Positions 1 through 64,000 of a DNA stretch of 64,000 nucleotides are shown one piece after another. The stretch spans positions 372,001 through 436,000 of the forward strand of contig JAQGDQ010000065.1 in the NCBI GenBank assembly GCA_030141605.1, written 5' to 3'. Numbering within the stretch: the stretch's first letter is position 1; each line of letters opens with the position of its first letter. Both the position numbers and the translations under genes were made by a program. The stretch comes from Tubiluchus corallicola. Taxonomy: Eukaryota > Animalia > Priapulida. The notes beneath the pieces are model-generated. The model saw nothing but the letters and a program-made list of their open reading frames with translations. It ran no database searches and was not told the DNA's origin.

Positions 1-370
1 ACCTTGTCAATAAGATTAAAAATACGTTTTTGGCTAGTGAGTGTTTGTACCAATTGGCACAAACATTTTAAATTATTAGTCTAGTTACATAAGTCTTTCC
101 AGCAGGCAAGTGAAATTCTAAGTAATATAGATTTGCACAGAAAGTTTTTTGGGTCATAATTTAACATTTACTTTTCTTCCCCTGATTTACGTGGCGTAGT
201 GACATCATGTGATGGCGCCGTCGGAACAGTATTGCGGGAGATTTAAGATGAAGACAAATGAAAATTCCTTTCAACGCGAATACGATATGTGCATAAAATA
301 GCTGTGAAGTAGTATAATTTCTTAAGGCGATTTTTCTGAAACCTATTTCAGGTGCCCCTTTTCTTGTCCT
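1..370. mobile_element. Right part of a Kolobok-like non-autonomous DNA transposon (runs off the window start)
   Basis: Similar to about 29600-29980; ends ...ccccttttcttgtcct followed by TTAA. Confidence 0.55.
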
Positions 371-516
371 TTAACTTCTTGTACTCAACTCTATTTTTAA
401 TTGGCCACCAGTTTATTTGAGCTAAAATACTCCAGTAAGGAGTTGTATTTTCTGACGCAACAAGTTTGTTAAAGCTTCACACTGAATAGTTTCTAACCGT
501 TTCCACTGTGTATTTG

Positions 517-1850
517 TTAAATTTGTCCACGTTTTACTGTTATATAACGATGCAGGTACACCATTGTCTCGTACATAATTAACCTACCTTCTGTTGATTT
601 ATAGCCCATATTTGATGCAGTCCGAATGTTATTTATGTCCATTATCATCACTTTCGTTCTACCTTTTGTTTCTTTAAACATGATGTCATATCCGTTTCTA
701 GTTGCAATCCAGTTAGCAAAATACTTGTACGTTTCTGTCTTACTAATTTCACCATGTTTAACAGATTCTTTTACTTCAGGTGTTGTTTTCTTTTTGGCCA
801 TCTTTGTTTTCATATACTTAGCTTTTTGAATGTTAAATCTTGTCCGTTTTTTCCTCAGTTTCTTTAAAATTCCCCAATACCCAAAATGTCGTCTACGTAT
901 AGAAGTATTCCAATTTCTACTTTTGGACTAAGTATAGTATTTGGATACGTAGCTATATTTATAACTTTGTTCATTAATATACTACAAAGAATTGGACCAA
1001 AAGGTGTGCGGGACTGATTCACCTATAATTATTTCCTGTGTGCAACCTAATGGAGTAGTTATCACTATACTTGCCCTTTTATAAAGTTGGTAAATATAAA
1101 CACATCTTTTTTATGTAGTCAGTAATTCGTTTACACAATCTCTAAGCTAAAGTTTATCAAAACATTTTTCATTGACTCCATAAAGTAAATGTACATCATT
1201 ATTCAGATACCTGTTATAATCCAGTAGAGCTATGATGACAAACAAATGATCTTCAGTGCTTCTAGTTTTTCTGCCACCGCACTGTAAATTTCTTAAGTTC
1301 TAATAAATTGTATCTTTATGTTTCTGAAGCAACACTTTTTCACAGAGTTTGCTAGTAAGACTTGTTAAAAATATCCCTCTTCTACTTTTCATCTCATTCT
1401 TAAGTCCGCTTCCTTTATATGTTGACTTTATGGTCATAAGCCCCCATTCACCAAGAATTTGGTGTGTTTGCTGTATTTCATTAAACATTAAGTGTAGACT
1501 TTATCAAATCTTCACCACCTTCAATCAGCATTTCGTTTCGCCAGTCATGTCTATCATTTGACTTTTCATTTTAATTCCTTTATTCGATTTCTGATTTCTT
1601 GTTCTGTTATGAAGCGCCCACTTTTCCTTTATTATAATTTTCTAATTCTCGAATTTGTTTGTTTATTTGTTCTTCAATCTCTTTTTCTTTCTTAGTTTGA
1701 GCCTTTGTAATAATTGCTTTCTATAGTAATTCGAGAAAATATCTAATATTTATTTTGGATTCTCACAAATTACATCATCATCATTTTTTATAGATGCTAT
1801 GTCTTCTAATTTTTTATTTCAACTCTCCTCCTAAATTCCCAAAAGGTAAT
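517..1850 (-). pseudogene. Decayed non-LTR retrotransposon RT fragment
   Basis: Broken frames contain YKGSG..RRGIFLTSLTSKLCEKVL and CGGRKTRSTEDHLF, typical of the N-terminal LINE RT motifs; many stops. Confidence 0.65.
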
Positions 1851-2415
1851 TTCATGTGTACTAATAATTGGTTTCACTATAAAAATTTAGCCAGACCAGA
1901 CTGGTTTGTGTTTTTTTATTTAGTGAAGTAATTTTATTTTATTTTTTTATTTTTTCTAATTCTATTTCGCAGGTGCACAGGGTTTGTAAGATTGAGCCGG
2001 TACTGAGGCTCAGTAAGCTCTGGAACTGAGTCGTTTGGTTCCATTTGACCACCGATCGACTGTCGATTGGTTCTGCAACCGAGCACTGGTTTATCATGCT
2101 TTAGCATAATTATTTAGTATAATTCAGTGTGATTAGCACAATTAGCAGGCATTGGCCTGCACAGAATGTATTTTCTTCATTTGAAGTATTTACTATGCCA
2201 TGCATTCCTAACAGTGACCTTAAGGTAAAGTCAGATACCATTGTTTTACAAACTTATAACACTGAATCAAAGAAAAACTGTGGAAGTAATCATTAATGTT
2301 GATATACAATTATTAACAACACTGTAATGTACATGTGTTGTAACAACCTTATGTCTTTATTAAATAGGTGTTTCAGCTGTTGCATGTTGTTAGCTGACTC
2401 ACAAAAGCAGGTAAC

Positions 2416-4131
2416 ATGGAAAAACCAACAGTTGAAGAATTCGTAGCACATGTATCGGGTATGATTGAAGAAAAAGATGCAGAGGGATTGTACAAGTTGT
2501 CTCAATCTTCTTGTGTGGATCATATTTTATGTGATGCTGCATGGCATTTATTGCCTTTACTTTGTGAAAGTCTTACTCAAGAAACAGCAGAGCAGTATCC
2601 TGCATATCCATATGCATGTGGAGAGTTTCTGTTAAGGCTGTGCAAGCATGGTAATGCTAAGGAACTTCTTGTTGGTATTTTAGAACATGCAGATACATTT
2701 ATCTGTGATATTCAATACAGTAAGCTTCTGTCAGCTTTGCAGATAATATTGCTTCGGCTTCCTGCTGAAAAGCATCTATATCTGGAGCTAGCTTTACCAC
2801 CAATGTTAGCTCATATTCAGTCTTTACGAGTGCCAGAAGCAAACAGCGTGGACAGTGAGGAAGAACAAATTTTGTATGCCGATGGAGACGTAATACGGAT
2901 TGCTGACTGTATGACAGACTTTGTAGAGTTTCTTCGCCCACTTTTTAATCATGTTAAGCAGTGTGCTAATGATGTGAATGTTCAACAGTCAAAGATGTGC
3001 CTTTCAATAATCCTAATTGGAAGCTTAGGTAGTCCTGTAAATCATTTACCATTAGACGATAAGTCAAGTTGTAAGATCATCGCACATGGTATTATTGAGC
3101 TTTTACTGATTTTAAACAAAAACTTATTTAATGCTTTCTCGTACTTAGCAATGAGCAATGCAAGTTATGACTTTTTCTATTGTCTGCCAGGTGAAGCTAT
3201 TTGTTGCTTGTTTTACCTTATTTTTTGTGAGAAGATTGCATTGGATAGGTTACCATGCGTGCTTCATCCTGTGTATGTAATGCATTTGTGTACTGATATC
3301 ATGAAATCAAGCTTAACACACAAGAGTGCTCAGGTCATCAAAAAATCACTGCTCTTGCTCACAGCTCTCTTAAATAGAATTGATGATTGTGCTAGTGACA
3401 ATCTAGAATTTCAAGAAAGCTATCTTCCAACTTTGCTGATAAATATCACAATTTATAATCATGACAAAGAGTTGCGGCTCATTTCTTTGGATGTTGTGCG
3501 CTTGATTTTCAAGAAATTGCATTTCAGAGCACGAAGCAATTTTCTAGTTCGCATGCTTCACCAGACACAACATTCAGGTGCAAAGGGCTTATTCATAGGA
3601 TTTCTAAAAGATGAGCTCGCATTTCATTTATCTTTAAAATACCCAGCAAAAGAATTCATTTCGGAACCATTCCTTAAGAAATTGCTAAGTCCAGTTTTTT
3701 ATCTTCCTGGTGGGGCAACTACGGATTTGCTTCAAGAGTCTGATAAAATGATGGCTGCGATGAATTTATTACGCTTTCTTCTTATGCGTGATACCAGTAA
3801 TGTGAGTGGTATATGGAACATGATACCTAGCATCACTGCTGAGTTTCTTGATCCCTTGGAAAGAGGCATAAATATATCTAAGGCACACTACAAACTTGAA
3901 CTGGACAACATATTAACAAACAAAACCAAAACTAGTGAATCCAAAAAAATTACTGGTAAACCCGAGATCAGCATTGATGTGGACGGTTTTAGGTTGCCAG
4001 AAGTTACACGCAAACAAGAGATAGATTTGTTAGAAAATGGCATAGCCATGTTTGATTTAATGGCATGCATTCTAGCACATGTTAAAGAAATCATTTATAC
4101 TGCAGAGCGACGTCGGAAAGAGCAAACTTGA
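2416..4131 (+). CDS. GLMN: Glomulin (FAP68 / YAP-binding-ALF4 family), single-exon 571-aa ORF
   Basis: GNAKELLVGILE resembles human CNPKELLLGLLE. DLLQESDKMMAAMNLLRFLLMRD..GIW..FLDPLERGINISKAHY resembles human DLLQNSDRIMASLNLLRYLVIKD..GLW..FLKPLHIGLNMSKAHY. Length is similar to GLMN. Confidence 0.9.
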   Translation: MEKPTVEEFVAHVSGMIEEKDAEGLYKLSQSSCVDHILCDAAWHLLPLLCESLTQETAEQYPAYPYACGEFLLRLCKHGNAKELLVGILEHADTFICDIQYSKLLSALQIILLRLPAEKHLYLELALPPMLAHIQSLRVPEANSVDSEEEQILYADGDVIRIADCMTDFVEFLRPLFNHVKQCANDVNVQQSKMCLSIILIGSLGSPVNHLPLDDKSSCKIIAHGIIELLLILNKNLFNAFSYLAMSNASYDFFYCLPGEAICCLFYLIFCEKIALDRLPCVLHPVYVMHLCTDIMKSSLTHKSAQVIKKSLLLLTALLNRIDDCASDNLEFQESYLPTLLINITIYNHDKELRLISLDVVRLIFKKLHFRARSNFLVRMLHQTQHSGAKGLFIGFLKDELAFHLSLKYPAKEFISEPFLKKLLSPVFYLPGGATTDLLQESDKMMAAMNLLRFLLMRDTSNVSGIWNMIPSITAEFLDPLERGINISKAHYKLELDNILTNKTKTSESKKITGKPEISIDVDGFRLPEVTRKQEIDLLENGIAMFDLMACILAHVKEIIYTAERRRKEQT

Positions 4132-5079
4132 TGAAATGAGAATTAAAAACTTGTTTTTACTTTTATTTAATTCGTACTGAAAATAGTCATCTGTACTGCA
4201 AGAATACATCTCAGTGATTGATTTTTTTGGCTTAATTTTACCTGTACAGTCCATGAACATGGTTTACCTTGAACTAAATTATGCATTATGTACTTACTAA
4301 ATAATTCAGTACTTTTATGGCAGTATCTCTAATACTATATATAGAATCATGGACTAGAAATACCATTCATTTCTATCTGTAGATTATGTTTAGGTTTCAA
4401 GTTAGTATGTATTTCACCATATGTACATTTGTTACAAAACACAACAAAGATGCTCTTGTTCAGCAGTGATTGTCTAAATTCTTTCAAAAATGTACATTAT
4501 TGAGAATCACTAATATGTTGTGTTTTAGTATTCACAATTGTAACACTTGTGCAATTTCCTAGTATATCATTTACCCATAAAAGACAACAGATGTTAGTTC
4601 TACAATGGATAAAAAAATTGAAATGTGAGCAAGTTAACACCATTAGTTTTGATCTTAGTATTGCAATCTTATTTATGGTTGTCGAAATTGGCTGCATTAC
4701 TTGTATCACATTGTGGTGACACAGACCGCAATTTCCATGAAATGTTTCAAATGCTGGATTGAGTTTTCTAAAAACATAAATTCACATTTTACGGATTACA
4801 TTTATAAAAAATTATAATTGTACATTGTCCTGTCTATTATTCTGTTATTACATGTATTGTCAACTATTAACAGGGTCATTTTTGTTGCACTAACAGTTTA
4901 GCATAGACTTACTGAATGTCTTCCTAATGATTAAAAAATGTAAGGTCAAAGATGACATGTTCACCTGAACTCCTTTATTAATTTTTCTTCAGGGAGCATA
5001 ACTATTATATTACTGCACGAACGTCAAGCGTGTATATGAATCAACAACCGTCATCTTGACAAAGTGTTATGCATGCCAA

Positions 5080-8000
5080 ATGATATCAACAAAGCATTTG
5101 ATTTGTGCAAATGATGACATTTATTGGTTTGATAATGAGTGTCATACCAATTTGGTAAATGCTTCTAGAGAAGATCAGTTAATTCTATTTTTGAGTGCCT
5201 GTTGTGTAAACAATACCAGTGTTAAACGTGTTAGCACTGTGTTTGAATGTAGCCAGTTAACTGCATATTATTGCTCAAGGAGGAATAACCACAACATCTT
5301 TGTTCAGGAAGCGGATATTAAAGATAAAACATTTACAGATACCCGTGATATTCATTCGATGGTTAGCAAGTGTATTAAAATTAGAACCAGGTTAAAACAG
5401 AGACCATATGATGCATACGTAATCGCTTGTTTTCTGACAGAAGTCAAGCGGTCCTTTGTGTTACGTCAAGCACTAGTAAAGAAACTGAGAGATTTTTCTG
5501 GGAAGAAACCAAGAAGCCAGCTTTTTCCATTATCTGAAAACAACATACATCTAGTTGTTCAGCTAGAATGGCCAACGAGTCTGTCAGTATGTAAAGCTTG
5601 GTAAGTTGTGGATAATTTCTATCAAAAGTTCTAGGCCTTTGATAGAGTTCTAATTTTTATAGTTATTTAGAAAAAACAAATGGTTGCCAAACATCGTCTT
5701 CTTAATCCCTGTCTTTAACCAGTAAGATAATTGAGGTAAGGGTGCATTAAAATCAAGTGATACTTTATTAGAAATCACTTTATTAGAAAACTCCATGTTG
5801 CACCCCATCTTTTGCTCCAACTGCCTGTAAATCCGTCTTCTAGACGCATGTGTGTACTGTTTTAAGCTGCCTCTTTTTCACTGCTACCAGTTTTTTTGTT
5901 GCTGATGTTGTTTCTTTTTTGTTATCATTGCCATTTAGTTTTTGATGGCGGTGATGATAATGAAGTGAGGATTAGGTTGATAACCATGATGATACTAACA
6001 ATGATTATGATGGTGTGATGTTGATGACACAAACTATGACGCTGATGATGACAATGATGACTATATGGTGACCATGATAATGACACCGTTATTGTTTAAC
6101 TTACTGTCACTGGTTAGACCCCATTGCAAATATTCTACAGGGCATTGGTTACTGTTATACATAGTAACATTTTCTACAATCATCTGGGTCATTATGTTCA
6201 GCCCACGAATACACATATTTCCAATATTTAGGTCATGGCGCCTTATGCTTCTTGTGCTGAAAAAACAAAGTTTAGAAGAAACTATGGCCTGGCTGTCAAC
6301 ATTAGGTGGTGCATATTCTGCAATGGGTGACTATTACATGAGATGTGTATGTATAACTTTCACAGTAATTCATAAGGAATAAGACAAGTTATAAAATTTG
6401 TAACAGTTTTTGTGAATTATTTCAAAAATGGGTAATACTGAAGGTAATAAATGAGGAGTTGTGATGTAAGCTTGTGGGTAAAGTAAAGCAATACTTGACC
6501 GATGTAGTAAATTAATGGCAGGTAAACTGCCTTTTGGCCAGTTTCTCGAACTCTCATCTGCATGCTGCCTTGCTTATTTCACAAAACAAAACTTTATTTT
6601 GTCAGAGCATGAAGATTGTAAATTTTTCAACATTAAGGTACTGTTCTTTGAAGTTGACTGTTTGCAAATTGGTCTAGATATGACAAACTTGTCACTTTGA
6701 TTTGGGATTTCAAATTTTACATTATGCTGATGCAAAAACTGAAGCAGTTTACATGAACACAATTGCAGTTAATTTGGAATTTCAGTACTACAATATAACG
6801 TTATTATAGCGAATATACTAGTATAGGGGACCCAAAAAAAGGTACTCTATAACCGAGGTACTCTGTAATAAGCATATGTGGCTAATCACACACACACACA
6901 CACACATATATATACATATGTATGACTAGATGGACATATAACAATAACATAAGTATATAAATAATGTACACTGCTTGGTTTCATAGAGACGCTATCAAGC
7001 ATCAACTGATTTGAATGTAATTTCAATAAACTAAAAGTTAATGAACATTTCATTTAAATTGCATGTACATGTTCTGATGTAAACTTATATGACATGTTCA
7101 GAAAAGTTAATGAGATTAAAAACAGTCAGTCAATTGTGTTTGCACAAAATTTCTGTTTGTTTCTTGTTAAAAAAGTTTTTTAGCAAGTAACTGCTGTAGT
7201 GTACATCATCACTTGATGAAACATCTCAGTTTCCAGTGTACACCAGTGTAAATAAAACAGCTAGGTGCCAAGTTGCTGAGTGCCAGTGTGTGCTCAATGA
7301 ACTTTATGTGCTCAATGTTTGCTTTAATGGTGTTATGCTGCAGTAGAATCCGTATAGGAAGACAGTGCAAAGGTGCGTTTCAACTGGATGACCTAGTGTT
7401 CCCTCCTAGTGCTTCCTGACCATGAACGTAGGCAAAAATGGCACACTTAGTAAAATATGTGTTTAGGGTTGGGTTACAGCTGGGATAATTATTTTAGTTA
7501 TTTTTACCTCTGCCAAGGAAGTTATGCTTCAACACAGTTTGTTTGTCTGTTTAGTTTTTTGTCTTTATGAAAGTAAGCCTATTATGCAAAAACCATATAA
7601 CAGATTCCAAGAAACGAGTGCCAAATCTTTTCGCTGGTCCCTTTTTCGCAAAATTTGACGGAACACCATGTGCAAAAAATACGTGAAACATTTCTTGGAG
7701 ATCTCAGAGGTAGTGTTTAGTATTTATTTTTTGTTATTTCCACCTAGACAAACAACTATGAGTTAATTCCAGTTCCATTTTGGGAAATTCTCACTTGTAA
7801 ACCTGTATGACGCTGTCTATAACCTTTGCTTATTAATATGTAGTCTTATAAGGTGACTTAGTACGTATATTTGTCAGTCTATTACCATGGCTAAAATTAA
7901 TAGTTAAAAAAGTAGATAAACACTATGTGGCATATTCATGCATTTAACGAACAAATATTGTTTGGGCTTTACGGAGACAAACAAACAAAGTCATCATTCG

Positions 8001-11000
8001 CTCAGTGTAACTGTTTATTGTTTGTACTATTTTCATGGCACATGCCCCGTAGTCATATTTGCTTCATCCCAAAATATTACATTTTATCTGAAATAATATA
8101 TAAATTTCTTTAATAAACTGATTCATTTTTACCAAAACATCGAATATGATTAAATTAATGAGAAGCTTACAACAAAATAAAATAAATGACTAAATAAAAT
8201 TTACGTACATCGTTGGGATTAATCATGAGTTCACGCAGCCACGTCACCACATGTACACCTTGAAACCTAAATGACCGGAAACTCTGTAGGAAGCGACTAT
8301 TGAGGCCAGGTGTCGCCACTTGTAACTTATAGCTATACTAAATTTGACAAACAAAATCCTTGACACCGCCTCCTTAAATGTATGTTAAACATTTACTATT
8401 TACTACAAAGAGTTTAACTGAGCAAAAATCTTTACGAACTGTGCAATCTAATTTTTACAGTGCTTCTCCTTTAAACTCATCAAGTGCGCTTTCAATCAAG
8501 CATAATCTGTGAATGGGGCGCTGCAGCTGCCCATCCTTTGTTTTTAGTGTTACGCTTCTCACTAGGCCGTCTCTTCCAACATGTTTTTCCGTTATTCGAG
8601 CAAGAAGCCAACAACTTCTGGGGGTTTCATCCATTATCAGTACAACGTCGCCTATTTCGACATCCTTCTTTTGACGATTCCATTTTGAGCGGATCTGGAG
8701 AAGCGGCAAGTACTCCGTCTGCCAACGTCGCCAAAAGACATCAGCTAGGTATTGGATCTGGCGCCATTTGCGGCGATAGATGTCTGCTGATGTAAACTTT
8801 CCAGGAGGCAGGTTTGTTAAGTTACACTTCGCCAACAGCAGGTGATTGGGCGTCAGAGGACTACAGTCTTTTGGGTCGTCCGAGGTTGCCGTTAAAGGCC
8901 TACTATTGACAACGTTTTCAACAATGCAGAATAGAGTGTTGAGAGCTTCATCATCAAGAGCTTGTTCATTTGTCACAGAAAGCAAATGCTTCTTGACAAT
9001 CTTGACCATTGCTTCCCATACTCCTCCCATGTGGGGAGCTCGGGGCGGATTATACTCCCACTCGATGTTTTCCTGGAGCAAATCTTTCTGAATAGTGTTG
9101 TGATTCCACTCTTTCATAGCCTTGGAAAGTTCCTTGTTGGCACCTATAAAATTAGTGCCACAGTCGGACCTAATTCTGTTAGGTTTGCCTCTTCTGCTAC
9201 AAAATCTATGGAGTGCTTTAATGAAGGAATCTGTAGACATCGAGAAGAGTACCTCCAAGTGGATGCTTCGTGTGGCTAGACAAGTAAAGAGTGCCCCATA
9301 ACGCTTCACCTCGATTCTACCGCGTTTGACCACAATTGGTCCAAAGCAGTCCACGCCAACCGCAGAGAAGGAGCCTTGTTGAACTCTCTCAGGAGGCAAG
9401 TTGGCCATTTTTTGTTGCAATGGTTGAGAGTAACGCAGCCTACATTGTCTGCATTCATGGATTACTTTCCGCACCATGACTCGCATCCCAATTATCCAGA
9501 ACGCTCTACGGACGGAAGCCATGACATGTTCTCTTCCTGTGTGTCCATTCGTCTCGTGGAAGTGCTGTATGACAAGCCAAGAGAGTCTATGATTTTTGGG
9601 AAGAATAATAGGATGACGAGCTTCATGATCTACTAGAGCATCTTGCAGGCGACCGCCGACACGCAAAATTCCCTCTTTGTCAATAAAGGGATCCAGCTTA
9701 TACAGGCAGGATGATTTGGTTACAGAGCGTTCTCGGCATGTAGATTTGGTACGGGAACACATCGTCTTATATTCTTTGTTGAAACTTTGCTTCTGTGTGT
9801 GTCTGATCAGCTCATTCTGGGCCTCATTTAATTCAGTCAGAGTTAGATTTGTGGAACAATCCATATCACTTCCGCCAGAAGCTTTCCTGTGCAATATTGT
9901 TTTGGCTCGTAATAACCAGGCTAAACCTCTTTTTAGCCTGTAAAAGGATGAGTAATACTGCAACAATTGATCTATGATATTATTTGAAGTTCCCTTGCAT
10001 TCTACGACGTTCACAGTGGCTGACCGCTTTACTTCTTTGTCATTAGCTAGTATATCATCCGAATCTAAATTAGTCTGCGGCCACGAAGCTTCATCTTTTC
10101 TTAAGAAAGATGGACCAAACTTCCATCTATTGGAAAGTAGCAATTCTTCAGCGCTCATGCCTCGGGACGCATCATCAGCGCAGTTGTCTGTTGAGCTAAC
10201 AAACCGCCATTGAGTTGGTGAAGAGACTTGCAAGATTGAGTTGACACGGTTTTGGACGAATGTATGAAACCGCTTTGCTGTGTTCCGAATGTAATGAATA
10301 ACTATCTGACTATCAGTCCAGAAGACCGACTGATCTGTACCAACACAAAAGGATAGCTCTTCCCTTAGCATTTGATCAACTTTTGAGGCTAAAACTGCAG
10401 CGCAGAGTTCAAGACGCGGTATTGTAAGACCTTTAAGTGGGGCAAGTCTTGATTTAGCCATGAGGAATGCTGTGTGAATTTCACCTTGAGCACTCTTCAT
10501 ACGTACATAACTGACAGTACCATAAGCATAGCTCGAAGCATCGCAGAAATGATGCAACTGCAAATGGAAAATCAGGCCAAAATCACGAGGCTTCATGCAT
10601 CTCTCCAACTTGAAGTTTTCTAGTGCGAAACAATCTCCTTTCCACTTTGCCCACTTGGCTTCTGTATCTCGTTCTAGAGCGTCATCCCAATCCTTTTTCT
10701 GAATTCTACATTCATCTTGGAAGAGTTTTTTGGCCTGCAGAACGAATGGACAGATCATTCCTAATGGGTCATAGACTGACGAAATGCAGCTTAACATTCC
10801 TCGTTTTGTACTGGGCTTGTCTTTGAGTGAAACCAAAATTCCAAGGCAATCTTCCTCAACTAGCCATTTAACTCCCAGTACGCGATCAGTTGGCAGAGGG
10901 CTCTGAGTTAAGTCAAGATTCTTGATTTCACTTCCACGTTCTTCAGCAGGCACAGATGCCAAGACCTCACGTCTGTTGCTCATCCACTTAGTTATGTGGA

Positions 11001-14000
11001 ATCCACCAAGAGACAATAAGGCAGTCAGTTGAGAAACTAGCTGTATGGCTTCATTCACGGTGTTTAGCGATTTTAAAAGGTCGTCCACATAGAAGTTTCT
11101 CAAAACGGTAGCGACAACATTTGCGGGAAACAGATCTGCATTGTCTTTTGCAGTCCTTTGCAAAGCAAATGATGCAACGCTCGGGGACCACACCCCGCCA
11201 AACAAGTGTACACACATTCTAAAAGTACGTGGTTGACTGTTAAGATTTCCATCTTTACACCAAAGGAAACGCAACATATTTCTGTGTTTAGGAGACACGA
11301 TCACCTGGTGGAACATCTCCCGGATATCCGCCATTACTGCAATAGGATTCTCTCGAAACCGAAGCAAAACTCCAATGCACGTGTTTGTGAGATCTGGCCC
11401 TTGCAATGGTAATTTATTTAGAGATATTTCATTTGTTTCCGCTGCTGCATCAAAGACGATGCGAGTTTTCTCCGGTTTATTGGCATTAAACACCGGAAAA
11501 TGGGGAAGAAACCATTTCCTGGAAGTAGGGTCATCATCTTCATCGACCTCTTCTGCATATCCTTTCATGAATAGGTCATTTATAGCTATAGTGTATCGGT
11601 TGTGCAATTCTGGGTTCCTCTGCAGCCGTTTACGTAGACTTTCCAATCTAGATGAAGCCATTTGTAGCGTATCTGGTAAAACATCATTCTCAGATTTAAA
11701 TGGGATGTCCAACTGGTAATGCCCATGTGTTTTTGTGATTGAAGCCTCCCATATATCGAGAGCACGCATATCGTCTCTAGAGAAGTGTCTGTCAGACTCG
11801 CTAGTTTCAATTTTCCAGAATTGTTCTATTTGCTGCTGCAAGGAATTGGTTTCTCCATATGACAATGCATTGGCTTGGGTTAAATTACTACAAATGCGCC
11901 CTAAATTAGGAACGCCGCCTCCTATGGGTCCATTAAGGGTCCAGCCTAGCTTTGTCTTCACAGCATATGGCGTTAGTCTAGGACCTGTTCGTACCTCAAG
12001 AGGAATCAGCGCATCAGGAACATCCTGGCCGATCAAAAGTCCCAGTTCAGTTAGGTCTTCTGTATCTGTGAACGATAGGGGAAGTCCTTGCAAATGCGGC
12101 CATTGTTCTACATCCTTGCTAAAGGCCAAGCAGTCCTTTTCCAGTAACAATGCAGGCCTAACGAAGACATGAGGCAAAGCTATTTTATTGCCAGTGTTTA
12201 CCCCAGTAACAGACATCTTCGTGATTAAAGTGTTTACCTTGGAATATTTCTCTTCTATAGTGGTTAAAGAGAGCGTTCGTTCTTGTCCAGTAGCCCCAAG
12301 TTTGTCGAACAATGCCTTTGTACAAAAAGTGTTAGTCGAGCCAGGGTCAAGTAGGGCTAAAGTACGCACGGGCATCTTCCCATCAACTTCAACCAAAACT
12401 GACACAACAGGGAGAGCAGCTTTGCCGCCTTCCTTAATACTAGCACAACTGCTAGAAGCTTCTGGTTTGCAATGTGTTAGCGCTTTTTCCTCCTTGCTTC
12501 CATCATTGTTTTTAGAAGGTGACATTTTCTCCAAGGCAGCATGCAGTAAATTTGAATGCTTACGTCTGCAACCTTCTACGTCGCATCCTGCTTTGAAGCA
12601 CCGAGCAGCCCTGTGCTTTCCTTTAATCAAACAATTGAAGCAAAGACCTTCTCTTCTGGCGGTTTTCAATCTATCAGTATCATTCATTGACTTAAATTTA
12701 TTGCATAGCCTGAGTGAACGGTGTTCCGTAGAGTTACATAGAAAACAAGGCATCTCTAGGCGTTGAGAAGCCATTTTGCCACCACTTCCGGTTGTATTTC
12801 CGGGTTGTCGTTCACTGTTGCATTTCGTAATTGGCGCAGTTTCCTGCGCTGAGCTGGCGAAATTCCTGGCTTTGGTGTCGCGTTTACCTTTTGGGCTCCT
12901 GGTAGGCAGGCTAACGTTAATGTCGCCAAAAACAGGATGATTCATTTTGTCAGCTGCGTCCTTAATGAATTCGACTACATCAAATATCGTCGGATTCCTG
13001 TGCTCATATTTCAGAAGCCTGGCTACAACATCCTTCCACCTATCCTGGAACTTGAATGGGAGTTTTTTAATTATTTGTAGCAAACTGCATTGAGTACTAA
13101 TTTCGCAAACGTTGTTCATTATTTTCAAAGTTTCCACACAAGCCACAATCAAATCCGAAAATTCCTGTAACTTTCCCGGTTCATTTATCTTTATGGGCTC
13201 AAATTCAGCAATTCTGGAAAGCCAGGCCTGTGTGACAACAAATGGCGAACCGAATCTTTCGGTTAAAAGCTGTTTAGCATGCCCATATGCAAAACGGGGG
13301 TCCATGTAATTACAACTGTCTACAACTCTTTTAGCTTTACCAATGCAGAGTTGGGCTAACCTAGTGTACCTCGCTGCATCATCTTGGGTATAGTTCTCCA
13401 CGCTGGCTTCGAAACGCTTGATAAAGCTCCAGAACTTCATTACGTCACCATCAAACGTTTCAAGCTGCACGTGTGGAAGCTGCATAGCATTGTACATATT
13501 TAAGTGTTGTCTTTGGCCTTCTAACATGAGGTCCATAAAAACGTTCATGTCATTCTGACTAGCCCTACCGGAGAAATTCCTAGAATTATTTTGTATCCCG
13601 TTACCATAAGAAGCCTGAGGCGATGTAGCCGGAAGCGGAAGTAGCGTATTCCCTGGGACGAAGTCACGTGCAGAAATATTTAAAGTTTGTTCTACCTGGG
13701 GTGATTTAAATGCGGCATGGAAGAACGGCGTAGTTTGTTTAACGCTAGGTTCTAAAACTTCACTGGGAGAATTTTCGAAGAAGGGTTGTACATCAAATAA
13801 ATAGATATCCCACCATCTACGAAGAAAACCTGATTCATAGTCATCCGAAAAATTGACGTTTACATATTCAGTATAATCCCAGGGCTTCTTTCGGCCCAAA
13901 AAGTGCGCAACTTTAATCTTGCTACTGAACTGCTTCATTGCAGGAAGGTAACCGTAACGACCTTGGACGGCAGCATTATACACAAAAGGTAGGCGCTTGT

Positions 14001-17000
14001 CAAACTGTAAACTCCAGTTCGGAAAGGCTAAATTTAATAACCCCTGATCACCGCCATCGAATGAACAGGCCTCAGTTTGTGATAGTGACATCAATCTACT
14101 GTAAGTTTCCAAATTGGGCTGAAATACAAACATTCCAGAATTAAAACAATCAGGCCACCCCACATCTGGGGCAGCCGCAAGCTCATCATAATTGAATAAC
14201 TCATCAATATTATCTAATACTAAAGTATCAGCATCTAAGTAAACGCACTTTGTAAACTGTGTCATAGCCCAGCAGTGCAATTTCGAGAATGTTACATTTA
14301 GCTCTGGCCTACCTAGCAAATGCAAGTTATCAAAATCACTACTCTTTAATAAATCAATCATTTGTACATAATCAAAAACATTACTAAGCTTTGCCATAAC
14401 TCTGCTAGAAACAGTATGGGTGACCAAAATTGCTAGATGTCGAGTTGTACCAGTTCGACGCAAACTGTGTGCCAAGACAAGAGCTCCCTTAGCATAACTG
14501 TCGTTCGTTGCCATGGTGAGATAGGCCTCCATAGACGTATGATGAACTGCAGGCTTGGTGTCTGATGACTGGGCTTTGGTGACGTCACGCACTCCTTGAA
14601 GCCAATCGGTAACCTTGTCCTTGGTTGACATGGGTTTCCTAGCTAAAGTCTCGTCTTTGATTTCAGGCGAGGTGACGGTTGTACGCGACTTCTGACTGGT
14701 TGCACTGCTATGTGAAGTAACTTCACTCTCAAGTCTTAACTGTTTTAATTTCATTGCTTTTAATTTCAGCTCCTGTTCCTGAATCTTAATCTCATGCAAC
14801 TTTAATTCCCTGGCACTTTTCTTCGACCGTCTCGTAGATTTCGAATGACTAGCACCTGAAGATGCTTTGCGCTCAACAACTTGATGCTGCGCTGTCGCTG
14901 TAGCTGCGTCAGCATACGACGACGTACCAGACGCTTCACATGACGTCACATTATATGAATGATCTGGTTTCTGCTGACTTGCTAAGAGTCTGTGAATTAG
15001 CTCTTCTTTACTACCAGAAACTGACAGTTGTTTAGCCCGCAGCATTTCTCGCAGCTGATCACGGGTCGTATTTTTTAATTTCTCCCTTGTTGTTTGGTCC
15101 GACATCATTTAGGTGTGTTCAACTTTAAACATGACCAAATAACTTCTCCTGTCTACAAAAGTCAATCTATGTACGCGAAACAGTAGCTAAACCGGAAGTA
15201 GGTCACAATCTGGGTCATATGTTGACTGTATAAAAATGTCCACTCTGGATTGTCGAATGCCGATATAAAATTGTTTGGGCTTTACGGAGACAAACAAACA
15301 AAGTCATCATTCGCTCAGTGTAACTGTTTATTGTTTGTACTATTTTCATGGCACATGCCCCGTAGTCATATTTGCTTCATCCCAAAATATTACATTTTAT
15401 CTGAAATAATATATAAATTTCTTTAATAAACTGATTCATTTTTACCAAAACATCGAATATGATTAAATTAATGAGAAGCTTACAACAAAATAAAATAAAT
15501 GACTAAATAAAATTTACGTACATCGTTGGGATTAATCATGAGTTCACGCAGCCACGTCACCACATGTACACCTTGAAACCTAAATGACCGGAAACTCTGT
15601 AGGAAGCGACTATTGAGGCCAGGTGTCGCCACTTGTAACTTATAGCTATACTAAATTTGACAAACAAAATCCTTGACAAATATTGTTGTAAGTTTTGCTA
15701 GTCTATATAATACCAATACAGGCATTTTTTGTATGTTTGCATGTTTATCTTTGTGTTAAATTTTTTGAATCAAAATAATCAGACGAATAAGATTAGGATT
15801 GTTCAACTTTAGCAGAGATCTGCTTCATACTGAACGCATTCTAGTTTTATTATATAAGTCAATTGCATCAGTATAACATATGTGCCATTTTCCTACTTTT
15901 CCATTTGTGCCATTTTTACTTACTTTTCCAGTTCTGCCATTTTTACCGGGCACCCCTGACCACATATGGTATAGGTTAATGCTGTTAACCACAATGTGTG
16001 CCTTTAAGGCCAATACCAAATTCATACCAATTTGTACAAGAACAAAGTCAGAATCATGACTGGCAGCCAAAAATTAGCACCAACAACATATAAACCAAGA
16101 CTAGCAAAATGGTCTTGAGATCAAGACCAGTCTTGAAATGTACAACTCATTCTAGCAACAGAATAATGTTCACAACTTTCAAGCTTGTTAAAATTTATTT
16201 GTAGGCAGAGATTGCAGGAAAAATTTCTGTTCAGCAGCTACAGGTGGCATTGGAGACGGGTGATCAAATATTATCAGCCAAATGCAGAGTTTATATTGCG
16301 ATAAGTTTCATGCAAAGAGGCAGATTGAAAGATGCAAAGAAAATTATCAGGTTAATTTCTGTGTTGCTTTATAATTATTGATTAACTAGATATATAACTT
16401 TTATAATGAAATTGCAACTTGTGACATTTTAACTGTTCTTGGGTCAGGGGTCAAACCAAATTCGTGTCAACCTTGTTCAATTTGTTTCATCCAGGCCTTT
16501 TATTTGGTATACTACAAGCCATTGTTGTTCAACACTGGAACGACCCCTATTTTCTGGTTTTGGCCCCTAACAAAAATTGTTTTCCGCATCCATATTTCAA
16601 TAATGTAGAAGAATTCAACTTCTAGCCACATAACAAAAATTGTCACCCTACTTAAAAACTGTAGAAGGAACTGTAGAGCCTAATGAAAAACTGATAGACT
16701 CTACTTTCCTTGACTCTTTGACCCAATGTCACAGTCACTACTCCGTTGTTTGAAGTCCTTTTACAGGTATATGCAGTGCAGTTTTGTGACTCAAGTGTTG
16801 TGACTTTTCCAGTTATTGACAAAACTCTGCTTTAACACTTTTGTCACACGACCTGGCCATTCCCATTTTCCGAAAAGTACTTAATACGCCATTACTTGAC
16901 TACTCATGCGTGTAAAAACATGGACTCCTAATTGAATACTGCAAGTGGAGTTGAGTGACAAAGCCATTTGCCCTAATTTTCACATTCTGGCTCCTGCTGT

Positions 17001-18036
17001 TGAGATCTTTGACCCAGAGATTAACAATCCTGTACTGTTCTGCCTATGTCAGGTGCCTACCCCCAAATTGTGCAATTCTAGTCCTTATTAGTACAGTAGT
17101 ATCAACCTCAACCACGGATAAAAAAGCCAGCCACAGTTGGAACTATTTATGTACAGTCTGGAATTACTGTTAACATACAAACTACTGTTAAGAAAATTTG
17201 ATTAATAAAACCAATGCACTGTTTAATGAGACCACTGTAACACACAACAAAAGCAATATGAAAGTGAAAAATAAAATGGATCTTTGGTAGTTTGCCTGTT
17301 TTTTAGATGCACAGTTAAAATTTAAGTCCTGTTTCATAGATCACCTCTTTTTTACAGTCAATTGTTGTAATCACTGAAATCACCTTTGTATGCTTGAGTT
17401 ATTCTGCTGGCATGTGAGTAAGCTCATGTTTATTGCCATAAATTATTAATTACAGTTCTTTTTTAGGAATAAGCATTTAAGTACTGTTTCTTGCCAAATA
17501 CACATGCTTGCAATAGACTGATACATAATAAAACCACCATTTATTAAGACCACTTATTGCTGGTCATGTGGTGTTTTTATAAAGTGGCTATTACTGTACT
17601 TGTCGAGCTATTGATAAGATCCCATTCTAACGATTTCGCCTATGTCACGTAACCTGGTCAAGCCCATTTTTCGAAAAACAGTTAATGCACAGCTACCCTC
17701 GCCCAGCTACCCACACACACATGCATAAACAATGACTCCTAATCCATTACTTTATGAGGAGTTGAGTGAAAAGCAGTTTGCCCTAAATTTAAAATTTTCA
17801 AACTCCAATTTCTGAAAAAGACTTAATGCACATCTACCCCGCAAGACTAAATACCTATGAAATCCTAGCAGTTGAGCGACAATGGAAAAATGACCGATGT
17901 TCACAGTTATATTTATGTTTGTAGGAGTCAATGGTTGGTGGCCAAGTGTTCGGGTAACAACCAGCTGAAGAACATGTGCTTAGGAGTATGGAGTCGACTT
18001 TCACACGTAGTTAAGAAGAATGCTCAACTTTTATAA
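5080..18036 (+). CDS. DUF4807 / C. elegans F58A4.6-like protein, spliced. Coding exons about 5080-5600, 6232-6346, 16205-16350, 17925-18036
   Basis: GT-AG junctions join in frame to give ...KAWSWRLMLLVLKKQSLEETMAWLSTLGGAYSAMGDYYMRC|AEIAGKISVQQLQVALETGDQILSAKCRVYIAISFMQRG..AKKIIR|SQW..LKNMCLGVWSRL..stop. This matches the recalled WLSTLGG..S.LG / AGKIS..Q / MC.G.W family signature. The start codon is uncertain. Confidence 0.8.
5943..6085 (+). repeat. Degenerate (GAT)n microsatellite in an intron
   Basis: Runs of gatgat/gataat. Confidence 0.7.
7959..8365 (-). repeat. 3' LTR of the BEL/Pao element
   Basis: Direct repeat of 15272-15678. Confidence 0.96.
8366..8375 (-). other. Polypurine tract (plus-strand primer)
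   Basis: AAGGAGGCGG on the minus strand immediately precedes the TGTCA start of the 3' LTR. Confidence 0.85.
8455..15108 (-). CDS. BEL/Pao Gag-Pol polyprotein, 2217 aa: SAP - glycogenin(GT8) - DUF1759 Gag - zinc knuckles - aspartic protease - RT - Pao RNase H - integrase - DUF5641
   Basis: Gag core FDGDVMKFWSF. Knuckles CFLC..H..C, CFNC..H..C, CDVEGC..H..LLH. Protease ALLDPGS (Asp codon 12346-12348). RT NFYVDDLL (YVDD 11080-11091). RNase H FCDAS..AKSRLAP..TIPRLEL..WTDS. Integrase H..H..CRQC, VDCFGP, SDCGTNF, GGVWE. C-terminal FWRRW..EYL. Confidence 0.96.
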   Translation of the reverse strand: MMSDQTTREKLKNTTRDQLREMLRAKQLSVSGSKEELIHRLLASQQKPDHSYNVTSCEASGTSSYADAATATAQHQVVERKASSGASHSKSTRRSKKSARELKLHEIKIQEQELKLKAMKLKQLRLESEVTSHSSATSQKSRTTVTSPEIKDETLARKPMSTKDKVTDWLQGVRDVTKAQSSDTKPAVHHTSMEAYLTMATNDSYAKGALVLAHSLRRTGTTRHLAILVTHTVSSRVMAKLSNVFDYVQMIDLLKSSDFDNLHLLGRPELNVTFSKLHCWAMTQFTKCVYLDADTLVLDNIDELFNYDELAAAPDVGWPDCFNSGMFVFQPNLETYSRLMSLSQTEACSFDGGDQGLLNLAFPNWSLQFDKRLPFVYNAAVQGRYGYLPAMKQFSSKIKVAHFLGRKKPWDYTEYVNVNFSDDYESGFLRRWWDIYLFDVQPFFENSPSEVLEPSVKQTTPFFHAAFKSPQVEQTLNISARDFVPGNTLLPLPATSPQASYGNGIQNNSRNFSGRASQNDMNVFMDLMLEGQRQHLNMYNAMQLPHVQLETFDGDVMKFWSFIKRFEASVENYTQDDAARYTRLAQLCIGKAKRVVDSCNYMDPRFAYGHAKQLLTERFGSPFVVTQAWLSRIAEFEPIKINEPGKLQEFSDLIVACVETLKIMNNVCEISTQCSLLQIIKKLPFKFQDRWKDVVARLLKYEHRNPTIFDVVEFIKDAADKMNHPVFGDINVSLPTRSPKGKRDTKARNFASSAQETAPITKCNSERQPGNTTGSGGKMASQRLEMPCFLCNSTEHRSLRLCNKFKSMNDTDRLKTARREGLCFNCLIKGKHRAARCFKAGCDVEGCRRKHSNLLHAALEKMSPSKNNDGSKEEKALTHCKPEASSSCASIKEGGKAALPVVSVLVEVDGKMPVRTLALLDPGSTNTFCTKALFDKLGATGQERTLSLTTIEEKYSKVNTLITKMSVTGVNTGNKIALPHVFVRPALLLEKDCLAFSKDVEQWPHLQGLPLSFTDTEDLTELGLLIGQDVPDALIPLEVRTGPRLTPYAVKTKLGWTLNGPIGGGVPNLGRICSNLTQANALSYGETNSLQQQIEQFWKIETSESDRHFSRDDMRALDIWEASITKTHGHYQLDIPFKSENDVLPDTLQMASSRLESLRKRLQRNPELHNRYTIAINDLFMKGYAEEVDEDDDPTSRKWFLPHFPVFNANKPEKTRIVFDAAAETNEISLNKLPLQGPDLTNTCIGVLLRFRENPIAVMADIREMFHQVIVSPKHRNMLRFLWCKDGNLNSQPRTFRMCVHLFGGVWSPSVASFALQRTAKDNADLFPANVVATVLRNFYVDDLLKSLNTVNEAIQLVSQLTALLSLGGFHITKWMSNRREVLASVPAEERGSEIKNLDLTQSPLPTDRVLGVKWLVEEDCLGILVSLKDKPSTKRGMLSCISSVYDPLGMICPFVLQAKKLFQDECRIQKKDWDDALERDTEAKWAKWKGDCFALENFKLERCMKPRDFGLIFHLQLHHFCDASSYAYGTVSYVRMKSAQGEIHTAFLMAKSRLAPLKGLTIPRLELCAAVLASKVDQMLREELSFCVGTDQSVFWTDSQIVIHYIRNTAKRFHTFVQNRVNSILQVSSPTQWRFVSSTDNCADDASRGMSAEELLLSNRWKFGPSFLRKDEASWPQTNLDSDDILANDKEVKRSATVNVVECKGTSNNIIDQLLQYYSSFYRLKRGLAWLLRAKTILHRKASGGSDMDCSTNLTLTELNEAQNELIRHTQKQSFNKEYKTMCSRTKSTCRERSVTKSSCLYKLDPFIDKEGILRVGGRLQDALVDHEARHPIILPKNHRLSWLVIQHFHETNGHTGREHVMASVRRAFWIIGMRVMVRKVIHECRQCRLRYSQPLQQKMANLPPERVQQGSFSAVGVDCFGPIVVKRGRIEVKRYGALFTCLATRSIHLEVLFSMSTDSFIKALHRFCSRRGKPNRIRSDCGTNFIGANKELSKAMKEWNHNTIQKDLLQENIEWEYNPPRAPHMGGVWEAMVKIVKKHLLSVTNEQALDDEALNTLFCIVENVVNSRPLTATSDDPKDCSPLTPNHLLLAKCNLTNLPPGKFTSADIYRRKWRQIQYLADVFWRRWQTEYLPLLQIRSKWNRQKKDVEIGDVVLIMDETPRSCWLLARITEKHVGRDGLVRSVTLKTKDGQLQRPIHRLCLIESALDEFKGEAL
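13783..14532 (-). other. Glycogenin (GYG1-like, glycosyltransferase family 8) catalytic domain, about aa 193-442 of the polyprotein
   Basis: Collinear with the recalled human glycogenin-1 core: ATNDSYAKGALVLAHSL, RPELNVTFSKLHCW, KCVYLDADTLVLDNIDELF, AAPDVGWPDCFNSG, SFDGGDQGLLN, LPFVYN, YGYLPA, HFLGRKKPW, WWDIY. Confidence 0.95.
14977..15078 (-). other. SAP nucleic-acid-binding motif at the polyprotein N-terminus
   Basis: LKNTTRDQLREMLRAKQLSVSGSKEELIHRLLA fits the SAP consensus L..L...L...L...GL..SG.K..LI.RL. Confidence 0.8.
15272..15678 (-). repeat. 5' LTR of the BEL/Pao element
   Basis: 407 bp, reads TGTCAAGG...CCCAAACA on the minus strand; no mismatch to 7959-8365 found by eye. Confidence 0.96.
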
Positions 18037-18428
18037 CTCTTACTATAATAATAAGTGTGTTTTATAATATAAATCTTACATATTTAAATATACAATTTTT
18101 CGTGAATACATAATTCGTGAATAGAATATAACTGTGCCCGATACATTTTGAGCAGAAATTTTTAACGTTGTATAACTCTTCTGTGTGTAATACATACAGC
18201 CAAAATTGAGTTTTAATTAATAATAGTACATTTATTATAATGGCTACATTAATACAGAATCACGGAGATGTCTTTGTCTCCTAATAAATTATTTTCTCTA
18301 TGAGTTTATTGCATATTTATGAAAAAAATCATTCTATCTTATCTTCTTGGGTACATTTTAAATTCATTGATAGTCATTCAACCTTGTTGGACAGTTATTT
18401 ACAAGATCACTGAATTCTTCGATAATTG

Positions 18429-21400
18429 TTAACGTCGAGAAAGCAAAGTTGGTTCCATATCTTCCATTAATGACTTCAGAAACGAGTTGCCTCTAATTAT
18501 TTTCGTTGTGGCTATAATATATTCTGCAGGACCTAAAAGTAAAACGTTGACTTAATTCTTACGTAATTCTTTTACGTTGAAACTGGTTCAAGAGACAACA
18601 GAAGCAAAGGATATTTATACAGCAGTGACTGAATTTCTGTTCGTTATTAGTAAAGATGAAATAGCCAAATGATCAGTGTGTTATTTTATCAAACTACAGT
18701 AGGTGCCGCTTAAGAGACTCACTTTGAGACCATGCTTAAGAGACCTACTTTGGGACCAAAGTGTTTTGAACCAATTAACCGACTGAACTGATTAACCGAT
18801 GGGTGTAGTATTACTGGTATAGAAGTATGAGTCATCAGCTTAGTATGCACTGCAAAGGTTTTTAATGAATTTTAGAAACGAAGTAATGCCTAAATTCCTT
18901 TGTGCAGTTAAAAATTAAAAAAATTAAAATATGAATTTATGTAAGTGAATTAGCAATAAATTAAAAAGTATACTTTTCTAAATCACACAAGTCTGTTTAT
19001 TTGCAAAAATTACAAAAATTCCTTTAAAGTCAGCTGCTTCATTTTATTGAGAAGTTGGCTCAAAGTTCTCATAATGATAAAAACGTTGAAAATCTGTTGT
19101 TGTATGATGCACAAATTTTCGTAAAATACTTAGTGTTTGGCGTGCTTAAACTGTTTGTGGTGCCCGTGTTTCCCCACAACTAGCTTCGTCTGTAGTTTCG
19201 CGTATGCTCTGATTGTGACATACTTACTGTACCTGTGTGTCCCTGGCATAACAGCAACATCTAACTTTCTTGCAAAGACAGCCAGAGCTTCAAAAGCAAA
19301 CTGCTAAGCACCGTAATTAAATGTTTAGCTTTCAGGAATTCTTGGGTAACGAGGTTAATTGCAGTGGACAGGCCGGTCAGAGCAAACATTAGGCTAGCAT
19401 AATTAGCATATGATAAACATTCCTGCTTACAAACAAAACAGTACTTAACATGATTGTTTCCATGTATATTGTAGAACAAAAGTGAACTAAGATAATATAA
19501 GTCTTAATAAATGCTTATCAGTCACACGAAAGTGCCTTATTGAAGTATGTGGAGCAAAAATATTATGCAGAGTTATTTTAGTCAATTACCAACAATTTTT
19601 AGGCGTACCAGGCATTTTTGAGTCAATCAAGTAATTGAGTCTATTAACCGTGAGTCTATTAAGCGGCACCTGCTGCATTTATATTGAATATGATGTGGGA
19701 TTTGTTACTAATAAAGAAATAAAATATTTTAGCATCTTTGTATATTCTCAAAATAATATTATGGCTAGGGCTGGTAGGGATGGGTAGAATAAATTGCTGT
19801 TTCATGTGGTCAAAAATGTTAGAAGTTGTTACTACCGGAATTCTGTGCCCAATTTGATTTGTTAAACATACTAAAAAGCCAAAGACTTTGTTAAACTAAC
19901 AGTAGCACCTTTTTCCACTCCTAGTTTTTGTTGATATACTATGTAATGTCAAATTTGTTCATGTCTACATGGACTTACACTAAACTTGGCTATAAACTGA
20001 AAAAATCTGCTAAGTTTGGTGTGAGTGGTCAGCCTTAACAAGTGCAGAAAAACATTCAGCCAATCCTTTCTGTATTTATTTATAAAAGATACATTTTTGT
20101 GGATGTTGCGCTAAAACAGTCAAGCTACAACTTGCATACAAAATACAATATAAGTATACTATAAGCTCTGAGAAACACAATTGCTGAATATTCAAAAAAA
20201 ATTATTTAAATATACTTAAACCTTAGCTTCATTTCAGAAGAAGAGAACTGAAAAACCTAAAGCTTTTATCTTTGCCCAACAAGAAATAAATAATAGTGGC
20301 TTATTGTAGGTACAATAATTTTAATTGGTGACAGCACACAAATGAGCACACACAAACTTTCAAACAAGCTTCTTACTTTCATCTTGATGTGAAAGGAATC
20401 TCAAAGCAGCTATTTCAGCGAAGGTAACACCACCTAAGAAGAAAACCAGTGTCACTTTCTTGTCATCTGACTGGAGCGACGAAACTGAACCACCTGTACA
20501 AAGATATTTTTAGTTCCATTTTTTACACTTAAGTTAAAACAAAACAACACAAGTTACAGAGCAGAAAAACATAACACAAAAATAAGTCATGTACACAATG
20601 AATAGCATTAGTTAATTTGGAAAAGTAGCAGGAAATTATGAACTAAGGTAAGTAACAGAGTAGAAAGTTATGTATATGTTGTATGTTGTGTTTGACTAGT
20701 TGTTAATTAAAATGTGAATAAGCTACTTATGAGTGAGAAGTAAATAACTTAACATGGACTTAAATATACTTTAGCATTACGTTTTTTCTTCAGTCCCATA
20801 GGTATTTCTTGTGAAACTTCCACCTTTGGACCAGGAAGGATGTCTAGGCAATCCTCTATTGTTCTCCATCCTGGTTTTGTCAAAAACTGAGCAAGTCGAA
20901 CGGAGAGTGGAGCATAACCACTGTACACGTACGATATATCTGTTGGATTCTGACAAAAGAAAGAAAAATGAGATGGCAAGAGTGGCAAATATCTTTTTCT
21001 GATCAGTTAAGTGCAAGATCAAATTCCTTTACTAAGCGCTCCTAATGCAACTGAAGGCATTTTTAATGTTAATTTGAAATAATTACTTTGTCCACACTTT
21101 AATGCACTATATGTGATAAATGAAAATAGCATTAGTAATGGGATATTGTGTGCGAAAATTTCAGTATGACGTGACTTAGTAATGGGATATTGTGTGCGAA
21201 AATTTCAGTGTGACGTGACTGTTATCTCACGCTAGCTGCATTACTATTGCAGCACGGTCGTTTTTTGTCTTCTGATCACTTTTGCTTTTTAAATGTCTTG
21301 CTGCTAGAATGCACCGTGCCACTCAAATAATGCTACCGACAGTGACCACTTTTGCAATTGCAAGATAACAGTGGATTCTTATGTGTGATTGATGAGAATA

Positions 21401-24400
21401 GAACTAGATACTGAGGCAGCACGACAGAGTTTTCACTACACCTTACTGATGAAGGTTGAGCCTGAGTTGACTGGGTATATCCTGTCTGGTTTGAAAGAAA
21501 AAGAAAACTGAAACCTACTAGTGTTCTGCTAGGGATGTTAACGAGAATGACTAGCATCAATAATTATCATGTTGATAATTACCGAATGACTAAACAAAGA
21601 AGAGAACTTGGTCATAGATTACATTACCTAAACATTAATTAGGAAACAACCTGCAAAAAAATCATTACTGCAATGGATTGAGACAACTTGCAGAAAAACT
21701 AACCACATGTTGAGTATCATTTTTATAGTTCCAAATGATTTATTGTATTGTATCGATTCGTCTGAAATATAGATTATCGATATCGTATTGTTGGAAAAAA
21801 GTGTCATATCGTATCATAATCATATCACCAAATTTGTATCATTTAACATCCCTAATTCTTTTTTGTTTTACGATTGAGTAGTAGACATGGGTAATCGCAT
21901 AAACTACAACCAATTCCTTTATTTGCACAAAAGCCAACAGCCGTGCAAGTCCTAAAGCACACCACAAATGCAATTAAAATTGTACGCTCAGTTAAGTTAG
22001 CTTGGCATCAACTGAAATGTTTTTGTGAGTGACAATAGTAATACTAAAACAATCTTTGCAAAAATCCTCAAAAGTTGCTCAGCAACTCCTAACCCAAGTC
22101 AAATGTAGTTTTCACCAAATCTAGCCAGGAAAGATAATTGGGTACCTGTAATTACTGTGCATTTAATAACCCAGAAAATTGTGGCTACATCTTACTTGTA
22201 AATTAAATTCGTGAATTTGTGGGAGTACTGGGCACACTATAATTGTTCATGCAATCTAATAGAACACTATATAGGTCTCACAGTTTATTACCTGTGTAGT
22301 AAACACTTTGCTAACAAACAATACTTTGGTTTCAAAGTAAATTGTGTACCTCTGTAGTTGATATATCCAAAGACTATTTTTGACCGTCTGTGATATTTAG
22401 TGTGGAGTAATTTGTGTAATTTAGTGAGAGCAATTTCGATGCAGTAGCATTTTATTTGCATTTACTGCATATGAATTAGTGTTGTTGAAAATGATTTTCC
22501 CAAAGTTATACGATACTGATATTTACCTTTGTGTACTGATTGGATACTAATCCATGTTGTAAAAATTTCACAAAATAGTTCTTTTTTGTTTAAGTATGTG
22601 ACACTACAATTGAGATTAAAGTTTTACTAAACTGAAATAATGAATTGCTAGTCGCTAGACTGTTTAATTTTGCTAAAGTGCAAATGCTAATCGTTTCTTT
22701 TTTTTATTTCATATAATGATGTTACTAATTTGAGGTTAATAAAGTTGAATTTTACACTAAATTCAGTTTGAATTTTGAAATGTAAACCCTAAGCAGCTGA
22801 ACGTGAGTTAAATGCAGCCCATATTTATTCTAAGAGTGATTCAGCAGCTTGTCAGGTTTGTTCAACAAATTATGAGAGCGCAGCAATATGTGTCATCTAA
22901 AGGTTAATGTAATATGACATGTGACCACACTATATGACTGGCTGAATCATTCAGTCAATCAAACACTGCGCGCATGCTATTAGGCCAGCAAAGTACGCAT
23001 TGCATTAAAAACTTTGTACATTATACCAGAATTAGCTAAATCATCATTGCTTCACATAAGACTGACACAAGAGAATGTTTAGAATGTTTGAAATTTCAAG
23101 CAGATAAAAGCAGCAAATTTAAGTAAGTATTGAGCATTCCGAAGTGTAATATCGGGTATCAGACAACACTAATAGGCACGTGCATCGTTGTATGCATTAA
23201 GATACAAGTGACCACATGCCAAAACTACATGTACAAAGCTTTTCGTTAGTTTTGAATCATGATATGGCTATTGGCAATGTGTAAACTACATTTAGACACC
23301 CCATCATATATCATGTTTGTTCAGAGCTGTTTTAAGAGCTAGGGCATATATAAGATACGTTTTAGGCAAACAAACTGCATTCACAAATTCACAAGCTATA
23401 GCTTTATGTGTGCAGGTGTTTAATTACACTCATATTTGTAATACAAAAAGTATAGTAGAACTTGTATTTTGTGTTTTCAACTGTGTGCAATGAGATGATA
23501 AATTGTTTACCACTTCACTGACATCATCAACTATGAGACGTAAGGATTTTCGTAAAGTAGCATAAGACCTCGTAGTTTGTACACACAACAATCTGGCTTT
23601 CTCTAAATTAGCTAATGTCATCGCATGATGAAATCCATACACCTACACAATTAGGTAAATGGCATTAAAATGATTAACACAAAAATATCATTAGCATTCC
23701 ACCAAATAAGTTATTATTACATGGATCAAAAATGATGCTATAATCATAATGAAGATAGATTTGTATTGACAAGCTTGTCATCTGAGATGATCAAAAATAA
23801 TTTTTTTTTGCAAATTTGATGCATGCTACCACTTTCACACTTCACATGAGACAAGTGTGCAGGTCGTAGTCAGTTCTGAAAACTAAAAATACAGTAGGCA
23901 CCGCTTAACAGACTCACTTTGGTATGGAGTGTTTTGACCCAATTAACCGACTGATTCAATTAGCCGATGGGTGTAGCTTATTACTACGATGGAAGTATGA
24001 GTCATGACTCATCACCTTAGTATGCACTGCAAAGGCTTTAAATAAATTTTAGAAAGGAATTAATGTCAAAATTCCTATGTGCAAATCTGATTACCACTAA
24101 AATTACAAAAACTCATACAAGATTGGTTGCTTCATTTCTTCAAGAAGAAGTTGGTTGATCAAATTATCATAATTATAAAGACGTTGAAAGTCTGTTGCTG
24201 TATGCTGTACATGTTCATGCAAAACACCTAGTCACCTAGAGCTTGAGCTGCAGTTGGTAATGACCTTGTTTCCCCTTTGAAAAGCAGTAGAAGCTTCAAA
24301 AGCAAACTGCTGGGCAAGTGTTTAAATATTTAGCTGCGAGAAACAACGAGTTTAACTCGAGACAAGTGGGTGTCAGATTGAAAGCAAAACCACTATGCTA

Positions 24401-27400
24401 TCAATTAGCGCATATGATAAACGCGCTTACAAACAAAAATTGTTTCTACATATATTACAGCGCACAAAATTGAAGTAAAGATGACATAAAAGCAGTAAAA
24501 GCTCTTTGGGTACACACATACAAGTGTTTTATTTTAAGTACGTGAACAAAAAATATTTGAGTCAATTATGCGGTGTTATTTGAGTCAATTAGGTGACTGA
24601 TTCCATTAACCCTGAGTCTAATAAATGGCACCTACTGTATAGAAATGAATTTAACTGGAATTTTTACTGTTTAAGATCATGCATATTTCACTCATTGGTT
24701 AGTCCCATTTCAACATTAAGTATGTTCCCAAACATTTTTTAAGATTTTAGAGCGGGGTGCTATGGCTCTCTCAAAAGAGAAAGAATCGGGTTGAACAGTA
24801 ATGTAGGTCTTTTTTCAAAGTGCTTTAGCAGGAAGAACGACAAAGAGTCAACTCTAGGTTCCATTTTGTGGAATTTTTGCTAGGTTATCTATCTGCTGCA
24901 TTCCGCTGTTGTGATATAATCCATTATACCCTTTCTATAACCTGCTTTTCACATAGCTCTTAATTATGTACCGGCCAAGTACTATCAGTAAGCAAAAACT
25001 ATGTAGAATGTTGACACATTACTGATCATTTGTGGATGGTCTAATAACTGAGTTTGTGCAAATCTGTGGGGCTTATCCGCTAATGTAGAATTATTTCGGT
25101 GATATTTCACAATGGACCACTACAACTGCTTACCTGAAATATTTCTCGTTTATAGTACTCTAATGTCTTCTGTTTGAAGCCATTATTTGCTGCACACTGC
25201 AAACACAATAACCTCAGTACCTACAAAATAATACAGAAATGACAAGGTTAATAGTTTGTGATCTTTTTCCTTCAGTAAAATGTTAAAGTAATTAATTAAG
25301 ACTGGACAAAAATTTTAAATATAGGCATGTATTAGTTTACTTATAAATTTTTGCTGTTGATCAATGAATGATGATAGACTATGATAGTCTTGCACATATA
25401 TATATATTGCCAGCAATGAATTCATGTTTGATGGCATTTGAATAACAGAAAGTCAGAGTATTGAACAGGGCTGTTACCGATACTGAAATTACAAACCGAA
25501 ACTGAAATTTATGAAACATAGGAAACTGATACCGAAATGAAACCAATCTGATACCATTTTTGCAAAAATAACTTTGTGCTATCAAAAGCAAAAAATACTG
25601 CAAAATAAATAAAATACTTTGTTTTTGCTTGTGTGCTTTTATTTGCTCAGATACAAGGTTGGTGAAGTAGCTAGGCGAAAAATCTTGACCAAAAAAGTAG
25701 AACAACTTTAAAGACCAAGATGCTTCAAAAAATGACAAATTTTATTTTATATTTTCTTGCCTATATTTCATAAATTATAAAATTCAATTTGGTTTATTTA
25801 AATTATGCTTTGATATTTCAGCTGATTTTTCACCTAACCATAAACCTTAAAGCTTCACAGTCGTCAGGACTGAAGGTATACAGCATTGCTGTAAAAAGCA
25901 TGCCACAAATAGTATAAAAAGTTAAATAAACGATATGTACGCTTTATTTGAACTATTTAAGGCAAAAGTTTTCAGTGACTTTTAACTTCCAGGAGAAAAA
26001 AGGCGAGCCGGATAAGTACTACTAAAACCTTGGAAAAATGTTGTGGAAAATTACTGAAAGTTAATAATCAAATAATAATAATAGTTAATAATTAAAGTTA
26101 ATGAAGTTAAGTTTCGGCTATGAAACTTAATAATTTTTGACGAAAACGAAACTCAACCGAAACTGCAATAATCGACAAACCGAAACGAAATTTTCGGTAA
26201 TGTCCCCGGTATTAAAGCTTTGATTCAGTCATAAGTTTAGCAAGCATGTAAAAACTTTATTTCAGACTAAAAGTTCACATGACAAATATAGAATTTACAT
26301 GCATAAATACATATAAGGTTGTTAGTAAAATTCACGGAATGTAATTTGTTTGAAATGAAGACAACTTGCTGCATCAATTTTGCAGTTTTGATGCTATAAA
26401 GACATCAGAGTTTAAAATTTCATTGCACATAAAGTTGTTGTTATAATTTTAGTTTTTAACTCTCGCTATAAAAGAATATACAGTTTTCCTTATTAAGACA
26501 TCAAAATAAACAATAAAGAACAGTCTTACTGACACTTCATCCTACCCTAGTAAAGAACAACAGATACAGTCTATCACTTGCAGATTTACTATCTGAATTC
26601 TATTTCTCCGGAAACGTATTAATATATCTTCACCTTGCTGCTGTACTGAATGTGCCTGTTGAGCCAATTTATTTAAAGAAATGCAGTACAATCAAAAATA
26701 CATTACTTTAATATCTACACCTCTAATACATTTATTATTATGAAATCTATCATGTATCCTACTATTCACCTTTATCAATGGTTCCTGTTTAGCTATAGCA
26801 TCATCTATGTATGAATGAATTTTATCTACTTCTACACCATTCATAAATTCTGAAAAATAATACAAATTCAAGAAATATAATCATGTCCATCAAAACAAAA
26901 CAAAATTTCCTATAACTACTTTTAAACTGTAATGCAAATAACTGAAGCAATAAGTCTTTCATTTTGTCCAGTTTGAAACTGTCGTTGTGATGCTCCTACT
27001 ATGTTGAACTGATGTTCCTGTTCCCACCATTATCACAACTTTATCTACCGATCACAGGCCTCTTTATTCCCAAATATATACAGTCATAATTCCTTGCAGG
27101 GCCTATTTCAGCCTAAGCGAGGCCCGGGGAAGTGGGGTGTGTGAGGCCGCTCGAGGGGGGGGGTCAGCATGGCCCAGAAATTTTTGAACTGCTAGAATGC
27201 CGGAGAAGCATTTTCGAAGAGAAAATATGGAGTTAAACAGTTGTTAAAGGAAAGAACAATTGAAAGAAAAACTGCTTTATTTTCAAGACCAGTCCTTAAT
27301 ACTTGTCAAATAGTCAAATAAAAAACAACATCTTTGCAATATATAATACTGTACTCTCACTTCCGTACAAGCCGGTGTTAGAAATTCCGAAATTGAAAAC

Positions 27401-30400
27401 AGCTGAACATCGGCACCGAGCCGCACAAAGCAAACGGCGCTCGTGCGGCAAGAGAGAGAGAGAGGGAGAGAAGAGGCAGTAAGTTCGCATAAAGCAAAAA
27501 AAGTTACCTCGGCGCGAGGCCCCCTGGAGGGTGAGGCCCCGGGGAAGTATCCCCACTTCCCCCCCTTGAAATAGGGCCTGATTCCTTGAGGAATACTTAA
27601 GCATTACTAAGCTAAGCCTGAGACAACATCAAGCCAGAAAGGTCATTATGAGTCTCTAACTTGCAATACTGGATCACTGGAGTAGAATATGACCTCATTC
27701 AAAATGTAATGCACGTGACAGCCGCAGGGCACTTTTTTCTGAACTCGCACACAACAGCCATGTAAATTTTTAACAAGTTTTTTCCTTTAAAATTAAAAAA
27801 TTGGCATACGAACAGGGGCCTTTGGTGAAATTATGCTGCTACTCTAACTAAAATGCAAATTCAGTGACAGAAATTTTTGGTACAGCAGCTACGATTGGGT
27901 GCATGTACAACTCAAATGGTGCCAGCCAGAATTTGCAAAATAGACAGCTTAATAGTGAGTTAGAAATGAGTGGGGTTAGACTAATAACTACCTTGTTCTA
28001 CTCGTAAGCTATCAAAAAAATCATCAGTGCTGGTTACTTCTTTCACTAGCTCAGCTATAGCTGTGTCTGAAATACAAGGTAATCCACACTGTAAAAATGT
28101 ATAAAAATGAACATCATTACTCCTTTACAACCGAAAGTATTAGTTCTTTAATTATTAATTAATTAATTATTAGTTAATGTCATTAATTATTAGACCTTTA
28201 GATGAAAGAATGAATGAGCTTTTTCATAACTAAAGGTCAGGAGTGACATTAAACTAACGTTATGGAAAGATCATGTTCTCTAAGGACACATTCTCAAAAA
28301 TCAAGAAAGATTTCAGAACGATAAATTTATTTTATTGTATTTACTTGAGCTAATATAAACACACATAAGATAAAATATGATTAAAAACATACACATACAG
28401 TTTATATATTAGTAAACTATGTTGTTATACTGCAAATCTACAGTCATTAATGCAGGCTTATGTCATACTATTACAAGCCTAAGTCGCACTGTTCATTACG
28501 TGCGAGTCGTGTCCATGATTCATTAATGATGTAAAACAACAGCATGCACGAAGTATTACTGTTATATACAATGATTTAGGATCATTATTGCTACATACAC
28601 TGTTACATGCAGCTTTTTCGAAATTTTGCAAGCTTATTGTGACATAAATGTATAGATCTTTACATTTGAGCCACTGCACCCCTATATTTTGGGATTGTAA
28701 GCTAATTGCTTGGTCCCGTTTGTGTCCATGTCCATTTTTTTATTAGCATTTACCTCAGAGACTGTAAATTATATGTTCTACGTTCTCTGGCCCAATAAAC
28801 ATTCTGTATGTCATCAAGAGTATAACAGCTAATATTGCTAAGAGGGAAAAACTGCTGAAGTGAGAGAGAGTGCTTATAGTCTAACACTGCAATCGGTTCA
28901 TGAATATCAGTTGAATAGCTAAAGCAAAATTCTAACAAAGTTTCTTCAGCCTTATCAAGACTGAATAGCTAGCAAATGAATTAAAGCCAGTAGTTGAGTT
29001 AATATTTCAACATAACAAAACAGTGCTGAGTTTCATAAAAAACGGTCATTAAATTCACCATGTTGTTATTATCAATTTAGTGATTATAATAATGACGCCA
29101 TTAGCTTAGTGATGGCTTCACGAAACTGGCATCTGGTTCCTGTTAAGTCTGAGAACATGTTGTTGGCTTCTAAGCCTAAGAGCAGAAAAGTTTAGGGATT
29201 AACATGTTAATGCCATTTCTAGTCAAACCAGTAAATCATTGTGACATAATCATTTAATTAGTGCAAATCCACAGCTGTATAAAGCAACATAGAAGTCCTC
29301 AATTGCCACGATAAATGAAGTTTCATGTAAAATACTATTGTCAGGAACACTTAAAGCGCAAGAAAACCCTTCATAAACATAAAGCTTAAAAAATTCGTCT
29401 TGAAATTTTATATCGATTACACACTGCCTTTTTGCATGCAGGACCTCAATGGGCAGTCACGCTGTATAAAAAATGTAACGCAGCCATTTTTACGACAGGT
29501 CATATGAAACAAGTTTAGATAACATTGCATAAAGTTTGAGAAAATAATCAGAGCATTCGTAGCACACACTTCATTAACTAAGTAAAATTACTGTATCTTG
29601 TAAGATTAAAAATATGTTTTCTGTTAGTGAGTGGTGCACCCTGGAAGTGAGTCAACGACGTTTTACCAGTTAGTGAAAACATTTTAAAAAGTTAAAAAAT
29701 TTTCTTTTCTAGTTACATAATTCTGTATAGCAGGCAAACAAAAGGCTAAGTAATATAGATTTACATCGAAAGTTTTCTGGGACATAATTTAACATTGCCT
29801 CTTCTTCCCCTAATTTACATGTAATGATGTCGTCGGAACAGTATTGCGGGAGATTAAAATAAAGACAAACAAAAATTCCTTTCAATGCGAGTACGATGTG
29901 CGCATAAAATTGGTATAAAGTAATATAATTTTTAAGGCGATTTTTCTGAAACTTACTTCAGGTACCCCTTTTCTTGATCTTTAAATATAAGAAGAATTTG
30001 TAAGGATTTCATAAATTATCAGCTTCGGTAGAAAAGAGACCCCTCAAAAAATTATTAAATAGCATTAAATTGCAATTAACATACGATTTGCCAGAGATTC
30101 CTTTGCAGCCTGTATGTGGGAAAGTTTAGAGACAAACTGCTTGATTTCTCCAACTGTTTTAGCACCGTGCCTTTCCTTGAACAAAAATTAAAAATTATAA
30201 TGATTAGATTCACTTGCCAGCAAAGAATTATTAATGCAAAACATCCAAAAAAATCGAAAAACTAAGAACATCGCAAAACTGCAGAACATTATTGAAAAGA
30301 AAAACGTAAATCTTAGATTGCAAAAAGTGTCCAACAGAAAATTCAAGATTTCAGATAAGAAATTTAGATAAATATATGGTATTTATAAGAATATGCATTA

Positions 30401-33400
30401 CTTGCTTGTATGCTTAATTTGCAGAAACAGTTAAAACATTGTAAAGTGTACTATAAACACTAATGACATTTTTGGCTAAAATGTATCAAAATGGATAATC
30501 ACTTGAAAAAGCAAACTAACATAAACAATGAACAACCAGAACAAGATATTTTAACTTTCTACCTCAAACTGGGCAGATATAACTTTAGCCTTTTTGCTCA
30601 AAACTTGTCCAACGGCATTAAAGTTTCTATCACGGATGTCAGCATACAATTCTTCAGCTGAATTTAGCAGAAACTGCTTCATTTCTGTCTGAATCATAGA
30701 CACACCAGTTTGTGAGTCTTGGTTCAAAAACTTCTCAGGAGGCAATTTTACCACATCTAAAGTTACCAATTAAATAATGATAAAAACTGAAAAGGATTAA
30801 CCCTGTAATTAATATACATTAAGCTCTAGGTGTTTCTGATCTTGAAAATATTGATTTTTGATAGTGTGTACAAAATTTTTGATAGTGTGTACAAAATTAA
30901 AATTGCTCATTTATCACGAAAATGGCATTTTTTGCATTTGATTCTGCAATAATGCAACTGAAAATGAATTTTTGCAGATTTTATACATCTTACATTTAAC
31001 ATAGACCTAGGAACTCAAATGCTTCTTTTCAAGAGCTATACTGCACAACTTGCTTTGCTAACTAACATTCATATGAACATGCAATTAATAAACTATGAAA
31101 TCAGTGACTATATAGTCAAGACGGTAAAGCCAGCCTAACTGCTAGGCCGAACAAGTTTTGCAGGTTTTTAATATGATTATTAAAAAAATGTCATTTGTCT
31201 TAAATATTCGAGAATTTGTCAATGTATAATAACTAAATCTTTTTTGTGACTTCTTACGTATGACAATAGTTAGCGCTGTACTGCACAGCACCATGTTAAA
31301 GTTATTGAACCTCATGTTTATAAACAACTGCACAGACAGCTTTCACAAAAATATATAATTTCAAAAATTGTTAAACCCAGTTACACATCAATTTGTAAAA
31401 GTGCCTACTTGACAATTGTTTCAGTTACTATATAGCGAGCCAAGCAAAATATTACACTACTGTGAACTTTCAGCTGTTTTAACAAACCAAGAATTTTTTA
31501 AATGCCTTATATGAGACTTTAAGAACTTTGCTTACATTTAACGGTTCTTGGTTCAAACACAGGCTTGGTTTTTGCATTTTATATTTTTCAGGTAAATCTC
31601 TTTCGTTAGTGTAAAACATGTTTAACAGGCAGATGATCACAAGGTACAAACAATTTAACTTACTGTTATTAATGCCATATATTTCATCAATCAGACCTTC
31701 ATATGTAAGCTGCATAGCAAGTGGAGTGAGAAGATCCACATTACGGTCTAGCAATAGCAAGCTATCAATCTGCGGCACAATTTGTGGCTCATTACCTCCG
31801 AGCTCTCTCCGCATGCGTAGTATCATATCACATACTTTCTATATGCAATCAGTATTCAGTTAGAAATCAGTAAACAACATCATTAATATTAAAAGGAAAA
31901 AATAGTACTTGATTCAGTTTTATTAGTAATTACAAATACAAATGCTTATTGTTTGACATGATGCGAAGGTAAAATTCCACTTTGTATTTGCAGGAATAAA
32001 GAAAACAAAGAGACATATGATCCAATGTTATTGTTAAAAAGTGGCATATTAATTCCTGGATATCACTTCTACTACACAACTCACTGATTCATTTAAGCAA
32101 TTCAACAAGTTTACAAATATGAAGTTCTAATGAATACATTATTTCATTCTTGGCAATCTTTTTTTGTGTAAGCATTTGACTTTTGTTTATGAGACTTTTA
32201 TCTTTTTTCTTATTGACTACTAAATCATCAGTAATAAACTATTAATGTTGACTTATTAATTGCACTTCGAACAGTAAGTATCTGCTTATCAAGTTAAACC
32301 ATTTAAAAGTCGGTTTATTATTGATTTGTTTATTAATAATAGTTTTGCTTGCTTAATGTTCTTTTGCTATCTTTGCTTACTGCCACTGACTTATTAAAAT
32401 TAATGTCTTTCCAGATTTTACACTTGACTTTTAATTTTTAGTTACCTTTGCACACACTCCTTTTCCATGTATATAAGGGATAACTCCATACAATGCTTGC
32501 AATGTCATTAATGCCTTTGCAGCATCAAACAGCACTGTGTAGTCGTCTTCAACATAGCACTCCTAGAAGCAATACAACAACAACTGATTAGTTGTCAAAT
32601 CAGTGAGAAACAAAATTTCATGAGGGAATAACCCACAATTACTGCACTTTCAAGATCAAATTTAGCAAAAAAATAAAATGTAAAAAGTTTAGAATTCAGC
32701 TTGATTTGAATGATGGTTTTCCTAAGATTCCAGTACCTTAAAGCAACCAGCCATTTTCTCTACTTATCACCAAATCTTGTTTTTAGAAGTTTTATAATTG
32801 TGGGCTTACAGGATTATTTATTTCTTAATTGAAATTACAATTACATATAACTAAATAATAGACTTAAATTAAAACACCTTAAATGCATTTGCAGCTTCCA
32901 TGGATAGTACATCACTGTCAAATGGAAAAAGTTCAAGAGAATACTCATCTATAGTTGTAAAAGCACCATAAACACCTCTGTCCTTTAACATTTGTTCACA
33001 GAGCAGTGTTTTGCCCGGAACGAAGAAGATGTGGAAATCTTTACGTGGTCCTGCTGGAGATTCCGTCCTAAAATAAAAAAAACTTTCTGAAGAGGCTTAA
33101 GTTTTCATACTTCACAAGAATTTTTTATTTCCATTTTCATTACAGGTATAAAAATTTCAATTGGGTTACATGCATAGGTCACTCATTTGCTGGGTGGTCT
33201 TCTACTATTTCACCTAATAAGGTAGGTAATAAAGTCATTTCTTAGATTTCAGCTACTGTTTCATTAATTAAGTTTTTTCCGATCCTAAAGCATGTTTTAA
33301 TATCAGCCTTAAAGTTCTTAATGTTGCAAAGAGGTCACTGTATAATAACATTTAAAATTTGTTATTATGTCACAAATTTTAAGTTAATATGTAACAATAA

Positions 33401-36400
33401 CATAAAACTCCAGCTGTGGTCTGCTCTTTCTGAGATCTGGTATGGCTATGATCTGGTCTGGCTAATGTGTGTGATGTGACTATACAAGATGAATGACACT
33501 ACCGAGCCCCGACTTCCATACCAGAATAGGGACTGTTCGATTTCTCCCCTATGACTATTACTGAAATTGTAGAATAATAGGGAATATTAATGTATAAACT
33601 TCCGCTTAAACATGCCTAAAGCGATGCATTATTACTTCAGAAAAGCAGCCTATAGTTAGAAAAAATGACTATGCTCACAAAGTAGATTACGCTCAATAAT
33701 CATATACAGTAGTAGCTGCTTGAAAGAGGGTAAACAGGTCATACACCACATTGTAACCTTCTAATGTCAGACCATTCTGTCTGTTACTAAGAAAAGGAAA
33801 GTTGACTTCCAGATCCAGATACTGTCTAATATTAAAAGACATTGAGCAGAAAATAGCTGCGCGTGGGTGATTGATCATTCAGAATAAGGAATAGGGAATA
33901 GTTATTCCTGGAAATTAGTCTAGAAAAATACATATAAAAATAACAAATGAAAAAGGTAATACTCTCAATACTCACGATAAAATAATATCAGCCACGGTGT
34001 GCATGAGAGAAAGCTTTGGTCTACATATGAAGATAATGTTGTGTACAGATGACTCCACAGAAAGCCATGATTTCAGTGGATACATTTTTGTAACATCGTG
34101 TTCCTAAAAATATTTACTTGTTCACCATATCATCTACAATGCAACAGATATGCATCACAAACATTAATGTTAAAATAACGATGGCAAAGAATACCGTATT
34201 TTCCCGTGTATAAGAGACCCTTTTTTGCTCAGAATTTTCACTTTAAAAATAGGGGGTCTCTTATACACGGGAGTAAGTCTTTTCAATCAGATGCATAAAT
34301 TGTGACACTAATGATTTTAAAGAAATAAGTGCTCTACAACTGTTTTATTTCGAATAATTATAGTTTCCTTTCAATAAATCTTCTCCATGGCTAAATTCTA
34401 ATGATAAAATTATTAATATTAATCACGAAGTGGATGCAAGATGCCGACTCCAATCTGACACCAACTGGCAAGATAAGAAAGCCAACCCTTGGAGAAGTCT
34501 GCAGCTGGGTCCTCAAGGCATGGAATGGTGTAAAGCCAGAGGTCATTATTAAATCTTTCAAGAAGTGTGGCATCTCCAATGCCATGGACGGCACAGAGGA
34601 CAATGCCATTTTTGAGCAGAGTGACTCCTCTGATGATGAACTGGCTGGAATTGCAGTTGATATTTTTGATGAGAGTGATGAGGAATTTAATGATTTCTAT
34701 GATGAATAAAGTTATTCATTACCAAAAAACTTTTTTCCAGAATTTTTGCCTAAAAATTGAAGGGGTCTCTTATACACAAGGGTCTCTTATACACGGGAAA
34801 ATACGGTAATTGTATCAAAAGTTGAAGTTGATGAGGGTTTAGTCAACTGTTTCTAAAAGTCACGGTGAGCTCAAGGTAGTCTGACATCCCTAAGTAAAAT
34901 ACCCCTCCCTCAACCCTTCCCCCTTCCCACTGGGGACCCATAACAAATTGGATTTTTGGGATACAATAAATACAGTATAATAGAACAGTGTAAAGCTTAT
35001 ACATACTAATTAAGCATCAACTATCGATTTGTAGCTTGTGTTGAATGAATTTATGATCCCATAGACCTGGTACTTCAAGAGCAATCAAAATTTCTGTAAT
35101 TTCTGCTGCACAATCTTTACGTGTATAGGCCGCATTTCCACTGCGTCCGCACAGACACAGACGTATCTGTAAGCACGTTTTACGTCCGCAAAAGTTGTTT
35201 CCATTGGGACCATAAGCCTTAAAATTATCTGCTGTAGCTTTTCTCTTTCTTGTTACTAATATGTTGCAGTCGATTATGATTTTGCACGTCCGTATGTTGC
35301 AATTTTTACAGCGTGTTTTCTAAGGGAATTTAAATAGACTAGTTGAATTCACTGCAAATAAAAAAGTGGCTTTTATTATAAAACTAACAATGTTTTGAGG
35401 CTTATTATTTTCTCCCTGTAATAGCACAACAAAGCAATGCAATTTTCAGGGCAAAGTCAAAATATTGTGGCAATGGAGCATATAGATACATGTGTATACT
35501 ACAAATTTAAAAAATGCACCATAGGATCACAAAATCAAACCTAAATTTACAGAAATGTTAATTTAACAACAAAACTACATACATTCTACCTTCAGTATTA
35601 AGCTGAAAGGCAACTTCAGCCCACGGCTGTCTTGTAAAATCCCTGTGGGTGTATCTGGGATTACTTTTGTCATACAAAGCAGGTTTGATCTCCACAGCAT
35701 GTACGGTTTGTTTGTCCTCCATTATAAAAATCCATTATAAAAAAGGTTGAACAATTAAAGTGCAGATCCGTGCGTATACATGGCTTTCCATGCAGACGCA
35801 GCGGAAACGACAGGCACGTAAAACAATGGTATTCAAAGGACGGCCATTGTATCAATTTTTTTCCGTGCGAGTCATACAGAAAAAGTCTGTGTCTGTGCGG
35901 GCGCAGTGGAAACGCGGCCATAATCTTGCAACTAGTTAGATTTCCCCCACTTTTCCAATACGAAAATTTTCAGAGCCCTAACTCCTCTTTTTCACTTTCA
36001 TTCCTCTAGTTTCATCATCTTCTTAACTTAACTGTAAAAGGTCTGGTTGCAAATAGTTTATTAGTGAATCTTTTTTGCTGTTCAGTATCCACCTGTTTTT
36101 TAACTTTACCCATAACAAAACACACTACTGAAGGTTTTGATCTCGTATAACCTTGCCTTAATTAGAAAAGTGTTATGGTAAGAATCTTTTTATTAATGGA
36201 ATGGTCTGCTACGATTAACTCATGCAGGGCTCACATGATGTGAAATCCTTTTATAAGAACTTGTCTGAGAAAGACTTTTGCTCATATATGGGCTTGATAA
36301 ATACTGTTTTACCGTACAAGATTTTCATTAAATTTGCTTAATTTTCTATTTATAGAAATCCAGACATGTACATAAACTCTTGTGTACAGGCTCAGTATAA

Positions 36401-39400
36401 AAAAATCTGTCTCGGGCAAAACCATATCAGACCCATAAAAAGCAGTACTCTCGTCAAGGGTCATCAAATACTGTGTTAACCAAGTTACCCATGACACAAT
36501 TTGCTTCATGCAAAAGCTGCCGTGTGAGCAAATTTTGTGTGGGACAGTTTGCATAAGACAATTTGTTGCAGACATATTCGTGTGCAACTAGTATTAGCTC
36601 TGCTGCTTTAGGCACACAATACAAACTACGCCCAAAAGCAAGATAATGTGGCAGTACTGCTTGCCTAAAGTGATATAATTTTACGAAGACAGCTAAAGCC
36701 AAAAATAGAATGTGTTTTGTTGCAAGAAGGCAGCTTTATGTTAGCATCGATGAATCACACATTTGTAATGAAGATAACTCAAGAAACGATTTCATTTATT
36801 AATATGTTGTACACAAAAATAATGACATACATATACTGTTATTATTTATTCCAAATCTAAAAATTAAAGAATTACTTCTAGAATTTGGTGCCCTAGGCAA
36901 TATCCTAATGCCAGCCCTGCATTTATAAATCCACTAACATAAAAATATAAATATAAAAACACTGTCACATTACGGTCTGCAACAATTATGGTAATACAGC
37001 ATCTAGCAAACAGTAATACTGCGTGTTCGTTAATTTTTGTGACCCAGTGGTTTCGAAGTCTTATGGGTCAATAGTCTCTAAAAATTAGGGTAGTATTTTT
37101 TCAAGCCAGGTTAAATGTCATTTCAAGGATATTTAATGTAAAATGCCTAATTGTGTAAAATACATACATTCATAGGGTTTAAAGTCAAGTTATTGCCTTA
37201 GTCTCATTCAAATTGTAAACAGAAGTCTCACAAAAGGACTCCAATTGGTATTAACCAATACTGTTGTCAAGGTCAAGGTGATTTCAAGGTCAAAAATATA
37301 GACAATGTACAACTCTGTTATGTGTATCATCAATTTGTTACTAACTATCTATTTTTTGGTTTGTTCTGTCTGTCTGTTTGTTTGTCTATCTGATTGGCTG
37401 ACTGCCTGTTCTGTTAGTCCACCAATACATTGTCGGAATTTCAGTAGTTGTGTCTTTCCTGGAAAACATATCATTCACATCTCTAATGTGGTTGTCTCTA
37501 GTACATTATTATTATAAAAAAAAAACAATATTCCAAGGTTGTATTAAAGTTGAACTTCAAAGTTACCTGCATTTACAAGCTTAACATGTACAAGTATGAA
37601 CAAATGCTATAAAAACAGAGAAAAACAACGATACAGTTTTGGCAGTTGTATATGCTTGCCTTGTCCTAGCTTTTGCATTCAGAATCGGTATTTCTGAAAT
37701 TATTACCATATCAGAATTACGCGCAAGATTGCACCTCGATGCCCGAAAATTACATTTGCACAATTCAGAAATCACAAGATTTACTTTTGCACTAGACAGC
37801 TCAACATAAAGTTGTGGTACAGTTGCAGAGCACAAATGCATAGAGCTCTAGGCATGGCTGCTAGGATCTACACATCACCATGTTTGTTTCACCCGCTGGT
37901 AAAAGTTCTGGTTTAGGATCATCTAGATCAACCAAAAGCGACTGATGGGCAGCCCGAAATTATGTTCAAAAGTGCAGCTTGTGTAGGCCGTAATATCTGT
38001 GCTTCTGCTTGAAATGTAAATAGTTCCCATCAAATGCAAGGTAAATTAGTTGTTCTGCAACATGTCTTTCACAGTATAAACAAACAAATCCTTCAAATTT
38101 GTGAAAGATGCTTGTTTTTAAAGGTAGGTCGGGCATCTTCCCAGTTGCATAAAAGTATCTCTGATATGCATTAGGGCTTTGAGCAAGATATTATAACATG
38201 TTAACTATCCGTTATCCTGTAATCAGCCACAGGTATCACACCTTGTGAAAGCGTGGAAGCTATGATCGTAAAGGTTAAGGCTTTCTGCCACTTACTTCCA
38301 GTACCTTTCAAAATTTGCAGGGTCTTTCTAAGATACAGACACGTTGAAACAGCAAAAATAAGCAAGAAATGGCTAGTTTGGTTTCCATCTCGAGAGATTT
38401 GCTTCCTGTCATACTTATGCGATTTAAAAATAATGCCAACAGCAGTTCCTCACTGACTGTTCTGGTACAGCTCTCTGGCAGTCTTTTCTAATTTGAACTC
38501 TACCTGTGGTCTGGTCTTGGCAGCTTATGTGATGCTGTGACAAATACCGGACACAGTTAAACATGATATCTTTCGACCTAGTCCAGTGGTAGCTCAGCCT
38601 TCTTACACAATAGTAGATCTGATATACGTAAACAAAAGGGCTAATGACTGATTACTATATTCGTTTCTTAGATTCATCCTTTGGTGCCTTCAAATTTCCA
38701 TGTACCACTGGTTTTCTCTAAGATATTCTGTTGTACTAGCTCCATCGCTCTGAATGCTCTATATCTTTTCATGTGGTTCACTATATGCTTGAGCAACAAG
38801 GATAGCCTCACCAATACTTCCTTATAAAATTGTCATTGCACAACTTTTATACTTGCAGTGGGTATAACAAATTTGAGAATGGCATGGCACGTACATAAAG
38901 CACTTGGATGCAATGCATGGTTCTGGGCTCGAATCTTACTCGAACTTTTCGGCGGGTTTCCTAGGTTTGTTCAACCCTAACTGAGTACCTGATCATGAAC
39001 GATATAACCTCCTTACCGAGATTGTAAAACATAGAAGCCGTATGATCTATAGCCATATCATGAGGCATCTTCTTCTTCTTCTATTAAACACATTATCTTA
39101 CACATTTCACTCTATCTTTCGTTTCAATGATGTATTGCAGTAGTCAAAATTAGCCATAGCCACATATATGACCCACCTCAACATATATACACGAAACACC
39201 TGACTTCAGTGCACAAGATATTACGGTAACATTTACCCTTATAAAAAATTACCATGATCATTGCAGGTCAAGATCTGAGCCCTCAGATTGTAAGAGCAAG
39301 AATTTATTTTTACTAGGTCACTTTAAAAATAGTTTACATATAAATATTGTTTCCATAAAGGCCCAAGATGTTAGTTACAGTACGAATACAGAAAACAAGA

Positions 39401-42400
39401 ATATAAATTAAATAGCCGTTACAAAATATGTCTTGTTTACCTTAACTGTTTTGAAATGTGGAAGATGATGAGTCTGATAAAAGTCATGTCTTTGCTTAAG
39501 TGGAAAATGGATGTCATTTTTATTTTAAGAATTTGTTTTCCACTCACTAATCAGATTTTCTTTAGTTTGGCATTGAAACAATCTTCACCTTGACCTGAAA
39601 ATTAGCTTAAGTAACATGGAATAACACTCACATACTTTTGCTCAACATTTGAGTGTGATTGAATGAATTTAAATCAGGCCTATATGCATTTTTTTTCTGA
39701 AATATATCGCATTCCAATGTGTTTAACCTTTAAATGAGCTGGAACATTATTTGAAAAAGTGCCACATACTTTTTCTGAAACTCCAGGCCCATGAGACCTC
39801 AAAACCCTGAGAGACAACTATTAATTCTATCAGGATTGTAGGAGTTTGCTGCATTTTGCATGGATTCATGAAAAATTGCTCTCACTAAGCAGCAATCACG
39901 TTATATTTGATAATTTTTGTAGATTTCTACTTCTCGTGAGTCTTCAGGCAAAGATAAATACGAAATGCACTTTCCTTACTGTGATGGTCCCCCATCTAGC
40001 AGATTACTGCAACTAATTATTTTTCACTTTAAGTATTAACCTAAACGGTATCATGAATTGTTTACCTAACGATTGATAATATTGATGTATTGATTTTAAT
40101 GTTCCAATCTTGTGCTGCCATCTTTAGTCAAGAGTAGCATTATTTTTGACGAAGTTATCCATTAAATGAAGCCATTTTCTGTTAAGCTACCTTAAATATG
40201 TAATTAGGCAGAAGAAGATGAAATTCGTTTCGTTTCAACATGACTTGTATTTTTCAAGCGGAAATACGTTTAGCAACAACCTTTTCCATGATAATATTAT
40301 GCCCGTGTTTGAACAAATGTGAAAGCTTCGTCGCTGTACTACTGAGGTCACTTCACCCGGAACTCGTTTCTGATTGGTCGGCTAGCTTTCGAGGCCTGGA
40401 TATTAGAGGTATTGGCCTACGTGGCAGAGAGAGTAGAATGGCCGTGTTGAGAAATGGTCAGATATAACTATATCATGGTTTCTTTCATACGATGATTGAA
40501 CGAGAAATGGATGGTTTGTTCATTATTATGTTCTTCTTATTCGTTGGTGGACGATGTTCTTCTTTTGCTGGTGAAACCTCGTCAGTTACACAATTATTGA
40601 GAGACATTTGTTAAATTAGGCATTCATTACATAGCCTTATTACCTTTACGTTGGATGAAGATACTGGCACCTTTGACTTCACGTTCGATGGTCTAAATCG
40701 CTTCCGTTCTGCGTGGGAACCCAGAGGAGATGATCTTCTCATTATCCGATCTCCAAAGACTCTACTATGTGTCCTGCCAGTTTGATGGAAAGCTGTGGAG
40801 ACGTCCTGGAAAAGACTACCTGCTGCCCACGAAGTAGACCGAGAGACGCTAACTTAGCCAACCTCCATTGGAGACCGAATTCTGCTGCATTACTACAACG
40901 TGCGTGAGGAAGGACCGGTCCTACCCAAGTACTGGAGAAGACCTCGCCTTGGTAAACTACTATTTTGTTAAAATTGTTTGCTGAAAGACTGTTTTTTTTA
41001 TATAATGTCCTGTACAATGTTCGCTCTGTAAATTGAAATAATAATCCTGACACTTATCTATAAAAGCAAAAATAATTTGCAAACGTGTTTTATTGTCACA
41101 GGATGTTACACTTACCTTAGACAAATTAAAAAGTTTTCAGTGACTGCAGTATTTGCACTGTAACAATGTACAGTATCACTTATATGAAATTGGCTAATGC
41201 AGAAAATTTCAACTATCCAGACACAACATTATGATACACTTTGGCCTCAAGTCTACTCTATTTCTAAGGAGGAATTCCTTAATTCCTTAAAAGATGAAAC
41301 AACCTTAATTTCTCCTTGGCTGATCGGTGGGTTTTCCCTGGAACTCTGTGCAACAGGCAGGCAATCAATAAAACAGTGTGCACGATCACAATCACGATAA
41401 ATGTTTAAACAAATAGGATGGTTGGATATCCGAGATTCTCTCTAATAGAACAGTATGAAATTTGTAAATGTTTAGTTATATCTATGCTAATACAGTAGCA
41501 GAAAAGTCATAGGTCTTATAAGTCCTATTTTGAAAGGTGCAGTCCTGAAGAAGTTAATATGCAATGATGGATTCTTATCAATCACGCCTCAACTGCAACC
41601 TTGAAAACAAATAAAGTTGCCGGTTCAGCAAAGAGCTCGAACGATGCTTCACCTTTTTTGACCAGTTCAGGAAACAATCACATTTGTAAAAATAAAGGCT
41701 CTTTATCCAAAAAACTGGATAGCTTCCTCAAGCAAGAAAACATCTTAAAAATGACTAGTTGGTTTAATTTACCTTGAGCAAGGAATATTCTGAAATAAGG
41801 CTGAATGGACCTGCAAGATCATCATCCCATATAATAGCCTATAAATAAAAAAGTGTGTAAAAATTATACAACACACAAATAGGCAAGTGGGATAACACTA
41901 AAATACCGATTTGTGGGAATTAATTGCAACTCAAATGCTTTTTGTTTTTTCTAAATCAGTATGTTACATAGTATTGCTGAAAAATTCCCTTGGGGAAATG
42001 GCCTGGGGGAAAAATTTTTAGGGCCTGTTGTAATTTAAGCCCAGGTGAGCACCTGAAAATGTACAGATTTGTGCATGGCAAGGACGGCGGTATACAGTGC
42101 TGTAGCCATGTAAGATTTGAGAGATGACTGTCAGTATTTTGGTGTACACCATTGTGATCATGTGCGTTGTAGTAGAAAAAAAATTGTTAATAGACCTTCA
42201 TAGCGCACAACCCTAAAAATAAAAAAGTCTCCCCTCAGAGTACCCCAAAAATATATTCATTGATACCCTGTTTAATTTTCTCAGGCCTGTTTACCCTGTT
42301 TTTATTTCTCCTATAAGTTTATATCTATACAGTACATGGCTCTCGACACTGTTACATAAAATTCCAGTAACAGTAGTTGGGCATGGGACATTTTGTGAAA

Positions 42401-45400
42401 ACACACCCAAAACCCATGTTAACTTAGATATATTGGATGCTTAAATAAAACATTACCCAGTTCCGTGACTGTACTTGTCAGGTTATACAATTTACTTTAA
42501 ATTTGGATAGAAGTGCTTGACCTGGTGTTGATTTACTCATGGCTCGACATTGCTTCATTTTTTTGCTTCTTATGTTGGATTGAGTTTCTTGATTTATATG
42601 TAATTTTTAGTTTTGTTTTTGTTGAGGTCAAAGGGCAGAATAGGGTCAATCTTGCACAAAATATAAATAGCATTTTGATTTTAAGGAAAAAACAGGTCAA
42701 ATTTGTTATGTAATAATAAAAGCACTTTGAGTTAATAATGCAATTAATGAACAACAAGAATTAAATACATTTTGATTTGAGTTCAACTTCATCATTTCTA
42801 GATTTATTGATTAAAAATAAATCTAATGATTTGGACAATAATACTAAATAAAATAATTTTCAATATGCTGATAATTTTGACAAACATTTAGCTATATAGG
42901 TTTTTTTTAATAATTTTATAAAGGAAAGGTAAGACTTGTGCAATCTGTGAACAACACCCGAAACTTTACTCATAAAATAGTACTGCGGTATGACTTTAAA
43001 AATTACTGTGCTGCAAAGAAGAGAAGAAAGACAGAGTATTTCCTGATATTGATGATAATATCTGTAATGGTCTGTGGATTTGCTAATTTGTAGAGTTCAT
43101 TTGTATTAGTAATTTGTAACAGCATTCAAAGTACGAATCGGCAGCTCGTTATTCAATAATTGAAAAAAAATTAGTTGAGTATTAGAGTACATTTTCTGAG
43201 CCACAGATTCATGCCATGCTGTAGTATTTTCAGTTTTATGAATATTAATGTAGTTAAGATTATGAAGTTAGATAAAGAAAATAGAATATAGTTGAGTAAG
43301 AGCTTAACATTAACCAGAGTAAGTTAACAGCAATTGCTTTTTAAGTTTAGAGATCAACATATAGATATTGTTAGAATCTTTAATATTACTGTTCAACCAA
43401 TTCCAAAATTTAACAGCTTTATATTTGATAGTACTTAATCCATGAGTGGTACAGAATCTGGGCGTAAAATATAGACCACAAGTGGCAGATCTATTTTCGT
43501 AGTTATGGATTTCAGATATGGGAGTAAAATAGTTAGAGAATAGTTCAGGTAAGTTCTTATTTTCGAAACAATACATGAATTTGGCCAGCTTTAATTGGTA
43601 AATTTCATCAAGTTTTAACAGTTTAGGTTTTCCATAAGAGGGTGTAGCATGAGCACGATATGGGCTAAATGTAATGATTTTCACTATCTTATTCTGGGCT
43701 ATAATGAGTGGTTTTAGGACAGATGTTTTTGCAGTACCAAAGCACAGAATACAATACTGGAGATAAGGATATGCAAGTGAGTAGTAAGGCATTCATAAGA
43801 TGAAGGTGTCTAAGAAATATTGCACTTTAGCAAAAAGACCAATGAGCTAATTAAATTTATACGTGACTGATTTAATTTGAGTTTTCCATGACAATGTATT
43901 ATCAATGTACAAACCAAAGTATTTTATATTATCGGCTGCAATTAATTCATGATCCCCATAAACAGTTTAAAAGTATTACATGCATCGAAGGCTTGGTTAG
44001 AAATAAGCATATATTTTGTTTTTTCATAGTTTATTGTTAACTTATTAGCCCTCATCCATGTATCTATCTTGTCTAGTTCATTGTTAGTCTTGAGTTGAAG
44101 CTGACTAAGATTAGTACAACGTAAAAATAGGTTTGTATCATCTGCTAATAACAGGACGTGGAAATCAGAACAGTGTGCCAAATAATTAATGTGAATTAAG
44201 AAAAAAAGGGGACCTAATGTAGAACCTTGGGGAACTCCACATCTTATGCCAGTGATATCCGAGTGGGTATTGTTTATGCAAGTATATTGTTTATGATTGC
44301 TAAGTATGATTTTAGTAGTTCCAGCGGGGTACTCCTAATACCATAATGTTCGAGTTTGTTAAATAGTATGTGATGCTGTATGGTATCAAATGACTTTGAA
44401 AGGTCAAGAAATATACCACAAGTTGTTAATTTTTTATCTAAGTTGGAATGAATAGTATCTATTATTTCTGTCATAGCGAGCATTGTTGAGTAGATTTTCC
44501 TGAAGCCAAACTGGTACTTGCATAAGATGTTGCAACTGTTAAAAAAGTTGGAAAGTCTAGAATATATTACAGATTCAAAATTTTTTGCAATGGGGGACAG
44601 TAATGAAATAGGCCTATAGCTAGAAAGAACATCTAGGTCATTAGATTTGTAAATTGGTAATATTTTAGCTAGTTTCAGTTCATCAGGAAAAATACCTAGT
44701 GAGAGTGACTTATTGATTGTATGAGTTAGAACTGGAGAGATTATGTCAGCAGTGATTTTATAGTATTTTATTGGAACATTCTCGGGAATGGCAGCCTTAC
44801 TAAATATCTAGTTTTAATATAAGCAATGTAATTTCTTCTATGGTGACTGGATTAAAAAAATTGAGTTTTGATTGCTTGGGCCAAGAAATTGATAAGGACC
44901 AGCAGAGGAGTTAATGCTATTAGCCATGTTTTAACCAGCTGTTGTAAAAAATTGTTGACATTGTTGGCTATTAGCTTAGGAACTGTGATTTTGTTTTTCC
45001 TTGCACTAATTTTGGTTGGAGTAATCCATTTTTTTGTTACCAAGAATTTCATTTAAGGATGACCAAACTTTTTTAAATTATTCTTGTTGTTATTGATAAG
45101 ATTATGATAATATTTTTCCTTGGATTGGGCCTTAATATGATTAAGTTTATTGACATAATTTTTGTACTGTTTTTGCCTTAGAGTAGAATCAGACAGTTTA
45201 TGTGTTTTATACATTTTACTGCGATTACGAATAGAATTTAAAATAGCAGGTGTTATCCGGCTTCTTAAATGTTGATTGCTCTTTTCTGGATAAAGATTTC
45301 ATGGGAGCATGTTTATTAAGAATACTGATGAATATTTTTGAGCCTTTAATTTTGGTAGCTATTGTATTGTGTAAGGAACCCGAAAAAACAAGCTTAAAAC

Positions 45401-45725
45401 AAGCTTAATAAGAGTTTCAAACAGAAACATGAAGATGATGGTTTAGAAACTTAGACGTGGTTTCTGTATATAGACATTTTTTTATTTATCTCCTCATTTG
45501 TATTCTGGTGTAAATGAGATAAATAAAAAATGGCTATGTCTATCCTCGGTCTATGATTGTGGTTTTTACAGCACCACTAACACCAACTGCTAAAATTTTA
45601 AGTACCCGTAGCCGTTAACGAACCTTTGGTCCGATGCATTTATCAAGACATTCTAAAAGTTCTCTACGGGCTGACTCTCTCAAAATTGATAAATTAATGC
45701 GCCCTGTACTCAAGTGAACAGCCAT
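18429..45725 (-). CDS. VPS33A: Vacuolar protein sorting 33A (Sec1/Munc18 family, HOPS/CORVET), 15 coding exons
   Basis: Exons read by hand with GT-AG boundaries: 45725-45624, 41838-41773, 34103-33976, 33067-32878, 32562-32446, 31838-31664, 30756-30563, 30175-30085, 28066-27992, 26849-26770, 25220-25134, 23642-23511, 20949-20781, 20493-20377, 18532-18429. They translate to [12 protein letters not shown]..., [70 protein letters not shown] and [18 protein letters not shown], all close to human VPS33A. Confidence 0.95.
18697..19675. mobile_element. Tc1/pogo(Tigger)-type MITE, copy 1
   Basis: TIRs CAGTAGGTGCCGCTTAAGAGACTCAC / GTGAGTCTATTAAGCGGCACCTGCTG, TA on the left; homologous to 23892-24637. 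Confidence 0.8.
21133..21220. repeat. 44-bp tandem duplication
   Basis: tagtaatgggatattgtgtgcgaaaatttcagt(a/g)tgacgtgact twice. Confidence 0.85.
23892..24637. mobile_element. Tc1/pogo(Tigger)-type MITE, copy 2
   Basis: TA|CAGTAGGCACCGCTTA ... GGCACCTACTG|TA; internal similarity to copy 1. Confidence 0.8.
25466..26208. mobile_element. hAT-type MITE
   Basis: Imperfect TIR CAGGGCTGTTACCGA / TCGGTAATGTCCCCG, 8-bp flanks GTATTGAA / GTATTAAA, subterminal ACCGAAAC repeats. Confidence 0.65.
27097..27580. mobile_element. hAT-type MITE
   Basis: TIR CAGGGCCTATTTCA / TGAAATAGGGCCTG with a perfect 8-bp target duplication ATTCCTTG; GC-rich subterminal GAGGCCC motifs. Confidence 0.88.
29355..29980. mobile_element. 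Kolobok-like MITE
   Basis: TTAA|AGCGCAAGAAAA ... TTTTCTTGATCT|TTAA; a second copy lies at the window start. Confidence 0.6.
34194..34806 (+). mobile_element. Internally deleted pogo (POGK-like) DNA transposon
   Basis: Perfect 27-bp TIR CCGTATTTTCCCGTGTATAAGAGACCC with TA duplication; retains the transposase C-terminus [34 protein letters not shown] (about 34430-34709). Confidence 0.9.
35128..35919. mobile_element. PIF/Harbinger-type MITE
   Basis: Roughly 35-bp TIR GGCCGCATTTCCACTGCGTCCGCACAGACACAGAC, flanked by 3-bp ATA on both sides. Confidence 0.75.
43310..45330 (-). pseudogene. Decayed CR1/L2-group LINE ORF2 (RT) in VPS33A intron 1
   Basis: Fragments [52 protein letters not shown], with frameshifts. 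Confidence 0.85.
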
Positions 45726-46199
45726 GTTGTATTACTACTGTTAGAGACATCCGTTTTTCTCAAGGCGTACAAATCAATTAATGCTCACAGCCACAATATA
45801 ATTTATAATAACAAGATATCAATGGTTCTAGCAGGAATTCAATTCAATTTATTGCGCAAATTGCTATTAACATTACATACATTGGCAAGTACAAAAAGAA
45901 AATTATATACAGCAAAAGAGGAAAAAAGAGGAAACGAAGTATTATGACAATGCGGCGACAAGACACAAGATGAATTTAATTTGGATTTTATGCCCCTAAT
46001 ATTTATGTACCAAATTTTGACCGGTACCTGGATTTTAATAGAGTGCCATTTTAACCGCGTTATAATAACACAGGGGTGAGCATTCTCTACCAGAAAGCGA
46101 ATTCGAATGGGAATAAAATCTCAGTATTTCTGTAGTAAGACAACATCAATTTGTTTTATAATAAATTTAAATGTATCAATTTTCCAAACTAACACAATA

Positions 46200-46860
46200 A
46201 AAATGGAGTTTCCAAAAAACTAGAGGAAAGAAATCTTCAAGTAAAAACCAGTCAAAAACAGAAGAACATATTATTGCAAGAGATGGTAATCAGTCTTGGA
46301 AAAAGTGCAGGTATATGTGCATTTTTCTAAATACCGAAGACGATATTAAAAGTAGAAAGCAACAAGCAGTGCATGCTTTTCTTCAACACAAGAATGTATT
46401 AACTAGCAAGAAATCAAGTTTTAACATTAGATTTTGATTATTTAATGCTTACCTTACCAGCATAGTTATTTATAATACAACAGTGAAAATTGGGTCCTCT
46501 CTCAAATGCCTTTTAAAACTGTCAGCTGATGAAGCACTGATGGTTGACGATGAAAGACGATTGCATGAATTACCGGATGCCCAAAGAAGGGTGATCTGAT
46601 GTTGGTTCTAGCTGGTTATACAAATAACTTAGACTCATGACCATGAAGAATGTGAGGCCTGGAAAAAAGTCTGCCTGTGTCAGAATAGTATTTCCACTAA
46701 CCGTTTTGAAGCAGTTCAGAAGGTCTACCGTCTCACGCCTTGCCTTGAGAATAGAAATCAAACTACAACAAATATTCCACACTTACATGCATTCAAGACG
46801 CTACAACAGCGTAAAGATGATCATTCTTCGGTTTGCACAATTATGTAGAACTCAACTTAG
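46200..46860. pseudogene. Short decayed LINE C-terminal fragments (one on +, one CR1-like on -)
   Basis: Plus strand NTEDDIKSRKQQA..LFNAY; minus strand HGHESKLF..RTNIRSPFF. Confidence 0.4.
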
Positions 46861-46909
46861 CCATTTTAACAGCTACAAGATTTTATCAAATAGATAATCC
46901 ACTATTTAT

Positions 46910-47290
46910 TAGGGGTGAGCATTCTCTAGCAGAAGAGAATTCGAATCGAACCGAATTTGTGACTTTCGAATTTGAATCGAACCGAATTCGAATTGAGATC
47001 GAAAGATTTTCGAACAAGTTTTCGAACCACCAGCAAAAATTAGTCTTACGAAGAGCATGCATATAACTAGATTTTGTTCTGCAATAAAACGACTAGTAAT
47101 TTCTTTAAAATTGTGTGCAGAAATCACAGTTAAATTATGCTAATTGCATGATGTTTCAATCGTTTTAGTGATAAAGAACATGCGTGATTGAAGTGCTGAA
47201 TTATTCGAATCTATAGTTTTGGATTCGAATCGAGTTCGAACTAAAAAAACCTCGTTCGAATCTAACTCGAACGTTCGACGCTCACCCCTA
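46910..47290. mobile_element. hAT-type MITE with TTCGAA subterminal repeats
   Basis: TIR TAGGGGTGAGC / GCTCACCCCTA, flanks CTATTTAT / CTATTTTT; partial copy near 46071. Confidence 0.75.
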
Positions 47291-49169
47291 CTATTTTTTT
47301 AGGAACATTGCGCACCGTAAATTATATTTACCAGTCGCATAAATCCGACAGATTGCCTCACTTGAATCAGATTGGCCACAGAAAATTGGAACTATCTCAG
47401 CTTCACTTTAGACTGGAAGGAAATATGAATTCAAATATTAATTTTATTCACAGCTTTATATGCGAGAGATTGCTCAAGATCACGAAAAAGATAAACAAAA
47501 GAGAAGTCAAAATTTCACAAAAAAAAGATTCAGTACGCAGATTCGCGCAGCATTTCAACTTACGGACAGTTGAAAGATAGGTCTATAAATGACACTGCAC
47601 TCAATGCACTTTGTATGACTTCGCAATATTTGTAATCGCTCTATGCATTTATATATGTACGTATGCATATGTGTCATAATAGAAAGAATAATTTCAGGAA
47701 TCAATGATGAAAGAACGAATGCAGACCACGAGTCGCTATAAAGGATCTATGGACAAATACTAGATTGCTAAAGGTGCGATACCTGCACCATGTTTGTACG
47801 TCCACAATTTGTCAAAACAAGTAGGGGAACATTTTCACGCTATGTCTCACTCAAACTGGCTAATACCATTATGTTATATGTTCATGTATATTACATGTTC
47901 TATTATTATATATGTGATAGCGAAACGAGAGAACGAAATAGCGAAAAAAGAGAGAGCCAGGAAAAAAGGGAAAAAAGAAAGACAACGGAGACCCTAGACG
48001 AGAGTGTCAAGCTTCCTTCCATCCCAACAACTAGGGAAAAAGAAAACAACATCAGTATCAGTATAGGTTATACCTATCCACTTTGAAAAGATGACCCGAG
48101 ACATACGAAAGCGAAACTGGCAGCGCATGCCAAAAATATTTAGGATAGACTACAGATAGAGAAGTAGAAAGGACATTACCGCACCTTTAACTAAGGATTA
48201 CTAAAATACAACTGTCTATGTTGCACACTCTCTATATTAAGCATTTATATGCAGATTCGACAATTTTCAATTTCCGAACTTTCTAATTAGAGAATAAAAT
48301 GAACAAAAGATCATCGGTGTCTCAAACAGATGTGTCAAAAATTTCTTTGGTCTCAGCGACTAGAAAGAATGAAAAACAACATCAGTAAAAGTCACGGCTA
48401 TCCACTCCGAACCGAGCCATGCAAGACCGAAAAGGGAAGTGCATGCCGCATCCTATAAATTGTAATGTGAATGAAAACAAAATATTAGTGATAACAAAGG
48501 TTTACTGTGCCTTTAAACAGTTGCTATGTAACCTTCTTTCTCAGGCTCACATGGATCATTGTGATCCTTTTTCTATGCACTCATGGGAAGGTTTTCTACA
48601 AGCACATGTCCTATGATGTAGGGAACTAGCTTCAGATTGTCCTAGAGAACTATTGCAGGAGCTTTATCATATTAAAGAATATTAAAAGCTTGATCATTGC
48701 CTATCACAAAGTGTACTAGCTGTACCCAGTCATCTCGACTCACAGGATCTGCACGTACTCCTGTAAACTTATTGAAGAGTTTTCTTCTTAACTTTGCTGG
48801 TAACACTGGTACGTGATATTTTCCTCCCAACGATTTAACCATAGGATGATACTTGAAATATTTGTCTTGAAGGTAGATCACTAAATGCCATAAAGTGGTG
48901 TTATAGGTTCTATTAATTGGAGGAATTCTATTTTCCGGAATAGTAGGATCCTTAATGGTCGCAACAACAGTCGGAAGAATGTCCAAGTATCATGATCAAA
49001 CACGAAGACTTCTTTAGGAAGTTCACAAGGCAATCCCTCGCCTACCTCTCAACATATATAGGTGGCAGTACAGAAACCTAAGTTACGCACCTTTCTTCTT
49101 TGTCTACGGATCTCACCGCTGGTGGTAAAGCCGTAGCATATGGTATAAAATGTCTACTACGAACCTATA

Positions 49170-52100
49170 TATATATATATATATATATAATAATCTTTAT
49201 TTGCCATTAAAAACATTGATAATCACTGATAAAAACTTTACAGAGATAATCAATCAGTGTTAGTTAATAAAAATTTACACTGCTGAAGGCAAATGCGTCA
49301 GTGCCATCTAAACTACTGTGCAGTAATGACGAATAAAATCAAACATATTTACAACCATATACAAAAAAATAAAAAATAAAAAAAAACTATGATTTAATTA
49401 ATATGGCCGTGGGTATATGAATTCTGAATTAGTGTGTATGTTGTCGTACTGGTGTGATGGCATTTCATATCTGGTTAATATTAGTGATTTTAATTTTGTT
49501 TTAAATGCTGATAGGGACTTGATTTGTTTAACCTGTAATGGTAGAGAATTCCAAAGTAAAATTGCTTGTTTGATTACAGAGTTCGTTCCATAGTGGGTAT
49601 TTGTCCTAATTTGTTTTAGATTGCTTGTTCTGGAATTAACGATAGGATTTGGAAAAAAGGTAAATCTGTTATTCTGGAATGGTTTGCTGATGTTGTTAAA
49701 GTATTTAAATATAAAAAGCAGAGTAAAATATTCTTTGTGTGCTTCAATGATTGGGAATTTTAAAGTTTTTCTCAGGTTAGTTGTTGAAGCTTTGAATTTT
49801 TCTCTACCTGCCTTATGTTTGTATGAGTACCCAGCTATCAATCTCAACGCATAGTTTTGAAGGAGATTTAATTTTAAGTAATTTTCTCTTTTGGTTTTTT
49901 GAAGTAGCGTACATCCATATAAGAAGTGTGGTAGAACTAAAGTTTTATATATTAGTGTTTTAGTTTCCTTTGTTAGTTGCCCTTTAACTTGTCGGAGATA
50001 TGATGTGCTAGATGCCATTTTTGTGTATATGTTATTAAAGTGTTCATCCCATGAAAGATTATTGTCTACCTGTATGCCCAGGAATTTAACATTGTTAGTT
50101 TGTTTGATTACAGCATTATCTATTGTCAAAGTGGTTGATGATGCATCATTAGTATTTAATGAGGGTGACAATATCATAAATTCTGTTTTGTCATTATTCA
50201 TTTTTAGCTTGTAATGACTAAATGCCATATTTATATTTTTTATATCTTCTTCTAAATAATTTTTTGCAGTTTGGACATTTTCATGGGCTATGTAGATTGT
50301 AGTGTCATCAGCGTATTGCGTTATTTGTGAGTGTTTTAATACACTGGATATGTTGTTTATATATAGGCAAAATAATAACGGACCTAGTAGTGTTCCTTGC
50401 GGTATACCTCTGTTTAACGTGGCCCAGTCAGAAAAGTTGGTTGTATCTAACTTTACTCGTTGTTGTCTGTCTTTGAGATAATTTTGTATCAGTTTTAACG
50501 ATGTCGAATCTAATCTGATTTGTTTTAAATTATCGTAAAGTAGTTCGTGATTAATGCTATCGAAAGCTTTACTTAAATCTAAAAATGCTGCTAAAATGTA
50601 TTGCTTGTTGTCTAAACTATGTCTCCAATTTTCTGTTGTGTGTATTACAGGCGTCAATGGTTGAATGGTGTTTACGGAAGCCAAACTGATGTTTTGATAA
50701 AAGTCCATGTTTATTTACATATGAATTTATCTGATCATAAATTACCCTTTCCCAAACTTTGCCAAAACAATGGATTACGGAAATTGGGCGATAATTCATG
50801 GGATCACATTTTGAATCTTTTTTATGGATTGGAGTCACGTATGCCATTTTACATACTGTTGGAAATTCGCCTCTCATAATTATCTGATTAGCAATGTAAG
50901 TCATATGCGGGGCTATTACAGATGCACTATCTTTTAGAATTTTGATAGGAATATCTGATGGCCCACTCCCTTTGTTGGAACTTAGGTTATTTAATATGTC
51001 GTTAATTTCTCCTACTGTGACGCTTTTGAATGAGAATACTGTGTTGGACGATTTGTTTTTTAATTTGTTAATTATATTATTGCTAATATGAGAAGCCATT
51101 CCCTTAAAATTTCCAAGATTCAGGAATATTGCATTTAGCGCGTTGGCAATATCTTTGGGTTTTGTAATAACAGTGTTGTTGATCTTAATTTCGTCAACAC
51201 GCGTTAGTTTGTTACGACATTTATTTATTACATTGTTAATAATTTTCCATTTTTCTTTAGTATTTCTTACGTTTTTACATTGTTGTTGTATATGTTTATT
51301 TTTCAAGCATTTATTAAGATTATTAAATTGATTTCTCTTTTTTTTATAATTGTTATGATTGTATTTAGTTTTGTTCTTTTCCCATATATTATACATTTTG
51401 TTTTTCGCTATTCTTAGTTTGTCAAGTTCAGGTGTTGTCCAGGTACTTTCGTTATTGAGTTTGTTTTGTTGTGGGATTTGCTTTACGTTTTTATATGGTG
51501 CATGTACATTAAGGCAATATTCGACATTATATATCAGAATATTAACTTGTGTATCTATTTTATCAGTCATATATATGGAGGTCCAGTTCATTTTTGCTAA
51601 GTCGATTAAGTATGAATGTTTGTTGTATTGGGCGTAGTCTCTCATTAAGTGCCAGACTGAATTTTGGTTATTGTTATGCTGTGGGGTCATTTTATCTACT
51701 AATATTGTGAAATGACGATCTGAATAATCACACGGGAAAGTATCATATGCTACGAAATTATTGTTACTATTCGAAATGAAATGGTCGATTACTGTGGCTG
51801 ATGTTTTAGAAATTCGAGTGGGTTTATTGTTGTTAAGTATGTGGACATTATATTGTTTTAAGAGCTCTGTGTATGTTTTGTATGCCAGTGTGTTAGTAGC
51901 TAAAATATCAAGGTTGAAATCGCCCATTATAAGAACTTTTTTATTTTCGAAAACAATGCGTTCTAGTTCTTCACTAAAGTATTTGAAAAATGTTTTGTGT
52001 TTGAGATTGGGTGGTCTATATATGGTTCCTATTACATAGTTTTCAATGCTGCACCAAACAGATTCAATCTTGCCGGTTCTGATGCCTTTCATTTCTTGTG

Positions 52101-53330
52101 GTCTCAGGTGTGAAGGTATATACATCGCAACCCCTCCACCTTTCTTATTTTTACATCTATCTCTTCTTATTAATGTGTGATTAGGTAATTCTATAGTGTT
52201 GCTAAGTATTTGTTTATGTAGCCAAGTTTCTGTTATGCCTACAATCAGATTTTCGGTGGCGTGAATTGTATCTTTCAGCAGCCAGTGTTTTTTGACGAGA
52301 CTTTGAATATTTATATTTAGAAATTTGATGTTCTTTTTATAAGTAATCATGAATTTTTTTAGCTCATCACTGGTATTATTATTGTTGGTGTTATTGTTAT
52401 TGTTATTATTATTATTATTATTATTTGGCAAAATGGGTCCAGGGTTAGTTTCGATACCACCAAGTATAAGTAGTAAACGAATTATGGTTAAAATGTAAGC
52501 CAGTTCAGAACATGAGTATATAGTGCTTTCAAATTTAGATGAAATCTGTAATTTTCCCAATTTTTTTAGAGCTACGTATTTTAGATTGACATGACGCATT
52601 TGCCTTTTTAGGAAGTACACAGAGTTAAAAATATTTTTTACAAGTGGTTGAACGTCATAATTAAAGTTCAAATGATTAAAATCAGGCCAATTTTTAAGTT
52701 TAAAAATATGATAATTCTTAATTATTACAGGTAAGTTGGTATTGCCATTGTACAGCTGTAAGATGCATATCGAAGCAATAAATAAAATTTTATGGGAATT
52801 ACATTTAGCTTTTACACATATGAAAATTTTTGAAATATAAATTAAGATCTGTATTACTTATTAAGTCAAGAGTATAAAGCACAAAATCAGGATTAAGGCA
52901 ACATGGGTCCACTAGTAAAATATATGAAGGTATTACGCTTAAATTTATCAGCACCATAATTAATTTACTATTGTGTGACTTAGAAAGAGTAACGTAAATT
53001 ATGAGAGTTAGACTGATTGCCAATAGGCTAATGTTAACGATAGGCCTATAACATGCACACATTTCATCATTAGTGGGTACATTATATGAAGTACAGGCGG
53101 CACTAATTGGGCAAATAACGTGAAGATGTGTGCCCTTGCAATATCTACATATTATTTGAGATGAACACATCCAAGCAAAGTGACCACCTTCTAGGCCCTT
53201 AAAATTGTATCATTGAGCTTGTTTCTTCTGCTTTGAGCGGTCGTAAACTGATCAGAATCTGCTGACCAGTAATTCTGATGGCAAAAATGGCACGAAGTCG
53301 GTGGCTGATCCTTCTTCGACATTCTATAAG
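49170..53330 (-). mobile_element. Near-complete CR1/L2/Crack-group LINE: ORF1 zinc-knuckle remnant, ORF2, 3' UTR, (TA)n tail
   Basis: APE and RT domains; 3' end AATAAAGATTAT then (TA)n at about 49165-49190; knuckle remnant GH FAWMC..CRYCKGTH..C near 53110-53215. The 5' limit is approximate. Confidence 0.88.
49398..52671 (-). CDS. LINE ORF2 (APE endonuclease + reverse transcriptase) split by one +1 frameshift near 50648
   Basis: APE: NINIQSL, GITETWL, GGGVAMYI, IYRPP, MGDFN, IDHF, SDRH. RT: NYRPIS, QFGFR, FLDLSKAFD, GIPQG..LGP, YADD. The paralog at about 60575 reads GAC CCC CTA ATA where this copy reads GAC GCC TGTA ATA. Confidence 0.85.
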
Positions 53331-53639
53331 CTAGGAGACAAAATAATTAGTCAGTAAATGCTATCTTTTGTGGTTTTACGCTATATCGTATGTAATGCTT
53401 TGAATTTATGTTATAATACGTATTTTATTAAAATACATTTACAGATGATCTCCTGAAAGAGAAATATAGTTAATTTATCCATACATACTTTATCTCTATT
53501 CTGTAGTTGAAACTATGCTTGGTTATGTGAAAGCTGGGTTCAGATGTAATACGTCAAATGAACTTAAAAATAATAAAAAAGATATTAATGTCTATTTTAT
53601 GTACGTATCTAAATTATTTGCCACTTCTAGACGATTACA

Positions 53640-54110
53640 GATGCACCACCAGCTTATGGACAGGGCGTTCCAAAATGGTTGCATCAGCAAGACTTCTACC
53701 TTGGTTGTCTAATACTGAATGAGCCATTTGAAGACGCACTTTTCTTATTTCACCCTCAGCACTAGGATTGGTTTCTTACGCTCTAGCCAACGTCCAATCA
53801 TTTCTAGTACGACCTTCATCTTTCACAAGATTATATCATCAGCTTCTACCTGGTGCTTAGATCCATGCCACTTAGGCCTTGTCTGAAAATTTTGGAGAAA
53901 TGCCTACCACCCGGACCAGAACAGATTTGCCCAGTGTTGCACTCTTCTCCAACGTGTGTGTGAACATTTTACATTCTCCACGAAGTTACTTGGTGAAGGC
54001 ATTATGAATTTCGATTTAACCTTCATCATGAGCAATTGATTTGGAGTTAACGGGTTAAGAAACTGAGAATCATTTATGGACTCTGTAGTCAGAGAATGAC
54101 TATTTACTAT
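53640..54110 (-). pseudogene. Decayed BEL/Pao integrase C-terminus (DUF5641)
   Basis: PLTPNQLL..RWRRVQHWANLFW..QTRPKW, with stops. Confidence 0.75.
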
Positions 54111-54586
54111 TTTAATGTCTTTGGTAATATTACATCAACTCGATAATTACTATTTGGACAACACTTCAACACTTTATTATTTCAAATGTAATGAACGATA
54201 CATTAAACAAAGAAAATTAGCATGTACTGTCAAATGCCTTATCTTACACATGTTCTCCTTTCCAGGCATCACTAACTAACCCACATCACTAAGCACAAGA
54301 TTTCATGCATATACAACATTTCCTTTCTCCTACTTGTGAACCTGCATACAAAATTAAGCCCAAGAAATTCACTCTAAAATGAAACACACATTGCAATTTG
54401 CAGGACAAAAATTTCCCATAGGGCTTGGATGAATCTCATCCTCAAATCAACATGTGCAGTGTGAACACTAACTTTTGAAATTTGTTAACATTAAACTGTA
54501 TCTAGTAACTAGCATATGTTTGCCCTATATAGGATAGCAAGACAAATCATATCTAATATATCTGTGTCCTCAAGCAGCAGAATTAA

Positions 54587-57010
54587 TTACAAATTCAGCC
54601 GTTTTGGAGGAACAATGGCTCTTTTAGACCTTCTCAAGGTAGTGTTAGGATTTTCCTCGACATGAATAGCATTTGGTGATTTAACAGGTAACACATCTTT
54701 ACATGTGTCAGGTCCTTTCACTACAAAAGGTTTTTGGTTTACAATTGGTTTTACAGAAGTGTTTACAGTAGTAGTAGAGGGCATCGTAATATCGGGATGT
54801 AACTGTACATGGGACAGGAACATTACAACTGATTTTGGTTCAATTACACTAGGCTTAACATGCGGCTCTTTGCCAACTTTCAGTTCACAATCACTTCTTG
54901 CATCATCATGCATCAAATGATCAGTGTGCACAAATCGAGCAAAATTACCAGGTAGTTTAACTAAGTACGTATGAGGACCCTTGATTTCAGTTATTATACC
55001 AGGAATCCACTTTTCTCTACCTTTTCTCAAATTTCGAACTTTAACATGTTAATACAAACTGTATACACGAGATTTAGGGTTTTTACCATCACGATGTAGT
55101 TTACTTGCCTCTTGTTTATGTTCTACCTTACGCTCCAAGCTAAGTTTAACTAAAGACAACACAGTTCGAGGAGCTCTCTTTAGAAAAAGTTCAGAGGGAG
55201 TCTTACCAGTAGTGCTTTGGTACATTGCGATAATTAAATAAAACATGTGCTATTTTATTATGTAATGGCATACGAGCATCACACTTTTTGTACATCTGTT
55301 TAAAAGTATGCACATATTTTTGGTGGTATGGTGGGCATAGAGTGTGTTCGATATCATTTTGCTGTAAAAAGAACTTGAAATCTTCAGTAATGAATTGGGG
55401 TCCATTATCTGAAACTAATCTTTGGGGAAGGCCAAATTTTGCAAACAAGGTTCTCAAAGTTGTAATAGTAGCAGACGAAGAAGTACTTGTCATCGGAAAA
55501 AAGCTCAAGCCATTTAGAAAAACTATCAACAACTAAGAAAAACATCTGACCTCTAACTTCTGCGAAATCTTCATGAATCCTTTGCCAGGGTTCTGTGGAC
55601 CAGGGCCACAACAAAAGAGGAACAGGCTTAGGGTTCTTACCCAAGTCTGAACATTGTTGACAAGTCCGAACAATTTCTTCGATGTCCTGGCCACCAGACG
55701 AATGACCTCGCCATAGCCTTCATTCAAGTAACACCTGGGTGGCAATCATGAAGTTCAACTGGCATTCTTTTCTGCAAATGTACAGGAACAACTACTCTCC
55801 TACCCCAGAGAAGACATCCATCCTCAACTGACAATTCATCTTTGCGCTGAAAAAATGGAGAGAAAATTTTATCCACTTCAATCCGCCAACCAAATAAAGT
55901 GTACTCATACACTCTGGACAAGAAAGAACCGTTGGCAGTTACACTTGCAATTTCACTAGAGGTTATTGGCAGATTATCAACAATAACATGACAATTCCAA
56001 TGCTCATTGGGGTCAGCAGTAGCATGATTATTAACTGGGAATCTACTCAACATATCGGTTTTAGCATTTGCATTACCAGAACGGTACACAATATCATACT
56101 GATATCCTGACAAAAGCCCATCTTTGCATCCTGGCAGCAGCTAGAGTAAGAATGCTAGTCTTAGGACCAAAAATTCGAGTGAGAGGCTTATGGTCCGTCA
56201 TTAAAGTGAATTTTCGCCCATACAAATACATATGGAAACGCTTTACACCACAAATTATTGACAAACATTCGTTTTCAATCTGAGCGTAACCCTTTTCAGC
56301 AGAACTTAAGGTCCTAAGTGCAAAAGCAATAGGTCTATCCGACCCGTTTTCCATCTTGTGGCTCAAAACTGCTCCTAAGCCAAAAGGAGAAGCATCTACA
56401 CTTAAGATTAGTGGCTTCTGAGAATCAAATTGCACAAGAACCTGAGCACTTAACCAAGACTCTTTAGCAAACAAGAAAGCTCTTCACATGCTTTTGACCA
56501 GGCCCATTTAGCAGTATGCCTTAACAAACCATACAAAGCATGCAGTTTAGAAGACAAATTGGGCGCAAATTTGGCGTAATAGTTTACCATACCCAAAACG
56601 ATTTCAACTCTGACACATTTGTGGGTTTTGGTGCTTCCACAATAGCAGTAATTTTATTCTCTAGAGGGCGTATGCCATCAGCATTTAGTACATGTCCCAA
56701 ATATTTAACTTCAGGCTTGAAAAATACACACTTTTCCCCATTCAATTTAACATTGAACTTTGTCAATTGTTCAAAAATTCTTTTCAAAACTTTCATGTGC
56801 TGTTCGTATGTTTCGGTTGCAATAAGAATATCATCAATATAACAAAGTAGTTCTTCAATACCAGCTAAAATTTTATCCATGGTAGCTTGAAACTGAGTTA
56901 TTAACTTAATACCATAGCTAGTAATCCCTAATGTGTATTTAACACTAAATACCTTGGATAAATTCTTCATCCAACAACAGTTGGTTAAAGGCATCCTTTA
57001 GATCAAGACC
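54587..57010 (-). pseudogene. Decayed Ty3/Gypsy pol (RT - RNase H - integrase)
   Basis: CYIDDILI, VDASPFGLGAVL, YAQIE.E, TDHKPL, WQRIH.DFA, LVSDNGPQF, ending LRRSKR..PPKRLNL; multiple frameshifts. Confidence 0.88.
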
Positions 57011-57059
57011 TTGATGTCGCCTCCCGCAGCTATAAACCTACGTAATGCCAAAATAAAGC

Positions 57060-58160
57060 ATCGGCGGTCATATCATTAACTACTTAAAATGTGCTGCACG
57101 TGATGCAAAACAGGTAAACAATGCGAAATAGCGCTTCTTTTCGGACCTCCTCTCCTTTATTACAAAAGGACCAAAACAATCTACAGCTACATATGTGAAT
57201 GGAGCACAATCCTCCAATCTATACTTTGGTAAATCACTCATTTCTAGGAATATACCTTTAAAGTGCTTACACCTCTTTATTTGTGCAGCTACAACTGAAC
57301 TGCAATGTATCACCCAATATCCTTGTGCACGTAACTCATTCATGGTCATACTTCGACCGCCATGTTTCACACGCTCGTGACTGTATCGCACAATTAATTC
57401 TGTCAATACATGTTTGGAAGGGTGTTTCTCATGAAAGGTAAATCTCTAACAAGTTGTACCACCGACTCTAAGAATTCCATTACTATCAATAAAAGGTGCA
57501 AGATTTCTCAACCTGCCATTTACCTTCTTCTCCCTAGACGACTTATTATTGGCTTGACTCTGCCTAATATGAATTAACTCGTCACTAAAACATTCTCTCT
57601 GTGCTAGACGAATCATAGCGTACTTAGCTTGCTGGGAATAAGAAACACTTTCAGATTCAGCTACCTTTCCTTTAACCTTGTTAAGAAAATTGTCTATAAA
57701 TCATGCACAATATTGCATACATCGTAATGTAGAGTCAGATACTCTATAAAGCAAAGGTAGAGCTTCTGACTTAACTGCTACGCGATAAGATACACCTTTG
57801 ACTTTGTTAATTTCTACATGACTAGGATTCAGAGTAGGTTCGTACGGATTAATGGGAATAGTCTCTTCCCACAGGAAATCAGCACCTTTAAACCATAACT
57901 CATCACACAACAGTTTTTCTACCGTCAAACCGCTTGATGCTATATCTGCTAGATTATTAAACGTAGAGATCCAGTTCCTCTGTGATGGACTGGTATGTGT
58001 CATTTGCTATGTAACCCAACTCTACATTGCTGTCATACTAAAAATATTCCTTACATTTTCTAAATTAAGCTCTCTGTTTAGAAACTTGCTAATATGAGCC
58101 GCTAACAAAGCTGCTGTCAACTTAAGACGATGAATACTAACAGTCTTGATCGGAGCTACT
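57060..58160 (-). pseudogene. Decayed BEL/Pao RNase H - integrase fragment
   Basis: VAPIKTVSI.RLKLTAA, NLADIAS.G, PFTYVAVDCFGPF..KRY.ALFTC.ASRA.H. Confidence 0.8.
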
Positions 58161-59352
58161 CAGGAATTCAGTAGAGACAGAAAATTTACTTGACGATGCT
58201 TCAAAAATTCCACACCCACCAGAGTTGGCGGGTTTAACAACCAGTTTCGCGGAAAATGTAGCTGATAATGCATCGTGCCCCAAGTTGCCGAAAACACCTC
58301 CTTAGAAACTCGCCCTAGTGGTGCTGTGTAGTCTCCACTTTCTGCTTTTCCCCCTTTCCATTCTCTTCTACTACCCACCACCCCTCGTACATCAACACCG
58401 TTACATCTTTCTAAATCTGTTGTGTTTGAATTCTCAATAGATGAAAGTCCACCTACTATTGACCTAGTTTGTGATTTGCTTGATGGGGCAGTTGATGCTA
58501 CTGCCCATGATCCCAGGAAGTTATCCAGCATGTTTTAAGAGAATCTGTCCTACTAAATGTATCAGGTGAACGCATAATTTACTACAGAGATAAACGTCAA
58601 AGAAAGCATGCCTCTCAGTCATATTGCCGTATAGGAATAAACTATGGCAATCTTACTGCATGTAAGCCTCTCCAGCCCAGTCGGAGCCCTACAATACACC
58701 ACACTTTCCTGCAAAACTACTTAGGCGGAGACATGCGTAGATAAGACACAACTTCGCCATGCGTGTGCTCATAAGAATGACACTAATCGATGTTTCTCTT
58801 CAGCTATTATGATGAACTACCCTTGCAGCTGTAATGTATGATTTATTTTCAGCCGTTATTAAAAGCATTTGCATTTGTTTTTCCAGCATTCTTTTAGAAA
58901 GTAAGAGTCAAACTCTGTAAGACGTTTTTAAAAAATAATCTTGTCACTCGTTTTTCTTTTCTGAAATACTAGAATTATTGTACAGAAATGACTTTTCTTT
59001 GAGCAAAGATCTATTTTTGTCCAGTAAAGAAAACAAATTTTTTATTGTGGTTAAATGTTTATTTTCGTTCTTGAGCTATTTTTAATTTATTTGCCCAATT
59101 TAGCTACGAAAAAGCTTCACTATGCTAGTATGTCATAAATAATTGACATTTCGTTGCAGTATTGAAATAACGAAATTACGTTCCTCATCATCGAACTGAA
59201 TAGCGGGGAACGCAATTTTTAGTAATCATGCATTTTTGTTGATTTTAGCCCTTTTCAGCTTATCATAAGACACTTGGTCAATTGAAACCTTTGTGGCAGG
59301 CTAACAAATCTTCAAGACAACTGACCAACCTTCGTTTTACGTCTGTTGCATT

Positions 59353-62021
59353 GCATAGAAAACATACACAGCGCTCTTAAAACAATATAATGTCCACATA
59401 CTTAATAACAATAAACCTACTCGAATTTCTAAAACATCAGCCACAGTAATCGACCATTTCATTTCGAATAGTGACAATAAATTCGTAGCATATGATACTT
59501 TCCCGTGTGATTGTTCAGATCATTATTTCACAATAGTAGATAAAATGTCCCCACAGCATAACTATAGCCAAAATTCAGTCTGGCATTTAATGAGAGACTA
59601 CGCCCAATACAGTAAACATTCATACTTAATCGACTTAGCTAAAATGAACTGGGCCTCTATATATATATATGACTGATAAAATAGATACACACGTAAATAT
59701 TCTGATTAATGATGTCGAATATTACCTTAATGTACATGCACCATATAAAAACGTAAAACAACTACCAAAGCAAAGCAAACTCAATAACGAAAGTACCTGG
59801 ACAACACTTGAAGTTGACAAACTAAGAATAACGAAAAACAGAATGTATAATATATGGGAAAAGAACAAAACTAAAAACAATCACAACAATTATAAAACAA
59901 GAGAAATCAGTTTAATAATCTTAATAAATGCTTGAGAAATAAACATATAAAACAACAATGTAAAAACGCAACAAAAACTAAAGAAAAGTGGAAAATTATT
60001 AACAATGTAGTAAATAGTTGCCGTAACACTAACTAACGCGGATTGACGAAATTAAATTTTCGCGGACACTGTTATTACAAAGTCCAAAGATATTGCCTAC
60101 GCGCTAAATACAACATTCTTGAATCTTGGAATTTTAATGGAGTGGCTTCTCAAATTAGCAATAATATCATTAACAAATTTAAAAACAAATCGACTAACAC
60201 AGTTTCTCATTCACAAGCGTCACAGTAGGAGAAATTATGGACATATTAAATAACCTAAATTTTAACAAAGGGAGTGGACCATCAAATATTCCTATCAAAA
60301 TTCTAAATGACAGTGCATCTGTAATAGCCCTGCATATCACTTACATTGATAATCAGATAGTTATGAGAGGCGAATTTCCAACTGTATGTAAAATGGCAAA
60401 CGTGACTCCAATCCACAAAAAAGATCCAAAATGGGACCCCATGAATTATCGCCCAATTTCCGCAAAATATGTTGTTTTGGCAAAGGATTATTTATGATCA
60501 GATAAATTCATACGTAAATAAACATGAACTTTTATCAAAACATCAGTTTTGGCTTCCGTAAACACCATTCAATCATTGACCCCCTAATACACACTACAGA
60601 AAATTGGAGACATAGCCTAGGCAACAAGCAATACATTTTAGTGGCATTTTTGGATTTAAGTAAAGCATTCGGTAGCATTAATCACGAACTACTTTTCGAT
60701 AAATGGGATTTGATTCGATATCGTTAAAACTGATAGAAAATTATCTCAAAGATAGACAAGAACGAGTAAGGTTAGATACAAGCAATTTTTCTGACTAAGC
60801 CATGTTAAAGAGAGGAACACTACTAGGTCCGTTATTATTTTGCCTATATATAAACAACATATCCAGTGTATTACAACACTCACAAATTACACAATACGCT
60901 GATGACGCTACAATTTACTTAGCCCACGAAAATATCCAAACTGCAAAAAATTATTTAGAAAAAGATATAAAAATATAAATATGGCATTTAGTCACTACAA
61001 GCTAAAAATGAATAACGATAAAACAGAATTCATGATACTGTCACCCCCATTAAATACTAACGATGCGTCATCAACCACTTTGACAATAGATAATGCTGTA
61101 ATCAAACAAACTAATAATGTTAAATTTCTGGGCATACAGGTAGACAATAATCTTTCATGGGATGAACACTTTAATAACATATACACAAATTTAGCATCTA
61201 GCACATCATATCTCCGACAAGTTAAAGGACAACTAACAAAACAAACTAAGACACTAATATATAAAACTTTAATTCTACTACACTTCTTATATGGATGTGC
61301 GCTACTTCAAAATCCAAAAGAGAAAATTACTTAATAATAAATCTCTTTCAGAACTATGCGTTGAGATTGATAGCTGGGTACTCGTACAAACGTAAGATAG
61401 GTAGACAAAAATTCAAAGCTTCAACAACTAACAAGAAAGACTTTAAAATTTCCAGTTATTGAAGCACACAAAGAATATTTTACTCTGCTTTTTATATTTA
61501 AATACATTAACAACATCAGCAAACCATTCCAAAATAACAGATTTACCTTTTTTCCAAATCCTATCGTTAATTCCAGAACAAGCAATCTAAAACAAATTAG
61601 GACAAATACCTACTATGGAACGAACTCTGTAATCAAACAAGCAATTTTACTTTGGAATTCTCTACCATTACAGGTTAAACAAATCAAGTCCCTATCAGCA
61701 TTTAAAACAAAATTAAAATCACTAATATTAACCAGATATGAAATGCCATCACACCAGTACGACAACATACACACTAATTCAGAATTTATATATCCACGGC
61801 CATATTAATTAAATTATAATTTTTAATATTTTTGTGAATAGTTGTAAATACGTTCTATTTTCATTCGTCGTTACTTTCCATTACTGCACAGTAGTTTAGC
61901 TTGCACTGACGCATTTGCCTTTAGCAAATGTTTTTATTAACTAACACTGATTGATCGTCTCGGTAAATTTTTCATTCAGTGATTATCAGTGTATATTAAT
62001 GGCAAATAAAGATTATATATA
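59353..62021 (+). pseudogene. 5'-truncated, frameshifted copy of the 49170-53330 LINE, in inverted orientation
   Basis: Clear nucleotide similarity to the reverse complement of about 49190-51885; ends AATAAAGATTATATATA. Confidence 0.9.
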
Positions 62022-62306
62022 GACCACGTTTTTTGGCACTTTCAATGACGCATCGTACATAATCTAAACTCGGTGAATATGAACATCGTTATGAATTTGC
62101 ATTTAGAAAGTAGCTGAATTTTCTTATTTTCGTTGTTGTTTTAAAATACTTCGCTGCTAACACTGCTTTTCAGCCTGTTTAGTTTATGGGATTTCAAACA
62201 TCAGTTTAGAGCTACTAGTAATTTCTTTGTTTGGTTGATAATCACTGTATAACTTTTAATTTGCAAAGCTTTAATTCCCTTTTGTTTAAAAGCTGTGTGT
62301 TTTTAG

Positions 62307-64000
62307 GCATAGAAAACATACACAGCGCTCTTAAAACAATATAATGTCCACATACTTAATAACAATAAACCTACTCGAATTTCTAAAACATCAGCCACAG
62401 TAATCGACCATTTCATTTCGAATAGTGACAATAAATTCGTAGCATATGATACTTTCCCGTGTGATTGTTCAGATCATTATTTCACAATAGTAGATAAAAT
62501 GTCCCCACAGCATAACTATAGCCAAAATTCAGTCTGGCATTTAATGAGAGACTACGCCCAATACAGTAAACATTCATACTTAATCGACTTAGCTAAAATG
62601 AACTGGGCCTCTATATATATATATGACTGATAAAATAGATACACACGTAAATATTCTGATTAATGATGTCGAATATTACCTTAATGTACATGCACCATAT
62701 AAAAACGTAAAACAACTACCAAAGCAAAGCAAACTCAATAACGAAAGTACCTGGACAACACTTGAAGTTGACAAACTAAGAATAACGAAAAACAGAATGT
62801 ATAATATATGGGAAAAGAACAAAACTAAAAACAATCATAACAATTATAAAACAAGAGAAATCAGTTTAATAATCTTAATAAATGCTTGAGAAATAAACAT
62901 ATAAAACAACAATGTAAAAACGCAACAAAAACTAAAGAAAAGTGGAAAATTATTAACAATGTAGTAAATAGTTGCCGTAACACTAACTAACGCGGATTGA
63001 CGAAATTAAATTTTCGCGGACACTGTTATTACAAAGTCCAAAGATATTGCCTACGCGCTAAATACAACATTCTTGAATCTTGGAATTTTAATGGAGTGGC
63101 TTCTCAAATTAGCAATAATATCATTAACAAATTTAAAAACAAATCGACTAACACAGTTTCTCATTCACAAGCGTCACAGTAGGAGAAATTATGGACATAT
63201 TAAATAACCTAAATTTTAACAAAGGGAGTGGACCATCAAATATTCCTATCAAAATTCTAAATGACAGTGCATCTGTAATAGCCCTGCATATCACTTACAT
63301 TGATAATCAGATAGTTATGAGAGGCGAATTTCCAACTGTATGTAAAATGGCAAACGTGACTCCAATCCACAAAAAAGATCCAAAATGGGACCCCATGAAT
63401 TATCGCCCAATTTCCGCAAAATATGTTGTTTTGGCAAAGGATTATTTATGATCAGATAAATTCATACGTAAATAAACATGAACTTTTATCAAAACATCAG
63501 TTTTGGCTTCCGTAAACACCATTCAATCATTGACCCCCTAATACACACTACAGAAAATTGGAGACATAGCCTAGGCAACAAGCAATACATTTTAGTGGCA
63601 TTTTTGGATTTAAGTAAAGCATTCGGTAGCATTAATCACGAACTACTTTTCGATAAATGGGATTTGATTCGATATCGTTAAAACTGATAGAAAATTATCT
63701 CAAAGATAGACAAGAACGAGTAAGGTTAGATACAAGCAATTTTTCTGACTAAGCCATGTTAAAGAGAGGAACACTACTAGGTCCGTTATTATTTTGCCTA
63801 TATATAAACAACATATCCAGTGTATTACAACACTCACAAATTACACAATACGCTGATGACGCTACAATTTACTTAGCCCACGAAAATATCCAAACTGCAA
63901 AAAATTATTTAGAAAAAGATATAAAAATATAAATATGGCATTTAGTCACTACAAGCTAAAAATGAATAACGATAAAACAGAATTCATGATACTGTCACCC
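62307..64000 (+). repeat. Near-identical tandem duplicate of the 59353 LINE copy (period 2954 bp; runs off the window end)
   Basis: The same broken ORFs recur at +2954 (59669/62623, 60043/62997, 60237/63191, 60524/63478). Confidence 0.92.

Follow-up and report, generated by a model that had tools for sequence, protein, structure and literature searches.

Does a retrotransposon of the priapulid Tubiluchus corallicola carry a sugar-transferring enzyme of its host inside its own Gag, and what could such an enzyme do there? The window is a stretch of 64,000 nucleotides (contig JAQGDQ010000065.1, positions 372,001 to 436,000). It contains a BEL/Pao element of 7720 bp on the minus strand at 7959–15678, whose single polyprotein includes a glycogenin domain. 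Its features are listed in the 5′ to 3′ direction of the element.

15679..15683, minus: target-site duplication, 5′ copy ATATT; the same 5 bp occur at both sides
15272..15678, minus: 5′ LTR, 407 bp, TG...CA; 407/407 positions identical with the 3′ LTR
15109..15271, minus: leader, 163 nt; canonical primer-binding site not identified
8455..15108, minus: single Gag-Pol ORF, 2217 aa, stop-free, from the reading frame
14983..15066, minus: weak SAP-like motif, aa 15–42; Pfam E 6e-5, 23.0 bits against a cut-off of 23.9
14533..14982, minus: linker rich in S, K and T, long helix predicted around aa 100–129; composition and low-confidence model
13783..14532, minus: captured glycogenin catalytic domain, aa 193–442, intronless, Met at its start; Pfam and alignment
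13456..13782, minus: N/S/P/Q-rich linker and pre-capsid helix, without a glycogen-synthase-binding tail; composition, model and tail profile
12943..13455, minus: capsid (CA) domain, DUF1759, aa 552–693 by Pfam; model pLDDT 84
12526..12747, minus: nucleocapsid Cys/His knuckles, aa 788–861; Cys/His columns invariant in two alignments
12109..12393, minus: aspartic protease, Asp921; sequence motif, Asp_protease below the Pfam cut-off
10819..11511, minus: reverse transcriptase, YVDD at aa 1340; motif, RVT_1 below the Pfam cut-off
10309..10809, minus: Peptidase_A17 region; Pfam E 2e-43
8497..9591, minus: integrase with HHCC, D-D-E core and DUF5641; Pfam DUF5641 and Integrase_H2C2, rve below cut-off
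8366..8375, minus: polypurine tract, directly before the 3′ LTR
7959..8365, minus: 3′ LTR, 407 bp; 407/407 positions identical with the 5′ LTR
7954..7958, minus: target-site duplication, 3′ copy ATATT, matching the 5′ copy

With an identical LTR pair and an ORF without a stop, the retrotransposon is intact and recently inserted. The preliminary description, made from the sequence alone, had reported this stop-free frame between two LTRs and a glycogenin placed in frame between an N-terminal SAP region and DUF1759; both are confirmed, the SAP motif being weak. Its predicted set of Pfam domains is found in part: Glyco_transf_8 (aa 197–413, E 2e-17), DUF1759, Peptidase_A17 and DUF5641 are detected above cut-off, as is Integrase_H2C2, whereas RVT_1 and rve, together with SAP and Asp_protease, remain below it. 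In BEL/Pao elements, the Peptidase_A17 region coincides in part with RNase H. The helix near aa 100–129 stems from a single-sequence model of aa 1–900 with a pLDDT of 36.5, which was left out of the fold searches. For the CA model, the best fold matches are the capsids of dArc1, PNMA2 and Copia (Z 8.2–8.4). The GC content is 0.40 in the glycogenin domain and 0.42–0.47 in the rest of the ORF; base composition herein gives no clear signature of capture.

The element belongs to the Belpaoviridae by its architecture. Members of this family have LTRs of 0.2–1.2 kb and genomes of 4.2–10 kb (PMC8742986), and the LTRs of 407 bp and the total length of 7720 bp lie within these ranges. Gag comprises capsid and nucleocapsid (DUF1759, CA fold, Cys/His knuckles), Pol follows within the same ORF in the order PR-RT-RH-IN, which the family has in one or two ORFs, and a polypurine tract of about 10 nt precedes the 3′ LTR. 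Hence, the LTRs, size, polypurine tract, single Gag-Pol ORF and CA-NC-PR-RT-RH-IN order are those of BEL/Pao elements (Belpaoviridae, Semotivirus). Peptidase_A17 and DUF5641 mark Pol as BEL/Pao type and, like DUF1759, are common to the element and its relatives; by Pfam, each of the 114 Gag-PR homologues is of Pao type, and the tree was built without curated reference clades. The primer-binding site of the family is 18 nt long and serves tRNA-Arg or tRNA-Gly (PMC8742986); no TGG-type site occurs in the first 30 nt past the 5′ LTR. The nearest database relatives include echinoderm sequences, with an RT-RH identity of at most 58%. Relatives can have as many as 526 N-terminal residues in which Pfam detects no domain, and a SAP is present in 4 of 114. 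What sets the element apart is the GT8 glycogenin in its Gag, which none of the 114 relatives has; env is the sole extra gene named in the family profile and in the accessible part of the survey.

The domain, placed at 13783–14532 by the preliminary description, can indeed be aligned over ~250 aa to human and rabbit glycogenin-1 (E 3e-84) and is up to 57% identical to the homologues compared. It contains the Rossmann-type catalytic domain of glycogenin (GT8) and has kept the DxD (292–294), His402, Asp351/354, Lys276 and the acceptor Tyr385, with DxD, His and Asp/Lys being the metal-binding and catalytic motifs of the enzyme. Conservation is concentrated in the near-invariant glycogenin columns, of which 55/57 are kept, versus 75/172 other columns matching the nearest homologue. 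Tyr385, Tyr387, Asp351 and Trp318 align with Y195, Y197, D160 and W128 of GYG1, which are given as acceptor and inter-subunit contacts in PMC12267440. The same source links P238 of GYG1 to autoglucosylation; no Pro is aligned to this position in the element. The glycogen-synthase-binding tail is missing: a data-derived profile, which detects the tail in 129 of 154 held-out glycogenins and was preferred to a tail motif present in 89/151 hosts, scores the element below 0 bits. Hence, the element encodes a glycogenin-derived catalytic domain and not a complete glycogenin. Compared with animal glycogenin-1 (PDB 3t7m and others), the whole catalytic domain, its DxD/His/Asp/Lys motifs and the acceptor Tyr are shared; the differences are the lack of the tail, a shorter C loop (21 residues, the mode in glycogenins being 26), a long branch and the fusion inside a viral polyprotein.

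The fusion is not confined to the assembly. The 5′ junction is bridged by contigs of the public DNA runs X1, X4 and X5, which come from three studies, and the 3′ junction by contigs of X3 and X4; because of this bridging, an assembly chimera, against which the preliminary description had cautioned, does not account for the locus. Run X5 has no contig over the 3′ junction, but its cover is zero at 13742–13959 and on the unique flank as well, so that this gap is not read as absence. A relative that is ~89% identical also has the 5′ junction (X5). Contig depth, which is not equivalent to copy number, is 5–9 times that of the flank in X1 and X3 and hints at several copies of the family. Since related copies carry the domain and no joint skipping it was found among the contigs compared, the capture is shared and not a one-off event, which settles a further point of that description.

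Where the domain came from is indicated by its tree, in which it falls on the animal side with a support of 100/100, ruling out a fungal source. A grouping with crayfish and krill glycogenin (support 95/75) was not accepted as the identity of the host. The end branch of the domain is 1.11 long, the median being 0.43. In the same runs, two contigs continue in frame as another glycogenin, with 23/38 flanking residues identical; this second sequence, known from four 30-nt flanks alone that were picked for being unlike, is probably the host gene, much diverged from that of the element. The capture thus looks old from the sequences compared, and the long branch could partly be due to a host lineage outside the sampling. 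Among the copies, X3 or X5 shows 19 differences within the domain, of which 11 are synonymous and 8 nonsynonymous (11/19), compared with a neutral synonymous share of 21–28% (excess p 0.006). None of the 8 nonsynonymous changes affects the 40 invariant sites, which has a chance of ~25% under neutrality. The test comprises 33 rows, taken from 40 of 120 listed, with one codon each. Rows found only in X4, where decayed variants of the domain occur, are synonymous in 7/14 and include a 2-nt deletion and changes at two invariant sites; the synonymous signal is not clean, since this share is reached despite decayed changes. Copy differences thus show a modest synonymous lean.

The explanation we favour, at somewhat under an even chance, is an intact BEL/Pao element with an anciently captured glycogenin that is likely active, would be kept by selection and would furnish the outside of the assembling particle with short chains of glucose. 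Its steps differ in strength. Very probably, template switching on a spliced glycogenin mRNA would have brought the 5′ part of its coding sequence into the variable N-terminal region of Gag. The capture would quite probably be old and maintained by purifying selection. It is likely that Tyr385 would be self-glucosylated from UDP-glucose in a dimer, giving short chains alone because the synthase would not be recruited; with the synthase-binding tail missing, such chains are more probable than a complete coat of glycogen. The domain lies N-terminal to the CA fold, and its outward display is a best guess by analogy with other capsids. More tentatively, the benefit may arise at the particle surface, where glycogen granules of the host, or proteins that bind glycogen, would hold Gag in the cells in which the element transposes. 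A bolder version, which we regard as doubtful, is that this would be the first retroelement to encode an enzyme of sugar transfer: its Gag would glucosylate itself, and the glucose primers borne by the particles would plug them into the glycogen granules of the host. If this were true, such particles might, for instance, gain storage, shielding or transport in the germline.

Alternatively, the element's protease might cut the domain off Gag. That an active, tail-less glycogenin is freed in this way and alters host metabolism as a decoy partner or UDP-glucose sink is unlikely, even though low-complexity linkers flank the domain on both sides, it begins at its own Met, the synthase-binding tail is absent and belpaovirid polyproteins are assumed to be protease-processed (PMC8742986). 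Processing is, however, assumed to follow assembly, and hence the domain would ride on Gag first. We consider it quite unlikely that the domain is a neutral passenger, captured in frame and constrained only by the open frame: fragments of mRNA are frequently acquired by LTR elements (PMC5131818), decayed variants occur in X4 and the selection test is small, but against this stand the ~89% identical relative with the 5′ junction, the synonymous excess, motifs that are intact though far from the likely host gene, and the lack of a deletion derivative among the contigs compared. Slightly less likely still is that the domain persists only for its fold, aiding Gag assembly as a spacer or through dimerisation, irrespective of catalysis. 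Glycogenin is a dimer (PMC12267440), the contact residues named there are kept, and relatives tolerate long N-terminal regions without Pfam domains; however, every residue for catalysis, metal binding and the acceptor function has been retained along a long branch, where a purely structural role should leave them free to drift. An artificial join, made by the assembly, between a BEL element and glycogenin sequence of the host (gene or transcript) is largely refuted. Single contigs from more than one study bridge each junction, although they are not raw or long reads and none spans the whole domain; depth across the junctions is similar, and the domain lacks introns and continues the frame of the ORF on either side.

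A glycogenin cargo was not found in any other retrotransposon among the sources searched. None of 486 proteins compared combines glycogenin with retroelement parts, and the literature searched, with Repbase, Dfam and GyDB outside its scope, describes no LTR element with glycogenin; within these limits, the fusion is uncatalogued, as the preliminary description had supposed. Scans with six exact peptide patterns, which reach close relatives only, gave three metagenome loci (L001–L003), all plain glycogenins without retroelement similarity, and no match in viral contigs. An Atlas search with aa 1–720 returned no usable hit, which is taken as a sign of neither absence nor novelty. The baculovirus GT8 protein P13, considered as a precedent, was not confirmed by the literature search and is not relied on. 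If the favoured explanation is true, retroelement assembly and glycogen metabolism would be connected by an enzyme of Gag that primes carbohydrate, in an element family with recent mobility; no such connection was found in print in the literature searched. The domain lends itself to a direct enzyme assay and gives access to the biology of BEL/Pao particles, about which, according to the ICTV (PMC8742986), little is known. Were it a passenger, it would still be a long-lived capture of a host enzyme by a coding-complete element, and one of unusual clarity.

The additional domains described for LTR polyproteins are mainly concerned with nucleic acids, chromatin, entry, ubiquitin or apoptosis. A likeness in architecture is found in the giant Gypsy elements Burro and GYPSM1 of planarians, which also carry host-like domains (BIR, BCL2, MATH, ankyrin, dUTPase) in frame in a complete LTR polyprotein; in contrast to the present element, these extras lie C-terminal to Gag and include no glycosyltransferase (PMC6431247). 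By analogy of function, chloroviruses resemble the proposed system in encoding sugar transferases that act on their own capsid protein; these are separate genes of large DNA viruses, with other enzyme types and N-glycans. The glycogenin fusion probably arose in the manner of the LTR-mediated retrocopies of Tan et al. (2016; PMC5131818), by recombination of part of an mRNA into an LTR element; that BEL elements do this is illustrated by eBxnv-1, located in a Bel/Pao element (PMC5177903). Those cases are young, discontinuous or gag-less and deemed non-autonomous, their cargo interrupting or replacing the coding region. The present element differs in that a single open frame holds complete gag and pol genes and in that its cargo seems to be long established and under constraint.

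The element on the minus strand of the window (7959–15678) is a real, coding-complete, and recently inserted BEL/Pao LTR retrotransposon, belonging to a family with a glycogenin-derived enzyme in Gag. The intact architecture claimed in the preliminary description, one stop-free ORF between two LTRs, was recovered; the window contains no second copy, only a distant remnant.

8455–15108, minus strand: Gag-Pol ORF of 2217 aa, stop-free (ORF scan)
15272–15678, minus strand: 5' LTR, 407 bp, TG...CA ends
7959–8365, minus strand: 3' LTR, 407 bp, TG...CA ends
53826–58180, minus strand: distant, degenerate BEL/Pao remnant (29–40% protein identity in pieces)

The two LTRs show no difference across all 407 bases; hence, the insertion is very recent. 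An ATATT 5-mer is found on both outer sides of the element, and a purine tract just before the 3' LTR. Inspection of the leader (15109–15271) reveals no canonical TGG-type primer-binding site adjoining the LTR, so that priming of this very recently inserted element may be non-canonical. Glyco_transf_8 (aa 197–413), DUF1759, Peptidase_A17, Integrase_H2C2, and DUF5641 score above the Pfam cut-off, and SAP, aspartic protease, RVT_1, and rve below it; of the set expected beforehand, only RVT_1 and rve thus fall short. The catalytic motifs of PR, RT, RH, and IN are all found in the ORF.

Residues 193–442 align end to end with glycogenin-1 from human and rabbit (E 3e-84), which bears out the in-frame fusion. 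The alignment retains the DxD motif (292–294), Lys276, Asn323, Asp351, Asp354, Gln355, and His402, which we take to be functional residues of glycogenin. In a comparison with 267 homologues, the element retains the conserved residue at 55 of 57 columns for a 95% conservation threshold and at 66 of 72 for 90% (host median 99%, fifth percentile 88%), but only 75 of the 172 other columns equal the nearest homologue. A synthase-binding tail is missing, the element scoring <0 bits on a profile that was trained on 98 glycogenin tails and recovers 129 of 154 held-out glycogenins. The C loop comprises 21 residues (glycogenin mode 26, range 14–35), and no Pro is aligned to P238 of human glycogenin-1 (GYG1); both features could lower activity.

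The predicted structure of aa 500–870 (41 aligned rows, pLDDT 84) matches, at aa ~548–728, the capsid domains of dArc1, PNMA2, Copia, and MLV (best Foldseek E 6e-3), with superpositions reaching Z 8.2–8.4 and rmsd 4.9–8.5 over 150–165 residues. According to this model, the glycogenin domain lies N-terminal to the capsid domain (CA). The Gag core is preceded by 540 aa; the length of this variable region in relatives has a median of 203 and a maximum of 526 aa across 89 proteins, and no GT8 was found in the N-terminal region of 24 relatives scanned, mostly picked for long N termini. Six BEL/Pao relatives (P0279, P0334, P0330, P0333, P0278, and P0289) exhibit 460–526 aa ahead of the Gag core without a Pfam domain, a slot that may conceal other captured domains.

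In other capsids, sequence N-terminal to CA faces outward. Our preferred reading, held tentatively and drawn from sequence features, is that the domain would be active and self-glucosylating on the outside of assembling particles, where its short chains would link Gag to glycogen granules of the host or to proteins that bind glycogen. As Gag and Pol are encoded in a single frame, the enzyme would be part of each polyprotein. The domain is bounded on both sides by low-complexity linkers; its release as a free enzyme or decoy is rather unlikely.

The enzyme would have been retained by selection, and the alternative of a neutral passenger has a slim chance. The evidence comes from public DNA sequencing runs compared with the window as assembled contigs: X1 and X3 from one sample, X4 and X5 from two further studies. 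Among 40 differences listed of 1185, 24 of the 38 coding ones are synonymous (two non-coding rows left out), and 33 of 40 listed of another 120 fall in the glycogenin domain. Herein, 19 are seen in X3 or X5, 11 synonymous and 8 not (neutral expectation 21–28% synonymous, p 0.006), with none at the 40 invariant sites. The 14 X4-only differences are evenly divided (7 synonymous, 7 not) and affect two invariant sites; many come from one contig of high depth that carries a 2-nt deletion, meaning decayed copies. This contig (13898–14239, 19 other letters) has a depth of 127 versus ~39 for a neighboring intact-like contig, a rise absent from the rest of the element, and may represent a derivative, decayed or non-autonomous, that has been amplified with part of the domain. 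The synonymous lean supports constraint on the domain, in a small and tool-selected sample.

A structural dimer module has a slimmer chance still. In GYG1, Y195 is the acceptor and Y197, D160, and W128 form its contacts across subunits (excerpts of PMC12267440); Tyr385, Tyr387, and Trp318 of the element align with Y195, Y197, and W128, all kept.

An assembly chimera is practically negligible, since both junctions of the domain are bridged by single contigs. The queried stretch is present in four of six listed runs from two studies (share 0.65–0.72; contigs, not raw reads). The 3' junction (~13783) is bridged by a 605-nt X3 contig (13262–13866, into CA) and a 123-nt X4 contig, and the 5' junction (~14532) in X1 (14363–14675), X4 (14321–14564, short side 32 letters), and X5 (14291–14659). 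No single contig crosses the whole domain. The X1/X3 sample could be related to the source of the window, yet differs from it at many sites. No domain-skipping joint appeared in the comparison including X4 and X5, and the 15 listed of 48 in that of X1 and X3 all lie in flanking repeat. Further copies with the fusion find partial support: the X5 contig, with 42 other letters and ~89% alike, carries the 5' junction of a relative, but X5 contains no bridged 3' junction. Contig depth relative to unique flank is 4.9–8.9x in X3 and 4.9–7.0x in X1 (single contigs), which hints at several copies without being a copy count. At 12442–12804, X1 and X3 show a more diverged second relative, which differs by 43 letters and 25 gap positions over 340 nt and has a depth close to that of the flank.

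The domain is placed on the animal side of a 34-row tree (the element, 25 animals, and 8 fungi, chosen by name among fetched proteins) with support 100/100, with no starred sister and an end branch of 1.11 versus a median of 0.43; a quick tree of 176 rows gives the same placement. One contig each of X3 and X5 (the latter 1254 nt, depth 9.9) shares just 47 and 38 nt with the domain, in its most conserved motifs, and runs on in frame as a different glycogenin, with ends identical to the element at 11/19 and 12/19 residues, as judged from translated 30-nt loose ends with flanks biased toward difference. The simplest reading of these sequences is a host gene <80% alike in DNA over most of its length, the alternative being a co-sequenced organism or another element; with a likely host gene this distant, the capture would be old. 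The insert is intronless, begins with Met, and stops before the tail. Most likely, a spliced glycogenin mRNA would have recombined into the Gag N terminus through template switching, a process known for LTR elements of animals, one BEL element included (excerpts of PMC5131818).

Elsewhere in the window, a very high-copy repeat with a 27-nt tandem unit (15690–15950, depth up to ~54,000 in X3) adjoins the element, with a 76%-complementary arm at 7425–7457. An intronless 571-aa ORF of the glomulin/YAP/Alf4 family (2416–4131, plus strand) is possibly a retrocopy or compact gene. A LINE-type element (49398–52599, minus strand) encodes endonuclease and RT in two frames; inverted relatives, ~89% identical, lie at 59353–62021 and 62306–64000, where 59353–61046 and 62307–64000 are 99.9% identical, either a tandem duplication or an assembly repeat. 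The ORFs 5080–5604 (plus strand, 174 aa) and 43310–43792 (minus strand, 160 aa) have no Pfam match.

The fusion is not already cataloged within the proteins and literature searched. GT8 joined to BEL/Pao occurs in none of 120 long GT8 proteins listed (of 163), 120 shorter proteins listed (of 393), 114 BEL/Pao relatives, or the best 150 of 11,236 representatives; the 486 fetched proteins comprise 370 glycogenin-like, 114 Gag/Pol-like, and none with both parts. These counts cover protein records, which under-annotate transposon ORFs. The literature searched, mostly non-subscription, has no glycogenin-bearing LTR element in titles or abstract openings, and excerpts of PMC6238403 contain no word beginning with "glyco". 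Env is the sole extra gene mentioned in the ICTV profile (PMC8742986) and the sole extra in excerpts of the BEL/Pao survey (PMC3118150). As far as excerpts of the respective articles go, eBxnv-1 (PMC5177903) is a Bel/Pao element with viral cargo but gag-less, and the closest precedent is Burro (PMC6431247), which likewise carries host-like domains in frame in its polyprotein but is a Gypsy element.

Follow-up and report, generated by a model that had tools for sequence, protein, structure and literature searches.

The window analysed here is a stretch of 64,000 nt from Tubiluchus corallicola (GCA_030141605.1, contig JAQGDQ010000065.1, positions 372,001-436,000, forward strand). It harbours a Bel/Pao LTR retrotransposon on the minus strand (7959-15678), whose coding part is one uninterrupted SAP-glycogenin-Gag-Pol ORF of 2217 aa (8455-15108). 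The 5' LTR (15272-15678) and the 3' LTR (7959-8365; TG...CA ends) are each 407 bp long and exactly identical. The polypurine tract (PPT, 8366-8375) lies immediately ahead of the 3' LTR, and the 5-bp target-site duplication (TSD) AATAT flanks the element on its 5' side (15679-15683) and its 3' side (7954-7958).

The ORF starts with a SAP domain (aa 15-42; 14983-15066), which scores under the Pfam cut-off and is annotated also in five glycogenin-free Bel/Pao relatives among the best 120 of 1861. Between it and the capsid domain, i.e. N-terminal of the capsid-like fold, lies an intron-free glycogenin catalytic domain (aa 193-442; 13783-14532). A linker with an LNxxAxxFxP motif common to related Gags (aa 476-485; 13654-13683), which in our view resembles PAM2, leads to DUF1759 (aa 552-693; 13030-13455), a capsid-like helical domain by Pfam and structure model; the top structural matches of this model are PNMA2, dArc1, Copia and MLV capsids (best E 5e-3, probability 1.0). 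Three Cys/His knuckles read from the sequence (aa 788-856; 12541-12747) are nucleocapsid-like, and we take them to be the nucleocapsid as a trait of the Bel/Pao family. The Pol part comprises the aspartic protease motif LLDPGS (aa 919-924; 12337-12354), the D-P-G form of which is present too in 31 of the best 120 of 1861 relatives, and the reverse transcriptase motif YVDD (aa 1340-1343; 11080-11091), the most frequent form in that set (97/120). Further downstream are the Pfam Peptidase_A17 region (10309-10809; E 2e-43), a Bel/Pao marker and presumably the RNase H, and an integrase region (8497-9591) with H2C2 zinc finger, D-D-E motifs and DUF5641.

With Gag capsid and nucleocapsid followed by PR-RT-RH-IN, with Peptidase_A17, DUF1759 and DUF5641, and with LTR pair, TSD and PPT, the glycogenin fusion sits in a structurally complete, young (recently inserted) retrotransposon. 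The element is like the Belpaoviridae as described in PMC8742986 (LTRs 0.2-1.2 kb, genome 4.2-10 kb, one gag-pol ORF, PR-RT-RH-IN, PPT). However, the additional gene on record in that family is env, whereas a GT8 domain is carried here, and no canonical primer-binding site was recognised: for an 18-nt site (tRNA-Arg or tRNA-Gly) no TGG-type start was found behind the 5' LTR, and the number of tRNAs in the window is zero. The nearest Bel/Pao relatives among the matches listed are about 40-45% identical, the named ones coming from echinoderms, a nemertean, a crustacean and a mollusc.

In a PDB search the best match of the domain is human glycogenin-1 (GYG1, E 3.4e-84), and aa 197-413 match Pfam GT8 over the cut-off. 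The identity to glycogenins is about 50-58%. An AlphaFold model (pLDDT 88) gives a TM score of 0.90 to 3t7m, and the domain shares fold, catalytic residues and acceptor Tyr with glycogenin-1/-2 (GYG1/GYG2, CAZy GT8; PDB 3t7m, 1zct, 4ueg). It begins with M193 (14530-14532), an in-frame ATG at the same place as the start of host-type glycogenins. The initial annotation had reported that all key catalytic residues are kept, and each was located: SKLH from aa 275 with K276 (human K86), the metal-binding DAD at aa 292-294 (14227-14235), SFDGGDQG from aa 349 with D351/D354 (human D160/D163), the acceptor Tyr385 (human Y195; codon 13954-13956), H402 and K408. Mapped via the PDB-search alignment, 17 of 17 catalytic, ligand and acceptor positions match human GYG1, including the equivalents of DxD, the His metal ligand, K86, D160/D163, Q164 and K218, and the Tyr385 column holds Y in 257 of 258 glycogenin homologues. 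The catalytic or ligand roles of the mapped positions other than Y195 are those which we presume for them. The role of Y195 is documented in PMC9287172.

The domain was also correctly said to end after WWDIY (aa 432) and VQP (aa 440-442; end at 13783). These limits (aa 193-442) agree with the minimal catalytic unit and equal those of truncated glycogenin constructs in the PDB (262-270 residues). Judged by its sequence it is a glycogenin-derived catalytic domain and not a complete glycogenin, because the C-terminal glycogen-synthase-binding motif is absent. In comparison to GYG1/GYG2 it lacks linker and tail, lies within Gag-Pol and has nine conservative changes at near-invariant columns. A functional glycogenin-like catalytic domain without this tail is also known from Gat1 (PDB 6mw5), the Skp1 alpha-galactosyltransferase which modifies Skp1 in protists (10.1101/764241, in its available text). 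The domain is nevertheless not closer to this type of trans-glycosyltransferase than to glycogenin: Gat1 is far more distant (30% identity, E 8.1e-32 and TM 0.71), and unlike in Gat1 the surroundings of the acceptor (Y385, Y387, P389 and A390) are those of glycogenin.

The absence of the tail was borne out in two ways. The WE.G..DY motif was found neither in the ORF nor in the six frames of the window, and a tail HMM which matches 223 of 258 host-type glycogenins returned from the window (E<=10) a sole row of 8 residues with -4.7 bits in another frame. A tail remnant inside the linker is likewise excluded by this HMM. A Ser/Pro/Asn-rich linker had been described in place of the tail; the linker is there, but its enrichment is only modest (11 N, 10 S and 9 P per 100 residues). 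Motifs of the LNxxAxxF type occur in 46 of the best 120 of 1861 related Bel/Pao polyproteins against 1.4 in shuffles, and the spacing to the capsid is as usual in relatives. Because of this shared motif at the usual capsid distance, the linker behind the domain is most likely the element's native Gag sequence. Therefore the loss of the tail fits truncation during capture and is by itself no sign of repurposing, as which the initial annotation had read it; according to the available text of PMC5131818, 3' truncation is common in LTR-mediated capture of mRNAs.

The SAP-glycogenin-Gag-Pol fusion is real, because both domain junctions are bridged, the family is apparently multi-copy and a diverged element has the domain as well. 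Contigs span the junctions at 13262-13866 (a record of run X2) and 14291-14659 (a record of run X5), which excludes an assembly chimera. Relative to the unique flank the X2 contig depth, a weak measure, is 5-8x in the domain and 8-9.5x in gag/pol, so that the element family appears to be multi-copy. In run X5, which is another sample, there is an element with 11-17% divergence, domain included: seven pieces diverge by 10.9-17.4% over gag-pol, and the piece with the domain start by 11.4%. A recent passenger, which had been named as a refuting outcome, is made unlikely by this element. The flanks are near-identical in run X4, and X1-X3 possibly represent the source sample; none of these was counted as independent. 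In run X6, which we guess to be RNA, the element had no coverage at 80% likeness, and this run was not used as evidence.

The domain probably stems from a captured host mRNA. It is intron-free, as is a glomulin-like ORF in the same window. Its GC3 is 0.38, with a range of 0.38-0.47 in the element and 0.32 in the single host gene of the window (n=1). In a tree of 82 sequences (4 intended rows left out) it lies on a long branch joining near the root, the best identity being 58%, and forms the second-longest tip. At 82 columns conserved to at least 95% it has nine substitutions, more than the maximum of 258 host-type sequences (median 1). This excess and the long tip may come either from a relaxation of selection or from a host lineage that is missing in the sample. 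None of the nine is radical, whereas 4.8 radical changes are expected under neutrality at 5.5% divergence (P 0.008). Keeping all 17 catalytic residues by chance has P 0.11 at 5.5%, which is a minimum divergence, and 0.018 at 10%. Among the listed variants (40 of 1190 rows) the nonsynonymous/synonymous counts are 5/6 in the domain and 11/15 elsewhere in the element (gag-pol; Fisher P 1.0), corresponding to omega of about 0.34 and 0.30; the dN/dS of the domain rests on 11 sites (P 0.064 versus neutrality). Protein-level constraint on the domain is likely, and the purely conservative changes could also be due to selection that keeps the insert foldable within Gag.

No similar glycogenin-Gag fusion was found in protein or literature searches. 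Host-mRNA capture by LTR elements is known already. A Gag/Pol match was seen in 0 of 240 glycogenin-matching proteins (the best 120 of 161 long and the best 120 of 2664 mid-length ones). When aa 1-880 were compared with 1.84 billion representatives, the best 150 of 11,175 matches all peaked in the glycogenin part (top 301 bits). Exact look-ups of the polyprotein and of the glomulin-like protein gave no match, and a metagenome scan found three loci at 52-54%, of which L001 is an ordinary tailed glycogenin. None of the best 120 of 1861 Bel/Pao relatives has a GT8/glycogenin domain; therefore the domain is dispensable for replication in this clade. Titles and abstract openings of the published entries listed do not describe such a fusion, and the available main text of a Bel/Pao survey (PMC3118150) has 'glyco' 0 times.

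Host coding sequence fused to or beside Gag-Pol is also known from retroviral gag-onc fusions and dUTPase, but gag-onc viruses are mostly defective, unlike this element. The domains kept by known retroelements target, to our knowledge, nucleic acids, chromatin or membranes and not carbohydrate storage. An extra RNase H is a further captured enzyme domain (PMC4408406). A further parallel is the LTR-mediated retroposition of metazoans (Tan et al., PMC5131818, in its available text), in which a piece of host mRNA enters an LTR element, is usually 3'-truncated and often in frame (14 of 17 retrocopies), and one case of which uses BEL18_AG. Those loci are young, non-autonomous chimeras, whereas this element has a complete gag-pol and kept its cargo through marked divergence.

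We give about an even chance to selection having kept the domain as a module which glucosylates itself and is displayed on Gag or on particles. The glycogenin catalytic domain stands in frame within the flexible N-terminal part of Gag, before the capsid domain. Template switching would have retained the stretch from the start codon to where the fold ends, leaving linker and tail behind, and the domain seems to have persisted across 11-17% element divergence under protein-level constraint. By analogy with the family's biochemistry, Mn/UDP-glucose-dependent autoglucosylation would take place at Tyr385, aided by crowding, as there is one domain per polyprotein. That self-glucosylation could proceed uncoupled from the synthase, as initially proposed, is plausible from an intact domain without tail, because the isolated human catalytic domain becomes glucosylated, its Y195F variant does not, and the synthase is held by the C-terminus (PMC9287172, available text). 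In the same source the PTG carbohydrate module bound to the lone human domain once this was glucosylated. Gag or particles would bear short glucose chains as a sugar tag, which, speculatively, may link them to host proteins which bind glycogen or to the glycogen-rich cytoplasm of germ cells, with glycogen synthase undocked.

As the main alternative, the domain might be a tolerated passenger, captured by accident in frame into a permissive linker and carried along by an active family, with selection only for open frame and fold and with incidental activity. Such an origin is in line with the highly variable length of the Gag N-terminus in relatives (up to 493 aa ahead of the core among the best 120 of 1861), the excess of substitutions at conserved columns, the retention of the catalytic site, which alone is not significant at 5.5% divergence, and the frequent in-frame, truncated state of LTR-mediated retrocopies. 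However, 750 extra bases were kept in two or more lineages which differ by about 11-17%, the X2 depth gives no sign of many domain-free copies, the acceptor Tyr and the surface catalytic residues are all retained, and the synonymous share equals that of gag-pol. We regard a passenger as somewhat unlikely.

Less probable is a dimerising or glucan-binding unit which aids Gag assembly or localisation, with catalysis being secondary: glycogenin acts across a dimer interface (10.1101/764241, available text) and the domain is placed in the linker ahead of the capsid, but the residues for metal, nucleotide sugar and acceptor are intact throughout. The proposal of a dominant-negative partner of host glycogenin found no positive evidence. 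A tail-less enzyme freed from Gag, which forms pairs with the host's glycogenin or uses up UDP-glucose and so lowers glycogen priming, would accord with the intact fold and absent tail, and the authors of PMC5735306 (available text) put forward the hypothesis that the normal human protein is impaired by a form with truncated tail; yet the heterozygous carrier of a tail-truncating GYG1 allele reported there was unaffected and a benefit to the element is not evident, making this quite improbable. We know of no role of glycogenin as a silencing gene, and a decoy at the RNA level, with small RNAs from the captured sequence directed against the host gene, is very improbable, since the constraint is seen at the amino-acid level and divergence would erode the matching; a precedent exists in the telomeric elements of Drosophila, which have captured host fragments (PMC13534243, available text).

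LTR capture of host mRNA usually ends in chimeras that are short-lived and non-autonomous, but here an entire enzyme domain of carbohydrate metabolism lasts within Gag, in a family which is complete and apparently multiplies. Extending the self-glucosylating module, we tentatively consider it possible that an autonomous retrotransposon family adopted a host metabolic enzyme which coats the family's capsid protein with self-primed glucan, so that glycogen-like particles would recruit glycogen-binding proteins or ride germ-cell glycogen stores. The literature searched contains no description of cytosolic self-glycosylation by any LTR retroelement. The element is a testable case of a retroelement acquiring a new enzyme via its capsid polyprotein. 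It may tie glycogen biology to retrotransposon particles, and it offers a natural test of how glycogenin behaves once uncoupled from glycogen synthase.

The retrotransposon at 7959-15678 (minus strand) is a member of the Bel/Pao group and encodes a single polyprotein ORF of 2217 aa (8455-15108, -). Its two LTRs of 407 bp each (7959-8365 and 15272-15678, -) have TG...CA ends and are base-for-base identical, so the insertion is very recent; a 5-bp target duplication (AATAT) flanks them and a purine tract lies ahead of the 3' LTR. Pfam assigns to the ORF a SAP domain (aa 15-42, under the cut-off), GT8 (aa 197-413), DUF1759 (aa 552-693), Peptidase_A17, an integrase zinc finger and DUF5641, and inspection revealed protease, RT (YVDD) and integrase motifs. 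This layout fits the Belpaoviridae profile (PMC8742986), except that, despite the very young insertion, a canonical TGG-type primer-binding site was not recognised directly behind the 5' LTR (15240-15271).

Imperfect inverted repeats (7425-7460 and 15894-15947) border the element. On the left side, three DNA runs show a repeat of very high depth; the element appears to have inserted within a MITE-like repeat. Elsewhere the window holds an intron-free glomulin/YAP-Alf4 ORF of 571 aa (2416-4131, +), a LINE whose endonuclease and RT lie in two overlapping ORFs (49398-52857, -), a second, broken LINE (43310-44807, -), a broken gypsy-type pol (54590-57445, -) and exon-like pieces of a Sec1-family gene (31482-31838, -) and a DUF4807 gene (6011-6382, +). 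Two ORFs of equal length (59359-59676 and 62313-62630, +), about 2.95 kb apart and with the same weak endonuclease match, are probably a local duplication.

The glycogenin domain (aa 193-442; 13783-14532, -) matches human glycogenin-1 with an E-value of 3.4e-84, and its structural model (pLDDT 88) reaches a TM-score of 0.90 to 3t7m. Every residue named in the initial annotation was found at its position, and all 17 catalytic, ligand and acceptor positions are kept. Homology to 374 glycogenins extends from aa 194 to aa 442 (medians) and begins at homologue residue 5 (median); the insert therefore runs from the start codon through the end of the folded domain, the same unit that is covered by the PDB glycogenin constructs of 262-270 residues. 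The C-terminal synthase-binding tail was detected in 223 of the 258 full-domain homologues retained after coverage, identity and duplicate filters, at a median of 57 residues past the domain end (198 measured), whereas the window contains no tail, just as had been claimed. Judged by its sequence, the domain should function as glycogenin does, although it falls short of a complete glycogenin.

In SAP-bearing Bel/Pao relatives the order is SAP, Ser-rich stretch, coiled coil, variable linker, an LNxxAxx[FW]xP motif, linker and capsid. The motif occurs in 46 of the 120 relatives listed (1.4 in shuffles) and in the element at aa 476 (13654-13683), 68 residues ahead of the core, inside the range of 31-93 in relatives (5th-95th percentile, 36 measured). 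Minus the 253-aa insert the element's N-terminus would comprise 287 aa, compared with 241-329 in five SAP-bearing relatives. By these comparisons the linker behind the domain is probably native Gag. The motif, which we take to be PAM2-like, might recruit poly(A)-binding protein, and is common to those 46 relatives. The model of the DUF1759 region is helical and most resembles the capsids of PNMA2, dArc1, Copia and MLV (best E 5e-3, probability 1.0), with no match at E<=0.001. Given a native-Gag linker and a capsid-like DUF1759, the enzyme would thus be inserted in the flexible arm preceding the capsid. The tail was most simply lost during the capture itself, as 3' truncation and in-frame fusion are reported to be common in LTR-mediated retroposition, one BEL case among them (PMC5131818). 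Tail loss by itself, from which repurposing had been proposed, is therefore weak evidence for it. At 14867, in the N-terminal Gag linker, the major contigs of two sequencing runs (X2, X4) differ from this copy by 9 bp of in-frame length.

The stretch is nearly unchanged in four of the six listed runs (two studies); X1-X3 may stem from the source sample itself, and in X4 the flanks are near-identical. One X2 contig covers 13262-13866 and bridges the domain-Gag junction. Contig depth in X2, which is not a copy number, is 5-8x the unique flank in the domain and 8-9.5x in gag/pol, which suggests several element copies, most of them retaining the domain. The X2 depth of the LTRs (about 13,000-16,000) exceeds that of internal parts (1,300-1,700) far more than twofold, possibly owing to many solo LTRs or non-autonomous relatives. 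Mid-domain contigs of X4 (13897-14330), which carry element-type alleles, have a depth of 127-158 versus 25-50 in gag/pol, depth being a weak measure; X2 is without such a peak. The run X5 has the same species label, yet shares next to no sampled words with the window. Its element differs by 10.9-17.4% across seven gag-pol pieces, and the piece at 14291-14659 (11.4% different) bridges the 5' junction of the domain; the capture is therefore likely older than this divergence, provided that the X5 pieces are of one lineage.

That the domain is a selected, active module is our leading reading, at about even odds. At 82 columns conserved to at least 95% the element has nine changes, a number that none of the 258 homologues reaches (median 1), but none of the nine is radical. 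Under neutrality 4.8 radical changes are expected at 5.5% divergence, half of the lowest X5 distance (P(0)=0.008; at 10%, P(0)=0.0002). Folding constraint within Gag would likewise remove radical changes, and a fold-constrained passenger, although rather unlikely, is the main rival explanation. Two further points count against this leading reading: neutral divergence of 5.5% would leave all 17 catalytic residues in place with P 0.11, and the conservative changes could come from an unsampled host lineage. No close donor was found among the sequences compared (best identity 58%), and the domain is the second longest of 82 tips in the tree. Among 37 coding sites, from 40 variant rows shown of 1190, the domain has 11 (5 nonsynonymous, 6 synonymous; elsewhere 11 and 15), none at a catalytic residue. 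Omega is about 0.34 in the domain and about 0.30 elsewhere (Fisher P 1.0), and a test of the 11 domain sites against neutrality gives P 0.064.

That the domain serves as a structural module we consider improbable. Dominant-negative action, also proposed initially, is more doubtful still: interference by a tail-truncated form has been hypothesized, but the carrier of a heterozygous tail-truncating allele was unaffected (both PMC5735306). An RNA decoy has a precedent (PMC13534243), and seems very improbable here.

A glycogenin-Gag fusion was not found among 240 glycogenins listed, in the top 150 matches from 1.84 billion representatives, in the 120 Bel/Pao relatives listed, or in the papers listed by literature searches, at the level of titles and the openings of abstracts. 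A Bel/Pao survey names env as an extra gene, and the word "glyco" is absent from its main text (PMC3118150). Within that scope, the combination of glycogenin and Bel/Pao appears to be new; the broader kind, host-gene capture by LTR elements, is already known.

With one ORF there is one enzyme domain per Gag-Pol. The catalytic domain of human glycogenin is reported to be glucosylated in isolation, the Y195F form not; the last residues of glycogenin bind the synthase, and the carbohydrate module of PTG binds the glucosylated catalytic domain (PMC9287172). Up to about 8-12 glucoses are added by glycogenin via its dimer interface (10.1101/764241). If the domain is active, crowded Gag molecules would self-glucosylate on Tyr385 and Gag would carry short glucose chains, poor substrates for extension by the synthase. 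An arm located N-terminal to a capsid of the retroviral type would be exposed to the cytosol. More speculatively, such a glucan tag may link Gag to glycogen-binding proteins or to the glycogen-rich cytoplasm of germ cells.
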